A program made the translations under genes and the position numbers. Of a DNA stretch of 59,594 nucleotides, positions 1 through 59,594 are shown one piece after another (positions within the stretch are counted from its first letter, which is position 1; every line of letters begins with the position of its first letter). Below the pieces are notes generated by a model. It was not told the origin of the DNA. It worked only from the letters and a program-made list of their open reading frames with translations, and did not search any database. Source of the DNA: an uncultured Chitinophaga sp. (GTDB taxonomy: Bacteria > Planctomycetota > Phycisphaerae > Phycisphaerales > SM1A02); assembly GCA_964430235.1 (NCBI GenBank), contig CAYSFS010000001.1, forward strand, positions 1 to 59,594, written 5' to 3'.

Positions 1-173
1 CGGCCTCGACCGCGTCGCGCAGGTCCTTGCGGCTCGCGTGCGAGAGGTGCGCCACCAGCTCGCCGCCGTGCCCGTGCAGGGCGAGCGTCCGCCCGCTCTC
101 GGAGCGCGGGAACGCGCCCTTCACGAAGAGCTTCCACGTCTTCAGGACCGGGATGCGCTCGATGTCAGCCATG
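1..173 (-). CDS. aldehyde dehydrogenase family protein, N-terminal fragment (gene runs off the window start)
   Basis: A reverse-strand ATG at 171-173 gives MADIERIPVLKTWKLFVKGAFPRSESGRTLALHGHGGELVAHLSHASRKDLRDAVEA... with strong GC3 bias. It starts 44 nt after the stop of the upstream ALDH gene. It is absent from the ORF track because it is truncated. The family call rests on N-terminal resemblance only. Confidence 0.5.
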
Positions 174-217
174 GGTGGATTCCTCTCGTTCGCGGCGCGC
201 CGGCCGCCGCTCCGCGC

Positions 218-1699
218 TCACTCCGCCAGGTACGCGGCCAGCCCGTGCATGCCGCCCTCGCGGCCGAAGCCGCTCTCCTTGAAGCCGCCGAACGGGCTGG
301 TCGCGTCGAACTGGTTGTACGTGTTGCACCACACGACGCCCGCCTGCAGCCGGCGCGCGACGTCGAACACCTTGCTGCCCTTCTCGGTCCACACGCCCGC
401 GGCCAGTCCGTAGGGGGTGTTGTTCGCGCGCATGATGGCCTCCTCGGGCGTGCGGAAGCTCATCACCGCGAGCACCGGCCCGAAGATCTCCTCGCGCGCC
501 ACCACGTGCGACGGCTGCACGCCGGTCATGAAGGTCGGCCGGCACCAGTAGCCCTTCGCGGGAAGCGCCTGCTGCCCCGGCTGGCACACCGTGCACCCCT
601 CGTCCGCGCCCGCGGCGATGTAGCGCTCGATCGTCTGCAGCTGTCCCTTGCTGTTGATCGCGCCGACGTCCGTGTTCTTGTCGAGGGGGTCGCCCACGCG
701 CAGGCTGCGCATGCGCATCTCGAGCTTGCGCGTGACCTCGGGAAGCACGGATTCCTCGACGAACAGGCGGCTTCCCGCGCAGCAGACGTGGCCCTGGTTG
801 AACCAGATGCCCTGCACGATGCCCTCGATCGCCTGGTCGATGGCCGCGTCGGCGAACACGATGTTGGGGCTCTTGCCCCCGAGCTCGAGCGTGAGCCGCG
901 TGCCGCGCGCCGCGCACGCCTTGGCGATGCGCTTTCCGACCTCGGTGCTGCCCGTGAACGCGACCTTGTCGATTCCCTCGTGCTCCACCAGCGCGCGTCC
1001 CGTGTCGCCCGCACCCGTCACGATGTTGACGACGCCGGGCGGGAGGTCGCACTCCTCGAGGATCTCCGCGAGCCGCATGGCCGTCAGCGACGTGGTCTCG
1101 GCGGGCTTCAGCACCACGGTGTTCCCGCACGCGAGGGCGGGCGCCAGCTTCCACGCGGCCATCAGGAGCGGGAAGTTCCACGGGATCACCTGGCCGCACA
1201 CGCCCACCGGCCGCGGGTCGCCCGAGCCCGGCAGCGCGTAGCGCAGCTTGTCGCACCAGCCGGCGTGATGGAAGAAGTGCTGCGCGGCGAGCGGAACGTC
1301 GACGTCGCGGCTCTCCTTGATCGGCTTGCCGCCGTCCATCGTCTCGAGCACGGCGAGCTCGCGCGCGCGTTCCTGGATGCGCCGCGCGATGCGGTAGAGG
1401 TACTTCGCGCGCTCCTTCGCCGGAAGCCTGGCCCAGGGCTTCAGCGCCTTGCGCGCCGCCATGACCGCGGCGTCCACGTCGGCCGCGTCGCCCTCGGCGA
1501 TCTGCGAGAGCACCAGCTCGGTGGACGGGTTGACGGTGTCGAACCACTTCCCCGAGCGCGGATCGACGAACTTTCCCCCGATGTAGAGCCGCGTGCGCTC
1601 GGGCACCGCGACCGGCACGGTCTCGGGCGCGGGGCTGTACTCCCACGGCGTGGCAGGCGTGGCGGCGGCGTGCGTCGAGCCGGCGGGAGCGTCGGACAT
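218..1699 (-). CDS. NAD(P)-dependent aldehyde dehydrogenase
   Basis: 493-aa ORF with ALDH hallmarks: FTGSTEVGKRI, ELGGKSPNIVFADA (catalytic Glu region) and FNQGHVCCAGSRLFV (catalytic Cys region). Confidence 0.93.
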   Translation of the reverse strand: MSDAPAGSTHAAATPATPWEYSPAPETVPVAVPERTRLYIGGKFVDPRSGKWFDTVNPSTELVLSQIAEGDAADVDAAVMAARKALKPWARLPAKERAKYLYRIARRIQERARELAVLETMDGGKPIKESRDVDVPLAAQHFFHHAGWCDKLRYALPGSGDPRPVGVCGQVIPWNFPLLMAAWKLAPALACGNTVVLKPAETTSLTAMRLAEILEECDLPPGVVNIVTGAGDTGRALVEHEGIDKVAFTGSTEVGKRIAKACAARGTRLTLELGGKSPNIVFADAAIDQAIEGIVQGIWFNQGHVCCAGSRLFVEESVLPEVTRKLEMRMRSLRVGDPLDKNTDVGAINSKGQLQTIERYIAAGADEGCTVCQPGQQALPAKGYWCRPTFMTGVQPSHVVAREEIFGPVLAVMSFRTPEEAIMRANNTPYGLAAGVWTEKGSKVFDVARRLQAGVVWCNTYNQFDATSPFGGFKESGFGREGGMHGLAAYLAE

Positions 1700-1800
1700 G
1701 GCCCGATCGTACTTGCGGGTCCGGAAACGACGCTTCTCGCCGCGGAATCCCGTGAATCGCCAGGGGGGACGTCGGCGAACCCGAGCCTGAGGATCCCCCC

Positions 1801-2640
1801 ATGCTCGTCGCCACGCTCGCGTTCCTTGCCTCCACGCTCCAGCTCATCGGCGATGCGCCCACGGCCGCGCCCGCGCGCCCCGAGGGCGCACCGAAGGCCG
1901 GCGAGTCCGTCCGCCTGGTCGGTGACGCGACCGTGAAGCCGGTGGTCACCGCCGAGGGAGCCTCGCTGCGCGACATGGGCATGGTGGTCGAGGCGCCGCT
2001 GCCGGCGGGCTACCCGGCGCCGACTCCGCCCGGGATGATCGAGCTCAAGACGTACCCCGTGGTGCGCCGCGCCGAGTACTCGGCGAAGGGTTCGACCAAC
2101 TTCGGGATGAACGTCGGCTTCTGGCCGCTCTTCAACCACATCAAGGACCGCGACATCGCGATGACGAGCCCGGTCGAGATGGACTACCGCCCGGAGGGCG
2201 AGCGCACCCCGCTCGACCCGATGGAGGACGCGAGCGGAAGCTGGACGATGAGCTTCCTGTACCGCACGACCGACCTCGGCCCGACGGGCGAGGACGGCCG
2301 CATCAAGGTGGTCGACCTGCCCGAGCTCACCGTGGTCTCGATCGGCATGCGCGGCGGCTACGGCATGGGCACCGTCAATGCGGGCCTCGAGAGGCTCCGC
2401 GAGTGGTTCGCCTCGCAGGACCGGTGGGAGCCGGCGGGCAACCCGCGCGGCCTCAACTACAACGGTCCGCAGGTGCCGATGCGCAACAAGTGGAGCGAGG
2501 TGCAGGTCCCGGTGAAGCGCAAGGCGGCCAAGGCCGATGCGCAGCCGGCCCCCGCCGCGGGAACGACCGCCTCAGGGCCCGTTCCCGCCCCGGCGGCCCC
2601 GGCCGAGGCCCCCAAGCAGGGGACCGTCGGATCGCGCTGA
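1801..2640 (+). CDS. SOUL/HEBP-like heme-binding family protein with a signal-like N-terminus
   Basis: 279-aa ORF with a hydrophobic N-terminus (MLVATLAFLASTLQLIG). The core (IELKTYPVVRRAEYS...FWPLFNHIKDRDIAMTSPVEM...NYNGPQVPMRNKWSEVQV) resembles the SOUL family. The tail is Ala/Pro-rich. The call was made by eye only. Confidence 0.6.
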   Translation: MLVATLAFLASTLQLIGDAPTAAPARPEGAPKAGESVRLVGDATVKPVVTAEGASLRDMGMVVEAPLPAGYPAPTPPGMIELKTYPVVRRAEYSAKGSTNFGMNVGFWPLFNHIKDRDIAMTSPVEMDYRPEGERTPLDPMEDASGSWTMSFLYRTTDLGPTGEDGRIKVVDLPELTVVSIGMRGGYGMGTVNAGLERLREWFASQDRWEPAGNPRGLNYNGPQVPMRNKWSEVQVPVKRKAAKADAQPAPAAGTTASGPVPAPAAPAEAPKQGTVGSR

Positions 2641-3579
2641 GCGCGCGATCACCGCGGCGCCGAGCACCACCATCGCGATCGAGACCAGGATCGGCGTCGT
2701 GAGCGGCCCGATGCGGAACACGCCGGGGTCCGGCTCGCGGAACGACTCGCTGACGTTGCGCAGGACGCCGTAGCCCACGAGGAACGTGCCGGTCAGGGTG
2801 CCCGCGCGCCGGGGCGCCCACCACGCAAGCACCAGCACCGCCATCAGCACGGGCCCGTCGGTGAGGGCCTGGATGAAGTTGTTCGGGTAGCGCGCCGGCA
2901 CCATGGCGGCGATCTCCGCGAGGGCCTGCGCGTCGCCTGCGTACGCCAGGCGATTGAGCTCGGTGGCGCGCTCGTACGCCTCGGGCGTCTGCGCGGCGAC
3001 GATCGCGTCCTCGGGGTACTTCACGCTCCACCACGGCGCGTTCGCCTGCATCGCGGCGGGAAGCACCTTGCCCGGGAGCTCTCCGTTCACCCAGTTCGCG
3101 AGCCGGCCGAACATGAGCCCCGGCGGCGTGATGAACGCCGCCGTGTCGATCATGGCGAGCGCCGGAAGACCGTTCCGCCGAGCAAACCACGTGCACGCGA
3201 TGACCACGCCGGCGATGCCTCCGTGGCTCGCCATCCCGCCGCGGTGGATCTCGAGCACGCCCCAGAAGGGAAGCTCGGCGGAGAACTTCCACAGGAGCTC
3301 GCGGTCGTAGAGCAACACGTGCCCGAGCCGCCCGCCCACCACCGCGCCGAGGATGCATGCCGTGATGAAGTCGCCCGTGAGCGCCGGACGCAGCACGGTG
3401 AACCCGCGCGCCACCAGCCACCGCAGCAGCATCCATGCCACCAGGAAGCCCGCGGCGTACGAGAGTCCGTACCAGCGCACCCCGGACGTGGCCGTGAACT
3501 GGATCGCGAACGGATCGAGCGTGTGGACGATGCTCTCGGCCAGGACCTGCACGCGACGGAGCATACGGAGCCGTACCAT
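2572..3579 (-). CDS. lgt: prolipoprotein diacylglyceryl transferase
   Basis: This is the C-terminal 335 codons of the 981-aa ORF. Lgt signatures are present: HTLDPFAIQF..VRWYGLSYAAGFLVAW, GGRLGHVLLY, HRGGMASHGGIAG and FGRLANWVNGELPGK. The upstream part of the ORF is Arg/Pro-rich read-through. The start could also be 3564 or 3609. Confidence 0.88.
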   Translation of the reverse strand: MVRLRMLRRVQVLAESIVHTLDPFAIQFTATSGVRWYGLSYAAGFLVAWMLLRWLVARGFTVLRPALTGDFITACILGAVVGGRLGHVLLYDRELLWKFSAELPFWGVLEIHRGGMASHGGIAGVVIACTWFARRNGLPALAMIDTAAFITPPGLMFGRLANWVNGELPGKVLPAAMQANAPWWSVKYPEDAIVAAQTPEAYERATELNRLAYAGDAQALAEIAAMVPARYPNNFIQALTDGPVLMAVLVLAWWAPRRAGTLTGTFLVGYGVLRNVSESFREPDPGVFRIGPLTTPILVSIAMVVLGAAVIARSARSDGPLLGGLGRGRRGGNGP

Positions 3580-3585
3580 CGGGCC

Positions 3586-4698
3586 GTGGAGCACGCGCCG
3601 GACGCCCATGGACCGCACGGAGCGCACGCCGCGGAACCGCGGGGCTTCGGCCCCCCGGAGTTCGCGCGCGCCGCGCGCCCGGGCGACCTGACTCCCTTCG
3701 TCCGTGCGCTGGCCGAGGGCCGCACGCTCGCCGAGCACGAGGCCGCGGACGCGTTCCGCTCGATCATGAGCGGTGCGTCGCACCATGCCGAGATGGGCGC
3801 GTTCCTCGCGCTCCTGGCGACCCGCGTCCCGACGGTCGACGAGCTCGTCGGCGCGGCGCGCGTGATGCGCGAGCACGTCGACCGCGTCGACACCGGCATC
3901 GACCCGGCGTCGCTCCTCGACACGGCCGGCACCGGGGGCACGGCAAAGCTCTTCAACGTCTCGACCGGCGCCGCCGTCGTCGCGGCGGCGGCGGGAGCCA
4001 AGGTCGCCAAGCACGGCAACCGCAGCCGCACCGGTCGCGGGAGCGCCGAGGTCCTCGCGGAGCTCGGCATCAACGTCGACGCCGGCCGGGATGCCCAGCG
4101 CCGCTGCATGGACGAGGCAGGCATCTGCTTCTGCTTCGCGATCCACCACCACCCTGCCGCGCGCCACGCGATGCCGGTGCGGAAGGCGCTGGGCATCCCC
4201 ACGATCTTCAACCTGCTGGGACCGCTCACCAACCCGGCCGGCGCTCGCCGGCAGCTCATGGGCGTGTACGCACCGAGGTTCGTGCGGCCGGTGGCCGAGG
4301 CGCTCGCTCGGCTCGGCTCGATCGACGCGCTGGTGATCCACGGGCATGACGGGCTGGACGAGGTGTCGATCACGGCACCCACCGCCATGGCGCGGGTGCG
4401 TGGCGGGGCGGTCGAGCCAGGAACCGTCGAGCCGCGGTCGCTCGGCCTGGCGGAGGCGCCGCACTCCGCGCTCGTCGCGCAGGACCTGACCGACGCGGCG
4501 CGGACGTTGCGTGCGTTGCTCTCGGGCTCCGACCGCGGGCCGCGGCTCGACATGCTGCTGGCCAACGCGGCCGCGGCGCTCGTGGCGGCCGGCATGGCCG
4601 GCGACCTGGCCACGGGTGTGGAACGGGCGCGCGCGGCGATCGAAGGCGGCGATGCCGCGCGGACGCTGGAACGGTTGCGCGACGCGTCGAACGCATGA
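3586..4698 (+). CDS. trpD: anthranilate phosphoribosyltransferase
   Basis: Motifs DTAGTGGTAKLFNVSTGAAVVAAAAGAKVAKHGNRS and GPLTNPAG are present. There is no in-frame ATG ahead of the conserved N-terminus, and GTG at 3586 is the only canonical candidate. The start is therefore uncertain and lies almost back-to-back with lgt. Confidence 0.88.
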   Translation: MEHAPDAHGPHGAHAAEPRGFGPPEFARAARPGDLTPFVRALAEGRTLAEHEAADAFRSIMSGASHHAEMGAFLALLATRVPTVDELVGAARVMREHVDRVDTGIDPASLLDTAGTGGTAKLFNVSTGAAVVAAAAGAKVAKHGNRSRTGRGSAEVLAELGINVDAGRDAQRRCMDEAGICFCFAIHHHPAARHAMPVRKALGIPTIFNLLGPLTNPAGARRQLMGVYAPRFVRPVAEALARLGSIDALVIHGHDGLDEVSITAPTAMARVRGGAVEPGTVEPRSLGLAEAPHSALVAQDLTDAARTLRALLSGSDRGPRLDMLLANAAAALVAAGMAGDLATGVERARAAIEGGDAARTLERLRDASNA

Positions 4699-4766
4699 CC
4701 GGCGCATCGGCACGAACTTCCGCCTGATTCCCGGGTTCGCCGCGATGGCCGCGCCACCATGCGCCG

Positions 4767-7166
4767 ATGCGGGATCGCACGCGCGAACCGGGCGATGCCG
4801 CGCCCACCGAGGCCCCCGGCGCATGGATCGCCGCCGTGGCGATGTTCGCCGGGGCCCACGCGTCGTGGTGGGTCCTCGGCGGGCCCGGCGCGTGGGGCGC
4901 GCGCGACGCGCTTCCCGTGGTCGCGGTGGGCTTGGCCGGCGCGGCGGCGGCCATGCACGCGGCGCTGCGCACGCGGTCGCCGCGCGCCATGATCCGGAGG
5001 CTGCGCATTCCCGCGTCGATCGCCGCCGCCGGTGCCGCGGCGGGCGCGCTCCTCGCGATCGCGGGCCATGCGACCGAAATCGACGCCCCCGTGGATCCGT
5101 GCCCGGTGACCCTCGAGGGATCGGTGGCGACGCACCCACGCCCCGTGGACGAGGGATGCGACCGCCTCGCCCGGTACGTCGTGCGCGAGGCGGGCCAATC
5201 GTTCGTGCTCGCGGCGGACACGGCGTGGCGCGGCGACGAACCCGATCCATGCGGTCTCGAGGTCTCGGTGCGCGTGTCCGGACTCGATGCCCTGCCGGGC
5301 CGTGGGTCGCGCATCCGCGTCCGTGGATGGATGAAGGTGCTCGAGCCGTCGCCCTTCCCCGGATCGGGCCGGTCGCGTCGGCGTGCGACGCTCGAGGTGG
5401 AGTCGTCACGCCTGGTCGAGCGCATCGACGCGGGTCCAGGCTCCGGCATGGTGCGGTCCTTGCGTTCGACGGCGAACGCCGCCTTGGTGGCATCGATGCC
5501 CATTGGAACGCCGGCACCCACGGTCGCGCTCGCCGTCGCGATGACCACCGGGGTGCGGATGCACGGGCTCGACGACCCGGCCGCGGACTTCCGGATTGCC
5601 GGCATGAGCCATGTCCTCGCGATCAGCGGATTCAACGTGGCCGTGCTGGTCTCCGCCGCGTCGGTCGCAGCGCGCGGCATGCGCGCGGGCTTCCGGGCCC
5701 GCGCGTTCGTCGCGATCGCGGTCGCCGCGCTCTTCCTGGCGCTCACGGAGCCCGAGACCAGCGTCCTTCGCGCCGGGTGGGGTGCGGTCATCGCGGCCAT
5801 CGCGGCCATCCGAGGAGGGCATGCGCGCGGGCTCGGGACGCTGGGTGCGGTGGCATGCGTGACCATGGCCGTCGACGTCGAGGTCGCGCGGGGCGCCGGG
5901 TTCCAGCTCAGCTACGGGACCGTCGCGGCGCTCCTGACGCTGACGCCTCGCGCCGAGGGACGCTGGAGGCCGCGAATCGAAGCACTTGCCGATCGCATCG
6001 GCGGCGGCGAGGTGTTCCGCAGCATGACCCATGCGCTTGCCGGGGCCGTGATCGCGTCCACCGTCGCGTGGTCCGTGAGCACGCCCATCGCGTTGATGCA
6101 CATGGGTTCGGCGAGCGGGTGGGCGGTGGCGCTCAGCATCGTGACGATGCCGGTGGCCGCCGCGGTCACCGTCGCCGGATGCTGTGCCATGGCCGTCGGT
6201 TGCGTCGCGGGCGTCGACGCCGCGGGCCCGTTCGGATGGGTCGCGTCGGCCTCCGCCACGCTGCTGCAGTGGACCGCGGCGCGAGCCACCGACCTTCCCG
6301 GTGCGGCATGGTGGAACGGAACGACGCCGGGATGGTGGTGCTGCGCCACGCTCACGTGCGTGGCCGCATCATGGCGGGGCAGGGACGCGAACCGCCGACG
6401 AGCGGCCCGATGGTCCCTCGTGCTGCTCGCCTCCGTGTCGTGGTTCGGGTGGACCGCATCGCACCGCGTGACCCCGAGCGACGGAGCCGTCGAAGTCATC
6501 CGGCTCGCGCTCGGGCAGTCCACATGCACGCTCGTTCGCTCGTCCGACGGGACGATCGTCGTCGATCCGGGAAACGCCATGGACCCGTCCGCGGGCACGC
6601 GACGGATCGTGCCCGCGCTCGCCGAGCTCGGCGTCCGCAGCCTCGACGCGGTGGTGGTCTCGAGGACGCGGTTGGCCTGCATCTCGGCCGTGCCCGAGGT
6701 CATCGATGCATTCGCGCCGCGGGTGATCGTGGTGCGCGCAGCGGACGGTGGCCCGGGTCCGCTCGAGGATCCACGGCGCGGCGCATGGGGCGAAGTGCTC
6801 GCGCACGCGCGGGATTCGGGCGTCTCGGTCATCCAGGCACCGCCCGGCGATTCGGAGGCGATGCGTGGTTCGCTCGGCCGCGCCGCCCATGCAGTTGCAT
6901 GGGCGAACGGCGAACCCGACGACGCCGAACGCATGCTTCTCGTCGGCTCAAGCGCGGTCCGCACGATTCACGCGCCCGACGGGACCACGACCGCGTTCAC
7001 GTGGTCCGATTATGGATGGCGGCCGGCCGACACCACCACCGCGCGGCGCAGCTCGACGCAGTCGCCCGCGATGCTCCCGTCATCCGCGAGCATGACGATC
7101 TCGAACGGCGAGTCCGCGAGTTCCGCGCGGAGTTCGAACGACGCATCGCCCTTCGCCATGCGGTGA
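4767..7166 (+). CDS. comEC: ComEC/Rec2 family DNA internalization channel protein
   Basis: 799-aa multi-TM ORF. The competence-domain motif MSHVLAISGFNVAVL is followed by an MBL-like C-terminal domain (VEVIRLALGQSTCTLVRSSDGTIVVDPGN). The last ~50 codons overlap the convergent gene ending at 7010. Confidence 0.82.
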   Translation: MRDRTREPGDAAPTEAPGAWIAAVAMFAGAHASWWVLGGPGAWGARDALPVVAVGLAGAAAAMHAALRTRSPRAMIRRLRIPASIAAAGAAAGALLAIAGHATEIDAPVDPCPVTLEGSVATHPRPVDEGCDRLARYVVREAGQSFVLAADTAWRGDEPDPCGLEVSVRVSGLDALPGRGSRIRVRGWMKVLEPSPFPGSGRSRRRATLEVESSRLVERIDAGPGSGMVRSLRSTANAALVASMPIGTPAPTVALAVAMTTGVRMHGLDDPAADFRIAGMSHVLAISGFNVAVLVSAASVAARGMRAGFRARAFVAIAVAALFLALTEPETSVLRAGWGAVIAAIAAIRGGHARGLGTLGAVACVTMAVDVEVARGAGFQLSYGTVAALLTLTPRAEGRWRPRIEALADRIGGGEVFRSMTHALAGAVIASTVAWSVSTPIALMHMGSASGWAVALSIVTMPVAAAVTVAGCCAMAVGCVAGVDAAGPFGWVASASATLLQWTAARATDLPGAAWWNGTTPGWWCCATLTCVAASWRGRDANRRRAARWSLVLLASVSWFGWTASHRVTPSDGAVEVIRLALGQSTCTLVRSSDGTIVVDPGNAMDPSAGTRRIVPALAELGVRSLDAVVVSRTRLACISAVPEVIDAFAPRVIVVRAADGGPGPLEDPRRGAWGEVLAHARDSGVSVIQAPPGDSEAMRGSLGRAAHAVAWANGEPDDAERMLLVGSSAVRTIHAPDGTTTAFTWSDYGWRPADTTTARRSSTQSPAMLPSSASMTISNGESASSARSSNDASPFAMR

Positions 7167-8200
7167 CGCACCACCTCGGTGCCGCCGGAGCGCACGACGA
7201 ACGTGAGCGATCCCGCGAGTGCCGCGCGGTCGGCGCGCCGAACCGTCGCGAGCAGCCGTGCCGGTGCGCCGGGCGAGGCGCAGGCCACGCGGACCGGCCC
7301 CTCCATGACGAGCGGGGCCGCATCGAACGCCCAAGTACCCCGTTCGGGCTTGGGTGGCGCGACGGCATAGCGCACGTCGACCTCGCCGTCCGGGACGGTG
7401 GACTCGCCGATGAACGACGTGAGCGGGCGAACGGCGCCCGGAACAAGCTCCGCCGCGACGATCCACTCGCGCTCGATCCGGACCTTCCCGCCGTCCTGCG
7501 AACGTGGGCCCACCAGGACGGCGTCGGCCGGCCCGTTCCATTCGAGCGACGCACCGTCGACCACCGAACCGTCGTCGAGCCACACGCGCACGCCCGCGCG
7601 CGGCCTGGGCGGTGCGACGAATGCCACCGCGCGCACCGCGTCCCACGGGATGGTCGTGGTCGAGCGCGTGCCGCCCGACACGGTCTCGACCATGATTCCG
7701 GAGCCGCCCACGGACTGGATGATCCCGGTGGCGCGGTCGCCGTTGCGCAGGTGCACCACGTCCTCCAGCTCGGCCGGGGGCGGATCCTCGCCCTGCAGCA
7801 CGATGCAACGCGTGATCGACGGGTCGATGGCGCGCTGCTCGAGCCAGTTCGGTTGCCACGCCGCGCGCTCGCCGGACAGCAACAGCTCGCCGACCAGGCG
7901 TTGCCCGTCGTCGAGCACCATCGTCCCGCGCTTTGCCGACTCGAGCCGCCGCGAGTCGTCGCGTGCCCACCCCACCGAGCGATCGCGCCCGGGCGGCACG
8001 TCGTTCGGGCGCACCACGCCGAGCACGCCGTCGGGAGCGATGACGACGAGTCCCGGCACGTCGGCCAGGCGGGGGCTTCCGCGATCGCGGATCTCGGGCG
8101 GCGTGATCCGCAGGGGCGGCGGCGTGCGGCCGAAGAGGTCCTGCGCACCCGCGAGGGGTGCGCACGCCAAGGCGAAGGCGATGGCGAGCGTGCCCTTCAT
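7010..8200 (-). CDS. secreted hypothetical protein (last gene of the MoxR/vWA operon)
   Basis: ATG at 8200 gives MKGTLAIAFALACAPLAGAQ, a clear signal peptide, followed by 396 aa of ordinary composition. I recognise no family. The ATG overlaps the upstream stop (ATGA at 8197-8200). Confidence 0.7.
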   Translation of the reverse strand: MKGTLAIAFALACAPLAGAQDLFGRTPPPLRITPPEIRDRGSPRLADVPGLVVIAPDGVLGVVRPNDVPPGRDRSVGWARDDSRRLESAKRGTMVLDDGQRLVGELLLSGERAAWQPNWLEQRAIDPSITRCIVLQGEDPPPAELEDVVHLRNGDRATGIIQSVGGSGIMVETVSGGTRSTTTIPWDAVRAVAFVAPPRPRAGVRVWLDDGSVVDGASLEWNGPADAVLVGPRSQDGGKVRIEREWIVAAELVPGAVRPLTSFIGESTVPDGEVDVRYAVAPPKPERGTWAFDAAPLVMEGPVRVACASPGAPARLLATVRRADRAALAGSLTFVVRSGGTEVVRHRMAKGDASFELRAELADSPFEIVMLADDGSIAGDCVELRRAVVVSAGRHP

Positions 8201-9279
8201 TGCTGGAAGATCGGCAGGTACCGCTTCGGCATCTGCATGATGATGAGCGCCATCGACGTGCCGAGCGGCTGGCCCCATTGCGGGTCGGCCCAGCTCCCGT
8301 CGAAGCGCTGATGGTCGACCAGCTCGCGCCGGATGCGAGGCCACCACTCGCGCCACCACTGCCCGCCCGCGAGGTACATCGCCTGCGCCGCGTAGTAGTG
8401 CCCGTAGAAGTAGTACGACTGCGACGACGGCCCGCCCCCGTCCGGAGCCGCCACGCGCACCAGGTACCCCAGCCCGCGCGGGATCGAGTCGTCCTCGTAC
8501 ACGCCGGCGTAGAAGAGCGTGGCGACGCCGGCGGCCGTCCGCGGCCATCCGCTGGCCCCGGTGGTGCGCATGTACCGGAACCCGCCGTCGGGGTTCTGGC
8601 ATTCGCGCACGTAGCGCACCGCGTTGTCGATGACCTCCTTCGGGATGCGGATGCCCGCGTTGCGCGCGCTGCGCAGCGCCATCACCTGGCAGATGGTCAC
8701 GCTGACGTCGGCATCGTCGGGCACCGGGTTGTATCGCCAGCCACCCTCGCCGTTCTGGCTGTTCTCGATGAGCCGGACCGCGCGAACCAGCGCGTCGCGC
8801 ACGCGCGCGTCGTCGGGCGACATCCCGTAGATCTCGCCCAGGAACAGCGTGGCGAACCCGTGTCCGTACATGGGCCCGTTCACGCCCTCGCCCGCGACCA
8901 GGCCGCTCTCGGTGACGTGCTTGAGGACGTACTCGAGGGCGCGCTCGACCACCGCGCCGTAGCGCCCGCGGCCCGGCACGTTGCCGTCGGCCATGAGCGC
9001 GAGCGCGCACAGCGAGACGATGCCCGCGTTGTCGCTCATGCGCCCGCGCCCGAAGCTGCCGTCGGCGTTCTGCGACTTCGCGAGCCACGCCAGGCCCCGC
9101 TCCACCGAGTCGCGCCACGCGGCGTCGGTCTCGTCGGTGATGGGGGCGTTCTGGGCGCTGGTGCCCGCGTCCTTCGGTCGCGGCGGCGAGGGCGCCCCGG
9201 GCGAGGCCGGGGACCCCGGGTCCTGCGGCATCCACGGCGACGCCGCGAGCGAGAGCATGAGCGCCATGGAGGCGATCAC
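8197..9279 (-). CDS. secreted prenyltransferase / squalene-cyclase-repeat (alpha/alpha toroid) protein
   Basis: The protein has repeated toroid-type motifs (WLAKSQNADGSFG, NSQNGEGGWRY, ECQNPDGGFRY, HQRFDGSWA) and a signal-like N-terminus (MALMLSLAASPW). The start is either GTG 9279 (GTGA overlap with the upstream stop) or ATG 9267. Confidence 0.75.
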   Translation of the reverse strand: MIASMALMLSLAASPWMPQDPGSPASPGAPSPPRPKDAGTSAQNAPITDETDAAWRDSVERGLAWLAKSQNADGSFGRGRMSDNAGIVSLCALALMADGNVPGRGRYGAVVERALEYVLKHVTESGLVAGEGVNGPMYGHGFATLFLGEIYGMSPDDARVRDALVRAVRLIENSQNGEGGWRYNPVPDDADVSVTICQVMALRSARNAGIRIPKEVIDNAVRYVRECQNPDGGFRYMRTTGASGWPRTAAGVATLFYAGVYEDDSIPRGLGYLVRVAAPDGGGPSSQSYYFYGHYYAAQAMYLAGGQWWREWWPRIRRELVDHQRFDGSWADPQWGQPLGTSMALIIMQMPKRYLPIFQQ

Positions 9280-10034
9280 TTCCTGCCCTCCTCGGCGAGC
9301 CGACGGTAGTACTCCTGCGTGAGGCGCCGGTATGCGGCGCTCATCGGGTCGCGCACGCCCTGACGCACCGCGTCGCGCACGCGCGGGGGAAGCTGCCCCC
9401 ACTCCACGCGCGATTCGTCGAACTGCGCCGCCATGTCGGCAGGGTCCACCGCGCCCGGGGGCTGCGAGGCGTCGGCCTCGCGGGCGGCGCCGTCGCGGCG
9501 ACCGCGCTGCTCGCCGTCCGCCCCGTCGCGACGCCGACGGCTGGCGTCACCGTCCTCGGGTCGCGGTGCATCCTCGCCCTGCTGCCGGCCATCGCCTTGC
9601 TGCTGGCCCTGCTGTTGGCGCTGACGCTGTCCCTGGCGTTGCTGCTGCGAAGAGGACTGTCCCTGCTGCTGCTGCTGTTGCTGTTGCTGCATCCGCTGCG
9701 CCGTCGCGATCAACTCGTCGAGCTTGCGCACCACGCTCTCCTGGACGCGTCGCGTGGCGAGGCCCGCCTTGCGCTCGTCGAGCATCCTCGCGCTTCGGCG
9801 CATGTCGGCGATCGCGCTCTCGAGGATGTCCTTCGGCGGGGCACCCGCGAGCGCCGCGTCGAGGTCCGTGGGCGGGGCATCGCCCGGTTCCGCACCCTCG
9901 AGGCCGAGGGCATCATCGAGCGAGGGCGGTGCGGACGGCACGGTCGGCGGTGCGGATGGGGAAGCCGGCGGCGTGGCCGTGCCCGCCGGAGCGGCCTGCA
10001 TCGCGACGAGGACGACGAGCGCGACGAGGTTCAC
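9276..10034 (-). CDS. secreted poly-Gln / charged low-complexity protein
   Basis: GTG at 10034 overlaps the upstream stop (GTGA) and is preceded by AGGAGG. The N-terminus VNLVALVVLVAMQAAPAG looks like a signal peptide. The protein contains a Q9 run within a Q/R/G-rich block and ends with the ordered tail YRRLTQEYYRRLAEEGRK. Confidence 0.7.
   Translation of the reverse strand: MNLVALVVLVAMQAAPAGTATPPASPSAPPTVPSAPPSLDDALGLEGAEPGDAPPTDLDAALAGAPPKDILESAIADMRRSARMLDERKAGLATRRVQESVVRKLDELIATAQRMQQQQQQQQQGQSSSQQQRQGQRQRQQQGQQQGDGRQQGEDAPRPEDGDASRRRRDGADGEQRGRRDGAAREADASQPPGAVDPADMAAQFDESRVEWGQLPPRVRDAVRQGVRDPMSAAYRRLTQEYYRRLAEEGRK
9663..9689 (-). repeat. trinucleotide repeat encoding nine consecutive Gln
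   Basis: The plus strand reads (CTG)5 TTG CTG TTG CTG. This is CAG/CAA x9 on the coding strand, immediately after the Met codon at 9690-9692. Confidence 0.95.
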
Positions 10035-13000
10035 GGTTCCCCTCCTTCGGCGGGTGCCGCCGGTTCCGCGCTCGGTGCCGGCGGGCGCATGGACTTCACC
10101 CATCGCTCGCCGAGTTCAGTGATCTTGCGCTGCCGCTCGGCCACTCGACCAAGGTACGCGTCGCGCTCCGCCGGGCCCAGCGCCTCGGCGGCCGCGGTGT
10201 CGTCGAGCACGCGCTGGGCCATCGTCCGCAGCAACCGGAGCTCGGCGATGGGCGGGACGCGCGGTTGCCCGCCCTGCATGCCCTCGCCGCCGCCGTCGCC
10301 GCCACCCCCCCCGCCCTGCTGCGGCTCGTCCGCGAACGGGTCCTCGGGCTCCGGCGGGTCGGCGAGGGCCTCGATCAACGCGGCGATTCCTGCCTCCACC
10401 TCCCCTTGGAGCAGGATCGTGCGACGGGAGGGGGCACCCGACCACAGGTCCTGCCCCGCCGCCCCGGACGCGCCGACCATCTCCTGCGTGGAGGCCAGGA
10501 ACAGCTCGCTGGACGCAAGGTCCTGTCGGGCCGCGGCGTTCTGGAGCAGCCCGGTCACGGCCGACTGCTCGGTCCCGAGGCGCCGCGACTCAAGCAGGGT
10601 CCGCCGATCGGCCTTTGATCCGGGCGCCGGCAGCGTGGCCTCGGTGCCGGTCCGGACCGAACGCTGCCGCTCGAGGATGGCTGCGTAGACCTCGCGAAGC
10701 TCGGCGCGGCGCTGGTTCTCGGCGGCGCGCTCGGCTTCCTGTCGCGCGCGTTGCGCGGCCTCGAGCGCGTCCTGGATCGACGAGCGCGCGGCCCCGAGCG
10801 ATGCCTGCGATGCCGCGCCGTCCACGGGGGACGCCCGCAGGGACGTCGCCGACTCGTCGAGCTGGCCCGAACCCTGCATCACGAGCCCGGCGGATCGGCG
10901 GAACTCGCTTCCCGACTGCGCTGCCTGCTCGGCCACGCCCGACGCACGGCGCGAGAGATCCAAGAGCGCACGCGCCTCGCGATCGACGGCGTCTGCATCC
11001 GACGCATCGAGCTGCTGAACCGGAAGCACGCGCTCCTCCACGCGCGCAAGCAACGCACGCATGGACTCCGTCACCTCCGTCATCCTGCGGCGCAATTCCT
11101 CCGCCCGTGCGCGGCGCTGGCTGCGCATCGCCTGCTGCATCGCCTGGACCGCCTCCTGGGCGGACTGCTGCGATTGCTGGGAGGCCTGGCCTTGGTTCTG
11201 TTCCGTCTGCTGCGCGGCCTGCTCGAGCTGACGCGCCAGGCCGCGTTCGTCGGCCTCGCGCGCCGCCTCGCGAAGCGCCTCGGCGAGTCCCGGCTCGGGG
11301 CGCTCCTCCCGCTCGACCTCCTGCGCACGGCGCTCGAGGTCCTCGACGAGGTCGCGCGCCTCGGCAGCCGCCTCGCGCTGCGCCTGCGCCGCACGGTCGA
11401 GCCCGGCGCGAGCATCCTCCCCGAGCTGCTCGCGCGAGCGGCCGATCGCGCGGTCGGTGGCCTCGCGCGACTCGCGCCGAGCGGCATCGACACGCTCCGA
11501 GAGCCTGTCCACGCGCCGCGCGAGCTCCGCGGTCTCGCGGTCGCGCTGCAATGCGGACTCAAGGTCCGCAAGCGCCTGCTCGGCCTCGGCTGCTTGCCGG
11601 GCCGCCTGCTGCATGCGCTGGGCCTGATCGTCCGTGCCGGACTCGCCGGATCGCGACCCGGCCGCCGCCCGCGACCCCGCATCGCTCGACTCGAGCGACC
11701 GCGTCGCGTCCTGCGCACGTTGCGCCGCACGGCGCGCGTCGTCGAGCGCATCCTCGATCGTCGCCTTCAGCCCGTCGCCGTCGGTCCGGTTGCGCTCGAG
11801 CCGGCCCGCGAGCTCGTCGAGCGACCGCTCGAAGGCGCCGATCCGCTCGGACATGCGTCCCTCCGCCGCGGCAAGCTGCGATTCGTCCTCGGGAGTCGGA
11901 GGATCGGTCGCCGCCGCGTCCCCGTCCTGCGCGGCGCCTCGGGGCCGATCGCGCCCCGCCGCACGCTCGGCCAGCGCGTCGGCGCGCGCCCGCAGCTCGG
12001 CCTGTTCGTTGCGGAGCCGCTCGGCCGCCTCGCGCATCTGTCCCAGGCGCGATCGCACCTGGTCGGCGAGTTCGGAGGGAGCGATGACTCGGAACACGCG
12101 CGGCGCGCTGGTCACCGGCTCGCGACGCATGCCGCCCGACTCGAACGCGTCGCGCGCCCGCGCCACGCACGTCACGCGATCGCCCGGATTCGCGCCCATC
12201 GCCCGCAGGTCGAGCGTCCGCTCGGCGGTCGCCGCCTGGCCACCCGAAGCCGTGACCGGCGGCTGCGCGACCGACTCGCCGCCCGCGCGCTGCAGAGAGG
12301 CCTCGATGGAAAGTTCCGTGATCCCGAGGTCGTCGCGCGCCTCCGCCCGGACCACGGGCGCCGCGTCGGGCGTCACGGCCTCGTCGGCCACCGGTTCGAT
12401 GATCGCCACCGATGGCACCGCATCCTCGATCGCGGGCACCTCGAACGCGATGCGATCGGCGGGCTCGACGCCGCCCTCGCCCACGAGGCGAACCTCGAGC
12501 ACCCCGCGGCCCGCGGCGACCCATCCGACGTTCCAGCGCGCCGGGTCGCCGTCGCCGGGCGCGAACTCGACCGTTCGGGCGGAACCGTCCGCATCCGCCA
12601 ACGCGAACGTCGACGCGACCCATGCGCCCGGATCCTCGCCCGCCGGCGGGCCGGAGGCGCCTTCGACCTCGAGCGCGATGGACACGCGGGAACCCGCGAG
12701 CACGGGCGGAGACACGGTCGCACGACGATCGGTGCCGGGGCCGAGGTCGGCCGTCCGGCGCTCGACGGTCTCGCGCGCATAAGGCGGCGGGTCGACGACG
12801 AGCGACGCGGACCGCACCGAAGGCGGAGCCACGAGCCGCACCATGGTGGATGCCGTCTCCATGTCCTCGGTCCGGAACACCACCTCCACCCGATCGCCGT
12901 CCGCCTCGACGAGCCGCTCGAACGCGCCGCCGGGCTGAAGCGGCAGCACCACGCGCCGCCATGCCCCGAAGGTGCCGTCGCGCTCGACGCGGTACTCGGC

Positions 13001-13660
13001 CTCGACGCGCATCGAGGATTCGTCGCCGCGCACGTGCCGGGCCCGGAGCGCAAGCGCCGCACCGCGGGCACGCACCGCACCCCCCATGTCCGCCTCCACC
13101 ATGGTGCGGGCCGGCCACGAAACGTCGGCGAACGGCGTCGCGAGCCGACGCAGGCCGATCGACGCGAGGTCAGGCGCAAGCCACGCGAAGGCCACGGAAA
13201 CCGCCACCACGCCCATGGCCCAGCCCAGGGCGCGCCGCGCGGGTGCCGCATCGACGCGGATCGACCGGGGCATCGCCGCCACCCCTTGACGGATGGCATC
13301 CTCGGCCAACGCTCCCGACGCGCCGTCCGCGCGCGCCTCGGCCAGGTCCGCCGCGATCGCCACGCCGCGCACGCCCTCGGCACGCTCGACGCGCAGGGCC
13401 ACCTCCACGAGCGGCGGCCGGAACCGCAGCGCGGGGATCACCCGCCAACGGAACCACGCCGCGCCGCCCGCGACCAGCGCCGCGTCCTCGGCGAGCCGAA
13501 TCCACGAAGGCAGGCGGAACACGCGGTCCAACGCCACGGCCGCGAGCAGCGCCGCAAGACCGAACGCGAGCGCCAGCATGCATCGCTCGAGGACGAGGAG
13601 CCTCCGCAGGCGCGTCCGCGCCGCACCCAGGGGTGCGAGGATGCCGTCATGCATCGTCAT
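10031..13660 (-). CDS. giant membrane-anchored coiled-coil protein (DUF4175-like)
   Basis: ATG at 13660 (MTMHDGILAPLGAARTRLRRLLVLERCMLALAFGLAALLAAVAL...) gives two N-terminal TM segments. These are followed by beta-rich regions and a several-hundred-residue A/E/R/Q-rich coiled coil, 1209 aa in total. The ATGA overlap is with the upstream stop. The family name is a by-eye guess. Confidence 0.72.
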   Translation of the reverse strand: MTMHDGILAPLGAARTRLRRLLVLERCMLALAFGLAALLAAVALDRVFRLPSWIRLAEDAALVAGGAAWFRWRVIPALRFRPPLVEVALRVERAEGVRGVAIAADLAEARADGASGALAEDAIRQGVAAMPRSIRVDAAPARRALGWAMGVVAVSVAFAWLAPDLASIGLRRLATPFADVSWPARTMVEADMGGAVRARGAALALRARHVRGDESSMRVEAEYRVERDGTFGAWRRVVLPLQPGGAFERLVEADGDRVEVVFRTEDMETASTMVRLVAPPSVRSASLVVDPPPYARETVERRTADLGPGTDRRATVSPPVLAGSRVSIALEVEGASGPPAGEDPGAWVASTFALADADGSARTVEFAPGDGDPARWNVGWVAAGRGVLEVRLVGEGGVEPADRIAFEVPAIEDAVPSVAIIEPVADEAVTPDAAPVVRAEARDDLGITELSIEASLQRAGGESVAQPPVTASGGQAATAERTLDLRAMGANPGDRVTCVARARDAFESGGMRREPVTSAPRVFRVIAPSELADQVRSRLGQMREAAERLRNEQAELRARADALAERAAGRDRPRGAAQDGDAAATDPPTPEDESQLAAAEGRMSERIGAFERSLDELAGRLERNRTDGDGLKATIEDALDDARRAAQRAQDATRSLESSDAGSRAAAGSRSGESGTDDQAQRMQQAARQAAEAEQALADLESALQRDRETAELARRVDRLSERVDAARRESREATDRAIGRSREQLGEDARAGLDRAAQAQREAAAEARDLVEDLERRAQEVEREERPEPGLAEALREAAREADERGLARQLEQAAQQTEQNQGQASQQSQQSAQEAVQAMQQAMRSQRRARAEELRRRMTEVTESMRALLARVEERVLPVQQLDASDADAVDREARALLDLSRRASGVAEQAAQSGSEFRRSAGLVMQGSGQLDESATSLRASPVDGAASQASLGAARSSIQDALEAAQRARQEAERAAENQRRAELREVYAAILERQRSVRTGTEATLPAPGSKADRRTLLESRRLGTEQSAVTGLLQNAAARQDLASSELFLASTQEMVGASGAAGQDLWSGAPSRRTILLQGEVEAGIAALIEALADPPEPEDPFADEPQQGGGGGGDGGGEGMQGGQPRVPPIAELRLLRTMAQRVLDDTAAAEALGPAERDAYLGRVAERQRKITELGERWVKSMRPPAPSAEPAAPAEGGEP

Positions 13661-15972
13661 GCGAGCCTCGACATCCTCCGGAGCACCCACTCGGCGAGCA
13701 GCAGGGCCATCACCAGGATCAATGCCGCGGGGCTGGTCCGGACGTCGTCGCGGATGGGATCCTCGGTGACCACCGACCGGTTCGGCAAGCCCGCCATGAG
13801 TGCGGCCGCGCCGGCCGGATCGACCACGCTGCCTCCCGTTTCCCGCGCAAGGCGCTCGAGCAGCCCGCGGTCGGACTCGGCGTCGCGCAATTCCGCGTCG
13901 TCGCGCACGGCCTCGAGCACCGACCCGCCGCCGCTGCGCGCCAGCAGCTCGGCGTCCCGCGGCCGGATCGTCCATCGACCCGGTTGCTCGACGACGAAGG
14001 TGGCTTCAAGCGTCCCGGACTGTGTCCGCCGGGCCTCGAGCTCGACCCTCGGATCGCCTCCCGCCGAGGCCTCGAGCATCACGGTGGCACGTGCATCGCC
14101 GGCGGGAAGCTCCACCTCGACGCGCACGGCATCGCCGACCGTGCATCGCTGCGGGTCCACCGCCACGCGCACGTCCTCCGAGCCCACCCCGAGCGATGGC
14201 CGCGCCATGGCGCGCAGCAGCTGCACCCAGAAACGCTCTGGGTACGCCTCGCCGCGGCCGTTGCGCCAGCGCCACGTCTCGTCGGTGCCGACGTAGAGCA
14301 CGCTGCCCGCCCCGAACCGCATCGACACCACCACGGGGTGCGGAGTGCCGTCGAAGGCCTGCACCGACTCCGCGAGCGCCTCGGCCGCGGGCTTGAGCGA
14401 TGCGGGCGCGATCCGCTGCGCCCACTCCAACCGCGCCCATTCCTCGTCGGGCGACGAGAGCTCGGCAGGGAACGCCGCCTTCGGGTCGTCCGCGAGCCGA
14501 AGCACGCCCGCCCGCGTCGCGACCTCGGTCGGACGCAGGTTGACGGGGTCGGGCAGCCGATCGAGGTCGTACGGACCCGTGAACGGCAGGAGGTCCTCGA
14601 AGGCCGTCCCGGCCCACGAGCGCGGCATGTTGCGCGGACCGCCGATGAGCACGAGCCCGATTCCGCGCTCGTCCACCGCGCGGCGCACCTCCGAGAGCTG
14701 CTCCGGGGAGAAGAACCCGGCCGGCATGTCGCCGATGACGACCAGGTCGAACCGCTCGAACTCCTCGCGCGTGCGCGGCAGGCGCGCGATGGGCGTGTTG
14801 CCCTCCTGCGCGAACTCGCGGTCGGCCGAGAGCAGCATCACCGAGCTCTCGACGGAGCGCTCGCGCTGCATGAGGTTCTTGAGGTACCGGTACTCCCAGC
14901 GCGGGTACCCCTCGACGTACAGCACGCGAAGCGGCCGGTCGACCAGCGTGACCGGGATCGCGCGCCGGTCGTTCGCGGGCACGAGGTCGCGTGCCGACGA
15001 CGGGTCGGTCACGCGCACCTCCCATGCGGCCGTCCCGGTTCCCTGGGGCACCGCCACCAATTGCACTTCGTCTCGCACCGCGCCGTCGCCGGCCGCGGCG
15101 ACCGCCGCGACCTCGGCGCGGTCCAGCACCGTCCCGGTCGCGGTGTCCACGAGCTCGACGCGCACCGCGCGGGTGCGCATCGGACCGCGTCGCTCGACGG
15201 TCGCCAGCACCGGAACGATGTCGCGCACGAACGCGCGCCTGGGCGCCTCGGCCGCGGCGACGGACGCGTCCCCGAGCGCGCGCGCCGCGCCGAGCGCCAC
15301 CGACGACACCGCCACCCCCTCGGACTGCAGACGCCGCACCAGGGCACGGTCCGGCGGATCGGTGGTGCGACCGTCCGTGACGAGCACGATGGATGAGATC
15401 GGCCTCCCCGCGCCGCGCGAAAGCGCCTCGTCGATGGCGCGCGCGAGCAACGTGCGTGGCCCGCCGGCCGTACCCGGATCGACCGAGCCATCGCCGGCCG
15501 GCACGAGCTGGCCAAGCTGCTCGGAGAACGCGAACCACGACGCGCGGTGCTCGTCCCCCGTGACGCGCAACGACCCGCCCGGGCCGACCAGCGCACGCAG
15601 CGCGGCATCGCGGGACTGCCACCCGCCCCCGGGCACGTCCATGTCCTCGACCTCGAGCGAACGGCTCCGGTCGACGAGCACGAGCACCGAATCGGGCTCG
15701 ACGCGCTCGCGCGGGACCTCGAGCACGGGTCCGCACGCAAGCGCCGCGAGCAGCACCAGGAGCGCCGCACGCAGCGCGGTGAGCCCCCGCGCGCGTGAAG
15801 GGACGAGCGCCATGCGGCGGTACGTCATCCAAGCGATTCCCACGGCCGCCGCGCCTGCCGCAACCCATGCCCACGCCGGGAGGGGCGTCGACCATGCGAA
15901 GCGCACGTCGGTCGCGTCCGCGGGCACGGCATCGAGCCCCAGGAGCCACCGAACCGCGGGCGAAGCGATCAT
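13657..15972 (-). CDS. membrane vWA-domain protein with a GATase-like C-terminal region (BatB/TIGR02226-neighbour type)
   Basis: ATG at 15972 has an ATGA overlap with the upstream stop. The N-terminus has TM segments. The vWA domain has an intact MIDAS motif (VLVLVDRSRSL). A later block, LRVLYVEGYPRWEYRYLKNL...DLVVIGDMPA, is typical of these operons. Confidence 0.75.
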   Translation of the reverse strand: MIASPAVRWLLGLDAVPADATDVRFAWSTPLPAWAWVAAGAAAVGIAWMTYRRMALVPSRARGLTALRAALLVLLAALACGPVLEVPRERVEPDSVLVLVDRSRSLEVEDMDVPGGGWQSRDAALRALVGPGGSLRVTGDEHRASWFAFSEQLGQLVPAGDGSVDPGTAGGPRTLLARAIDEALSRGAGRPISSIVLVTDGRTTDPPDRALVRRLQSEGVAVSSVALGAARALGDASVAAAEAPRRAFVRDIVPVLATVERRGPMRTRAVRVELVDTATGTVLDRAEVAAVAAAGDGAVRDEVQLVAVPQGTGTAAWEVRVTDPSSARDLVPANDRRAIPVTLVDRPLRVLYVEGYPRWEYRYLKNLMQRERSVESSVMLLSADREFAQEGNTPIARLPRTREEFERFDLVVIGDMPAGFFSPEQLSEVRRAVDERGIGLVLIGGPRNMPRSWAGTAFEDLLPFTGPYDLDRLPDPVNLRPTEVATRAGVLRLADDPKAAFPAELSSPDEEWARLEWAQRIAPASLKPAAEALAESVQAFDGTPHPVVVSMRFGAGSVLYVGTDETWRWRNGRGEAYPERFWVQLLRAMARPSLGVGSEDVRVAVDPQRCTVGDAVRVEVELPAGDARATVMLEASAGGDPRVELEARRTQSGTLEATFVVEQPGRWTIRPRDAELLARSGGGSVLEAVRDDAELRDAESDRGLLERLARETGGSVVDPAGAAALMAGLPNRSVVTEDPIRDDVRTSPAALILVMALLLAEWVLRRMSRLA

Positions 15973-18170
15973 GCGGCCCTCCCGGCGGCGATGCGCACCG
16001 CCGCGTGGACCGGGCCGGAGGCCGCGGGACGTGCATGAGAGAACCGCCGCGCCAGCACGCTCTCGAGCACCGCGAGCGCAAGGCACGCCGCGAGCATCCA
16101 GCCGGCGATCGCCATGCCGGGCCCGGGGGCGATCCCCCGGCCTGCCTCCCGTTCGGTTCCCGGTTCACCCACAGGACCGACCGTCGCGAGCCACGACCTC
16201 GCGCGCTCGGGGTCGCTCGGGCGCACGGAGCACGACGCGAGGTCGACGGTGACGGCGAACGCACCGCGGGATTCCCCGCGCGCATCCACCATCTCGTACG
16301 TGCCCGAGCGATCGACCGGGGCGATCGTGCGGCCGCCGGCACCCACCGGCACGGCGCGCACTCCCCCGAGCGGTGCGCCGTCCGCGCCCACCTGGCGAAG
16401 CTCGGTGATCCCGGGCCGATCGACGCGCGCCACGGAACCCACGGTCGCCTGCAGGCCGCTTCCCGACCGACGGCGCGCCTCGGCCGCCACCTCCTGCCAC
16501 ACGGGAACCATCAAGGGCTTGAGCGGAATGGTCGTCCATGCCGGGTCCATCGCGACCGTGAAGAGCGTGACCGACCCGCGCGCCCCCGTCGGTGACCATT
16601 GCGCCATGACCGCGCCCGCGCCCGGCGCGAAGAGCACCACCGACGCATCGGTCGGCGAGACGTCCAGCCGAAGCATGCGCGACACGTCGACCGCGCCCGC
16701 GAGCTGGGGCAACTCCGCCATGATCGCGCTCAACGTCCCGGACTCGCGGCGGACCGCCTCGATGGCCGCGGGCGCGGGCAATTCGACCGCGTCGACCGAC
16801 GCCTGCCACGGCATCCCGAGCACGTCGCCCATCGCGCGCGTCCATGGGTGCACCTTCTCGCGGGCGGGAGGCAGCACCACGCACGATCCGCCCCGCTCGA
16901 CGAACGCGGCCAGGACGCGCCATTGCGGGTCCGCGAGCAATTGCGGCTGCGCCACCACCGCGAGCTCCGCCGTCGCGCACGAGCGCGCGTCGAACGACGC
17001 GGGGTCGACCGTGACCACGTCCACCACGGGCGGGTCCGAGGGTGCGAGCGCCCGCGCGATCCAATCGCCCTGCGAGAGCCGGTCGATGCCGGCGCCGTCG
17101 AACGTGCGACGGTCCACGACCACGGCCCGGATGCGCTCGGTGGCCGCGAGCACCGTGGTGCGCGCATCGTCGATGGGCTGCGCGTCCGGCTCGATGGCGG
17201 CGACGATCGCGCGCGGCGACGATCGCGCGGCGTCGGCGCCGCCGGACCGCTCGACCACGGGCACCGTGACCTCGCGCGCACGTTCGCCCGGAGAGATCGT
17301 CACCGTGCGCTCGCCCGGCGAGACGAGCGTCGGCCCGAGGACGCGGACGGTGCGCGTGACCGCGGCATCGCCGCGATCCCGCTCGACGACCACCTTCACG
17401 ACCGGAGCCGCGTCCACGGCCGCGCCAGCGGGCCGTTCCGCACGGACCGACGCGATGCGCACGTTGTCGCCCGCGGCGTCCGGCGTCGCCATCACGGAGA
17501 CGCGGACGGGCTCGTCGTCGACACGCGCCGCGGGAAGCGTCGGGAACGCCCGAACGCTTCCCTCGCGCAAGGCGCTGGCGACGAACAGCTCGCGCGCGGT
17601 GCCGGCACCGTCCGGGTGCGCCAGGATCGCGCATGCGGACGCGACCGCGGACGCGAGGTCACCCGCCATCTCGCTTGACGACAGCGCGTCGAGCCGTCGC
17701 ACGGCCCCGGAAAGGTCCATCGACGCGGGTTCGCCCGCCCCGTCGCCCGGGCGGGTGGAACGGACGATCGCCACCCGGTCGCCCGGGGCGAGCCCCTCGA
17801 CCATCGCCTTCGCCGCGGCGACCGACACGGAGAGCGCCGTGCCCGCCCCGAGCCGCTCGTTGGAAGCCGCGCCGTCGTCGACCACGACCGCGAGGGTCCG
17901 TGCGCGCCGGCCGGACGCGATCGCCGAGCCGACGAACGGTCCCGCGATCGCGCCCGCCGCCAACGCCACCACCATGCACCGCACCGCGAGCAGCAGCCAT
18001 CGCTCGAGCCGGCGACGGCGCTCCACGCGCCGGATCGCCTCGCGCAGGAGGTCCATCGCGGCCCACTCGTACGGCCGACGACGCCGGCGCAGCAGGAGGT
18101 GCACCAGCACCGGCAGCCCGATGCACAGCGCGCCCGCGAACGCGAGCCCGGGTGACGCGAAGCCGATCAC
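15969..18170 (-). CDS. BatA (aerotolerance N-terminal double-TM) domain protein
   Basis: GTG at 18170 overlaps the DUF58 stop (GTGA). The N-terminus VIGFASPGLAFAGALCIGLPVLVHLLLRRRRRP matches the BatA/TIGR02226 pattern. A vWA-like segment follows (RTLAVVVDDGAASNE) with a degenerate MIDAS motif. Confidence 0.78.
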   Translation of the reverse strand: MIGFASPGLAFAGALCIGLPVLVHLLLRRRRRPYEWAAMDLLREAIRRVERRRRLERWLLLAVRCMVVALAAGAIAGPFVGSAIASGRRARTLAVVVDDGAASNERLGAGTALSVSVAAAKAMVEGLAPGDRVAIVRSTRPGDGAGEPASMDLSGAVRRLDALSSSEMAGDLASAVASACAILAHPDGAGTARELFVASALREGSVRAFPTLPAARVDDEPVRVSVMATPDAAGDNVRIASVRAERPAGAAVDAAPVVKVVVERDRGDAAVTRTVRVLGPTLVSPGERTVTISPGERAREVTVPVVERSGGADAARSSPRAIVAAIEPDAQPIDDARTTVLAATERIRAVVVDRRTFDGAGIDRLSQGDWIARALAPSDPPVVDVVTVDPASFDARSCATAELAVVAQPQLLADPQWRVLAAFVERGGSCVVLPPAREKVHPWTRAMGDVLGMPWQASVDAVELPAPAAIEAVRRESGTLSAIMAELPQLAGAVDVSRMLRLDVSPTDASVVLFAPGAGAVMAQWSPTGARGSVTLFTVAMDPAWTTIPLKPLMVPVWQEVAAEARRRSGSGLQATVGSVARVDRPGITELRQVGADGAPLGGVRAVPVGAGGRTIAPVDRSGTYEMVDARGESRGAFAVTVDLASCSVRPSDPERARSWLATVGPVGEPGTEREAGRGIAPGPGMAIAGWMLAACLALAVLESVLARRFSHARPAASGPVHAAVRIAAGRAA

Positions 18171-19114
18171 CGCATCCCCCCGCCCATCATCCGCTCGCGG
18201 CGCGCAAGCAGCGCCGCGAGCGCCGGGCCGACCGAGTCGTGCGTGTCGAGGCGAACGAGGTCGAACCCGAACCCGCGCACCATGCGCTCGAGCGCGCGCT
18301 CGTCCTCGTCCAGCACCTGGAGGTACGCCTCGCGCACCGCGCGGGCGTCGACCTCCACGGTCGCCTCGCCCTCGAGCCCCTCGAAGGGCGCCTCCTCGTC
18401 GAGGTCGAAACGAAGCTCCGCGCGGTCGAGCGTCCGCAGGAGCACCACGTCGTGCCCGCGATGCCGCAGGCGCGCGAGCGCCTCGCGCACCTGCGCGGAC
18501 GGCATCAGGAAGTCCGAGGCGATCATCACCAACGCCCGGTGCAGGGTGCGCGCAAGCAGCTCGTCCACCGAACGGCCGAGGTCCGCCTTGCCTTCCACCA
18601 CGTGCGTCGCCAGGCACTGCACCACCGCGCGCCAATGACCCTGCGCGTTCGAGCACCGCGTCGAGGCCGCGATGCCGGCGCCGAACATCGACACCGAGAC
18701 GCGGTCGCGCTGGCTGAGCGCCATGAACGCCATCGCCGCGGCCGCGGCGGTCGCGTGGTCGAACTTCGTCCACCGCACGTTCCCGGCCTTCGTGCCGCCC
18801 CAGCCCTCCTTCAGGCCGAGCGTCCCGAACCGCATGCTTCCCGACGCGTCGACCAGGAGGTGCACGTCGAGGTTCGTCTCCTGCTGGAAGCGCTTGAGGT
18901 ACAGCTTGTCGCTGCGTCCGAACACCTTCCAGTCGATGTGGCGCACGGGGTCGCCGGGCACGTACTGCCGGTGCTCGGCGAACTCCACCGCCAGCCCCTG
19001 GTAGGGCGAGCGATGCATGCCGCTCATGACGCCCTCGGCGATCCGCTTCGCGCGGACCTCGAACGGCCCGAGCTGGGCCAGCGTCTCGGGGGCCAGGTAC
19101 TGCTCGGCGCGCAC
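18167..19114 (-). CDS. DUF58 domain protein (vWA-like)
   Basis: 315 aa. The sequence HRSPYQGLAVEFAEHRQYVPGDPVRHIDWKVFGRSDKLYLKRFQQETNLDVHLLVDASGSMRFG is the classic DUF58 core. Confidence 0.9.
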   Translation of the reverse strand: MRAEQYLAPETLAQLGPFEVRAKRIAEGVMSGMHRSPYQGLAVEFAEHRQYVPGDPVRHIDWKVFGRSDKLYLKRFQQETNLDVHLLVDASGSMRFGTLGLKEGWGGTKAGNVRWTKFDHATAAAAAMAFMALSQRDRVSVSMFGAGIAASTRCSNAQGHWRAVVQCLATHVVEGKADLGRSVDELLARTLHRALVMIASDFLMPSAQVREALARLRHRGHDVVLLRTLDRAELRFDLDEEAPFEGLEGEATVEVDARAVREAYLQVLDEDERALERMVRGFGFDLVRLDTHDSVGPALAALLARRERMMGGGMR

Positions 19115-19144
19115 GCGGCGGTCGCCTCCGTCAGGTCAGTGGTT

Positions 19145-20209
<1,065 letters not shown>

Positions 20210-20231
20210 CGGCGAAGTATAGTTCGACGCC

Positions 20232-21083
20232 TTGCCGGAACTGCCGGAAATCGAGTCGATCCGCCGCGCGCTCGAACGAGCCATCGTGGGCCAGCGCATC
20301 GAGTCGGCCGTCGTCGGGCCGCACGACATGCGTGCGCGCGGCGCGGGCAGGGCTCCGACGAGGTCACGTCCCGGGCAGCCGTGGGCGACCCCGCGCCAGC
20401 TCCTCGTCGGAGGCCGCGTCGCATCGCTCGAACGGCGCGGGAAGCAGCTCGCCATCGTCGTTGACGACGGCAGGGCCCTCGTGGTGCAGCTCGGCATGTC
20501 GGGGCAGCTGCTCGTCACGCACGACGCGCCACCGACGCACCGGCACGTCACGTGGTCGCTCATGGGGCGCGGCGCCGCGCTGCTCGTCTTCCGCGACCCG
20601 AGGCGATTCGGCGGGATCGTCCCGCATGAACACGTCCACGCGATGCATGAGCGGTGGGACCGCGAGCTCGGGCCCGACGGCCTCGATGCGAGGCACGCGC
20701 CCGTCGACCGGCTGCGCGAGGGCATGCGCCACGTGAAGGCCGCGCTCCTCGACCAATCGCTGGTCGCGGGCATCGGGAACATCTACGCGGACGAGGCGCT
20801 GCATGCGGCCGGCATCCGCCCGACGCGACGGTGCGGTCGATTGACCCGCGACGAAGCGGCTCGCGTGCTCGCGGAGGCGCGGCGCATCATGCTGGGATCG
20901 GTGTCGCGCGGCGGAACGTCGCTTCGCGATCACGTGCTTCCCCAGGGCAACCCCGGGTCTGCGCGGCGACTGATCCTGGCCTACGGCCGCACCGGGCTCC
21001 CGTGCCACGGCTGCGGGCGGCCCATGAAGGGCGGTCGCGTCGCCGGGCGCTCGACCACCTGGTGCACGAAGTGCCAGCGATAA
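20232..21083 (+). CDS. mutM: formamidopyrimidine-DNA glycosylase
   Basis: The N-terminal PELPEIE follows a TTG start codon at 20232. The C-terminus has a zinc finger (CHGCGRPMKGGRVAGRSTTWCTKCQ). Confidence 0.92.
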   Translation: MPELPEIESIRRALERAIVGQRIESAVVGPHDMRARGAGRAPTRSRPGQPWATPRQLLVGGRVASLERRGKQLAIVVDDGRALVVQLGMSGQLLVTHDAPPTHRHVTWSLMGRGAALLVFRDPRRFGGIVPHEHVHAMHERWDRELGPDGLDARHAPVDRLREGMRHVKAALLDQSLVAGIGNIYADEALHAAGIRPTRRCGRLTRDEAARVLAEARRIMLGSVSRGGTSLRDHVLPQGNPGSARRLILAYGRTGLPCHGCGRPMKGGRVAGRSTTWCTKCQR

Positions 21084-21177
21084 CCAAGGAACCGAGATTC
21101 CACGGGACGTGATGGAAGGGTTCAGGGAGGATCAAGGAAGTTCATTCCCTCTCTCCCCGTAAGGAGTGTTGTCGATT

Positions 21178-21186
21178 TGTGGACAA
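21178..21186. promoter_or_regulatory. single DnaA-box-like 9-mer (TGTGGACAA = TTGTCCACA on the other strand)
   Basis: This is an exact match to the high-GC-type DnaA box. It lies in the 330-bp lower-GC spacer between the 3' ends of mutM and dnaA. Only one good box was found. Confidence 0.3.
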
Positions 21187-21414
21187 CCCGGCGAGGTCGA
21201 ACGTAAGTCCGCTGTTGACAGGTGTGTGCATTGCGAGCGCCCGTGCGCATCGCGTGTCAATTGGTCTTCGATGCACGCCATCGCGAGATCGCCCCGCCTG
21301 GCCAAGCCTTCGGCATCCATGTTCGCGGGCCACCGATTCACACGAAGCGTCCGATAGCGGCACCGGTCCCCGCACGGGATCCGTCGGCAATCGACAGCCT
21401 TCCCGCCGGTTCCG

Positions 21415-22809
21415 TCAGGCCTCGCCGCGGGCCAGCGCCTGCTCGATCCGGGCCACGTCGCTGCCGAGCGCGGGGTCGTTCTGCGAGCGCGCCGACACGG
21501 TGCGCACCGCGTGCATCACGGTGGTGTGGTCGCGTCCGCCGAAATAGCCGCCGATCTCCTCGAGCGAGAACCGCGTGTGCTTGCGCGCGAGCCACATGCA
21601 CACCTGGCGGGGCAGCGCGATGCTCTTGTGCCGGCGCTTGGACATCAGGTCGCTGAGCTTGATGTCGTAGTAGCGCGTCACGGCCTCGATGATCTGCTGG
21701 ATCGTCGGCTGCGCGGGATCGTTGCCCGCGGCCGGCCGGCCGTCGGCGATGGCCTGCTTCGCGAGTTCGAGCGTGATCGGCTGGCCCGTTGCCATGGCGA
21801 TGCCGCGCAGCCGCGCCAATGCGCCCTCGAGCTCGCGGATGTTCGCGTCGATGCGCGCGGCCACGTAGGCAGGAACGTCGTCCGGGAGCTCCAGGTCGTG
21901 GAGCCTGGCCTTCGCCTTCAGGATCTCCACGCGCGTCTCGTACGCGGGCCGGTCGATGCGCGCGACCAGCCCGCTGTTGAAGCGGCTCACCAGCCGCTCC
22001 TCGAGGTCGGGAATGTCCGCCGGGGCGGCGTCCGAGCTCAGCACCAGCTGCTTGCCCGCCTGGTAGAGCGCGTTGAACGTGTGGAAGAACTCCTCCTGGG
22101 TCTGCTCGTGGCGCGACAGGAAGTGGATGTCGTCGATCACGAGCACGTCGGCGTTGCGGAACCGATGCCGGAACTCGTGCATCCGGCCCGCGCGCACCGC
22201 CTCATGGAACACGTCCATGAAGGTGCTGCACGAGATGTACGCGATGCGGACGGACGGGTCGCGCCGCAGCATGTCCTGGCAGATCGCCTGCAGGAGATGC
22301 GTCTTGCCGAGCCCCACGCCGCCGTGGACGAAGTACGGGTTGTAGGAACGCCCGGGCTTCTGGGCCACGGCCTGCGCGGCCGCATGGGCCAGGCGGTTCG
22401 TCGGACCCACCACGAACGTGTCGAACACGTAGTCCGGCGAGAGCAGGATGCGTTCGTCGAAGAGCGCCTCGGCCGAGGGGGCCTGGACGTTCGTCGGTGC
22501 GGGGGTCGCGGCCTCCGGGACGCGCTCCCCCACGAACTTGACGCCCACCAGCCGGCCCGTGGCCGCCGCGGCGGCCGCCGTGAACGGCGGGACGCAGCAG
22601 CGCTGGAGGTAGGACAGCCGCACCGGCTCCTCGACCAGGAGCGTCAGGTTCGCGCCGTCGAGCGCGAGCACCTCGATGTCGTCGAACCAGTGCCTGCACA
22701 CCTCGGCATGGTGCCTGCGCAGGTGCTCGAAGAGCCGCTGCCTCACCGACGCCAGCGCCGCTCCCCCGCCCCGCGCGTCTTCGTTTCCATGCGGGGTTCG
22801 TGCGGGCAT
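21415..22809 (-). CDS. dnaA: chromosomal replication initiator protein DnaA
   Basis: 464 aa. Motifs FVVGPTNRLAHAAA, NPYFVHGGVGLGKTHLLQAI and VLVIDDIHFL are present, along with a C-terminal DNA-binding helix region (RHKSIALPRQVCMWLARK). Confidence 0.95.
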   Translation of the reverse strand: MPARTPHGNEDARGGGAALASVRQRLFEHLRRHHAEVCRHWFDDIEVLALDGANLTLLVEEPVRLSYLQRCCVPPFTAAAAAATGRLVGVKFVGERVPEAATPAPTNVQAPSAEALFDERILLSPDYVFDTFVVGPTNRLAHAAAQAVAQKPGRSYNPYFVHGGVGLGKTHLLQAICQDMLRRDPSVRIAYISCSTFMDVFHEAVRAGRMHEFRHRFRNADVLVIDDIHFLSRHEQTQEEFFHTFNALYQAGKQLVLSSDAAPADIPDLEERLVSRFNSGLVARIDRPAYETRVEILKAKARLHDLELPDDVPAYVAARIDANIRELEGALARLRGIAMATGQPITLELAKQAIADGRPAAGNDPAQPTIQQIIEAVTRYYDIKLSDLMSKRRHKSIALPRQVCMWLARKHTRFSLEEIGGYFGGRDHTTVMHAVRTVSARSQNDPALGSDVARIEQALARGEA

Positions 22810-22837
22810 GCGAATCGTCCTGTCCTTCGGGAAGGCT

Positions 22838-22861
22838 GCGCGCGACGCCGCGCGCGACGCC
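22838..22861. repeat. perfect tandem 12-mer x2 (GCGCGCGACGCC) upstream of dnaA
   Basis: Read directly from the sequence: 22838-22849 is identical to 22850-22861. The repeat lies 29-52 nt upstream of the dnaA ATG. Its function is unknown. Confidence 0.9.
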
Positions 22862-23010
22862 GATCTCCCGCGGCACCGGGGCCGGTCGGGAAGTGAATCA
22901 CGTTGGGATGCGCGGAGAAGTCTTGCCCACCACGCCGCGCGAACAGCAGGCGCAATGTAGGCCCGGCCCGGCCGAGCGTCAACCGTTTCGCGGGGATGCG
23001 CCGGCGCGGG

Positions 23011-24036
23011 TCACTTCTCGGATCCTTCCATGGGCTCGCCGGTGTCCACGGCCTGGGTCGCGGCCTCCCGCCCCGCCTCGCCCGCGGCCGCCAGCATCGC
23101 CTCGTGCCGGGCACGGTTGGTCCGGTGATCCATGAGCAGGTGCACGCGCGCCGCGCGTTCCGCTCCGGCCACCTCCTCGATGCGGGTGCGCGCGAACGGC
23201 ATCAGCGTGCGCCGCGAGACGTGCACGATCACGATGTCCTGGGCGTTCCATGCATCGAACAGCGGGCGATAGTCCTCGATGTGCAGGTGCTTGCCGATGC
23301 GCGCGCGGTCGCGATGCTCGTCCTCGAAGAACGTGCACTCGCTCACCACGACCTTGGCGTTCCGGAACTCTTCGCGCAGCAGGAACTCGCCCGGCTCGGT
23401 GTCGCCGGTGTAGGCGACCAGCGGGATCTCCATGGTCCGCGTGATCTCGTGGCCCGCGGCGCGCAGCTCGCGCAGGCGGTCCTGCGAGAGCCCATGGAAT
23501 TCGTCGCGCAGCTTGCTGCGGCGCTCGATCACCACGAACGCGAGCGCGGGCGTGGTGTGGCTCACCTCGATCGCGCGCACGAAGAGGTTCGCCTTCAGCG
23601 CGAACTCGCCGTCGGGCTCGATGGGGACGATCTCGTGCGGGGTGCGCTGGCGCTCGAGGTCCACCCACGACGCCATCATGCGCCGCAGCGGCTCGGCCAT
23701 GGCCGGGTGCACCAGGCATCGCGCCGTGCCGGGCATCTTCTGGAAGAAGCGCTGGCTGAACCAGTACGGCAGCCCCGCCACGTGGTCCATGTGCGCGTGG
23801 CTGAGCGCCACGGTCGGGGACGCCAGCACCGGCCTCGGGCACAGCCCGATGTCGAAGGCAAGGTCGAACTCGGGCACGTGCACCACCGCCTGCTCGCCGG
23901 CGACGGACACTCCCTGGATGCGGTACGGGGCCGAGTACACGAACCCGAGCCTGGCCTCCTGCGGAGGCATGCGTGGAACCATCGGGTGAATCTCCTCTCG
24001 CGGCGCTTTCGCGCGGCGGGGTTGAAATGCGATCAT
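23011..24036 (-). CDS. MBL-fold metallo-hydrolase (RNase Z-like)
   Basis: HxHxDH motif (LSHAHMDHVAG). The length and layout resemble RNase Z/ElaC-type enzymes. The start may instead be the internal MVPRM at 23982. Confidence 0.82.
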   Translation of the reverse strand: MIAFQPRRAKAPREEIHPMVPRMPPQEARLGFVYSAPYRIQGVSVAGEQAVVHVPEFDLAFDIGLCPRPVLASPTVALSHAHMDHVAGLPYWFSQRFFQKMPGTARCLVHPAMAEPLRRMMASWVDLERQRTPHEIVPIEPDGEFALKANLFVRAIEVSHTTPALAFVVIERRSKLRDEFHGLSQDRLRELRAAGHEITRTMEIPLVAYTGDTEPGEFLLREEFRNAKVVVSECTFFEDEHRDRARIGKHLHIEDYRPLFDAWNAQDIVIVHVSRRTLMPFARTRIEEVAGAERAARVHLLMDHRTNRARHEAMLAAAGEAGREAATQAVDTGEPMEGSEK

Positions 24037-24155
24037 GCATGCTACGGACGATGGTCCGGAATGCGGTTATGTGAGGCCGATGCACGGAACCTCTCCGAAC
24101 AAGGCGGAATTTCCCTTGCAGTCCGTCGCGCGGGAACCGAACCTTCGGGGTTGCC

Positions 24156-24473
24156 ATGCGCATTGCCCCAGACTCCAACCCCGTCAGGAGCGAGTTCGCC
24201 GATGACCCGGACATGGCCGACATCGTGGCCCTGTTCGTCTCGGAGCTCCCCAAGCGCGTCGCCTCGATGCAGGAAGCCCTCTGTTCGGGTGACATCCCGC
24301 AGGTGCGGGTGCTTGCGCACCAACTGAAGGGTGCCGCGGGCGGCTACGGCTTCCCGAAGCTCGGCGAGGCCGCGGCGCTCGTCGACCTGGGCATCAAGGA
24401 AGGATGCGACGAGAACGTCGTCCGGAGCCGGCTCGGGATGCTCGCGGCGTTCGCGGCCCGCATCCGCCCGTGA
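24156..24473 (+). CDS. stand-alone Hpt (histidine phosphotransfer) domain protein
   Basis: 105 aa containing the Hpt signature VLAHQLKGAAGGYGF. Confidence 0.72.
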   Translation: MRIAPDSNPVRSEFADDPDMADIVALFVSELPKRVASMQEALCSGDIPQVRVLAHQLKGAAGGYGFPKLGEAAALVDLGIKEGCDENVVRSRLGMLAAFAARIRP

Positions 24474-24528
24474 AGCGATGGCGACCCATGGAACCACGCC
24501 GGCATCCCCATAGCATGGACGTCCGGCG

Positions 24529-25452
24529 ATGACGGCGTCCCAAGGCCCGCTTCCCAGGCTGCTCGCGATCGACGACTCCGAGCTGATCCACCGGCTCCTG
24601 CGGGTGCGGCTGCAGCATGAGCCGCTCGAGATCCATGGCTCGATGGACGCGCGCGAGGGCCTCGAGCTCGCGCGCCGGATGGTCCCCGACGTCATCCTGC
24701 TCGACATCGAGATGCGCGGGATGGACGGGTTCCAGGTGCTGCAGGCGCTGAAGGACGATGTCAACCTCCAGGACATCCCGGTCATCTTCATCTCGGCCAC
24801 GGCCAGCATGGAGGACCGCGTCCGGGCGATCGACCACGGCGCCATCGACTTCGTCGCCAAGCCCTTCGAGGTGGTCGAGCTGAAGGCGCGGGTGCGCAGC
24901 GCGCTCCGCATCCACCAGATGGTGAAGATGCTCGCGCAGAAGGCCCAGGTGGACGGCCTGACGGGCCTCTGGAACCGCACCTACTTCGACCGGCGCCTCC
25001 ACCAGGAGGTCTCCGAGGCCGTTCGCCACGGTCGCAGCGTGTCGCTGGTGATGTGCGACGTCGACGGGTTCAAGCGGCTGAACGACGAGTGCGGCCACCC
25101 GTTCGGCGACGCGGTGCTCGAGCGCGTCGCGCGCATCCTGCAGGGCGGGCGCACGAGCGACATCGCGTGCCGGTACGGCGGCGAGGAGTTCGGGATCATC
25201 CTCCCGAACACCCTGGGCACCGAGGCCGTCGACGTCGCCGAGCGCTACCGCGTGGCGATCGAGGCGGAGACGTGGCCCGGGCCCGCGGGCCGCGTGATCA
25301 CGGCCAGCTTCGGCGTGTCGGACCTCTCGCTGCTCGTGGGTTCGCAGGGGTCGGACGACCTCGTGGCCTCGGCGGACGCGGCGCTCTATCGCGCGAAGAT
25401 GAACGGCCGCAACCGCATCGAGGTGGCGCCCGTGGCGCGCCCGGCCGGTTGA
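24529..25452 (+). CDS. response regulator receiver + GGDEF diguanylate cyclase
   Basis: REC domain (RLLAIDDSELI...DVILLDIEMRGMDG...AKPF) followed by a GGDEF domain with an active-site RYGGEEFGIILP. Confidence 0.92.
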   Translation: MTASQGPLPRLLAIDDSELIHRLLRVRLQHEPLEIHGSMDAREGLELARRMVPDVILLDIEMRGMDGFQVLQALKDDVNLQDIPVIFISATASMEDRVRAIDHGAIDFVAKPFEVVELKARVRSALRIHQMVKMLAQKAQVDGLTGLWNRTYFDRRLHQEVSEAVRHGRSVSLVMCDVDGFKRLNDECGHPFGDAVLERVARILQGGRTSDIACRYGGEEFGIILPNTLGTEAVDVAERYRVAIEAETWPGPAGRVITASFGVSDLSLLVGSQGSDDLVASADAALYRAKMNGRNRIEVAPVARPAG

Positions 25453-25455
25453 GCG

Positions 25456-26214
25456 ATGGCCGTCGCGCACGACCAGGGAATCTGCATCCGGCACTGGGAC
25501 TTCAGCGAGACCAGCCAGACGGTCACGCTGTTCGGCCGCGAGGGCGGCCTGGTCCGGGGGCTCGCGAAGGGCGCACGGCGCGAGCGCGGCGCATTCGACG
25601 GCGGCATCGACCTGCTCTCGCGCGGCGAGTTCGGCGTGATCCGCAGCGCGCGAAAGGAGCTCGCCACGCTCACCGAGTGGGACCTGCTCGAGGTGTTCCC
25701 GCGCCTGCGGACCGACCTGCACGCGAATCGCGCCGCCTTCTACATGGCGGACGTGCTCGGGCGGATGCTCCTCCCCGACGACCCGCATCCGGCGCTCCAC
25801 GACCGCTTCGTGCGCTCGCTGCGGGCCCTCGGCGGCGATTCGCCGGGCGAGGGACCGTCGATCGACGGCCCCGCGGCGCTCCTCGCGTTCCAATGGTCGT
25901 TGCTCTGCGAGACCGGGCATCGCCCGGACATCGACACGGCGGCTCCCGAGGGTCCCGAAGTCGTCGAGTTCCTCCCGGAGGCCGGCTTCTTCTGCGAGCC
26001 GGGGCCCCGTGCCCCGGCGGGCGCGCGATGGAAGGTGCGGCGCTCCACGGTCTCGCAGCTGCGCGCATGCGAGTCGGGCAACGACGCCGAATGCGCACCC
26101 GGCGCCGTCGAGCGCGGCAACCGGTTCCTCGCGGCGTGCGTCCGCCACGTGCTCGGCTCGGAGCCTCCGACCATGGCGGCGCTCTTCGCCGCGCCCGCGC
26201 GTTCGTCAGCCTGA
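25456..26214 (+). CDS. recO: DNA repair protein RecO
   Basis: 252 aa. The N-terminal OB-fold pattern (GICIRHWDFSETSQTVTLFGREGGLVRGLAKGARR) is typical of RecO. The gene starts 3 nt after the GGDEF gene stop. Confidence 0.82.
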   Translation: MAVAHDQGICIRHWDFSETSQTVTLFGREGGLVRGLAKGARRERGAFDGGIDLLSRGEFGVIRSARKELATLTEWDLLEVFPRLRTDLHANRAAFYMADVLGRMLLPDDPHPALHDRFVRSLRALGGDSPGEGPSIDGPAALLAFQWSLLCETGHRPDIDTAAPEGPEVVEFLPEAGFFCEPGPRAPAGARWKVRRSTVSQLRACESGNDAECAPGAVERGNRFLAACVRHVLGSEPPTMAALFAAPARSSA

Positions 26215-27456
26215 CGCGGGCGACACCAGCGCGCGCAGCGTCGGGCGGAGCGGGAACTCGCGGATCACCGAGCGCAGGTCGTCCGGGGTCAGCGACTCGA
26301 TCCGCGCGATCTCGTCCTCGAGCGACGCGTGCACGCCGCGGTAGAGCCACAGCGCGCCCAGGCGCCGCATCCGGCCCGCGGGCCGCTCGCCGCCGATCGT
26401 CACCGCGGTCACCACCTTCGCGCGCGCGTTCGCGAGTTCCTCGGGGCGCAGGTCGTCGGCGACCCGGGCCAGCTCGGCACGCACGATGCCGTCGACGCGC
26501 TCGACGTCCTCGGGCCTGCACGCCGCGTAGGCGACGTACTCGCCGACGCCGTCGTGGCCGTCGAACTGCATCTGCGCCTCCTCGGCGATTCCGGGCTCGA
26601 TGAGCGACCAGTAGAGCCTCGACCCCTCGGAGTCCCCGAGCACCTGCGCCACCATCGCGGCCGCGTAACGGCGGGGATCCTGCGTCGACGGCGCCGGGCA
26701 GAGCCACGCGAGGTAGGCGCGGTTGGCCTGCGGCATCGCCACCTCGACCCGCTCCTCGTGCGCATGGAACGCCGGGTGGGCGCGTCCGGTCTCGCCGCGC
26801 TGCCAGCCGCCGCAGGTCCGCCGCACGTCCTCGACGAAGGCGTCGAAGTCAAGCTTGCCCGCGGCGCACACCACGGTGTTCGCCGCGCCGTACCGCCGGT
26901 CGAAGTAGTCCTTCATCTGGTCGCGCGTGAGGGCGCCGACCGTCTCCCGCGTCCCGAGCACGCGGTGCCCCAGCGGGTGCGCGCCGAAGTACCGCTCGTT
27001 GGCGTGCTCCCACAGCCGCCAGAACGGGTTGTCGTCGTACATCGCGATCTCCTCGAGGATCACGCCCTTCTCCTCGTCGAAATCCGCCTGGCGCAGGGCC
27101 GGCCGCATGATGTCGGCGATGATCCCGGTCGCGGTCCCGAGGTGCTCCGGCAGCACGTGCGCGTGGAACGCGGTGAGCTCGCCGGTGGTGAACGCGTTGT
27201 GGTCCGCGCCGATGCGGTCGAAGTCGCGGTTCACGTCGTCCGGCGTGCGGCGTTCCGTGCCCTTGAACACCATGTGCTCGAGGAAGTGGCTCACGCCCAT
27301 CAGCTCGCGCGGCTCGTCGCGCGCGCCGGTCTTGACGAAGAAGCCGACCGCCGCGGTGTGCGCGGTGGGGTCGGTCTCCGCGATCACCGTGAGCCCGTTC
27401 TCGAGCGTGGCCTGCCGGAATTCGAATGCCATGGCTCCATCGTATGGCTCCGGCAC
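26206..27456 (-). CDS. M16 (pitrilysin) family zinc peptidase
   Basis: Inverted zinc motif HxxEH (GVSHFLEHMVFKGT) and the typical two-domain length of 416 aa. Confidence 0.92.
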   Translation of the reverse strand: MPEPYDGAMAFEFRQATLENGLTVIAETDPTAHTAAVGFFVKTGARDEPRELMGVSHFLEHMVFKGTERRTPDDVNRDFDRIGADHNAFTTGELTAFHAHVLPEHLGTATGIIADIMRPALRQADFDEEKGVILEEIAMYDDNPFWRLWEHANERYFGAHPLGHRVLGTRETVGALTRDQMKDYFDRRYGAANTVVCAAGKLDFDAFVEDVRRTCGGWQRGETGRAHPAFHAHEERVEVAMPQANRAYLAWLCPAPSTQDPRRYAAAMVAQVLGDSEGSRLYWSLIEPGIAEEAQMQFDGHDGVGEYVAYAACRPEDVERVDGIVRAELARVADDLRPEELANARAKVVTAVTIGGERPAGRMRRLGALWLYRGVHASLEDEIARIESLTPDDLRSVIREFPLRPTLRALVSPASG

Positions 27457-27552
27457 CCGATGGTTCGATTATGGGTCTCGCCTCGCGCGGATGATTCCGC
27501 ATTCGCGCCGGCGCGACTGGATTCGTGCCGCGACCGAACCGAAGGTACGGGC

Positions 27553-27894
27553 ATGGACAGCCCACTCCGCCGACCCCACGTGAAGCGCGCGAGCGCGTTC
27601 CTCGAGGCCGTCGAGCGCCGGGACACGAACCGGCACGGCGGCATCGGCGAGTTCATCCTCTTCTGGCACCATGATCCGTCGCAGTGCTGCGTCTACGAGG
27701 CGCTCGACACCAGCGGGACGGGCGCGCGCATCCGCACGGACGCACCGCTTCCCGAGGGCATGACCGGCGTCGCGGTCCGCTACGAGCCGGGGGCCATCGA
27801 GATCAACCGCGCGATCATGGTGGTGTGGTCGCGCGGGATCCGCGACTCCGAGGGCCGCGTCAGCCACCACGAGGCGGGCATCCGCTACCTCTGA
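27553..27894 (+). CDS. small PilZ-like (c-di-GMP-binding) protein
   Basis: 113-aa reading frame with strong GC3 bias. It contains RxxxR (RRDTNR) followed by DxSxxG (DTSGTG), the two PilZ signature motifs. The call is motif-only. Confidence 0.55.
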   Translation: MDSPLRRPHVKRASAFLEAVERRDTNRHGGIGEFILFWHHDPSQCCVYEALDTSGTGARIRTDAPLPEGMTGVAVRYEPGAIEINRAIMVVWSRGIRDSEGRVSHHEAGIRYL

Positions 27895-27927
27895 CCGGCG
27901 GTCCATCCATCACGGGCTCATGTCAGT

Positions 27928-27962
27928 GCCCCGGCGCGCAACGAAGTCCCGCGCGCCGGGGC
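27928..27962. terminator. GC-rich hairpin between convergent PilZ-like gene and lipA
   Basis: 12-bp perfect stem (GCCCCGGCGCGC at 27928-27939, GCGCGCCGGGGC at 27951-27962) with an 11-nt loop. There is no clear U-tract. Confidence 0.45.
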
Positions 27963-27978
27963 GCTCCTTCTCCGGGGA

Positions 27979-29040
27979 TCAGCGATCGCCCGCGGGCAGG
28001 CGCTCTGCCTGCTCCTCGGCGTGGTAGCTCGACCGCACCAGCGGGCCGCTCTCGCACACGCGGAAGCCGCGCGCGAGGGCCTGGCGGCGGAACTCGGCGA
28101 ACGTGTCCGGGTGCACCCAGCGGTCGATCGGCAGGTGGTTGCGCGTGGGCTGCAGGTATTGCCCGATCGTGAGGACGTCGGCGTCGCTCGCGGCGCGCAC
28201 GTCGTCCATCAGGCCGAGCACCTCGTCGTCGCGCTCGCCGATCCCCACCATGATGCCGGTCTTCGTCACGAGCCCGCTGCGCTTGAACTGCGCGAGCACC
28301 GCGAGGCTGCGCTCGTATCGCGCCTGCGGGCGCACCGCGGGGTGCATGCGCCGCACGGTCTCCATGTTGTGCGAGAGGATCTCCGGGCGCGCGTCGCACA
28401 CCGCCTGGATCGCGCGCTCGTCGCCCTGGAAGTCGCCCACCAGGCACTCGACGCTCATGCCGGGGCACGCCTCGTGGACGCGCTCGATGGTCTCGGCCCA
28501 GATCGCCGCGCCGCCGTCCGGAAGCTCGTCGCGGTTCACGCTCGTGATCACCACGTGCTTCAGGCCCATGAGCGCGAGGCTCGCGGCCACGCGCCGCGGT
28601 TCGTCCGCGTCAAGCACGGGAGGCCGTCCCGTCTTCACGTTGCAGAACCCGCACGAGCGCGTGCAGGTGTCGCCCAGGATCATGATGGTCGCGGTGCCGC
28701 GGCCCCAGCACTCGCCCATGTTGGGGCACGACGCCTCCTGGCAGACCGTGTGCAGCCGGTGCTCGTCGATGATCGACTTCAGGCGGTCGTAGCCGCCGCC
28801 GCCCGGCACGCGCGCGCGCAGCCAATCGGGCTTGCGCCCGATCGCGCGGTGGTGCGGCGCGTCGGGCGCGTTGTTGAGCACCATGCCCGTCAGGCTCACC
28901 GCGGCGGGCCCGACGCTGCGCGCGGTGTCGCCGCCCAGCGGCCGAGGATGCCGCGCCAGCGTGCGTGCCACGGCCTCCGGGGAGGCACCGGGCGGCGTCG
29001 AGGGCACCGGGGATGGGTTGCCGTCGTGCATGCGGAACAC
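27979..29040 (-). CDS. lipA: lipoyl synthase
   Basis: Both cysteine clusters are present (CQEASCPNMGECW and CTRSCGFCNV), along with radical-SAM layout. 353 aa. Confidence 0.95.
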   Translation of the reverse strand: MFRMHDGNPSPVPSTPPGASPEAVARTLARHPRPLGGDTARSVGPAAVSLTGMVLNNAPDAPHHRAIGRKPDWLRARVPGGGGYDRLKSIIDEHRLHTVCQEASCPNMGECWGRGTATIMILGDTCTRSCGFCNVKTGRPPVLDADEPRRVAASLALMGLKHVVITSVNRDELPDGGAAIWAETIERVHEACPGMSVECLVGDFQGDERAIQAVCDARPEILSHNMETVRRMHPAVRPQARYERSLAVLAQFKRSGLVTKTGIMVGIGERDDEVLGLMDDVRAASDADVLTIGQYLQPTRNHLPIDRWVHPDTFAEFRRQALARGFRVCESGPLVRSSYHAEEQAERLPAGDR

Positions 29041-29120
29041 GGAGTCTAGGCGCGACGTGCCGCGACCCCGCGCGCGGGGCGTGCGGGGTCGCGGGTACGG
29101 GTCATGGGTCCGCGTGGGTC

Positions 29121-29906
29121 TCAGGCCCGGCGGCGGCGGGCTCCGACGAGGCCGGCGGTCGCGAGCAGGGCCACGGCGCCCGGCGTGGGCACCGTGAGCA
29201 GGAAGGTGTCCTGGCTGACGGAACCATTGGCGCGCTTGATGGTGGCGCCGAGCTTGAGATCGATGGTCCAGCCCGAGCCCGCCACGTAGAACTGGCCGAT
29301 CATCATCCCGAACTGCCCCGCCGCCGCCGATGCGTTCGAGCTCGTGGCGCGGATCGAGGCGATGGATGCCAGGTTGCGCGCGGGCGAGGACGTGCCGCCC
29401 GGCAGGAAGAAGCCCGCGAGCGCGGGCACCGAGTTGACGTACGGGTTGGTGAACCCGCTCGAGTTCGAGGTTGCGCTGAACGCGTTGACCGTGGTGTTCT
29501 CGCTGGTGTCCGTGTCGAAGTAGGTGACGTTCCAGCTCGGGTCACCCAGCGTCGCGGACGTGCCGAAGAACGTGCCCGAGGTCGTGTTGAACGACCCGCC
29601 CGCCGACAGGAAGCTGTCGAGCGTGGTCCAGCTCTGCGAGCCCGAAGCCACCCACAGGCCCTGCGCGCCCGCACCCTGCAGGAAGCCGCCGACCGCGTTG
29701 GTGGTCACGTATCCGGCGTTCGGGGACTGCGCGTTCGAGCCGTAGACCGAGACCAGCGCGTCGGTGGAGTCGTCCACCACCGCGAAGACGTTGACGAGGG
29801 TGCCGCCGGCGACCGAGCGGACGGTCGAGGTCCAGCCCACGAAGCTCGCGTGCGCGGACGTGGCGAGGGCGGAGCAGACGAGGACGGAGGGAACGTGGAT
29901 GCGCAT
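29121..29906 (-). CDS. PEP-CTERM-type sorting-signal surface protein (paralog 1)
   Basis: ATG 29906 gives the signal peptide MRIHVPSVLVCSALATSAHA. The C-terminus VPTPGAVALLATAGLVGARRRRA has a P-x-P motif, a TM helix and an Arg cluster. The body is Ser/Thr/Gly/Asn-rich. Confidence 0.85.
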   Translation of the reverse strand: MRIHVPSVLVCSALATSAHASFVGWTSTVRSVAGGTLVNVFAVVDDSTDALVSVYGSNAQSPNAGYVTTNAVGGFLQGAGAQGLWVASGSQSWTTLDSFLSAGGSFNTTSGTFFGTSATLGDPSWNVTYFDTDTSENTTVNAFSATSNSSGFTNPYVNSVPALAGFFLPGGTSSPARNLASIASIRATSSNASAAAGQFGMMIGQFYVAGSGWTIDLKLGATIKRANGSVSQDTFLLTVPTPGAVALLATAGLVGARRRRA

Positions 29907-30080
29907 GGATGGCTCCAAGGCGGGCCTGGGCCCGCGGCGTCGAAAGGGATGTGGGATCGGGAATCGGACGGGAATCGCCCACGGGGAATGGGCGTCGGGC
30001 ATCTTGGGAAAGGTGCCCGCTCCGTCCTACACGCACACCGGGCGTCCCAGCCATCACGCGATCCGCGCGATTTCCGATGA

Positions 30081-30117
30081 ACCCGCAAAAACACACCCAC
30101 ACCATCGCTGGTGTGGG
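30081..30117 (-). terminator. intrinsic terminator downstream of PEP-CTERM paralog 2
   Basis: On the minus strand: a 9-bp stem (CCCACACCA / TGGTGTGGG), a 4-nt loop, then TGTGTTTTTG. Confidence 0.65.
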
Positions 30118-30148
30118 TGGGAGGGGCGAAGAGGTCGGTGCCGTCCGC

Positions 30149-30934
30149 TCAGGCGCGGCGGCGGCGGCCGGCCGCGAGGCCCGCGACGCCCAGGAGCGCG
30201 ACGGCGCCCGGGGCCGGCACGATGAGGGTGAAGGTGTCCTGGCTGATCGTGCCGCTGGCGCGACGGATGGTGGCGCCGAGCTTGAGGCTGAGGTTCGCCT
30301 CGGCACCGGCCACGTAGAACTGGCCGATCATCATGCCGAACATCCCGGCGGCCGCCGTGGCGTTCGAGCTGGTCGAACGAATGCCCGCGAGGCTCGCGAG
30401 GCTGCGCGCCTGCGACGAGCTGCCGCCCGGCAGGAAGAAGCCGGCCAACGCGGGGATCGTGCTGGTGTAGGGGTTGGTGAAGCCTTCGCCGTTGCTGGCC
30501 GTCGCGAACGCGTTGGCGACCTGGGTCGACTCGGTCACGGTGTTGAAGTAGGACACGTTCCAACTCGGGTCACCGCTCGTGCTGCCGTTGCCGAAGAACG
30601 TGCCGGTCGTGGTGTTGAACGCGCCGCCGACGGTCAGGAAGCTGTCGAGCGTGGTCCAGCTCTGCGAGCTGTTGGGAGCCCAAAGGCCCTGCGCACCGGC
30701 GCCCTGGATGAACCCGCCCGCGGCAGTGGTCGTGACGAAGCCCGCGTTCGGCGACTGTGCGTTCGAGCCGTAGACCGACAGGATCACGTCGTCGGAGCTG
30801 TCGACCACCGCGAAGACGTTGATGAGGGAGCCACCGGCGACCGAGCGCACGGTCGAGGTCCAGCCGACGAAGCTGGCCTGGGCGGTCGAGGCGATGGCAG
30901 TGCAAAGCAGGACGGTGGGAACAGCGATCTTCAT
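30149..30934 (-). CDS. PEP-CTERM-type sorting-signal surface protein (paralog 2)
   Basis: ATG 30934 gives MKIAVPTVLLCTAIASTAQA. The protein is 261 aa and collinear without gaps with paralog 1 (shared ASFVGWTSTVRSVAGG, VYGSNAQSPNAG, FGMMIGQFYVAG). The C-terminus is VPAPGAVALLGVAGLAAGRRRRA. Confidence 0.85.
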   Translation of the reverse strand: MKIAVPTVLLCTAIASTAQASFVGWTSTVRSVAGGSLINVFAVVDSSDDVILSVYGSNAQSPNAGFVTTTAAGGFIQGAGAQGLWAPNSSQSWTTLDSFLTVGGAFNTTTGTFFGNGSTSGDPSWNVSYFNTVTESTQVANAFATASNGEGFTNPYTSTIPALAGFFLPGGSSSQARSLASLAGIRSTSSNATAAAGMFGMMIGQFYVAGAEANLSLKLGATIRRASGTISQDTFTLIVPAPGAVALLGVAGLAAGRRRRA

Positions 30935-31120
30935 GACGGGATTCCTTGTTTTCTGAAAGGGAACGAAGGGAACAGGGGAAGGGGCGGGAGCCCGGGACAT
31001 CGCAAGGGGAAGGGAGTTCCCCTGCTGCACACGATGACGCAAGTGCCATCCCTGGGCCATCGTTCACAAAGTCAGCCTTCGGCCAAGGTTCCACGAGGGC
31101 TTCGTTCAGGAAACGAAAGC

Positions 31121-31146
31121 GGGGGCGCGCCGCGTGGCGCGCCCCC
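31121..31146 (-). terminator. terminator-like hairpin downstream of the gene ending at 31181
   Basis: 11-bp GC stem (GGGGGCGCGCC / GGCGCGCCCCC) with a 4-nt loop. It is followed on the minus strand by GCTTTCGTTTCC. Confidence 0.5.
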
Positions 31147-31180
31147 GTCTGGGGGGTCAGGAGGGGAGTCGGCCCGTCGT

Positions 31181-31837
31181 TCAGCGACGACGGCGGGTAC
31201 CGACGAGTCCGGCCGCCCCCAGGAGCGCGATGGCGCCGGGGGCAGGGATGGCGGTGCCGTTGATCGTCACGTCGTCGAAACGGAGCGTGCTCGAGGTTCC
31301 GTACGCCGACGTCGAGCGCGACGCAAGGTAGCCCGAGGTTCCCGGGGCGAACGCGGCGAGCACCCGGAAGCCGAAGTTGGCGGAGTTCGCGTACTCCGAA
31401 CCAAGCGTGACGCTGCGTGCGTACCACGTGTCACCGGTACCGCTTGCTGCCGGGGTGAAGGAGAACACCTGGATCTCGACCCAATTGGTTCCGTCGGAGG
31501 TCGCGAAGACCGCCACCGTGTTGGCGGACGTGTTGCTGTGACGCTCCTTCCAGTCGAGGGTGATGCTCTCGTAACCCGCGGTCGAGCCGCTGAACTGCAC
31601 CCCGCGGGTGCGATCCTCGGTGCCTTGCGCCGCATAGGTCGACGTGTTCAACGCGAACGTGCCGGAGCCGCCAAAACCGGTGGCGAACGTGCTTGTCGTG
31701 CCACCGACCAACGAGGCGGTGCCCGTGCCGGTCGAGGCGCTCAGCGTCTGCGCCTCGAAATTCCATTGCGTCACAACTGCAGCGCTCGCGCTTCCGGCGA
31801 CCGCCATAGCCGCGACCGTCATGATGATGCCCTTCAT
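31181..31837 (-). CDS. PEP-CTERM-type sorting-signal protein
   Basis: ATG 31837 gives MKGIIMTVAAMAVAGSASA. The C-terminus is IPAPGAIALLGAAGLVGTRRRR. The upstream part of the 533-aa ORF is non-coding read-through. Confidence 0.8.
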   Translation of the reverse strand: MKGIIMTVAAMAVAGSASAAVVTQWNFEAQTLSASTGTGTASLVGGTTSTFATGFGGSGTFALNTSTYAAQGTEDRTRGVQFSGSTAGYESITLDWKERHSNTSANTVAVFATSDGTNWVEIQVFSFTPAASGTGDTWYARSVTLGSEYANSANFGFRVLAAFAPGTSGYLASRSTSAYGTSSTLRFDDVTINGTAIPAPGAIALLGAAGLVGTRRRR

Positions 31838-31896
31838 GGCTTGGTTCCTCGTCTGTTGTCGGTTTGGAGTGAGGTTCGTTTGTGAGGAGTCTGGCG

Positions 31897-32694
31897 TCAC
31901 CGACGCCGGCGCCCACCGAGGAGTCCGGCGACGCCGAGGAGCGCGACCGCGCCCGGTGCAGGCACCACGGACACGCCGATCGACTGCATCGTGATGCCCG
32001 ATTCGAACGCGGTGGAACTCGCGAACTGCGACAGGAGGATGGCACCGACCGAGATGTCGGACACGCTGCCCGTTGCGTACCCGGCCGTCGCGTACAGACT
32101 CATGGACGAGAGGCTGTTTCCGACGTACAGGTTGATGAAGTCGTTGGCGTTTCCCGCCACCAGGTTGACTTCCGCGCGCAGCGCATAGGTTTGGCCGAAG
32201 TTCAGCACCGTGCTGCCGTAGGCGAACGGATATCCGCTCTGCCCGTTGACGCGGGTCCCGAAGACGAAGCCAGCACCCGACGATTGGGCCACCATCCGCA
32301 CATTCTGGAAGTTGCCGCCGGTGCCCGTGCCCGTGGTCGTGTTCAGCGCGGCGAAGTAAGAAGGGGCGGCACCTGCGCTCGCCACCGAGAGCACCATGTC
32401 GAAGTTCAGGATGGTGGAACCGGTGGCCGGCTGCGTGACCTGGGCGGCGAACGCCAGCATGGCGTCCTGGTTGTTTGCGGGGGTCGAGCCGTTCCCGGAC
32501 CAGCTCACGACGCCGTTGGATACCTGGATCGGTGCCGTGGACGATGTGTTGTACTGCTGCCAGCCGTTCTGCCCGACCAGGTTGCCGTTGGCGTAGGTGG
32601 AGAAGTCGGCAAAGGCCAGCACGGACGCGTGCGCCGAGACGGCTGCAGCGAGGCAGGAGAATCCGGCCGCCATGGCCATGGATCGCGTGTTCAT
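31897..32694 (-). CDS. PEP-CTERM-type sorting-signal protein
   Basis: Signal peptide MNTRSMAMAAGFSCLAAAVSAHA. The C-terminus is VPAPGAVALLGVAGLLGGRRRR. Confidence 0.8.
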   Translation of the reverse strand: MNTRSMAMAAGFSCLAAAVSAHASVLAFADFSTYANGNLVGQNGWQQYNTSSTAPIQVSNGVVSWSGNGSTPANNQDAMLAFAAQVTQPATGSTILNFDMVLSVASAGAAPSYFAALNTTTGTGTGGNFQNVRMVAQSSGAGFVFGTRVNGQSGYPFAYGSTVLNFGQTYALRAEVNLVAGNANDFINLYVGNSLSSMSLYATAGYATGSVSDISVGAILLSQFASSTAFESGITMQSIGVSVVPAPGAVALLGVAGLLGGRRRR

Positions 32695-32801
32695 GGGAAA
32701 GTCCTTCGGGGAAAAGGGACGTCAAGGAACGGATTCGGCCGGGACGGCCGGTGGTCACGCCGGGGAGGCGGCATGCCCACACCTCAGGAGACGAAAGGCG
32801 A

Positions 32802-32828
32802 CCGGTCCCCCCATCACGGGGGGACCGG
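32802..32828 (-). terminator. terminator-like hairpin downstream of the gene ending at 32865
   Basis: 11-bp stem (CCGGTCCCCCC / GGGGGGACCGG) with a 5-nt loop. It is followed on the minus strand by TCGCCTTTCGTCTCC. Confidence 0.5.
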
Positions 32829-32864
32829 CGAGTGGTGTCAAGAGTTGGTTCAGCCGACCCATGC

Positions 32865-33491
32865 TCAGCGGCGGCGGCGGGCGGCCAGGCCAGCCACGCC
32901 CAGGAGCGCGAGGGCGCCGGGGCCGGGGATGCCGATGGCGGTGCCCAGCGAGCCGACGTTCACCGGGCTGCCGGTGGTGGCGAAGGTCACCTGCGTGCCG
33001 ATGGTGCCGACGGTGCTGACGATGCCAACATTGCTCGACTGGTCGAAGTAGAAGCTGCTGCCGGTCGTGGCGGCGCCGAAGGTGGCGCGAGCCGTGGCCT
33101 CGGCACCGCCGGCGGTGAACAGCACCACACCGTCGCCGCTCGAGCTGAAGCTCACGCCCGAGCCCGAGTAGCTGCCGATCTGGACCCCCGAGAGGCCGCC
33201 CCAGAAGGTCTGGAAGCCGTCCGTCCCGCCCTCGACGAAGATCACCGTCTCACCTGCGGCGATGGACGTGATGCCGAGCAGGGCCACCGAGTTGACGAAG
33301 TTGAACGAGTTGTCGTCCATCCGGTACCCGGAGATGTCGATCGCGCTCGAGCCGTAGTTGGTGACCTCGAACCAGTCGGCGGTGCCGCCCGAGCCGGACG
33401 AGCTCATGGCCTCGGTGATGCGGAGCGACGCGCTGGCCGAGGAAGCGACGATCGCGATGGCGCCGACGGCGCACAGTGCCTGGATCTTCAT
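32865..33491 (-). CDS. lamin-tail-domain (LTD) protein with PEP-CTERM-type anchor
   Basis: ATG 33491 gives MKIQALCAVGAIAIVASSASA. An LTD-like core follows (LRITEAMSSSGSGGTADWFEVTNYGSSAIDISGYRMDD). The C-terminus is IPGPGALALLGVAGLAARRRR. Confidence 0.78.
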   Translation of the reverse strand: MKIQALCAVGAIAIVASSASASLRITEAMSSSGSGGTADWFEVTNYGSSAIDISGYRMDDNSFNFVNSVALLGITSIAAGETVIFVEGGTDGFQTFWGGLSGVQIGSYSGSGVSFSSSGDGVVLFTAGGAEATARATFGAATTGSSFYFDQSSNVGIVSTVGTIGTQVTFATTGSPVNVGSLGTAIGIPGPGALALLGVAGLAARRRR

Positions 33492-33736
33492 GATGGGAAC
33501 TCCACGGGAAAAGGGGAAGGCAAACGCCCGGAAGGGAACCGGGGCCGGAAGTATGAACGCAATCCCGTGGTTCGCACAATGAAAGGTCCATTCACATCGC
33601 ATTCAGGTTTGATTGTGCCGCCCATGAGTGGTTTCCAAACATGATTCAAACACATTGAAGAGATCCTTTGGTCAGCGATCCGCGTCATGGTGTCACCGCC
33701 ACGACCGTGAACCATCGAACCAGGAGCCGCTTCCCG

Positions 33737-35512
33737 ATGAACGCCCGCATCGCCACCGTGATCGCCTCGCTCGCCCCATGCGCGGTCGCCGCCGCGTCGA
33801 CCGAGATGATCATCAACGAATACAACTCGGTCCGGGACGATCGGTGGCTCGGTTGCGGAGAGGGGGCCGCGGGAGCGACCTGCGTCCGCGCGGGCGAGTC
33901 CTCCTCGGACACGGACCACTTCCTGGGTCGGCGCATCGGGAACGGAGGCGACTGGATCGAGTTCGTGGTCACGCAGGACCACGCGGACATCCGCGGCTGG
34001 AAGCTCCAGTGGGTCTCGACCGCCCCGAGCAGCTCGGGCCTCCCGGTGACGGACGGGACGGAGATCTGGTATCCGGGCGGCAACCTCCCGCAGGGCGAGT
34101 TCACGTTCAGCCAGGACGCGATGTGGTCCGACCTGCGGGCGGGCACCGTCATCACCGTCACCCGCGACGGAACCGCGCTCGGGGGGCTCGACACCGACCT
34201 CTCCTACGACCCGTGCCTCGGGGATTGGTGGATCAACGTCAACCTCTCGTCGGGCAACCTGATCTCGGCACGGTGGAACATCACCAACATCCCCCTGTTC
34301 CCGTCGCTCGCCACGGGCAACAAGCTGTACATCGATCACCAGAACTGGTGGGTGCAGGTGCTCCGGGCCGACGGCTCGTTCGCCATTCCGCTGATGGGCG
34401 AGAGCTCCGGCGGCACCCTCACGGGGGTCAGCAGCAACGAGGCCGCCGCGCTCCGCGAGGACCCCACGGCCGGCGTCACCACGTTCTCGAACTACATCGA
34501 CTCGAACTTCTCGTCCTTCGGCGCCCCCAACACGTGGAGGGACGTCGTGACCGGCTGCAGGGTCCGTCAGAACATGGAGGCCCTCCGCGCCCCCGTGCTC
34601 GCCGAGGAGTGCAGCCAGTGCCGGCTGCTCGCGCTGAACGAGTACAACGCAGTGAAGAGCGACCGCTACCTCGGCGGCGGGACGCTCGCGCAGGACGCGA
34701 ACAACCCCCCGGGAACCGCCTCGGACGCCCAGTTCGGGCGCGTGCTCGGCAACGGCGGCAACTGGTTCGAGCTGGTGGCGCTGAGCGACCACCTCGACAT
34801 GCGCGGCTGGACGCTGGAGTGGTCCGAGACCGGGTTCACGGGCTCGATCGTGCTCTCGAACTCCGCCGCCTGGTCTGACGTCCGGATCGGCACCGTCATC
34901 ACCTTCATCGAGCGGACGACCGCGCAAGGCGGCCTCGACACCGACCTCTCGTACGACGGCACCACCGACACGTGGGTCAACGTCAACACCTTCGACACGG
35001 CGCTGGTCATCTCGACCGCGTCCACGAAGCCGGACCACGTGTCGGGCCAGTTCACGACCTCGAACGACCGCTGGTCGCTCAGGGCGCGCGACGCCTCCGG
35101 TGCGCTCGTGATGGGGTCCATGGGCGCGGGCTTCGCGTCATACAACGGCGGCAACGTGAACGCCGAGGACGTGGGCCGGCTTCGCGCCAACCCGTTGCCC
35201 GGCACCGATGGCAACGCGTGGTTCGACGATTCCGGCTCCTCGAGCACCTTCGGCCGCCCGAACACGTGGTCCGCGTGCCCCGGCACCTCCCTCGAGACGC
35301 AGTCGTTCGCCGTGCTGCTGGCCTCCGGATGCGAGGCGCCCTCGACCGGCGGCGGGCCTGACCTCAACGGCGACGGCACGGTCGACGGCCAGGACCTGGG
35401 CATCCTGCTCGGCTCGTGGGGCGGCACCGGCGCCGCGGACCTGAACGGCGACGGCACGGTCGACGGCCAGGACCTGGGCATCCTGCTCGGCTCGTGGGGC
35501 ACCGCCGGTTGA
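33737..35512 (+). CDS. secreted protein with two LTD-like modules and two C-terminal dockerin/EF-hand-like repeats
   Basis: ATG 33737 gives MNARIATVIASLAPCAVAAAS. There are two ~290-aa modules, starting MIINEYNSV...GDWIEFVVTQDHADIRGWKLQW and LLALNEYNAV...GNWFELVALSDHLDMRGWTLEW. The C-terminus carries DLNGDGTVDGQDLGILLGSWG twice. Confidence 0.8.
   Translation: MNARIATVIASLAPCAVAAASTEMIINEYNSVRDDRWLGCGEGAAGATCVRAGESSSDTDHFLGRRIGNGGDWIEFVVTQDHADIRGWKLQWVSTAPSSSGLPVTDGTEIWYPGGNLPQGEFTFSQDAMWSDLRAGTVITVTRDGTALGGLDTDLSYDPCLGDWWINVNLSSGNLISARWNITNIPLFPSLATGNKLYIDHQNWWVQVLRADGSFAIPLMGESSGGTLTGVSSNEAAALREDPTAGVTTFSNYIDSNFSSFGAPNTWRDVVTGCRVRQNMEALRAPVLAEECSQCRLLALNEYNAVKSDRYLGGGTLAQDANNPPGTASDAQFGRVLGNGGNWFELVALSDHLDMRGWTLEWSETGFTGSIVLSNSAAWSDVRIGTVITFIERTTAQGGLDTDLSYDGTTDTWVNVNTFDTALVISTASTKPDHVSGQFTTSNDRWSLRARDASGALVMGSMGAGFASYNGGNVNAEDVGRLRANPLPGTDGNAWFDDSGSSSTFGRPNTWSACPGTSLETQSFAVLLASGCEAPSTGGGPDLNGDGTVDGQDLGILLGSWGGTGAADLNGDGTVDGQDLGILLGSWGTAG
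35360..35500 (+). repeat. 63-nt direct repeat x2 (62/63 identical) separated by 15 nt, encoding the dockerin-like repeats
   Basis: 35360-35422 and 35438-35500 differ only by CTC versus CTG. Confidence 0.95.
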
Positions 35513-35564
35513 TCCGTCCCGACGCGAACGCGCCTCCATCGCCCTTCCGCAAGGAAAAGGAACC

Positions 35565-36422
35565 ATGATGCACGACCGTCCGTCCACCCGCGCCTTCACC
35601 ATCGTGGAGTTGATGGTCACCGTCGGAATCATCGCGCTGCTCATCGGCATCCTGTTGCCCGGGCTGGGCATGGTGCGCGCCACCGCGAACGCCACCAAGA
35701 GCCAGTCGAACCTCCGCCAATGGGGCGTCGGCACCATCGCGTGGGCCGGCATCAACGAGGAGCGGCTGCCGTGGGAAGGCCTCAAGGAGGCCAGCAGCAT
35801 GAGCATCAACCTCGCCGTGCCGCAGTACTGGGCGAACGCGGTGCCGCCGATGGTCGGGCAGCGCGCGTACAAGGACATCTCCGCGGAGGCCTTCGCCGCG
35901 CAGAAGAACGTCGATCAGTTCACCGACTCGGACTCGGTGTTCATCGACCCGTCCGCGAATCCCGAGAATCCGGACCCATGGGGCTTCGGCCAGCCCGGCT
36001 CCGGCGGCGTGCGCCAGCAGTTCTATTTCAATTACGTGCCGAACAGCCAGCTCAACAACACGATGCTGCGCGACGCGAACCTGCAGGACTACTCGCCCGA
36101 CGCCTCGATGCGCCTGGCGCAGATCGCCTATTCCGACCGCACCGTGCTCATGCTCGAGATGCGCGCGAACAAGGACGAGCTTCCCAACGCGGACCCGTTC
36201 TATACCGCGGACCTGCAGCGGCACCGCAGCGACTGGAAGCGCTTCGCCGCCCGCCACTCCAAGGGCGGGCACATCATGTTCGCCGACGGCCACGTCGCGT
36301 GGGTGGGCAATGAGGAGGCCACCACCAACTCGGCGGGCAACCGCAACCCGAACCATCCGCAGGGCGACTGGAACACGAACAAGCTGATCTGGGATCCGCT
36401 CGGGCCGGCGACGGACGAGTGA
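35565..36422 (+). CDS. prepilin-type N-terminal cleavage/methylation domain protein, DUF1559 family
   Basis: The N-terminus RAFTIVELMVTVGIIALLIGILLP and the C-terminal GGHIMFADGHVAWV box are typical of planctomycetal DUF1559 proteins. Confidence 0.9.
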   Translation: MMHDRPSTRAFTIVELMVTVGIIALLIGILLPGLGMVRATANATKSQSNLRQWGVGTIAWAGINEERLPWEGLKEASSMSINLAVPQYWANAVPPMVGQRAYKDISAEAFAAQKNVDQFTDSDSVFIDPSANPENPDPWGFGQPGSGGVRQQFYFNYVPNSQLNNTMLRDANLQDYSPDASMRLAQIAYSDRTVLMLEMRANKDELPNADPFYTADLQRHRSDWKRFAARHSKGGHIMFADGHVAWVGNEEATTNSAGNRNPNHPQGDWNTNKLIWDPLGPATDE

Positions 36423-36449
36423 GGCCCGCGACGAAGCCCGCTCCCGCGG

Positions 36450-37298
36450 TCACTTCGCCGGCGCGGCGACCTTGACCTTGCCGTTCATCATGCGCCAATG
36501 GCCCGGGTACGTGCAGACGTAGGGATACGTGCCCGGCTTCGACGGCACGGCCCAATGCAGCGTGCCGGTCGTGCCGGGATCGACGAGCCCCATCGCGGCG
36601 ATGACCGACGGCAGGTCGGGCACGAACTGCCGCGCCTTGCCGGCGACGGTCTCGCCCATCGTGTCGCCGGCGACCCCGACCTCGCTCATCTTGCCTGGCA
36701 TGGTCACCAGCAGGTTGTGCTGCATGGTGTCGGGGTTCTCGAGCGTGAAGCGGATGACCTCGTTCGGCACCGCCTTCACCTCGGTGACGTCGTACTTCAT
36801 GGCGCCCGGCACGGCCTTCAGCGCCACGGTGCGCACGGAGACCTCGCGCCAGCGTTCCGGGCGCGCGTCCTTCGGCAGCGCGGCGATCGTGCGCAGCGCG
36901 GCCACGCGCCCAGGGTTGCCCTCGGCCGCCATGGCGTCGAGCCGCGCGATGGCGGCCGGGTCCTTCGCCACGGCGTCCGCCATGGCGGCAAGCAGGTCCT
37001 GGAGGTCGCGCGCCGCGCCGCACGAGCCGCCGCACGCGTCGATCGCGTCCATCACCGCCGCGTGCGCGGAGGTGCCCTTGGCCTTCGCGATCGCGGCGGC
37101 CGCGCGCGCGCGCACCTCGGGCGCCACGCCGTTCTCGGAGAGCATCCGCGCCGCGGCCGCGGCGTCGACCGCCGGGTCCTTCGCGACGAGCTCCGAAAGG
37201 TCCGCGGGCGCGGCGGGCGGGACGAGCCGTGCAGGCGGGGCGGGCGGTGCATCGGCCACGAGGATGGCCATGGTCGCCAGGACGGTCGCGGGCATCAT
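36450..37298 (-). CDS. azurin-like type-1 copper (cupredoxin) domain protein with an Ala-rich helical N-terminal region
   Basis: The C-terminal domain has a complete ligand set: His in DTMQHNL and C-x4-H-x3-M in YVCTYPGHWRMMNG. Confidence 0.78.
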   Translation of the reverse strand: MMPATVLATMAILVADAPPAPPARLVPPAAPADLSELVAKDPAVDAAAAARMLSENGVAPEVRARAAAAIAKAKGTSAHAAVMDAIDACGGSCGAARDLQDLLAAMADAVAKDPAAIARLDAMAAEGNPGRVAALRTIAALPKDARPERWREVSVRTVALKAVPGAMKYDVTEVKAVPNEVIRFTLENPDTMQHNLLVTMPGKMSEVGVAGDTMGETVAGKARQFVPDLPSVIAAMGLVDPGTTGTLHWAVPSKPGTYPYVCTYPGHWRMMNGKVKVAAPAK

Positions 37299-37320
37299 GG
37301 CCCGAGCGTACCGATCGACG

Positions 37321-38853
37321 TCACGGCCGCGGCGTCGCGCCTGCGGGCACCGTCACCTCCCACAGCGTGGTCGTGCCGCTCATCTCGTTGCACACGACCA
37401 GCATCGGGCGGCCGTTCGGGCTCACGCCCGCCGGAAGGAAGAGCAGTCCTTCCGGCCCAAGGTCCCCGGCCGCGGCGAGGGCCTTCCGTGGGTCGACCGA
37501 GGGGTCGCGCCGGTGCACGCATCCGAGCGGCGTGGGCGCGCGAGGATCCGTGACGTCCCACGCCATGATGCCTCCGGTGCGCTCGAGGCCGCAGAAGAGG
37601 AGCCGGCGTCCCGCGACCTCGCCGACCGCGAGCCCCTCGGGCTCGGGGCCGCGCGCGGTGCTGCGAGCGTCTGAGGCCATGGCGACCGCGGGCGCCTCGC
37701 GTGCCACGGTGCGCTCGACCTGGTCGCCCGAATCCCACGCGAGCGCGATGCCGTCGCCCCGGAGTTCCCAGATCGAGACGCCGCGCCCGCCGAAGGCGAC
37801 CAGGCGCTCCGCGACGCCGTCGCCGTCGCGATCGCTCGCGGGACGGCTGACGGTGAGCGCGCCGAGCGCCGTGGCGTCCTTCGCGTTCGCGCCGGTGCCC
37901 GCGACTTCGGCGCATCGTGCGGCGAGATCGGGGGAGAGCGCGAGGTCGGCGACCTTCGCGCGCTCGTCGAACGAGGGTCCCTCGCGCCACTCGCCCTCCT
38001 CGCTCACCGCGAACCACGTCGTGGCGCCGTCACTCCACGAAACCACGGTGTCCGGCTGGCGCAGCGCGAGCACCGGCCACGGCCGGGGCGCGCTTGCCTT
38101 GTCGGCCGCGCTCGCGTCGAGCGCCGACCGCGAGAAGTCCTTGAGGCCCAGCGCGTGCACGCGCCGTGCGGTGGCCGTGTCGAGGTCGACGATCGCGACC
38201 GCGTTCGCCTCCTGGAGGCCGACGATCGCGGTGCGGCCGTCCGGCGCGATCGACACGTACTCGGGCTCGAGCTGCCGCCGCACGGAGGCGCCCGGCACGG
38301 GAAGGTGCGCGCCGGCCGCCGTGAGGTCGGCGCGGCGATCATCGAACGCGTCGAAGCGCGCCGTCCGCACCGCAGCCTTCAAGGGTCCCTCACGCAGGTC
38401 GATGATGCTCACGGAGCCTTCCGGATCCCCCGTGGCGGACATCTCGCCCTCGTTGGCCACCACGAGCCGCGCGCCGTCCTGCGTGAACGTGCACATGTCG
38501 GGCCCATGGCCTACCTCCACCGCGGCGACGGTCGTGCCGTCGGGGCGAAGGAATCGCACGTGACCAGGTCCACCTTCCTTGCCCGGCACCGCGACGGCGA
38601 CGAGGTCGCCGTTCACCGCGACCGAGGTCGGTGCCGGCATCGCGTGGGTGGCGACGCGCACCGGCTTCGCGGGGTCGCGGATGTCGATCACGTCGATTCC
38701 CGCGGCGCCGTTCACCACCCACAGCGAGCGCGACGGGGCGTGGTACGCGGCGATCTCGCTGGCGCTGCGGTCGTGCAGCCCGGTCGCATGGGTGCCGAGG
38801 TGGCGCAACGGCGGGTCCGCCGCGAGCATGAACATGGCCAAGGGCTCGATCAT
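37321..38853 (-). CDS. choice-of-anchor-I-like beta-propeller protein
   Basis: ATG 38853 starts a 510-aa frame. Motifs seen include SEIAAYHAPSRSLWVVNG..GIDVIDIRDP, PDMCTFTQDG, EPEYVSIAPDG, PEPEGL and a C-terminal VVCNEMSGTTTLWEV. The family call is by eye, and the signal peptide is weak or absent at the chosen start. Confidence 0.6.
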   Translation of the reverse strand: MIEPLAMFMLAADPPLRHLGTHATGLHDRSASEIAAYHAPSRSLWVVNGAAGIDVIDIRDPAKPVRVATHAMPAPTSVAVNGDLVAVAVPGKEGGPGHVRFLRPDGTTVAAVEVGHGPDMCTFTQDGARLVVANEGEMSATGDPEGSVSIIDLREGPLKAAVRTARFDAFDDRRADLTAAGAHLPVPGASVRRQLEPEYVSIAPDGRTAIVGLQEANAVAIVDLDTATARRVHALGLKDFSRSALDASAADKASAPRPWPVLALRQPDTVVSWSDGATTWFAVSEEGEWREGPSFDERAKVADLALSPDLAARCAEVAGTGANAKDATALGALTVSRPASDRDGDGVAERLVAFGGRGVSIWELRGDGIALAWDSGDQVERTVAREAPAVAMASDARSTARGPEPEGLAVGEVAGRRLLFCGLERTGGIMAWDVTDPRAPTPLGCVHRRDPSVDPRKALAAAGDLGPEGLLFLPAGVSPNGRPMLVVCNEMSGTTTLWEVTVPAGATPRP

Positions 38854-38888
38854 GGCGGTATGGTCCCCGGGCGCGCGCCGAAACGGGT

Positions 38889-39776
38889 TTGCGAACGCGC
38901 CCTGAACGCATTCTGAACTCCATGCAGCCGGTCCTGATCCACGACCCGAACGACCCGCGGCTCGAGCCGTACCGTTCGGTGCGTGACCGCGACGCGCTCG
39001 GCGCGGACGGGCGGCCCGGGCTCTTCGTCGGGGAGAGCCCGTTGGTGATCGAGGCGATGCTGCGCGCGCCGGTCGAGACGCTCTCGGTGCTCGCGAGCGA
39101 GCGCCAGCGCGACCGCGCGGTGGCGCTGGTGCGGGCGGCCGCGCCCTGCCGCGCGGGCCGCGCGGATCCCGAGATCCTGCTCGCGGCCGACGACGTGCTC
39201 GACTCGGTGGTCGGGTTCGCGATCCACCGCGGGTTCCTCGCGGTGGGCCGCCGGCCGCCCGAGCGATCCGTGCGCGAGGCGGTGCCGGCATCGGGCGACG
39301 CGCTCGTGCTCGTCGTCGAGGAAGTCAACAACATCGACAACATCGGGCAGCTCTTCCGCAACGCCGCGGCCTTCGGGTGCGCGTGCGTGCTGCTCTCGCC
39401 CTCGTGCCATGATCCGCTGTACCGCAAGAGCCTTCGCGTGAGCTGCGGGCATGCGCTGCGGGTGCCGTTCGCGCGCAGCGCGGACTGGGCCGCGGACCTC
39501 GCCTGGCTGCGCGACGACGCGGGGTTCGCGGTGGTGGGCGCCACGGGACGCGGGGCATGCACGTTGGCCGAGGCGGCGCGGTCGCTCGGTGGACGCACGC
39601 CGCGGCGCATCGCCGTGCTGGTGGGCGCGGAGTTCGCGGGCCTCGGCGACGCCGCCTTGGCCGCATGCACGCATCGCGCGCGGATTCCGATGGCCGAAGG
39701 CGTGGATTCGCTGAACGTCGGGGTGGCGGCCGGCGTATTCCTGGCACGGCTCGCCGAGCGCCCGCACGCGGGATGA
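38889..39776 (+). CDS. TrmH/SpoU family RNA 2'-O-methyltransferase
   Basis: SpoU motifs are present: VVEEVNNIDNIGQLFRNAAAFG and IPMAEGVDSLNVGVAAGVFL. An alternative start is at 38922. Confidence 0.85.
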   Translation: MRTRPERILNSMQPVLIHDPNDPRLEPYRSVRDRDALGADGRPGLFVGESPLVIEAMLRAPVETLSVLASERQRDRAVALVRAAAPCRAGRADPEILLAADDVLDSVVGFAIHRGFLAVGRRPPERSVREAVPASGDALVLVVEEVNNIDNIGQLFRNAAAFGCACVLLSPSCHDPLYRKSLRVSCGHALRVPFARSADWAADLAWLRDDAGFAVVGATGRGACTLAEAARSLGGRTPRRIAVLVGAEFAGLGDAALAACTHRARIPMAEGVDSLNVGVAAGVFLARLAERPHAG

Positions 39777-39875
39777 CCGGCCGCCTCGGAAGGGGCGTCG
39801 TGGGCCCTGATAACGAGATTTTCGATCCCGACCGGTTTTTCGCGAACCGCGGCGGCGGGAGGTCGTACGCACGGC

Positions 39876-41051
39876 ATGCACCCCTGGCTCTCACGGTCCA
39901 TCGTGGCGTGCGTCCTCGCCTCCTCGTCCGCTGTGTGGGCGGACGGCCTGCCGTCCGGTTCAGGGCAGACGCTGCCCCCGGACGTGCAGGAGGCGGTGAG
40001 CCACGCCAGGAACCTCTCGCGCGCCTTCCGTGCCGTCGCCAAGCATGCGGCACCCTCGGTGGTCTCAATCGAGGTGGTCCCGCAGGCCACGCCCGGCGTG
40101 GTCCGCATGCGCGGCATGGGGCCGTTGCAGGTGGTGCCGATGCAGGTCCCGCAGGGCATGGGCACCGGCTTCGTCGTGAGCGACGAGGGCCACGTCGTCA
40201 CGAACAACCACGTCGTCCGCATGGGAGGCCGCATCCGCGTGAAGTTGCACGACGGCCGCGAGTCCGATGCCCGGCTCGTCGGGTCCGACGCCGAGACCGA
40301 CCTCGCCGTGCTGAAGGTCGACCTTCCCGACCTGGTGCCGATCGCGTTCGGCGACAGCGACGCGGCCGAGGTCGGCGACTGGGTGATCGCCCTCGGTGCG
40401 CCGTTCGGCCTGCGAGACACCGTCACGGCCGGCATCATCAGCGCGAAGGGCCGTGAGGTGGGGCTCAGCCCGCTCGAGAGCTACCTGCAGACCGACGCCA
40501 CGATCAACCCCGGAAACTCGGGCGGCCCGCTCGTCGACATGGACGGGCGCGTGGTCGGCATCAACACCGCCATCGAGAGCCGCAGCGGAGGCTCGGACGG
40601 CATCGGCTTCGCGATTCCCGCCACCCTGGCCCGGGACGTCGTCGACTCGATCATCGCCGGTAGCGCGCCGGCGCGCGGGTTCCTCGGGGTGCAGATGCAG
40701 CCCGTGGCCGTGCGCCGCGCCTCCGGCACGGTCGCCGACGGCGGCGTGATGGTCGCGTCCGTGGTCGAGGATGGCCCCGCGGCCCGCGCGGGCATCGAGC
40801 CGGGCGACGTGATCGTCAAGGTGAACGGGACCGAGACCCCCGACATGCGGCGCGTGATGCGCCAGATCCGCCTGTGCAAGCCCGGCACCGAGTGCGTCGT
40901 CGAGGTGATGCGGGACGGCGAGGCGCTCGAGGTGAAGGCCATGCTCGAGGACGCGCCGCGCGCGGTCGCTGCGGCCGGTTCGTCCATGGCCCCGCGGCCC
41001 GCCCCTGCGGCGCCTCGCATCACCGTTCCCGACCGCCTTCGGCAGCAGTGA
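39876..41051 (+). CDS. HtrA/DegP family serine protease with PDZ domain
   Basis: The protein has a signal peptide. Catalytic triad contexts are present (GTGFVVSDEGHVVTNNHVV and TDATINPGNSGGPLV), and the C-terminus is PDZ-like. Confidence 0.92.
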   Translation: MHPWLSRSIVACVLASSSAVWADGLPSGSGQTLPPDVQEAVSHARNLSRAFRAVAKHAAPSVVSIEVVPQATPGVVRMRGMGPLQVVPMQVPQGMGTGFVVSDEGHVVTNNHVVRMGGRIRVKLHDGRESDARLVGSDAETDLAVLKVDLPDLVPIAFGDSDAAEVGDWVIALGAPFGLRDTVTAGIISAKGREVGLSPLESYLQTDATINPGNSGGPLVDMDGRVVGINTAIESRSGGSDGIGFAIPATLARDVVDSIIAGSAPARGFLGVQMQPVAVRRASGTVADGGVMVASVVEDGPAARAGIEPGDVIVKVNGTETPDMRRVMRQIRLCKPGTECVVEVMRDGEALEVKAMLEDAPRAVAAAGSSMAPRPAPAAPRITVPDRLRQQ

Positions 41052-41158
41052 CCGTCGCGGCCGTTCCGCGACCCCCGGCCCAAGCCCCCACGACCCCGGT
41101 CCGTGCCGCGAAGCGGCCGGGCCGGGTGTGCTTGCGGACCTACGATGCGCCGTTCCCG

Positions 41159-42298
41159 ATGCGGCACGCCCACGTCCCGGCCACCCTCGACGTCCCGTTC
41201 TCGGTGCCTTTCCGGCACCGGGTGACGTTCACGCGCGGCGCGCTCGACGCAGGCAACCCGTCGCTCGCCGACGCGCTGGCGGGTTCGGCGCGCTGCATCG
41301 CGTTCGTCGACGAGGGCGTTGCGGCAGCGCATCCGGAGCTCGGCGCGCGCCTGGCGGCGTACCTGCGCGCGCGCGACGGCATGCCCGAGCTCGCGTGCGT
41401 CGAGACGGTGCCGGGGGGCGAGCGCTGCAAGCGCTCCATGGACGTGCCCGATCGCGTGGTGCGCGCCGTCGACGCGCACCGGATCGACCGCCAGAGCTGC
41501 GTGATCGCGGTGGGCGGCGGGGCGACGCTCGATGCCGTCGGGTTCGGCGCCGCGATCGCGCACCGCGGGTGCCGCCTGGTGCGGCTGCCGACCACGACGC
41601 TCTCCCAGGATGACGCGGGCATGGCCGTCAAGAACGGCATCAATGCCGGCGGGAAGAAGAACTTCGTCGGCGCGTTCGCCGTTCCCCATGCCGTGGTCTG
41701 CGACGAGGCGCTGCTCGAGTCGTCGCCGGAGTGGAGCTGGATCGGCGGCTTCAGCGAGGCGGTGAAGATCGCGCTCCTGCGCGACCCCGTGCTGTTCGCG
41801 CGGATCGAGCGCGACGCCGCGGCCATCCGCGCGCGCGACATGGCCGCGGCGATGCCGGTCGTCGTGCGCAGCGCCGAGCTGCACTACCGGCACATCGTGC
41901 TCGGGGGCGACCCCTTCGAGGTGCGGAGCGCGCGCCCGCTCGACTTCGGGCACTGGCTGGCGCACCGGCTCGAGGGGATGACGGACAGCGAGCTCCCGCA
42001 CGGCCAGGCCGTGGCGATCGGCGTCGCGGTCGACACGACGTACTCGGTGCATGCGGGGCTGCTCGACGCGTCGTCGGGTGCACGCGTCGTCGCCGTGCTG
42101 CGCGCGCTCGGGCTTCCGACCTCGCATCCCCTGCTCGCCGACCTCGGCGCGGTCGAGGCGGGCCTCGAGGAGTTCCGCGAGCACCTCGGAGGCCGGCTCA
42201 CGATCACGCTCCTGCGGGCGATCGGCGAGGGGACCGACGTCCATGCGATCGACCCGTCGCTCCTGCGCCGCGCGGTGCTCGACGCGGCCTCCACCTAG
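41159..42298 (+). CDS. eboD: 3-dehydroquinate-synthase-like sugar phosphate cyclase (EboD-like)
   Basis: DHQS-superfamily motifs are present: VIAVGGGATLDAVGFGAAIAHRGCRLVRLPTTTLSQDDAGMAVKNGIN and HGQAVAIG. The Ebo assignment comes from clustering with TatD, UbiA and TIM-barrel genes. GTG 41126 is an alternative start. Confidence 0.75.
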   Translation: MRHAHVPATLDVPFSVPFRHRVTFTRGALDAGNPSLADALAGSARCIAFVDEGVAAAHPELGARLAAYLRARDGMPELACVETVPGGERCKRSMDVPDRVVRAVDAHRIDRQSCVIAVGGGATLDAVGFGAAIAHRGCRLVRLPTTTLSQDDAGMAVKNGINAGGKKNFVGAFAVPHAVVCDEALLESSPEWSWIGGFSEAVKIALLRDPVLFARIERDAAAIRARDMAAAMPVVVRSAELHYRHIVLGGDPFEVRSARPLDFGHWLAHRLEGMTDSELPHGQAVAIGVAVDTTYSVHAGLLDASSGARVVAVLRALGLPTSHPLLADLGAVEAGLEEFREHLGGRLTITLLRAIGEGTDVHAIDPSLLRRAVLDAAST

Positions 42299-42308
42299 AC
42301 TTGCGCCC

Positions 42309-42620
42309 ATGGCAGCAGGCGCGAATGGCGGCGGCACGCCGATGACCCGCGCGCAGGTCGTCGACGCGTACTTCATGGAGCACCGTGCGCGGCTGCTCGA
42401 CGTGGCCGCGTTCCTCGACCGCGTCGACCGCGCGGGCGCGGGCGAGGACGACTTCCGGATGCGGGCCTTCCGCGCCGCGGTCGCGATCCTCGGCGACGGC
42501 CGCGCCGACCGCGCCCGCCGCGTGCTCGAGCTCCTGAGCGACCCGTCGTCCGAGCCGGTCGCGAAGGCCGGCATGAAGGGCGCGACCGGCGCGCACGACC
42601 CCGCGAAGGGCGGTGGCTGA
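42309..42620 (+). CDS. small hypothetical protein coupled between eboD-like and eboB-like genes
   Basis: 103-codon frame with strong GC3 bias (MAAGANGGGTPMTRAQVVDAYFMEHRARLLDVAAFLDRVDRAG...). It starts 10 nt after the eboD-like stop, and its stop overlaps the next gene's GTG by 8 nt. I recognise no family. Confidence 0.55.
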   Translation: MAAGANGGGTPMTRAQVVDAYFMEHRARLLDVAAFLDRVDRAGAGEDDFRMRAFRAAVAILGDGRADRARRVLELLSDPSSEPVAKAGMKGATGAHDPAKGGG

Positions 42621-43455
42621 CGTGTACATCGACCCGCACGTGCACATGGTGAGCCGCACGACGGACGACTACGTCCGCATGGCGCGCGCCGGCTGCGTCG
42701 CGATCACCGAGCCCGCCTTCTGGGCCGGCTACGACCGCTCGAGCCCGAAGGGGTTCTTCGACTACTTCCGGCAGCTCACCGAGTCGGAGCCCCGGCGCGC
42801 CGCGCAGTACGGCATCCGCCACCACGCGTGGCTCTGCATCAACCCGAAGGAGGCCGAGGACCCCGTCTTCGCGCGCGAGGTGATCGGGCTGATCCCGGGG
42901 TTCCTCGAGCGCGAGAACGTGCTCGGGATCGGCGAGATCGGGCTCAACAAGAACAGCCGCAACGAGCTCGAGATCCTCGAGGCGCACCTGCAGCTGGCGA
43001 GCGACCACGGGCTCCTGGTGCTGGTGCACACGCCGCACCTCGAGGACAAGCTGAAGGGGACGCGGCTCATCATGGACGCGATCCGCCGGTTCCCCAAGCT
43101 CGACCCTGGCCGCGTCCTCGTCGACCACGTCGAGGAGCACACGGTGGGCCACGTGCTCGACCGCGGGTTCTGGTGCGGCATGACGCTGTACCCGGACACC
43201 AAGTGCACGCCGCAGCGCGCGGTGGACATCATCGAGTGCTGGGGCAGCGAGCGCATCTGGATGAACTCGGCGGGCGACTGGGGGCACAGCGATCCCGTCG
43301 CGGTGCCGAAGGCCCAGATGGAGATGCGCCGCCGCGGCCACCTCGAGTCGCTGGTGCGGCGCGTCACGTTCGAGAACCCCGAGCGGTTCCTCTCGCAGTC
43401 GGGCCGCTTCAGCGCACAGCCCCTGCGCCCGACGGCGCCGGACGTCACGCGATGA
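42613..43455 (+). CDS. eboB: TatD-family metal-dependent hydrolase (EboB-like)
   Basis: GTG start. The N-terminal YIDPHVHM, later GIGEIGLN and LVLVHTP match the TatD/amidohydrolase TIM-barrel pattern. Confidence 0.78.
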   Translation: MADVYIDPHVHMVSRTTDDYVRMARAGCVAITEPAFWAGYDRSSPKGFFDYFRQLTESEPRRAAQYGIRHHAWLCINPKEAEDPVFAREVIGLIPGFLERENVLGIGEIGLNKNSRNELEILEAHLQLASDHGLLVLVHTPHLEDKLKGTRLIMDAIRRFPKLDPGRVLVDHVEEHTVGHVLDRGFWCGMTLYPDTKCTPQRAVDIIECWGSERIWMNSAGDWGHSDPVAVPKAQMEMRRRGHLESLVRRVTFENPERFLSQSGRFSAQPLRPTAPDVTR

Positions 43456-44999
43456 CCGCGCCCGGTGCACCGGCCCCGCACGCGGCGAGCGACGGCGCGC
43501 AGCCGCGGCGCGGGCTGGTGCTCCTGGCGATGACCGGCAGCCTGTCGATGATCTTCATCGACATGACCGTGGTCGGCGTCGCGCTCCCGCGCATCGGCGC
43601 GTCGCTCGGGATGGACGACGTGGGGCAGGCGTGGATCGTGACGAGCTACCTGCTCGCGCTGGCGTCGCTCATGGCGATCGGCGGGCGCGTGGGCGACCTC
43701 GTCGGCAAGGTGCCCGCGTTCGTCGCCGGCGTCGCGGCGTTCGCCGCCGCGAGCGCGGTGTGCGCGTTCGCGCGCGACGGGACGCAGATGATCGCGGGAC
43801 GCGTCCTGCAGGGGGTGGCCGCGTGCCTCATGCAGCCGGCGTCGGGTGCGCTGGTGATCGGCGCGTTCGCGCCGGGCGAGCGGGGCAAGGCGATGGCCGC
43901 GTACGTGGGCATCCCGATGGTGTTCATGGCGCTCGGTCCGGCGGTCGGCGGCCTCATCGTCGAGGGCTGGGGCTGGAAGTGGGTGTTCCTCCTGAACCTG
44001 CCGATCGCCGCGGCCGCCGTCCTGCTCACGCTCGTCGCGCGCCCGCGCGACTCGCGCAGCCCCGACCGCCACATCGACTGGCTCGGCGGCATCCTCCTCA
44101 TGCTGGGGCTGCCACCCCTGGTGTTCGGCATCCAACAGCTGGGCGCCGCGCGCGCGGACGGTTCGCTCCGCTGGGACGATCCCCTCACGCTCGCGGCGCT
44201 CGCTGGGGGCACCGTCGCGCTCGCCGCCTTCGTGCGCCGGCAGTGGAACCACCCGCGTCCGCTGCTGCGGCTGCGCCTCTTCGCCGACCACGCGCTGGCC
44301 GCGGACGCGGTGGTCATCATGTGCATGCAGTTCGCGATGACGGGGCTGGTGGTCGCGGGCTCGCTCTACGCGCAGGACGTGCTCGGGTACTCGCCCACCG
44401 AGGCCGGTGCGTCGCTCCTGCCGATGCTGGCGCCCGTGATCCTGGTGGTGCACGTCGCCGGTCGCTGGTACGACCGCGCGGGCGTGCGCGCGCCCGCGAC
44501 GTGGGGCACCGCGATGGCGAGCGGTGGAATGCTGGTGCAGGCCGCGGGCGCGTGGGCGCAGAGCTACCCCGTGATGGCGGCGGGGATGTTCGTGCTGGGG
44601 CTCGGCATCGCCTTCACGATGAGCCCCACGAACACCGACGCGCTCGGCCGCGTGCCGCATTCCGAGCGCGGACAGGTGTCGGGGCTGGTGCAGACGATGC
44701 GCCAGGTGGGCGGCAGCGTCGGCGTGGCCACGGTGGCCGCGGCGGTCGCGATCTCCATGGGGGCGTTCACGCGCGCCGAGCGGCTCGAGGACCCGGCGTC
44801 CGTGGCGAGGCTTCGGGCGATGCTGCGTTCCGGCGACGCGAACGCGCGCGTGCATGCGTCGTCGGACGCGGACTTCGCGGCCGTGCAACGTGCCTCGGCA
44901 CGTGCCTACGCCGTGGGGTACGGCGTGGCCGCGCTGGGCACGGCGAGCGCGCTCTTCGCGGTGCGCCGCTGGATGAGGCCGGGCAAGCCGGTCACTTGA
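43452..44999 (+). CDS. MFS transporter (DHA2/EmrB-like, about 14 TM segments)
   Basis: ATG 43452 overlaps the eboB-like stop (ATGA). Motifs include MIFIDMTVVGVALPRI and LMAIGGRVGDLVGK, and hydrophobic segments run throughout. Confidence 0.9.
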   Translation: MTAPGAPAPHAASDGAQPRRGLVLLAMTGSLSMIFIDMTVVGVALPRIGASLGMDDVGQAWIVTSYLLALASLMAIGGRVGDLVGKVPAFVAGVAAFAAASAVCAFARDGTQMIAGRVLQGVAACLMQPASGALVIGAFAPGERGKAMAAYVGIPMVFMALGPAVGGLIVEGWGWKWVFLLNLPIAAAAVLLTLVARPRDSRSPDRHIDWLGGILLMLGLPPLVFGIQQLGAARADGSLRWDDPLTLAALAGGTVALAAFVRRQWNHPRPLLRLRLFADHALAADAVVIMCMQFAMTGLVVAGSLYAQDVLGYSPTEAGASLLPMLAPVILVVHVAGRWYDRAGVRAPATWGTAMASGGMLVQAAGAWAQSYPVMAAGMFVLGLGIAFTMSPTNTDALGRVPHSERGQVSGLVQTMRQVGGSVGVATVAAAVAISMGAFTRAERLEDPASVARLRAMLRSGDANARVHASSDADFAAVQRASARAYAVGYGVAALGTASALFAVRRWMRPGKPVT

Positions 45000-47082
45000 C
45001 GGGCGCGGCCTGCACCGGATCGGCCTCGACGCGGATCCGGAACGGGTGCGCGGGCAGCTTGGACGCTTCGTCGACGAGGTTGGCGTCCGCGGGGTTGTCC
45101 TGCCACGCGTAGCGGACCTCGGTCGGGGTGGTCACCTCGGGGCTGCGGACGAAGATCGAGTTCGGCGGCCTGATCTCCGCCTGCGCGATGCGGAACACGC
45201 CGTCCTCGCCGGCGACCGCGATCGCCGCCGGCGCCTTGCCGTCGCGCGTGGCGAGCGTCCCGCGCTCGGCATCGAAGGAGACCACGATCCCGTCGCCCTC
45301 GCGCCTCGCGCTCTTCGGGCGCGGGCCGCGCCACGCCAGGTCCTGGGCGCCGTAGCTCACCGCCCCGGCCCAGCGTGCCAGGCGCTCGCCGACGGAACGC
45401 TTGTCGATCGGGTGGATGTCGTTCGCGTCGCCCACGTCGATCGTCGTGACGACGCCGACGTTCGGGGAGTTCCGCTCGGCCGCCAGCTGGGACTCGCGCA
45501 GGACCGGCCACGTGCCGTGGATCGGCGCGTCCGGCCGGTGCTGCATGAACGACGCCAGGCTGACCACGCCGAAGGGCATGTCGGGCTGCTCGAATGCCGC
45601 GCGCCAGCTCCTGATCACGAGCGGGAGCAGCGTCGCGTAGGCCTCGGCCTCGGCCTCGGATCCCGCGTTGCTCTCGCCTTGGTACCAGATCGCGCCACGG
45701 ACGCCGAACCCCGTGAAGGGCGCGATCATCCCGTTGAAGAGCGCGCCCGGGGACGTGACGGCCGTGCCGGGAGCGGAGTCGCGCACGGGCCGCTCGGGCG
45801 GCTGCGGAAGCCCCTTCGCCTCGCGGCCGAGCCGCATGCGCCACTCGCCGGCGAGCGCGATCGGCGGCTCGGTCGACTCCTTGCACGACAGCTTCATCGC
45901 GGCGGCGTCGCCGCAGAACCCGCCTTCGCCATGCATGTCGAGCACCTGGACGGCGAGCGTCGCCTCGCCGGGCTTCACGAGCTGCGCGGGCACGCGGTAC
46001 CTGCGCGGCGAGGTCCAGTCGGCGATGGTGTTGGCGATCGCACGGCCGTTCCAGAACGCGATGTCCGCGTCGTCGATCGGGCCGAGCTCCAGCGTCAGTT
46101 CCTTGCCGGCCCAGGATTCCGGGATGGTCACCTGGCGGCGGAACCACACGGTGCCGTCGAACCCGCGCAGCTGGGCATCGGCGCTCCACGCCGACGGCAG
46201 CGAGACGGTGCGCCAGTCCTCGCCGTCGGTCACGGTGGCGGGATCGGCCCACTTGCCGGTGATTCCGGGTTCCTCGGCGTTCACCGCGGTCCACCACTGC
46301 GTGCCGGCCGCCTGGAACGCGCGCCGCCGCGCCTCGTAGGCGCGGTCGCGCTCGGCCTGGCCCAGGCGGTGCCATGCATCGACGGCCATGCGCTGGCGCC
46401 CGATGGCCTCGGTGTAGGCGACGTCCGACCCAAGCGTCGCGAGGTCGGCCCACGGCTCGGCGCGCGTGCCGCCCCAGTTGATCGAGAGGATCCCGACCGG
46501 CAGCCCCGTGCGCGCGTGGACGGCGGTCGCGAACCAGAACCCGACCGCCGTCGTCTCGGGCAGCGTCGCCGCGTCGAGCACCTGCCAGCGCGCGTCGATC
46601 GTCTCCGCCGGCCGGTTGGCGGTCACGTGGGGCGCCTTGAGGACGCGGATGGCGCCGTCGAGCGGCACCGACTTCGCGGCCTCGAGCTGCGGCCCCGTCG
46701 CGGCCAGCGGCCACTCCATGTTGCTCTGCCCCCCGGCGACCCACACGTCGCCCACCAGGATGTCACCGACCGTGATCGTGTTCGAGCCCCGGACCTCGAG
46801 GACCAGCGGGTCGTTGCTTCCCTTCAGCGGCTCGAGCGACAGCGCGAAGTGACCCGATTGGTCGGCGGCCGTGCGCCCGCTGCGCATGACGGCTCCCTTG
46901 GAGTCTCGGACCTCGACCGTGATCTCCTCGTGCGTTTGTGCCAGGCCGAACACCCGGACCGGACGGTCGCGCTGGATCACCATGTGGTCGGTGAACGCGG
47001 CGGGAAGCCGGATCTCGGCATGGACGGGAGCGGACGCGGCCAGGGCGACGGCGATCACGAGGGGGGCGCGCATGCTCCGCAT
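44992..47082 (-). CDS. sialate O-acetylesterase-like (SGNH/DUF303) secreted esterase
   Basis: Signal peptide MRSMRAPLVIAVALAASAPVHA. The catalytic block GDVWVAGGQSNMEWPL is present. The remaining ~700 upstream codons of the 1400-aa ORF are read-through. Confidence 0.78.
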   Translation of the reverse strand: MRSMRAPLVIAVALAASAPVHAEIRLPAAFTDHMVIQRDRPVRVFGLAQTHEEITVEVRDSKGAVMRSGRTAADQSGHFALSLEPLKGSNDPLVLEVRGSNTITVGDILVGDVWVAGGQSNMEWPLAATGPQLEAAKSVPLDGAIRVLKAPHVTANRPAETIDARWQVLDAATLPETTAVGFWFATAVHARTGLPVGILSINWGGTRAEPWADLATLGSDVAYTEAIGRQRMAVDAWHRLGQAERDRAYEARRRAFQAAGTQWWTAVNAEEPGITGKWADPATVTDGEDWRTVSLPSAWSADAQLRGFDGTVWFRRQVTIPESWAGKELTLELGPIDDADIAFWNGRAIANTIADWTSPRRYRVPAQLVKPGEATLAVQVLDMHGEGGFCGDAAAMKLSCKESTEPPIALAGEWRMRLGREAKGLPQPPERPVRDSAPGTAVTSPGALFNGMIAPFTGFGVRGAIWYQGESNAGSEAEAEAYATLLPLVIRSWRAAFEQPDMPFGVVSLASFMQHRPDAPIHGTWPVLRESQLAAERNSPNVGVVTTIDVGDANDIHPIDKRSVGERLARWAGAVSYGAQDLAWRGPRPKSARREGDGIVVSFDAERGTLATRDGKAPAAIAVAGEDGVFRIAQAEIRPPNSIFVRSPEVTTPTEVRYAWQDNPADANLVDEASKLPAHPFRIRVEADPVQAAPVK

Positions 47083-47121
47083 GATGCCCGCGGGAGGCGC
47101 CGCATGCAATATCGTCCGCGC

Positions 47122-47796
47122 ATGGCGACGGACCTTCCACCGTTGGTCGGGATCACCGCGGACGTGGCGCACGACGACCGTGGCCGCCCCCGGCACCAGG
47201 TGCGGTCGACCTACGTCGACGCGGTGCTTGCCGCGGGCGGCACTCCCGTGCTGCTTCCGGCGTGCGCCGCATCGCGCGAGCAGGCGCTGGACCGCCTGGA
47301 CGCGGTCGTGATCATCGGGGGCGACGACGTCGACACGCGGCCGTTCGGAATCCCCCTCCACCCGGAGGCGCGCGTGATGGACCCGTCGCGGCAGGCGGCC
47401 GAGCTCGCGCTGCTCGACGCGCTCGGGCGTCGGCCCGCGGTCCCGTTGCTCGGCGTGTGCCTGGGAATGCAGCTCATGGGCGTGCACCGCGGGGCGCGCC
47501 TCATCCAGCACCTCGCGGACGTCATTCCCGACGCCGACCGCCACCGCGACGACCGCGTGCACGCGGTGCGGACGGACCTCGGCTCGGGCCCGGTCGCGAG
47601 CTGGCACCACCAGGCGATCGCGGATGCTCCCGGCTTCGACGTGATCGGCCGTTCCGACGACGGGGTCATCGAGGCCATCCGCGACCCGTCGCGCCCGTTC
47701 TGCGTGGGCGTGCAGTGGCATCCGGAACGCACGGCCGACGAGGCGCTGGGCGTGGGAATCTTCCGCAGGCTCGTGGACGCCGCGCGTGCCCGGTAG
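47122..47796 (+). CDS. class I glutamine amidotransferase / gamma-glutamyl-GABA hydrolase (peptidase C26, PuuD-like)
   Basis: Motifs LLGVCLGMQLM (nucleophile Cys), SWHHQAI and VQWHPE are present. An alternative start is at 47104. Confidence 0.85.
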   Translation: MATDLPPLVGITADVAHDDRGRPRHQVRSTYVDAVLAAGGTPVLLPACAASREQALDRLDAVVIIGGDDVDTRPFGIPLHPEARVMDPSRQAAELALLDALGRRPAVPLLGVCLGMQLMGVHRGARLIQHLADVIPDADRHRDDRVHAVRTDLGSGPVASWHHQAIADAPGFDVIGRSDDGVIEAIRDPSRPFCVGVQWHPERTADEALGVGIFRRLVDAARAR

Positions 47797-47805
47797 CCTG
47801 CGCGC

Positions 47806-48636
47806 ATGCTGACCATCGCGCTTTCCACGGTCCTGTCGCTCGGTGACGTGCTCGCCGCGGGCTCCGCCGCCCCGGCGCTCTCGGTCGAGAAGTTCGTGAA
47901 GGGCGAGGCCGTGCCGGCGTTCGAGCCCGGCAAGGTCTACGTGCTCGAGTTCTGGGCGACGTGGTGCGGGCCGTGCATCCGTGCGATGCCGCACCTCTCG
48001 AAGCTGCAGAAGGACCACCCCGAGCTCACCGTGATCGGCGTGGCGGGATTCGAGCGCGCGGCCGACGCGGCGGCCATGGAGCGGAAGGTGCGCGAGTTCC
48101 TCGACGGCCGCGGCAAGGACGTCGAGTTCCGCATCGCGCTCGACACCGACGGCTCGATGGCGCAGGAATGGATGAACGCCGCGAAGCGACGCACCATCCC
48201 GACGTCCATGGTGGTCGGCAAGGACGGCAAGGTCGCGTTCGTGGGCTCGCCCAACGCCGAGCTCGACGCGGCCGTCCTCGCGGCGCTCGGCAAGGATCCG
48301 GCGGACGCCGACGCGAAGGCGCCCGGGACGAGCGAGCCCGCGTCGAAGTCGCCCGGCACCAAGCCCGCCGAGGGCGTGTGGAAGCGCGGGGATTCCCCCA
48401 AACGGCCGTCGGAGGCCCTCGAGCCGGGCACCACGGAGGAGGTCACGTCGGAACCCACCGACGAGAAGGGCGAGTCGATCAGCGAGTCGACGTCCTCGTC
48501 CTCCTCGACCTCCACGGTGAACGGCGTGACCGTGACCGAGACGGTCACCGAGACCGTGCGCGTCGAGGTGCGCAACGGGACGAAGACCACCACGAAGCGC
48601 CGCACGGTGACGCGCTCCGACGCCCCGAAGCCCTGA
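47806..48636 (+). CDS. TlpA-like thioredoxin-fold thiol:disulfide oxidoreductase with a long low-complexity tail
   Basis: Signal-like N-terminus and FWATWCGPC active site. The ~120-aa Ser/Thr/Glu/Pro-rich C-terminal extension includes TVTETVTETVRVEV. Confidence 0.85.
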   Translation: MLTIALSTVLSLGDVLAAGSAAPALSVEKFVKGEAVPAFEPGKVYVLEFWATWCGPCIRAMPHLSKLQKDHPELTVIGVAGFERAADAAAMERKVREFLDGRGKDVEFRIALDTDGSMAQEWMNAAKRRTIPTSMVVGKDGKVAFVGSPNAELDAAVLAALGKDPADADAKAPGTSEPASKSPGTKPAEGVWKRGDSPKRPSEALEPGTTEEVTSEPTDEKGESISESTSSSSSTSTVNGVTVTETVTETVRVEVRNGTKTTTKRRTVTRSDAPKP

Positions 48637-48643
48637 GGTCCGG

Positions 48644-49816
48644 GTGCTCCCGGCGTACTGCACGAACGTCCTGGCCGGACGCACGCTCGAGGAGACGCGG
48701 GCCGCGGTCATCGGCACGATGGGCGCGGTGCGGTCGCGCGTCGCCCCCGGGTCGACGCTGCCGGTCGGGCTGTGGCTTTCGTCGCGTGCGGCGGAGGAGC
48801 TGGCGGCCGAGCCCGACGGCGCGCGCCGCCTGCGCGACGACCTCGGGAACGCGGGGCTCGCGGTCGTCACGCTGAACGGGTTCCCGTACCACGACTTCCA
48901 CCTGCCGACCGTGAAGCACGCGGTGTACGAGCCGCACTGGGCCGACGTGCGTCGGCTGATGCACACGACGCGGCTCGCGGACCTGCTGGTGGACCTCCTT
49001 CCCGCGGGCGCCGCGCGGGCCTCGATCAGCACGCTCCCGCTCGGCTGGCGCGAGCGCTTCAGCCTCGAGGGCTGCGGCGCGAGCGTGGGGCTCGCGGGCG
49101 CGATGCTCGAGCAGCTCGCCGCGCACCTCGCGCGCCTCGAGGACCGCACCGGCGTGCGCGTCACGGTCGACCTCGAGCCCGAGCCCGGGTGCATGCTCGA
49201 CCGTGCGCGCGACCTCGTCGGCTTCCTCGAGCACGCGCTGCGTTCCCGTGCGGGCGGGCCGGACGTGCGTCGCTACGTGGGCGTGTGCCACGACACGTGC
49301 CACTCCGCCGTCATGTTCGAGGGCCAGCGCGAGGCGCTGCGGGCGTACCGCGACGCGGGCATCGGCGTCCACAAGGTGCAGGTCTCGAGCGCCGTCGAGG
49401 CCGACGGGTCGCCCGATTCGCTGCTCGTGCTCTCGGCCTTCGCGGAGCCGCGGTGGCTGCACCAGACGTGCGTGCGGCGCGCGGACGGCACCGTCGGATT
49501 CTGGGAGGACCTGCCTTTCGCGCTCGCGTCGGGGACGCACGGCACGTGGCGCACGCACTTCCACGTGCCGGTCTTCGCGGCACGGCTGGGCGCGCTGGCG
49601 ACGACGCAGGGCGCGATCCTCGAGTGCCTCGAGGAGCTCGCGTCGTGGCCGGAGCCCGATCGCCCGCAGCTCGAGGTCGAGACCTACGCATGGGACGCGC
49701 TGCCGGACGGTGCGCGCGAGGGCCGGGCGCTGGTCGACGGCATCGCGCGCGAGGTGGAGTGGTGCGCCGGCGCGGCCCGGCGTGCCGGGTTCGTGCGGTC
49801 GGGGGGTTCCGCGTGA
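48644..49816 (+). CDS. eboE: xylose-isomerase-like TIM-barrel protein (EboE-like)
   Basis: 390 aa with a GTG start. The layout (..VVTLNGFPY..VYEPHW.., HDTCHSAVMFE, HFHVP, EVETYAW) resembles EboE/sugar-phosphate-isomerase-like TIM barrels. Its position directly upstream of, and overlapping, a UbiA gene supports the call. Confidence 0.68.
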   Translation: MLPAYCTNVLAGRTLEETRAAVIGTMGAVRSRVAPGSTLPVGLWLSSRAAEELAAEPDGARRLRDDLGNAGLAVVTLNGFPYHDFHLPTVKHAVYEPHWADVRRLMHTTRLADLLVDLLPAGAARASISTLPLGWRERFSLEGCGASVGLAGAMLEQLAAHLARLEDRTGVRVTVDLEPEPGCMLDRARDLVGFLEHALRSRAGGPDVRRYVGVCHDTCHSAVMFEGQREALRAYRDAGIGVHKVQVSSAVEADGSPDSLLVLSAFAEPRWLHQTCVRRADGTVGFWEDLPFALASGTHGTWRTHFHVPVFAARLGALATTQGAILECLEELASWPEPDRPQLEVETYAWDALPDGAREGRALVDGIAREVEWCAGAARRAGFVRSGGSA

Positions 49817-50727
49817 GCGCGCGCACCGGCATGGGTGCGTGGCTCGAGCTGATGCGGGTGGGCAACGCACCGACCGTGGTGTCGAACGTGTTCGCCGGGA
49901 TGGCGGTGGGCCTGCAGGCGCGGCTCACGGACGTGCCGGTGCCGTTCGGGCTCGGCGTGGTGCTGGTCGCGGGCACCGCGCTCGCGTACGTGGCGGGCAT
50001 GGTGCTCAACGACGCCTTCGACGCGCAGGTGGATGCGCGCGAACGCCCGTCGCGGCCGATTCCCTCGGGCCGCATCGGCGTCGCGCGGGCGCGGTTCGCA
50101 GGCCTCGCGACGCTCGGCGTGGGCGCCGCGATGCTCGCAAGCGCGGGCGAGGGAACGCACTGGTGGGCCATGCTGCTCGCCGGGTGCGTGGTGCTCTACA
50201 ACGCCGTGCACGCATGGTTGCCCGGCGCGTTCCTGGTGATGGCGGCGTGCCGCGCGATCGTGCCCGTGATCGCGGCGCTCGCCGTGTCGCCGGGCGCCGA
50301 CGGCGCGTTGCTCGGCTGGGTGGCCGGGGGCGCGTTCGCGTACGTCGCCGCGCTGGGGCTCGTCGCGCGCAACGAGGTGCAGGGTTTGCCGCCCGTGGCC
50401 CGCGCGGTCCGGTGGGCGCTGCCGCTCGCGGCGTGCGCGCCCCTCGGCGTGTGGCTGGCCGAGGGCGTGGGGCCGGAGTCGGCCGTGCTGGTGACGCTGG
50501 GGCTCGCGGCGATGGCGGCCGCGGTGGTCGGCGTGGTGACGGGCGTCCGGCTCGCCGCGTCCGGGCGTGCGGGCGCGGTGCCCGCGGCGGTCGGGACATG
50601 GCTCGGCGCGATCCCGCTGGTCGACGCCGCGACGTGCTTCCTGCTCGGGCGACCCCTGCTCGGGCTCCTGTGCATCGCGATGTTCGGCCTGTCGGGCGCC
50701 CTGCGGCCCCGCTTCGCGGCCAGCTGA
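49813..50727 (+). CDS. eboC: UbiA-family prenyltransferase (EboC-like)
   Basis: GTG 49813 overlaps the eboE-like stop (GTGA); ATG 49831 is an alternative start. The first Asp-rich motif NDAFDAQVDARERPSRPIPSG is present, and the protein is multi-TM. Confidence 0.8.
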   Translation: MSARTGMGAWLELMRVGNAPTVVSNVFAGMAVGLQARLTDVPVPFGLGVVLVAGTALAYVAGMVLNDAFDAQVDARERPSRPIPSGRIGVARARFAGLATLGVGAAMLASAGEGTHWWAMLLAGCVVLYNAVHAWLPGAFLVMAACRAIVPVIAALAVSPGADGALLGWVAGGAFAYVAALGLVARNEVQGLPPVARAVRWALPLAACAPLGVWLAEGVGPESAVLVTLGLAAMAAAVVGVVTGVRLAASGRAGAVPAAVGTWLGAIPLVDAATCFLLGRPLLGLLCIAMFGLSGALRPRFAAS

Positions 50728-50750
50728 CCGCTGCTACCATTCCGGTCCCG

Positions 50751-51146
50751 ATGACGGTCCTCGCGTCCTCCGACCTCACCACCTACATCCCGATCGCGAT
50801 GGCGATCGGGATGAGCGTCGTGTTCGCCATCGTGAACATCGGCGCGAGCGCCCTGCTCGGTCCGCGCCGCGAGGGCGCGATCAAGGGCGACACCTACGAG
50901 TCGGGCATGGCGGCGATCGGCACCGCACGCAAGCGCTTCAACGTGCGCTTCTTCGTGGTGGCGATGACCTTCCTGCTCTTCGACGTCGAGGTGATCTTCC
51001 TGTACCCGTGGGCCGTGGCCTACGCGCAGCTCGAGCCGCAGAGCCCGATGGCCGGCCTGTTCCTGGCGCGCATCCTGTTCTTCATCGCCACCAGCGTGCT
51101 CGCGTACATGTACGCCTGGCGCAAGGGCGTCTTCCGCTGGGATTGA
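50751..51146 (+). CDS. nuoA: NADH-quinone oxidoreductase subunit A
   Basis: 131 aa with three TM segments. The sequence YESGM...RFNVRFFVVAMTFLLFDVEVIFLYPWAV is the NuoA/ND3 signature. Confidence 0.85.
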   Translation: MTVLASSDLTTYIPIAMAIGMSVVFAIVNIGASALLGPRREGAIKGDTYESGMAAIGTARKRFNVRFFVVAMTFLLFDVEVIFLYPWAVAYAQLEPQSPMAGLFLARILFFIATSVLAYMYAWRKGVFRWD

Positions 51147-51156
51147 TCGGCGCTTC

Positions 51157-52620
51157 GTGCCCAGCCAGCCCACGCTCACGTTCTTCGGTGCCGCAGGCGA
51201 GGTCACGGGGAGCTGCACGCTCCTCGAGACGGAGCACGCCAGGATCCTCGTGGATTTCGGCCTTTTCCAGGGGTCCCCGGCGCAGGAGCTCCGCAACGTC
51301 GAGGCCCCGCCGGTCGACTTCCGCCGGCTGGATGCGGTGGTCTGCACGCACGCGCACATCGATCACTGCGGCCGGCTCGGCATGCTCCCGCGGCTCGGCT
51401 TCGACCGCGTGATCCTGTGCACGGAGCCCACCGCCGAGCTGCTGCCCATGGTGCTCAAGAGCTCCGCGAACCTGCAGAAGGTGCGGCTCACCGAGCATCG
51501 CGACGGCACCGGCCCCGAGGCGGTGGTGGTCGATCCGCCGCCCGACCCGGCGATCGCCGCGGCGATGGAGCGGTTCGAGGACCCGCCCGTCCTCTACGGC
51601 GCGGGCGATGCCGAGCGCACCGCGCGCATGGTGGTGGGCATTCCCTACGGCGCATGGCGTGACGTCGCCTCCGGCGTGCGCGTGCGGCTGCACGACGCGG
51701 GCCACGTGATCGGGAGCGCGTCCGTGGAGTTCGAGGTCACGTACGGCGCGTCGCGCACGCGCATCGTGTTCTCCGGTGACGTGGGGCCCACGGGCGACGG
51801 ATACCTCGCCGAGCGCGGGCGCTGCCCGGACGCGGACGTGGTCGTCATGGAGTCGACCACGGGCGCGCGGCCCGACGACGCCCCGAGCAGCGACATCGCG
51901 GCCGAGCTGCGGCGCGTGGTCGAGGATTGCCGTCATGGCGCCCGGACCGCCGTCATGCCCACGTTCAGCGTGGGCCGCGGACAGCTCATCGTGCATCACC
52001 TGGCCCGTCTGGCCCATGAGGGCGCGCTGGAGGGCGTCCCGGTCTACCTCGACAGCCCGATGGCGATCCGGGCGTCCGAGCTCTGCCGCAGGCACCCTTC
52101 GCTTCTTTCGGCGACCGCGCGCGGCATGACGAGCGCGGGACGCTCGCCTTTCGAGTTCGACGGGCTGCATTGCCTGTGGTCCCGCAAGCATTCGTTGCGC
52201 GTGGCCGGGCGCTCCGGTGCGGGGATCGTGCTTGCAGGCAGCGGTTTCTGCGATGCGGGCCCGGTGCTCCACCATCTCGAGCAGCGGCTCGGCGACGACC
52301 GGGGACTCGTCGTGTTCACGGGGTACGTGCTGCCTGGCTCGTTGGCCGAGGCCCTGGCCGAGGGCCGTGCGCGGCGCGTACGGATCAACGGGACCGAGAT
52401 CGACGTGCGTGCTCGCGTGCGGCGGCTGCATGGGTTGAGCGGCCACGCGGACCCTGGGCAGATGGTGGACTGGATCGCCGGCGGGGGCCGCGCACCGTCC
52501 ATGGTGATGCTGAACCACGGCGACCCGGTGGCACGCGAGGGGATGCGCGCCCGCGTGCAACGTGCGGGGGTGTCTTGCGTCGACACCCCGGCGCCACTGA
52601 AGCCGATCGTGGTCGGCTGA
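51157..52620 (+). CDS. MBL-fold beta-CASP family hydrolase (RNase J/CPSF-like)
   Basis: GTG start. Motifs TFFGAAGEVTGSC, HxHxDH (CTHAHIDHCG) and a C-terminal LSGHAD (beta-CASP motif C region) are present. Confidence 0.85.
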   Translation: MPSQPTLTFFGAAGEVTGSCTLLETEHARILVDFGLFQGSPAQELRNVEAPPVDFRRLDAVVCTHAHIDHCGRLGMLPRLGFDRVILCTEPTAELLPMVLKSSANLQKVRLTEHRDGTGPEAVVVDPPPDPAIAAAMERFEDPPVLYGAGDAERTARMVVGIPYGAWRDVASGVRVRLHDAGHVIGSASVEFEVTYGASRTRIVFSGDVGPTGDGYLAERGRCPDADVVVMESTTGARPDDAPSSDIAAELRRVVEDCRHGARTAVMPTFSVGRGQLIVHHLARLAHEGALEGVPVYLDSPMAIRASELCRRHPSLLSATARGMTSAGRSPFEFDGLHCLWSRKHSLRVAGRSGAGIVLAGSGFCDAGPVLHHLEQRLGDDRGLVVFTGYVLPGSLAEALAEGRARRVRINGTEIDVRARVRRLHGLSGHADPGQMVDWIAGGGRAPSMVMLNHGDPVAREGMRARVQRAGVSCVDTPAPLKPIVVG

Positions 52621-52677
52621 TTGATGTCCAAATAACATCACATCAAGGTGAGGTGGTGTGGACCGCTACGCTGTGGG

Positions 52678-52693
52678 TGTTCCACGTGGAACG
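52678..52693. promoter_or_regulatory. parS centromere-like site (TGTTCCACGTGGAACG)
   Basis: 15 of 16 positions match a perfect palindrome, and the site is near-identical to the canonical TGTTNCACGTGAAACA. It ends 21 nt upstream of the parB ATG. Confidence 0.8.
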
Positions 52694-52714
52694 TCAACGC
52701 ACGGAGGTATATCC

Positions 52715-53749
52715 ATGGCAAAGCAGAGCATTGGCAAGCACGATCAATCCCCTTCGCGGCTTGGACGTGGGTTGGGGGCGTTGATTCCGGTTCCGGTCGC
52801 GCGGCCAATGCCGCCCAGCACGACCCCTGTGGCAATGAACCAAACCCAGGTTGAGTCTGACGCAACCCCAGCACGGCGAACCACCGTGGAGCCAAAGGAA
52901 TCTTCGTCGGTGGAGACCGGCACTGTCCATGTGATTTCCCTGCCGGTCGACGCGATTTCACCCGGCGAGTTCCAGCCACGCGAGCACATCGCTCCGCAAG
53001 CACTGGCATCATTGGCGGAGAGCATCCGGCAGGCGGGCCTGATGCAGCCAGTCGTGGTTCGCGCAATGGCCGGTGGACGCCATGAACTCATCGCGGGCGA
53101 GCGCCGTTGGCGTGCCGTCATGTCTTTGGGGTGGACGCACATCCCTGCCATCGTGCAGGCGGTGAGCGACCAGGCGGCCGCGGAACTCGCGTTGATCGAG
53201 AACGTGCAGCGCGAGGACCTGAACCCCATGGAGCGGGCCAAGGCGCTCCGCCGGCTGGTGGATGAGTTCGGGTTGTCGCATCAGGAAGTCGGCCAACGGG
53301 TGGGGCTCGATCGCGCCACGGTCACGAACTTGCTTCGGTTGAATGAGCTTGACGGTGCCACTGGACAGGCGGTCCGTGACGGCACGATCTCCATGGGACA
53401 CGCCAAGGTGCTGCTTGGGGTCACCGACCTGGCTCGGCGGTCCGAAGTGTTGCGACAGGCGGTCAATGAGTCGTGGTCGGTACGACAGCTCGAGGACGCG
53501 GTCCGGGCGTCATCGCCACGTGTTCCACGTGGAACATCCGGGCGGTCGGGGGTTGGCGTCACGGCCTCTCCGAGCGCGCACATTGCACAACTCCAGCGGG
53601 CGCTTGAGGAACACCTTGGGACCCGGGTTCACGTGAAGGTGGGGCGCCGCAAGGGTGCAGGGGAGATTCGGATCGCCTTTCACTCACTCGATGAGTTCGA
53701 TGGCCTCATGCAGCGAATCGGGTTCAACACCAATCGACTCATTGTATAG
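52715..53749 (+). CDS. parB: chromosome partitioning protein ParB
   Basis: GGAGG lies 8 nt upstream of the ATG. Motifs GLGRGLGALIP, the ParB box GEFQPRE...LAESIRQAGLMQPVVVR...LIAGERRWRA and a helix-turn-helix (SHQEVGQRVGLDRATVTNLLRL) are present. Confidence 0.93.
   Translation: MAKQSIGKHDQSPSRLGRGLGALIPVPVARPMPPSTTPVAMNQTQVESDATPARRTTVEPKESSSVETGTVHVISLPVDAISPGEFQPREHIAPQALASLAESIRQAGLMQPVVVRAMAGGRHELIAGERRWRAVMSLGWTHIPAIVQAVSDQAAAELALIENVQREDLNPMERAKALRRLVDEFGLSHQEVGQRVGLDRATVTNLLRLNELDGATGQAVRDGTISMGHAKVLLGVTDLARRSEVLRQAVNESWSVRQLEDAVRASSPRVPRGTSGRSGVGVTASPSAHIAQLQRALEEHLGTRVHVKVGRRKGAGEIRIAFHSLDEFDGLMQRIGFNTNRLIV
53521..53536. promoter_or_regulatory. parS site, perfect 16-bp palindrome TGTTCCACGTGGAACA (inside parB)
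   Basis: Read directly from the sequence. It encodes ..RVPRGT.. within the parB C-terminal linker. An intragenic parS in parB is a common arrangement. Confidence 0.85.
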
Positions 53750-53904
53750 TCCTATAACCAATGAATCCAGCGCGTGATCGGTTCGAAATGCCGACACAAC
53801 ACCAGGATGCGCGCGGCCCATGCTGGGTCAACCGCACCCGTGCGCCGTCCCCGGCCTCCGACCACGCTCACCGACCGCATCCACTCATCCAGGAAACCCG
53901 ATCC

Positions 53905-54525
53905 ATGCTGCTGATTGCCACCGTCGCCACGCTCGCCGCCTCGCTCACCGTCGCCGCCCCCGCCGTCCAGACGCCCGCCGCGCCGGCGGCGAACGCCGCT
54001 CCCGCCGCGGGCATGCGCTCGTTCACGGTCGACGGCGTCCACTCGAAGGCGTTGTTCCGCGTCATGCACATGGGCGCCGGCCAGTTCTGGGGCCGCTTCA
54101 ACGACGTCTCGGGGACGTACTCGTTCGACCCGTCCAACCTCGCGACCGCGAAGTTCGACATCACGATCGCGATCGAGTCGGTGGACTCCGGCAACGGCGA
54201 CCTCGACAAGCACCTGCGAAGCCCCGACTTCTTCGCCGCCAAGGACTTCCCGACCATGACGTTCCGCAGCACGGGCGTCGAGGGCGCGTCCGCCGCGGGG
54301 GGCATGCTCAAGGGCGACCTCACGATGAAGGGCGTCACGAAGCCGGTCACCGCGAAGCTCGAGTACACGGGCATGGCCGACATGGGCCGGGGCATGAAGT
54401 CCGGCTTCGAGGCCACGTTCACCATCAAGCGCAGCGACTTCGGCATCACCTACGGCGTCGACAAGGGCGCGATCGGCGACGAGGTCCGCGTCACCGTGGC
54501 CCTCGAGGGAAACCTCGCCAAGTGA
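53905..54525 (+). CDS. YceI-like periplasmic polyisoprenoid-binding family protein
   Basis: Signal peptide MLLIATVATLAASLTVAAPA. YceI pattern: FTVDGVHSKALFRVMHMG..FWGRFNDVSG...LDKHLRSPDFFAAKDFPTMTF...GDLTMKGVTKPV. Confidence 0.87.
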   Translation: MLLIATVATLAASLTVAAPAVQTPAAPAANAAPAAGMRSFTVDGVHSKALFRVMHMGAGQFWGRFNDVSGTYSFDPSNLATAKFDITIAIESVDSGNGDLDKHLRSPDFFAAKDFPTMTFRSTGVEGASAAGGMLKGDLTMKGVTKPVTAKLEYTGMADMGRGMKSGFEATFTIKRSDFGITYGVDKGAIGDEVRVTVALEGNLAK

Positions 54526-54552
54526 CGATCCCTGCCCGGCGACCGCACGTCC

Positions 54553-55518
54553 ATGGAACTTGACCTCGCGCTTCGCGCCGTCGCCGCCCCCGTGGCGGCG
54601 ATGGCCGCGTCGGTGTGGCTGCTCGTCGCGCTGGCAGGGCTGGCCGCACGCATGCGCGCCCGGGCTCCGGTCGATCCGTCCGAGGCCGCGGCGTGGCCCA
54701 TGCGATGGGCGCTGACGACCCTGACCGTGCTGCCGGTGGCATGGGCCATCGCCTTCCAGGAGCCCTCGTGGCGTGAGGTGGCGGCGCCGGTCGTGTCGTA
54801 CCAGTGGCTCGGATGGGCCGCGGTGGTCTCGGCGCTCGTGTCGTCGGCCCTCGCCACGGTCCCCGGGCGCACGATGGCGGCGGCCGCGGCGGTCTCGGCA
54901 TCGGTGGTCACGTGCGCGATGGTGAAGCCACCGGGGCTGCCCGACGCGGGACCGAAGTTCCTCGCCGCGGCGGCCGCCGCCATCGGCGGCGCGGGTGCCG
55001 CATGGTCGATGCACGGCCCACGCGGCGAGCGCCGTGCGGCGCCGGCGTGGGCCACGTTCGCTGGGTGGTGGGCGTGCCTCGCCGTCGCGTCCGGCATGGT
55101 GCTGCTCTCCGGATTCGCGAAGTTGGCCGTGGCGTGCGGTGCGTTGAGCGCCTCCGCGGCGGCGTGGGCCGTGATGTCCGCGGTCCTCCCGCGCGTGGTT
55201 CACGCGGCTCCCGCCGTCTCCGGCGCGTTCGCCGCCACGCTGGGCGTCCTCTGCCTCGTGGCGCGCGGGTACGACGAGTCGGGCTTTCCCGCGTGGTGCT
55301 GGTGGCTGCTGGCCGCCGCGCCCGGGGCGGGTGCGCTGGCGGCATGGCCCGCGCGCCGTGGCCATGCGCGGAGCGCCACGGTCGTCGCGGTCCTCGCGCC
55401 GCCCGTGCTCGCGCTCGCGGCGCTTCTCGCGGCGCGTTCCTCCGTCGCGACGCCGACCGGCTCTCCGTCCCTCGACGACTATGCCATGTCCGGCAGCGCG
55501 CTCCCGCGCGTGCCGTAG
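54553..55518 (+). CDS. hypothetical polytopic membrane protein
   Basis: 321-aa Ala/Trp-rich ORF with about 8 hydrophobic segments. I recognise no family. It is in the same orientation as, and closely spaced with, its neighbours. Confidence 0.5.
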   Translation: MELDLALRAVAAPVAAMAASVWLLVALAGLAARMRARAPVDPSEAAAWPMRWALTTLTVLPVAWAIAFQEPSWREVAAPVVSYQWLGWAAVVSALVSSALATVPGRTMAAAAAVSASVVTCAMVKPPGLPDAGPKFLAAAAAAIGGAGAAWSMHGPRGERRAAPAWATFAGWWACLAVASGMVLLSGFAKLAVACGALSASAAAWAVMSAVLPRVVHAAPAVSGAFAATLGVLCLVARGYDESGFPAWCWWLLAAAPGAGALAAWPARRGHARSATVVAVLAPPVLALAALLAARSSVATPTGSPSLDDYAMSGSALPRVP

Positions 55519-55527
55519 GATGCGTCG

Positions 55528-55770
55528 ATGCAGCCGTGGATCCCGTTCGTCGGTCCTGCGCCCGGCGTCGCCCGCTGGTGGTGGCTCCTGGTGATCCCGA
55601 TGTCGTTCCTCATCAGCATGGCCTGGAAGGCCGTGCGGCAGGACGACATGTCCGGCTACTGGAAGGCCGTGGCGAGGATGGGCACCCAGGTCGTGCTCGG
55701 CATGGTCGGCCTCTTCGTGTTCATGGCGATCTTCCTGCGCGTGATCGTGCCCATGATGCCGGCCGAGTGA
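55528..55770 (+). CDS. small hypothetical membrane protein
   Basis: 80 aa with two hydrophobic helices (WWWLLVIPMSFLISMAW and VVLGMVGLFVFMAIFLRVIV). It starts 9 nt after the previous gene. Confidence 0.5.
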   Translation: MQPWIPFVGPAPGVARWWWLLVIPMSFLISMAWKAVRQDDMSGYWKAVARMGTQVVLGMVGLFVFMAIFLRVIVPMMPAE

Positions 55771-55779
55771 CGCCGCGGC

Positions 55780-57384
<1,605 letters not shown>

Positions 57385-57406
57385 CACGGCCACTCTACGC
57401 GCATGC

Positions 57407-58816
57407 TCACGGGGCGGTCGGCGCGGGCTCGTCCGGGGCCGCAGGCGCCGGCTCGCGCTGGATCTCCTTCTCCCGGTACTTGGCGCGCATGCGCTTCTGG
57501 CGGTCGCCGAGGTCGATCTCGCCGCCGTCGATCCACGCACGGCGCACCGACGTGGTCACCTCGAACGGGTCCGCGGTCCAGAGGACCAAGGTCGCGCTCT
57601 TGCCGACCTCGACGGTGCCGTGGCTGTCGCCGCAGCCGGCGATCCGCGCGGCGTTCCGCGTGACGCACTCGAGCGCCGCAGCGTGGGGGAGCCCGTGCGC
57701 CACCGCGCGACCGCACTGGCCCGGCAGCGAGCGCTCGTGCGCCGGCTCGTCGCCCGAGGCGATCGAGCACTCGACGCCCGCCGCATGCAGGCGTGCGGGC
57801 ACCGTGTAGGCGGCGTCGAACGCGTCGCCTTCGCGCAGCGGAAGGCGGTTGATGCCGTTCACCACCACCGGCACCTTGTGGGCCACCAGGAGCGGCGCCA
57901 CCTCGGGCGCCCCGAGGCCCCCGACGATCGTGACGCGGTAGCCGCGCCGGGCGCCCCACAGCACCGCGGACTCGATCTGCCCGGGCCAGTTCGCGTCGAC
58001 CAGGATCGGCTCCTCGCCCCGCAGCGCGGCACGCATCGACTCGAACCGCATGTCCTGCGCGATCGTCGCGTCGGCGTCGCGTGCGCGCACGTAGGCCTCG
58101 GCGGCGTCGAAGAAGCGGTCGATCGAAGCCAGCGCGCGGTCTCGCTCCTTGCGCTGCTCCTCGGGCGTCGCCTTGGTCCACGCGGAGCGCACGGGCTCCA
58201 TCATGGGCCAACGGAGGACGAGCCCCGCGGCCTCGCGCACGCAGCGGTCCTTCGCGCTCCACCCGTCAAGCCGCATGGCGCTCGCGTGGCCCGAGACGGT
58301 GCCGCCCTCCGGGAAGGCGTGCGCCATCAGGATGCCCGCATTGCGCGCCACCGGGGGCAGGTCGCTGTCCGGGTTCACGGCGACGGCCGCGCGGACCTCC
58401 GGGTGGAAGTCGCCGAACTCCGTCCGGTCGTCGGTGGCCTCGACCTGCAGCGTCTCGACGAGTCCGAGCGCCGTCGCGCCGGCCCAGAACCCGGGAGTGA
58501 GCACGTGGCCGGGCGCGTCGACGACGTGCGCCGATTCGCCGACGAGCCCCGCGGGCATCGGCTCCGCGCCCACCGCGACGATGCGCCCGCGGTCGAACAC
58601 GACGTAACCGTCCGCGATCGGCGCGGACCCCGGCACGCACGTGTGCACGGTGGCGTGGCGCACCGCGACCACCGCCTGCTGCGGCGGCGCGGGCACCTCG
58701 GGCGACTGCGCTGCCGCGGAGGCCGCGAGGAACGCGGACGTCACGGCACCGGTCAACGCGGCGCGCACCCCCCGCCATGCCGAAGCGCGGGCCCATCTTG
58801 TTCCGAGTCCGCTCAT
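57407..58816 (-). CDS. amidohydrolase-family protein lacking the N-terminal HxH motif
   Basis: ATG 58816 overlaps the upstream stop (ATGA). The N-terminus is signal-like. The fold pattern is visible (VVFDRGRIVAVG...VVDAPGHVLTPGF and a C-terminal GTVEVGKSATLVLW), but WAGATALG stands where HxH is expected. Confidence 0.75.
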   Translation of the reverse strand: MSGLGTRWARASAWRGVRAALTGAVTSAFLAASAAAQSPEVPAPPQQAVVAVRHATVHTCVPGSAPIADGYVVFDRGRIVAVGAEPMPAGLVGESAHVVDAPGHVLTPGFWAGATALGLVETLQVEATDDRTEFGDFHPEVRAAVAVNPDSDLPPVARNAGILMAHAFPEGGTVSGHASAMRLDGWSAKDRCVREAAGLVLRWPMMEPVRSAWTKATPEEQRKERDRALASIDRFFDAAEAYVRARDADATIAQDMRFESMRAALRGEEPILVDANWPGQIESAVLWGARRGYRVTIVGGLGAPEVAPLLVAHKVPVVVNGINRLPLREGDAFDAAYTVPARLHAAGVECSIASGDEPAHERSLPGQCGRAVAHGLPHAAALECVTRNAARIAGCGDSHGTVEVGKSATLVLWTADPFEVTTSVRRAWIDGGEIDLGDRQKRMRAKYREKEIQREPAPAAPDEPAPTAP

Positions 58817-59594
58817 CGCGCACCTCCTTCGCCGCCGGTGACCTCGAAGATCGCCGACCACGTGTCCGTCGCCTCGCAACCGCACTCGCCCGGCCGCACG
58901 GCCTCGGGGTCGATGCCCGCGCGCACGCGGTCGCGCAGCACGCGGTCGCGCACGTCGAGCATGCGTGCGAGCAGCGGCGAGCCGCGTCCCGTCGGCGTCG
59001 CGCCGCCCGTCGGTGGTCCGCCGTCCTTCGCGTCCTTGCCGCCCTTGGGTTCCTTGCCCTCGCCCTTCGGCGAATCGGCCGACTCCGCGACCGCGAGCGC
59101 GAGCAGCCGCGACCGCGTGGCCGCGTCGCGCGTGCGCATGCGGGCGTCCACGGCCGGGTCGAAGAGGCGGTCTCCGTCCACCCACGTTCCCATGCAACGC
59201 GCGTAGATCGAGAGCGGGTCCGCGCTCCACAGCGCGAGGTCCGCGTCCTTGCCCACCTCGATCGATCCCGTGCGCGCGTCGATCCGCAGCTGCTTCGCGG
59301 GGTTGAGCGTGACGAACTTGATCGCCTCCTCGCGGGGCACGCCGCCCCACCGCACCGCCTTCGCGGCCTCGGTGTTCATGCGCCGCGCGAGCTCGTCGCT
59401 GTCGGAGTTGAAGCTGGTCACCACGCCCGCCTTCCACAGCATCTGGCCGTTCCATGGGATGGCATCCATCACCTCCACCTTGTACGCCCACCAGTCGCTG
59501 AAGCTCGACGCGCCCGCGCCGTGCCGCGCGATGTCCTCGGCGGCCGTGTAGCCCTCGAGCACGTGCGGCAGCGTGGCGACGCGGAACCCGGCCG
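58813..59594 (-). CDS. amidohydrolase-family protein, C-terminal part (gene runs off the window end)
   Basis: The C-terminal amidohydrolase pattern is present (FNSDSDELARRMN, TLNPAKQLRID..GSIEVGKDADLALW). A Lys/Gly/Pro-rich linker and a ~60-aa tail follow. The frame remains open to position 59594. Confidence 0.78.
   Translation of the reverse strand, partial: AGFRVATLPHVLEGYTAAEDIARHGAGASSFSDWWAYKVEVMDAIPWNGQMLWKAGVVTSFNSDSDELARRMNTEAAKAVRWGGVPREEAIKFVTLNPAKQLRIDARTGSIEVGKDADLALWSADPLSIYARCMGTWVDGDRLFDPAVDARMRTRDAATRSRLLALAVAESADSPKGEGKEPKGGKDAKDGGPPTGGATPTGRGSPLLARMLDVRDRVLRDRVRAGIDPEAVRPGECGCEATDTWSAIFEVTGGEGGAR

Follow-up and report, generated by a model that had tools for sequence, protein, structure and literature searches.

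The locus described here raises the question of whether the ebo-type genes of a lake planctomycete, which the initial annotation had taken for a split and rearranged cluster and perhaps a distinct pathway version, constitute a new system or a known one. Our analysis of the window, by which we mean the whole 59.6-kb stretch of DNA, favors the second answer: we put at roughly 78% the probability that the locus is the Phycisphaerales (Planctomycetota) form of the known eboG-type ebo operon, with its gene order kept and interrupted by insertions. The cluster is a modest variation on a known theme and not a new system.

Coding frames in the window were set by GC3 frame analysis and HMM scans, and all genes lie where the initial annotation had placed them. 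The two overlaps to which it had drawn attention, ATGA at 43452-43455 and GTGA at 49813-49816, can be read straight from the sequence, and its assignment to a PVC-type genome was correct, the closest loci being Phycisphaerales/Planctomycetota MAGs. The ebo genes fall into two blocks of common orientation, D-G-B and E-C, separated by 5.2 kb in which one gene runs on the opposite strand:

41159..42298, plus strand: eboD, a DHQS-like sugar phosphate cyclase (NCBIfam NF004852)
42309..42620, plus strand: eboG, a 103-aa protein standing in for EboA (position, similarity to its Deinococcus counterpart)
42613 or 42622..43455, plus strand: eboB, a TatD-like metal-dependent hydrolase (Pfam TatD_DNase)
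43452..44999, plus strand: a DHA2-family MFS efflux permease (TIGR00711, Pfam MFS_1)
44992..47082, minus strand: a secreted SASA-family carbohydrate esterase of 696 aa with a GH2_N-like jelly-roll insert (Pfam)
47104..47796, plus strand: a Peptidase_C26/class-I GATase-like amidohydrolase, PuuD-like (Pfam Peptidase_C26), here called C26
47806..48636, plus strand: an exported TlpA/ResA-like thioredoxin-fold protein with a Ser/Thr/Glu-rich tail (Pfam Redoxin)
48644..49816, plus strand: eboE, a xylose-isomerase-like TIM barrel (NF035939 TIM_EboE)
49813..50727, plus strand: eboC, a UbiA-family prenyltransferase (best NCBIfam match EboC NF035940)
50751-51146, plus strand: nuoA (Pfam Oxidored_q4, 6.3e-30)
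51157-52620, plus strand: a beta-CASP MBL nuclease (Beta-Casp, Lactamase_B and RMMBL domains)

The recognition of an ebo cluster holds, with EboE above its NCBIfam equivalog cutoff and the DHQS-like protein resembling EboD and not AroB. EboE matched NF035939 over its full length with 376.8 bits (cutoff, 250) and is 38 to 40% identical to annotated EboE proteins from three complete clusters. EboD, for which an alternative in-frame GTG start exists at 41126, scored 445.5 bits against NF004852 (cutoff, 333) and 193.3 bits, under the cutoff of 305, against the AroB equivalog TIGR01357, a pattern shared by three control EboDs from complete clusters. It is 47 to 50% identical to the cluster-embedded EboDs of Deinococcus, Azospirillum, and Salipiger, and its best PDB match is the cyclase 4p53, behind which DHQS entries rank. 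By its sequence, this protein is of the EboD type and distinct from AroB.

The 103-aa ORF, initially recorded as a small unknown, is EboG, a known substitute for EboA; the Deinococcus reference was equated with EboG by its position and by the description in PMC5133447. BLASTP aligned the ORF with the Deinococcus hypothetical protein encoded between DHQS and TatD at 44% identity (E = 6e-17), hhalign gave the pair a probability of 98.6%, and eboG sits between eboD and eboB in every related locus covering that stretch. A comparison of EboG with EboA revealed no similarity. The family has at least 4,904 members, of which 120 were listed, and those of the 120 that bear a name are called "hypothetical"; an AF2 model of EboG consists of three helices, and a Foldseek search of the PDB with that model returned no match. 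The alternative use of eboA and eboG has already been described (Yurchenko et al. 2016, PMC5133447), and eboA is missing here because eboG takes its place.

EboB, which starts at GTG 42613, overlapping the eboG stop, or at GTG 42622, scored 33.9 against Pfam TatD_DNase (cutoff, 27), and its nearest PDB relative is 3guw. With Deinococcus EboB it shares 58% identity, compared with 43 to 45% for EboB of eboA-type clusters, which by sequence relationship places it in an eboG-associated branch of TatD-like hydrolases; across 80 loci, its identity is 71 to 98%. EboC scored 105.9 bits against NF035940, below the equivalog cutoff of 250. As the EboCs of three undisputed, complete, annotated clusters also score far below it (merely 89 to 96 bits; 135 for the relative L073), this cutoff is nondiscriminating outside ABCDEF-type clusters. 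EboC is 34 to 41% identical to the control EboCs and conserves the motifs NDAFDAxxDxxERPxRPIPSG, ARxE, and a C-terminal DA. The gene begins with a GTG that forms a GTGA overlap with the end of eboE; in a publicly available annotation of a 4-kb contig, the start lies 51 nt further upstream, but the homologue alignment favors 49813, and the overlap with eboE holds under either start.

We compared synteny over 80 related Phycisphaerales loci, in which clade A is the clade of the window and clade B its sister. The two halves of the cluster do co-occur in related genomes, namely, in 25 of the 32 loci with enough upstream sequence (11/11 in clade A and 14/21 in clade B). The term "rearranged" proved wrong, however, as D-G-B-E-C is the usual eboG-type order, found in compact relatives (L073, L078, and L064) and, with eboF added at the end, on the Deinococcus plasmid. 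Metagenomic eboG-type clusters (L117, L092, and L138) likewise read D-G-B-E-C-F, one gene having been missed in each of L117 (eboC) and L138 (eboE). The split arose by insertions. As to whether the segment 44992-48636 is an insertion, a check proposed in the initial annotation, the esterase and the thioredoxin are confined to clade A, and the PuuD-like C26 gene does not belong to the recent insertion but is an older companion of eboE: C26 lies upstream of eboE in 16/16 clade A and 40/45 clade B loci, whereas the thioredoxin does so in 15/16 versus 1/45. An MFS gene directly follows eboB in 12/12 versus 1/23 loci. In clade A, the esterase always lies between the MFS and C26 genes, and NuoA is encoded downstream of eboC in 22/22 loci (1/40 in clade B).

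On this basis, we propose a model for the history of the locus. The ancestral order would have been eboD-eboG-eboB-eboE-eboC-eboF, as in Deinococcus and the compact Phycisphaerales relatives. An older insertion may have placed the C26 amidohydrolase between eboB and eboE; later, and only in the clade of the window, eboB would have gained on its downstream side a DHA2 MFS exporter, with a secreted esterase convergent to it, and a periplasmic thioredoxin would have been inserted before eboE. Through a breakpoint after eboC, nuoA and the beta-CASP gene would have come to stand in place of the linked eboF; these two non-ebo genes are tightly spaced, share the orientation of eboC, and occupy the eboF position of the sister clade. 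Considering the 4-nt overlaps and the gaps of 7 to 23 nt, transcription probably proceeds in two co-directional units, eboD-G-B-MFS and C26-trx-eboE-eboC(-nuoA-bCASP).

The view that the ebo product and its chemistry are poorly defined is outdated. The cluster has been assigned to thallusin, an algal growth signal, by genetics, isotope labeling, and an EboC assay (preprint, bioRxiv 10.64898/2026.05.21.724671), and an activity of EboD has been reported (review, PMC12904256). Thallusin is a secreted, Fe(III)-binding morphogen. According to the literature, EboB, EboE, and EboF, together with L-aspartate, would yield a hydroxylated quinaldic acid, which EboC would farnesylate and perhaps cyclize, leading to saccharoquinoline and thallusin. 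The preprint defines a thallusin cluster by at least four of nine target genes, with neighboring matches no more than six ORFs apart; applied here to gene content, while its authors searched by MMseqs2 with Maribacter queries, this definition includes the window, which has D, B, E, and C, with four ORFs between B and E. No thallusin producer has been reported from Phycisphaerae, a class absent from the preprint.

What, then, do the four intervening genes contribute? The MFS protein scored 240.6 against TIGR00711 (cutoff, 230.2) and 5.5e-49 against Pfam MFS_1, and a crude hydropathy scan found 14 hydrophobic stretches, some overlapping; by sequence, we assign it to the DHA2 (EmrB/QacA) efflux family, with whose 14-TMS topology it agrees. 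Its start codon shares the ATGA with the stop codon of eboB, and this adjacency and coupling make a role in export plausible, such that the MFS protein would export the pathway product or an intermediate. The C26 product (Peptidase_C26, 9.1e-39; nearest PDB relatives 3fij and PuuD 6vtv) contains the motifs GVCLGMQ and WHPE, in which the family's catalytic Cys and His/Glu reside. The thioredoxin-like protein (Redoxin, 1.1e-13) carries the motif WCGPC, and its residues 1 to 19 form a hydrophobic N-terminal segment. The esterase, coded on the minus strand by GC3 phase, matched SASA (5.9e-19) and Glyco_hydro_2_N (4.9e-07), and its N terminus, MRSMRAPLVIAVALAASAPVHA, resembles a signal peptide. SASA is grouped with SGNH-type hydrolases, and the earlier label "SGNH esterase" is therefore acceptable.

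The strongest competing explanation, to which we give an appreciable but less than even chance, holds that all four genes are unrelated passengers at an insertion-prone eboB-eboE site and that the 4-nt overlap has no pathway meaning. Inserts at this junction do vary by lineage (DUF3500, unknown ORFs, up to ~8 kb), unrelated neighbors such as SpoU and HtrA are just as syntenic, and all four genes are lacking from the ebo clusters of Deinococcus, Azospirillum, and Salipiger; moreover, 4-nt overlaps are common in compact operons. On the other hand, C26 adjoins an ebo gene on one side wherever further insertions occur, overlapping eboB in L060 and abutting eboE in L036, and the junction between eboB and the MFS gene is retained clade-wide (as ATGA in L001, L002, L009, L021, and L047), with MFS identities of 64 to 97% across clade A and dN/dS values of 0.06 to 0.11. 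The presumed ebo product is, furthermore, secreted. We regard C26 as an older accessory gene that most Phycisphaerales ebo clusters have kept, while the opposite-strand esterase is probably a passenger.

The position of eboF bears on a second alternative. Its absence and that of eboA from the window, noted from the start, were confirmed by tblastn over 59.6 kb: no match was obtained with EboF of four Phycisphaerales and three annotated plasmid-borne clusters or with EboA of two plasmid-borne clusters. Since EboF is highly conserved, a copy in the window would have been detected. In clade B, eboF, whose product belongs to the alkaline phosphatase/nucleotide pyrophosphatase family, lies 1 to 4 kb downstream of eboE in 28/29 loci; in clade A, it is linked in 0/15 informative loci, being absent for at least 6 kb downstream. 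A distinct pathway version, with eboF unlinked and an exporter gained, is possible. Taken further, eboF would be truly lost in clade A, and the exporter, thioredoxin, and C26 would mark a changed pathway with release of a different product, or of a phosphorylated or otherwise altered ebo product, instead of thallusin. This scenario, which we consider unlikely, draws on the coincidence, across the 80 loci, of eboF linkage loss with the acquisition of MFS and thioredoxin genes, on purifying selection on all retained genes, and on orphan eboF genes of high GC content from metagenomes, none of which grouped with Phycisphaerales in a search limited to GC-rich codon versions (the one group checked, L107/L148, is from Pirellulales or other Planctomycetia). 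That search for clade A eboF was, however, indirect and sensitive to GC-rich codon versions only, and scattered ebo genes are known in other Planctomycetota, which makes an unlinked eboF the simpler assumption. Under the preferred reading of an interrupted eboG-type operon, eboF would be encoded elsewhere in the genome; against this reading speaks the lack of a linked eboF in clade A, given that eboF was individually essential for thallusin in Stieleria maiorica. We find it decidedly doubtful that a widespread freshwater Phycisphaerales clade rebuilt the ebo/thallusin pathway by dropping eboF, fixing a DHA2 exporter to eboB, and adding C26 and a periplasmic thioredoxin, hence making and exporting a different quinoline/cyclitol meroterpenoid or reaching thallusin by an EboF-independent route. 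If this were true, C26 would be a hitherto unrecognized pathway enzyme.

Although the interruption and the unlinked eboF might indicate a decaying relic that is breaking up and has lost its function, this is very improbable, as all ORFs of the cluster are intact and the clade A architecture is stable over GC contents of 55 to 74%. Purifying selection acts on all ebo genes, with dN/dS values of 0.016 to 0.19 against the two relatives L001 and L002 (dS, 0.12 to 0.55), specifically 0.016 to 0.03 for eboB, 0.11 for eboD, 0.13 to 0.15 for eboG, and 0.14 to 0.18 for eboC; the thioredoxin gene has the highest values in the block (0.19 to 0.31). That an ordinary shikimate aroB merely stands beside unrelated TatD, TIM-barrel, and UbiA genes can practically be dismissed: the NCBIfam title of NF004852 is "3-dehydroquinate synthase," but this model also matches cluster-embedded EboDs, which likewise fail TIGR01357, and the AroB identity is ruled out by the TIGR01357 score (193.3 versus 305), the EboE score, the presence of EboG, and the co-occurrence of the five genes in those 25 of 32 loci.

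Among known systems, the eboG-type operon on the Deinococcus sp. AB2017081 plasmid (NZ_CP140100.1) shares with the window its gene set and the order D-G-B-E-C, EboG in place of EboA, and tight gene overlaps; the window differs in its four extra genes between eboB and eboE and in that eboF does not follow eboC. With the canonical eboABCDEF cluster of Bacteroidota and eustigmatophyte plastids (thallusin, 10.64898/2026.05.21.724671), it has orthologues of EboB, EboC, EboD, and EboE in common, but it differs in carrying eboG instead of eboA, in gene order, in its additional accessory genes, and in the lack of a linked eboF. The EDB cluster of Pseudomonas fluorescens NZI7, which carries three different additional genes, and the scytonemin-associated ebo cluster of Nostoc punctiforme, both compared by description, contain homologous core genes, and their phenotypes involve exported metabolites; unlike the window, both are eboA-type. 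Stieleria maiorica Mal15 (Pirellulales), from the same phylum, lacks eboA and has no eboF linked to the other ebo genes, both as in the window. While its ebo genes are described as scattered, Phycisphaerales keep theirs largely clustered, D-G-B with E-C and, in the sister clade, F as well, unlike the "no apparent clustering" that has been reported for Planctomycetota.

Our data show that the genes at 41159-50727 form a true ebo cluster and that it belongs to the eboG type already published. At 73% G+C, the window yields raw ORF lists made up mostly of spurious frames; coding frames were therefore picked by codon-position GC, and every candidate frame was then checked with Pfam and NCBIfam, giving the following genes:

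39876-41051, +, HtrA protease
41159-42298, +, DHQS-like protein (eboD)
42309-42620, +, 103-aa ORF (eboG)
42613/42622-43455, +, TatD-like hydrolase (eboB)
43452-44999, +, DHA2-family MFS protein
44992-47082, -, 696-aa signal-peptide protein with SASA esterase and GH2_N-like domains
47104-47796, +, Peptidase_C26/GATase protein (C26)
47806-48636, +, redoxin-fold protein (thioredoxin) with a WCGPC motif and an N-terminal hydrophobic segment
48644-49816, +, TIM barrel (eboE)
49813-50727, +, UbiA-family protein (eboC)
50751-51146, +, nuoA
51157-52620, +, beta-CASP metallo-beta-lactamase (MBL) nuclease

The gene set of the initial annotation and its two overlaps, ATGA (43452-43455) and GTGA (49813-49816), are present in the sequence as claimed. 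The opposite-strand SGNH esterase is also there, but at 696 aa it is far longer than a simple esterase. The MFS and esterase genes are convergent, and their 3' ends share 8 nt (44992-44999), which leaves no space for an intergenic terminator; the start codons of the esterase and C26 genes diverge, with 21 nt between them (47082 and 47104). The cluster probably comprises two co-directional transcription units. Promoter and terminator scans performed no better than shuffles, and Rfam and tRNA searches gave no matches.

The ebo reading itself held. With 376.8 bits against a cut-off of 250, the TIM barrel clears the NCBIfam equivalog model for EboE, and the DHQS-like protein behaves as an EboD, passing NF004852 (445.5; cut-off, 333) and failing the AroB equivalog TIGR01357 (193; cut-off, 305). 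As controls for EboD and EboC, we used three annotated complete ebo clusters on Deinococcus, Salipiger, and Azospirillum plasmids, whose "3-dehydroquinate synthases" (n=3) gave the same pattern (NF004852, 543-585 bits; TIGR01357, 200-220). The window EboD is 47-50% identical to these three proteins, and its top solved-structure match is the cyclase 4p53, ranking above true DHQS entries. The best model for the UbiA protein is EboC, at 105.9 bits, which is under the 250 cut-off; since the three control EboCs reach just 89-96 bits, however, that cut-off has no discriminating power beyond ABCDEF-type clusters. The alignment of the window protein shows the EboC-type motif NDAFDAxxDxxERPxRPIPSG and the later conserved motifs. 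Finally, the TatD-like protein shares 58% identity with the Deinococcus EboB.

The 103-aa ORF, previously listed as a small unknown, is best read as EboG. It lies between eboD and eboB in all related loci covering that stretch and matches the hypothetical protein at the same position in the Deinococcus cluster (BLASTP, 44%, E 6e-17; hhalign probability, 98.6%), the one comparison from which this sequence-based identity is drawn. It shows no similarity to EboA. An alternative ebo operon in which EboA is replaced by a short, unrelated EboG has been described in Deinococcales, Herpetosiphon, and others by Yurchenko et al. in 2016 (PMC5133447), where the EboB tree divides along the same eboA/eboG line. 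In agreement with this split, the window EboB is nearer to the Deinococcus EboB than to the EboBs of eboA-type clusters. Neither NCBIfam nor Pfam yielded a match for the ORF or for 15 of its homologues, even with E values up to 10 allowed. The family comprises at least 4904 database sequences, and among the 120 listed, every named one is "hypothetical" and Pfam domains are lacking throughout. An AlphaFold2 model (pLDDT 72) predicts three helices and a disordered tail bearing an invariant KGA.GA motif, and a Foldseek search with this model found nothing similar in the PDB and gave no functional clue. EboG is a large conserved family that accompanies eboD and eboB.

The initial annotation had described the cluster as rearranged. 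Because the order in the Deinococcus cluster is D-G-B-E-C-F, we conclude that the native eboG-type order has been kept and that the cluster is neither rearranged nor categorically new; rather, an eboG type previously undescribed in this lineage is interrupted by lineage-specific insertions. An EboE scan, with one genome per species, provided 80 loci onto which all window proteins were mapped. Nearly all are labelled Planctomycetota, mostly Phycisphaerales, and metagenomes of lakes and rivers are the source of most of them. The 27 loci with an EboE at least 60% identical to that of the window constitute clade A (55-74% G+C), and the other 53 constitute the sister clade B.

Gene neighborhoods in the two clades (loci with the feature/loci scored)
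MFS directly after eboB: clade A, 12/12; clade B, 1/23
Thioredoxin before eboE: clade A, 15/16; clade B, 1/45
C26 upstream of eboE: clade A, 16/16; clade B, 40/45
NuoA after eboC: clade A, 22/22; clade B, 1/40
EboF downstream of eboE: clade A, 0/15; clade B, 28/29

Most clade B loci read D-G-B-C26-E-C ... F, sometimes with DUF3500 or unknown ORFs in the B-E gap. In the compact relatives L073, L078, and L064, D-G-B-E-C is contiguous, and an EboC-like paralogue and EboF come next, in that order. The outgroups, Deinococcus and the metagenomic eboG-type clusters L117, L092, and L138, are contiguous as well. The parsimonious history is therefore that of an operon compact at first, which took up insertions step by step, together with a clade A breakpoint after eboC. 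This settles whether 44992-48636 is an insertion, a question raised by the initial annotation: the esterase and thioredoxin genes are clade-specific insertions across the 80 loci, as is the MFS gene at 43452-44999, but C26 is not. The esterase and thioredoxin are probably passengers. In favor of an accessory role, C26 stays beside an ebo gene whichever side further insertions take, and its active-site motifs are as expected (GVCLGMQ, WHPE).

Several further features of these loci were observed. A DUF3500 gene lies on the opposite strand just upstream of eboE in L060 (8912-9832, -) and 34 other clade B loci, a further recurrent insert at the eboB-eboE junction. The EboC-like paralogue between eboC and eboF in the compact relatives is a membrane protein with a zinc ribbon, and clade B EboCs carry a CxxC...CxxC zinc-ribbon loop insert that is missing in clade A; the loci noted for these zinc ribbons are L073 (11212-13356), L064, L060, L052, and L066. 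In the window, nuoA follows eboC by 23 nt, with the beta-CASP MBL nuclease where nuoB would be expected (50751-52620, +). This lone nuoA plus beta-CASP arrangement is kept in 22/22 clade A loci, where it occupies the clade B eboF position; the NuoA protein is 100% identical in the relatives L001 and L002.

EboF is very conserved across phyla, and tblastn with seven EboF queries found no match in the window, as the initial annotation had claimed; tblastn of the 27 clade A loci likewise found none. We then scanned metagenome contigs with a GC-rich codon pattern for the clade A eboF. The resulting 80 eboF loci included none with genes in common with the window, and in a neighbor-joining tree none was placed as the sister of Phycisphaerales EboFs. 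The lake-derived group that had seemed the likeliest candidate was rejected as belonging to Pirellulales or other Planctomycetia. The members of this orphan group (L107, L148, L130, L156, L096, L108, L094, and L147) have no other ebo gene nearby, independently illustrating the scattered arrangement already reported for Pirellulales. In the same search for eboF, an exact-protein look-up returned only a 4-kb contig. The beta-CASP MBL protein was set aside as a non-orthologous replacement, since it resembles a generic RNase J/CPSF-type nuclease. In clade A, eboF may be encoded elsewhere in the genome.

Against the two closest loci (dS, 0.12-0.55), dN/dS was 0.016-0.03 for eboB, 0.11-0.19 for eboD, eboG, eboE, and eboC, 0.06-0.11 for the MFS gene, 0.12-0.15 for C26, and 0.19-0.31 for the thioredoxin gene; none of the cluster genes so tested looked like a pseudogene. 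Over the 80 loci, EboB is 71-98% identical where EboE is 50-92% identical, a conservation far above that of its neighbors. These data suggest that, among the enzymes of the pathway, EboB is under the strongest constraint.

Gene identity, order, insertions, selection, and the lack of eboF in the window are observed here; the enzymology and the product come from the literature. The ebo cluster was defined in 2016 (PMC5133447). Work in Nostoc tied it to the export of a scytonemin precursor (PMC6282210), and in Pseudomonas it was connected with the repelling of nematodes (review PMC12904256, through which EboD activity is also reported). The view of its chemistry as poorly defined has been superseded by recent work. 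After a decade in which ebo was an orphan cluster, a May 2026 preprint (10.64898/2026.05.21.724671) assigns its genes to the biosynthesis of thallusin, which carries iron and acts on algae as a morphogen at picomolar levels. That assignment draws on the presence of the genes in 27 producers and their absence from 8 non-producers. In Stieleria maiorica, production is lost when eboB, C, E, or F is deleted singly. The product also incorporates L-aspartate, and EboC farnesylates trihydroxyquinaldic acid. Thallusin is secreted and binds Fe(III) (10.64898/2026.05.21.724671). In the pathway proposed here, the DHA2 MFS protein would export such a secreted, Fe(III)-binding product, and C26 could act as a lineage-specific accessory enzyme. 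The locus supplies candidate accessory genes, those for the C26 amidohydrolase and for the DHA2 exporter in its coupled position, as well as a naturally occurring variant in which eboF is unlinked and with which remaining pathway steps may be probed.

Outside the cluster, DnaA (21415-22746, -) and a full-length ParB with ParB_N, HTH_ParB, and ParB_C domains (52658-53749, +) lie 30 kb apart, with a local GC dip to ~0.66 in the ParB region; the window is probably near a chromosomal origin. The segment at 30000-34000 has a lower GC (0.66-0.675 versus ~0.73). Among its products are proteins bearing a lamin-tail domain, a dockerin, and a prepilin-like N-terminal methylation motif, and several of its ORFs have no family; it could have been acquired horizontally as an island of surface proteins. 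At 8197-20209 (-), a MoxR AAA ATPase-DUF58-BatA aerotolerance-type block precedes very large proteins of 1209 and 723 aa, for which no family matches were found, and a 360-aa protein (8197-9279) shows weak squalene-hopene-cyclase/prenyltransferase alpha-alpha-toroid repeats.

The basic picture of ebo clusters is unchanged by this locus. Its interest lies in the clade A architecture, with a coupled exporter and no linked eboF, in the conservation of C26, and in the clustering itself. The preprint (10.64898/2026.05.21.724671) reports Planctomycetota ebo genes as unclustered and lacking eboA; its text mentions neither eboG nor Phycisphaerae, and transporters appear only as unrelated entries in a supplementary gene table. 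Under its operational definition of a cluster (at least 4 targets, at most 6 ORFs apart), the window holds one cluster. Abundant lake Phycisphaerales with an intact, selected eboG-type cluster contradict the unclustered view: in contrast to the other Planctomycetota reported, they keep their ebo genes together.
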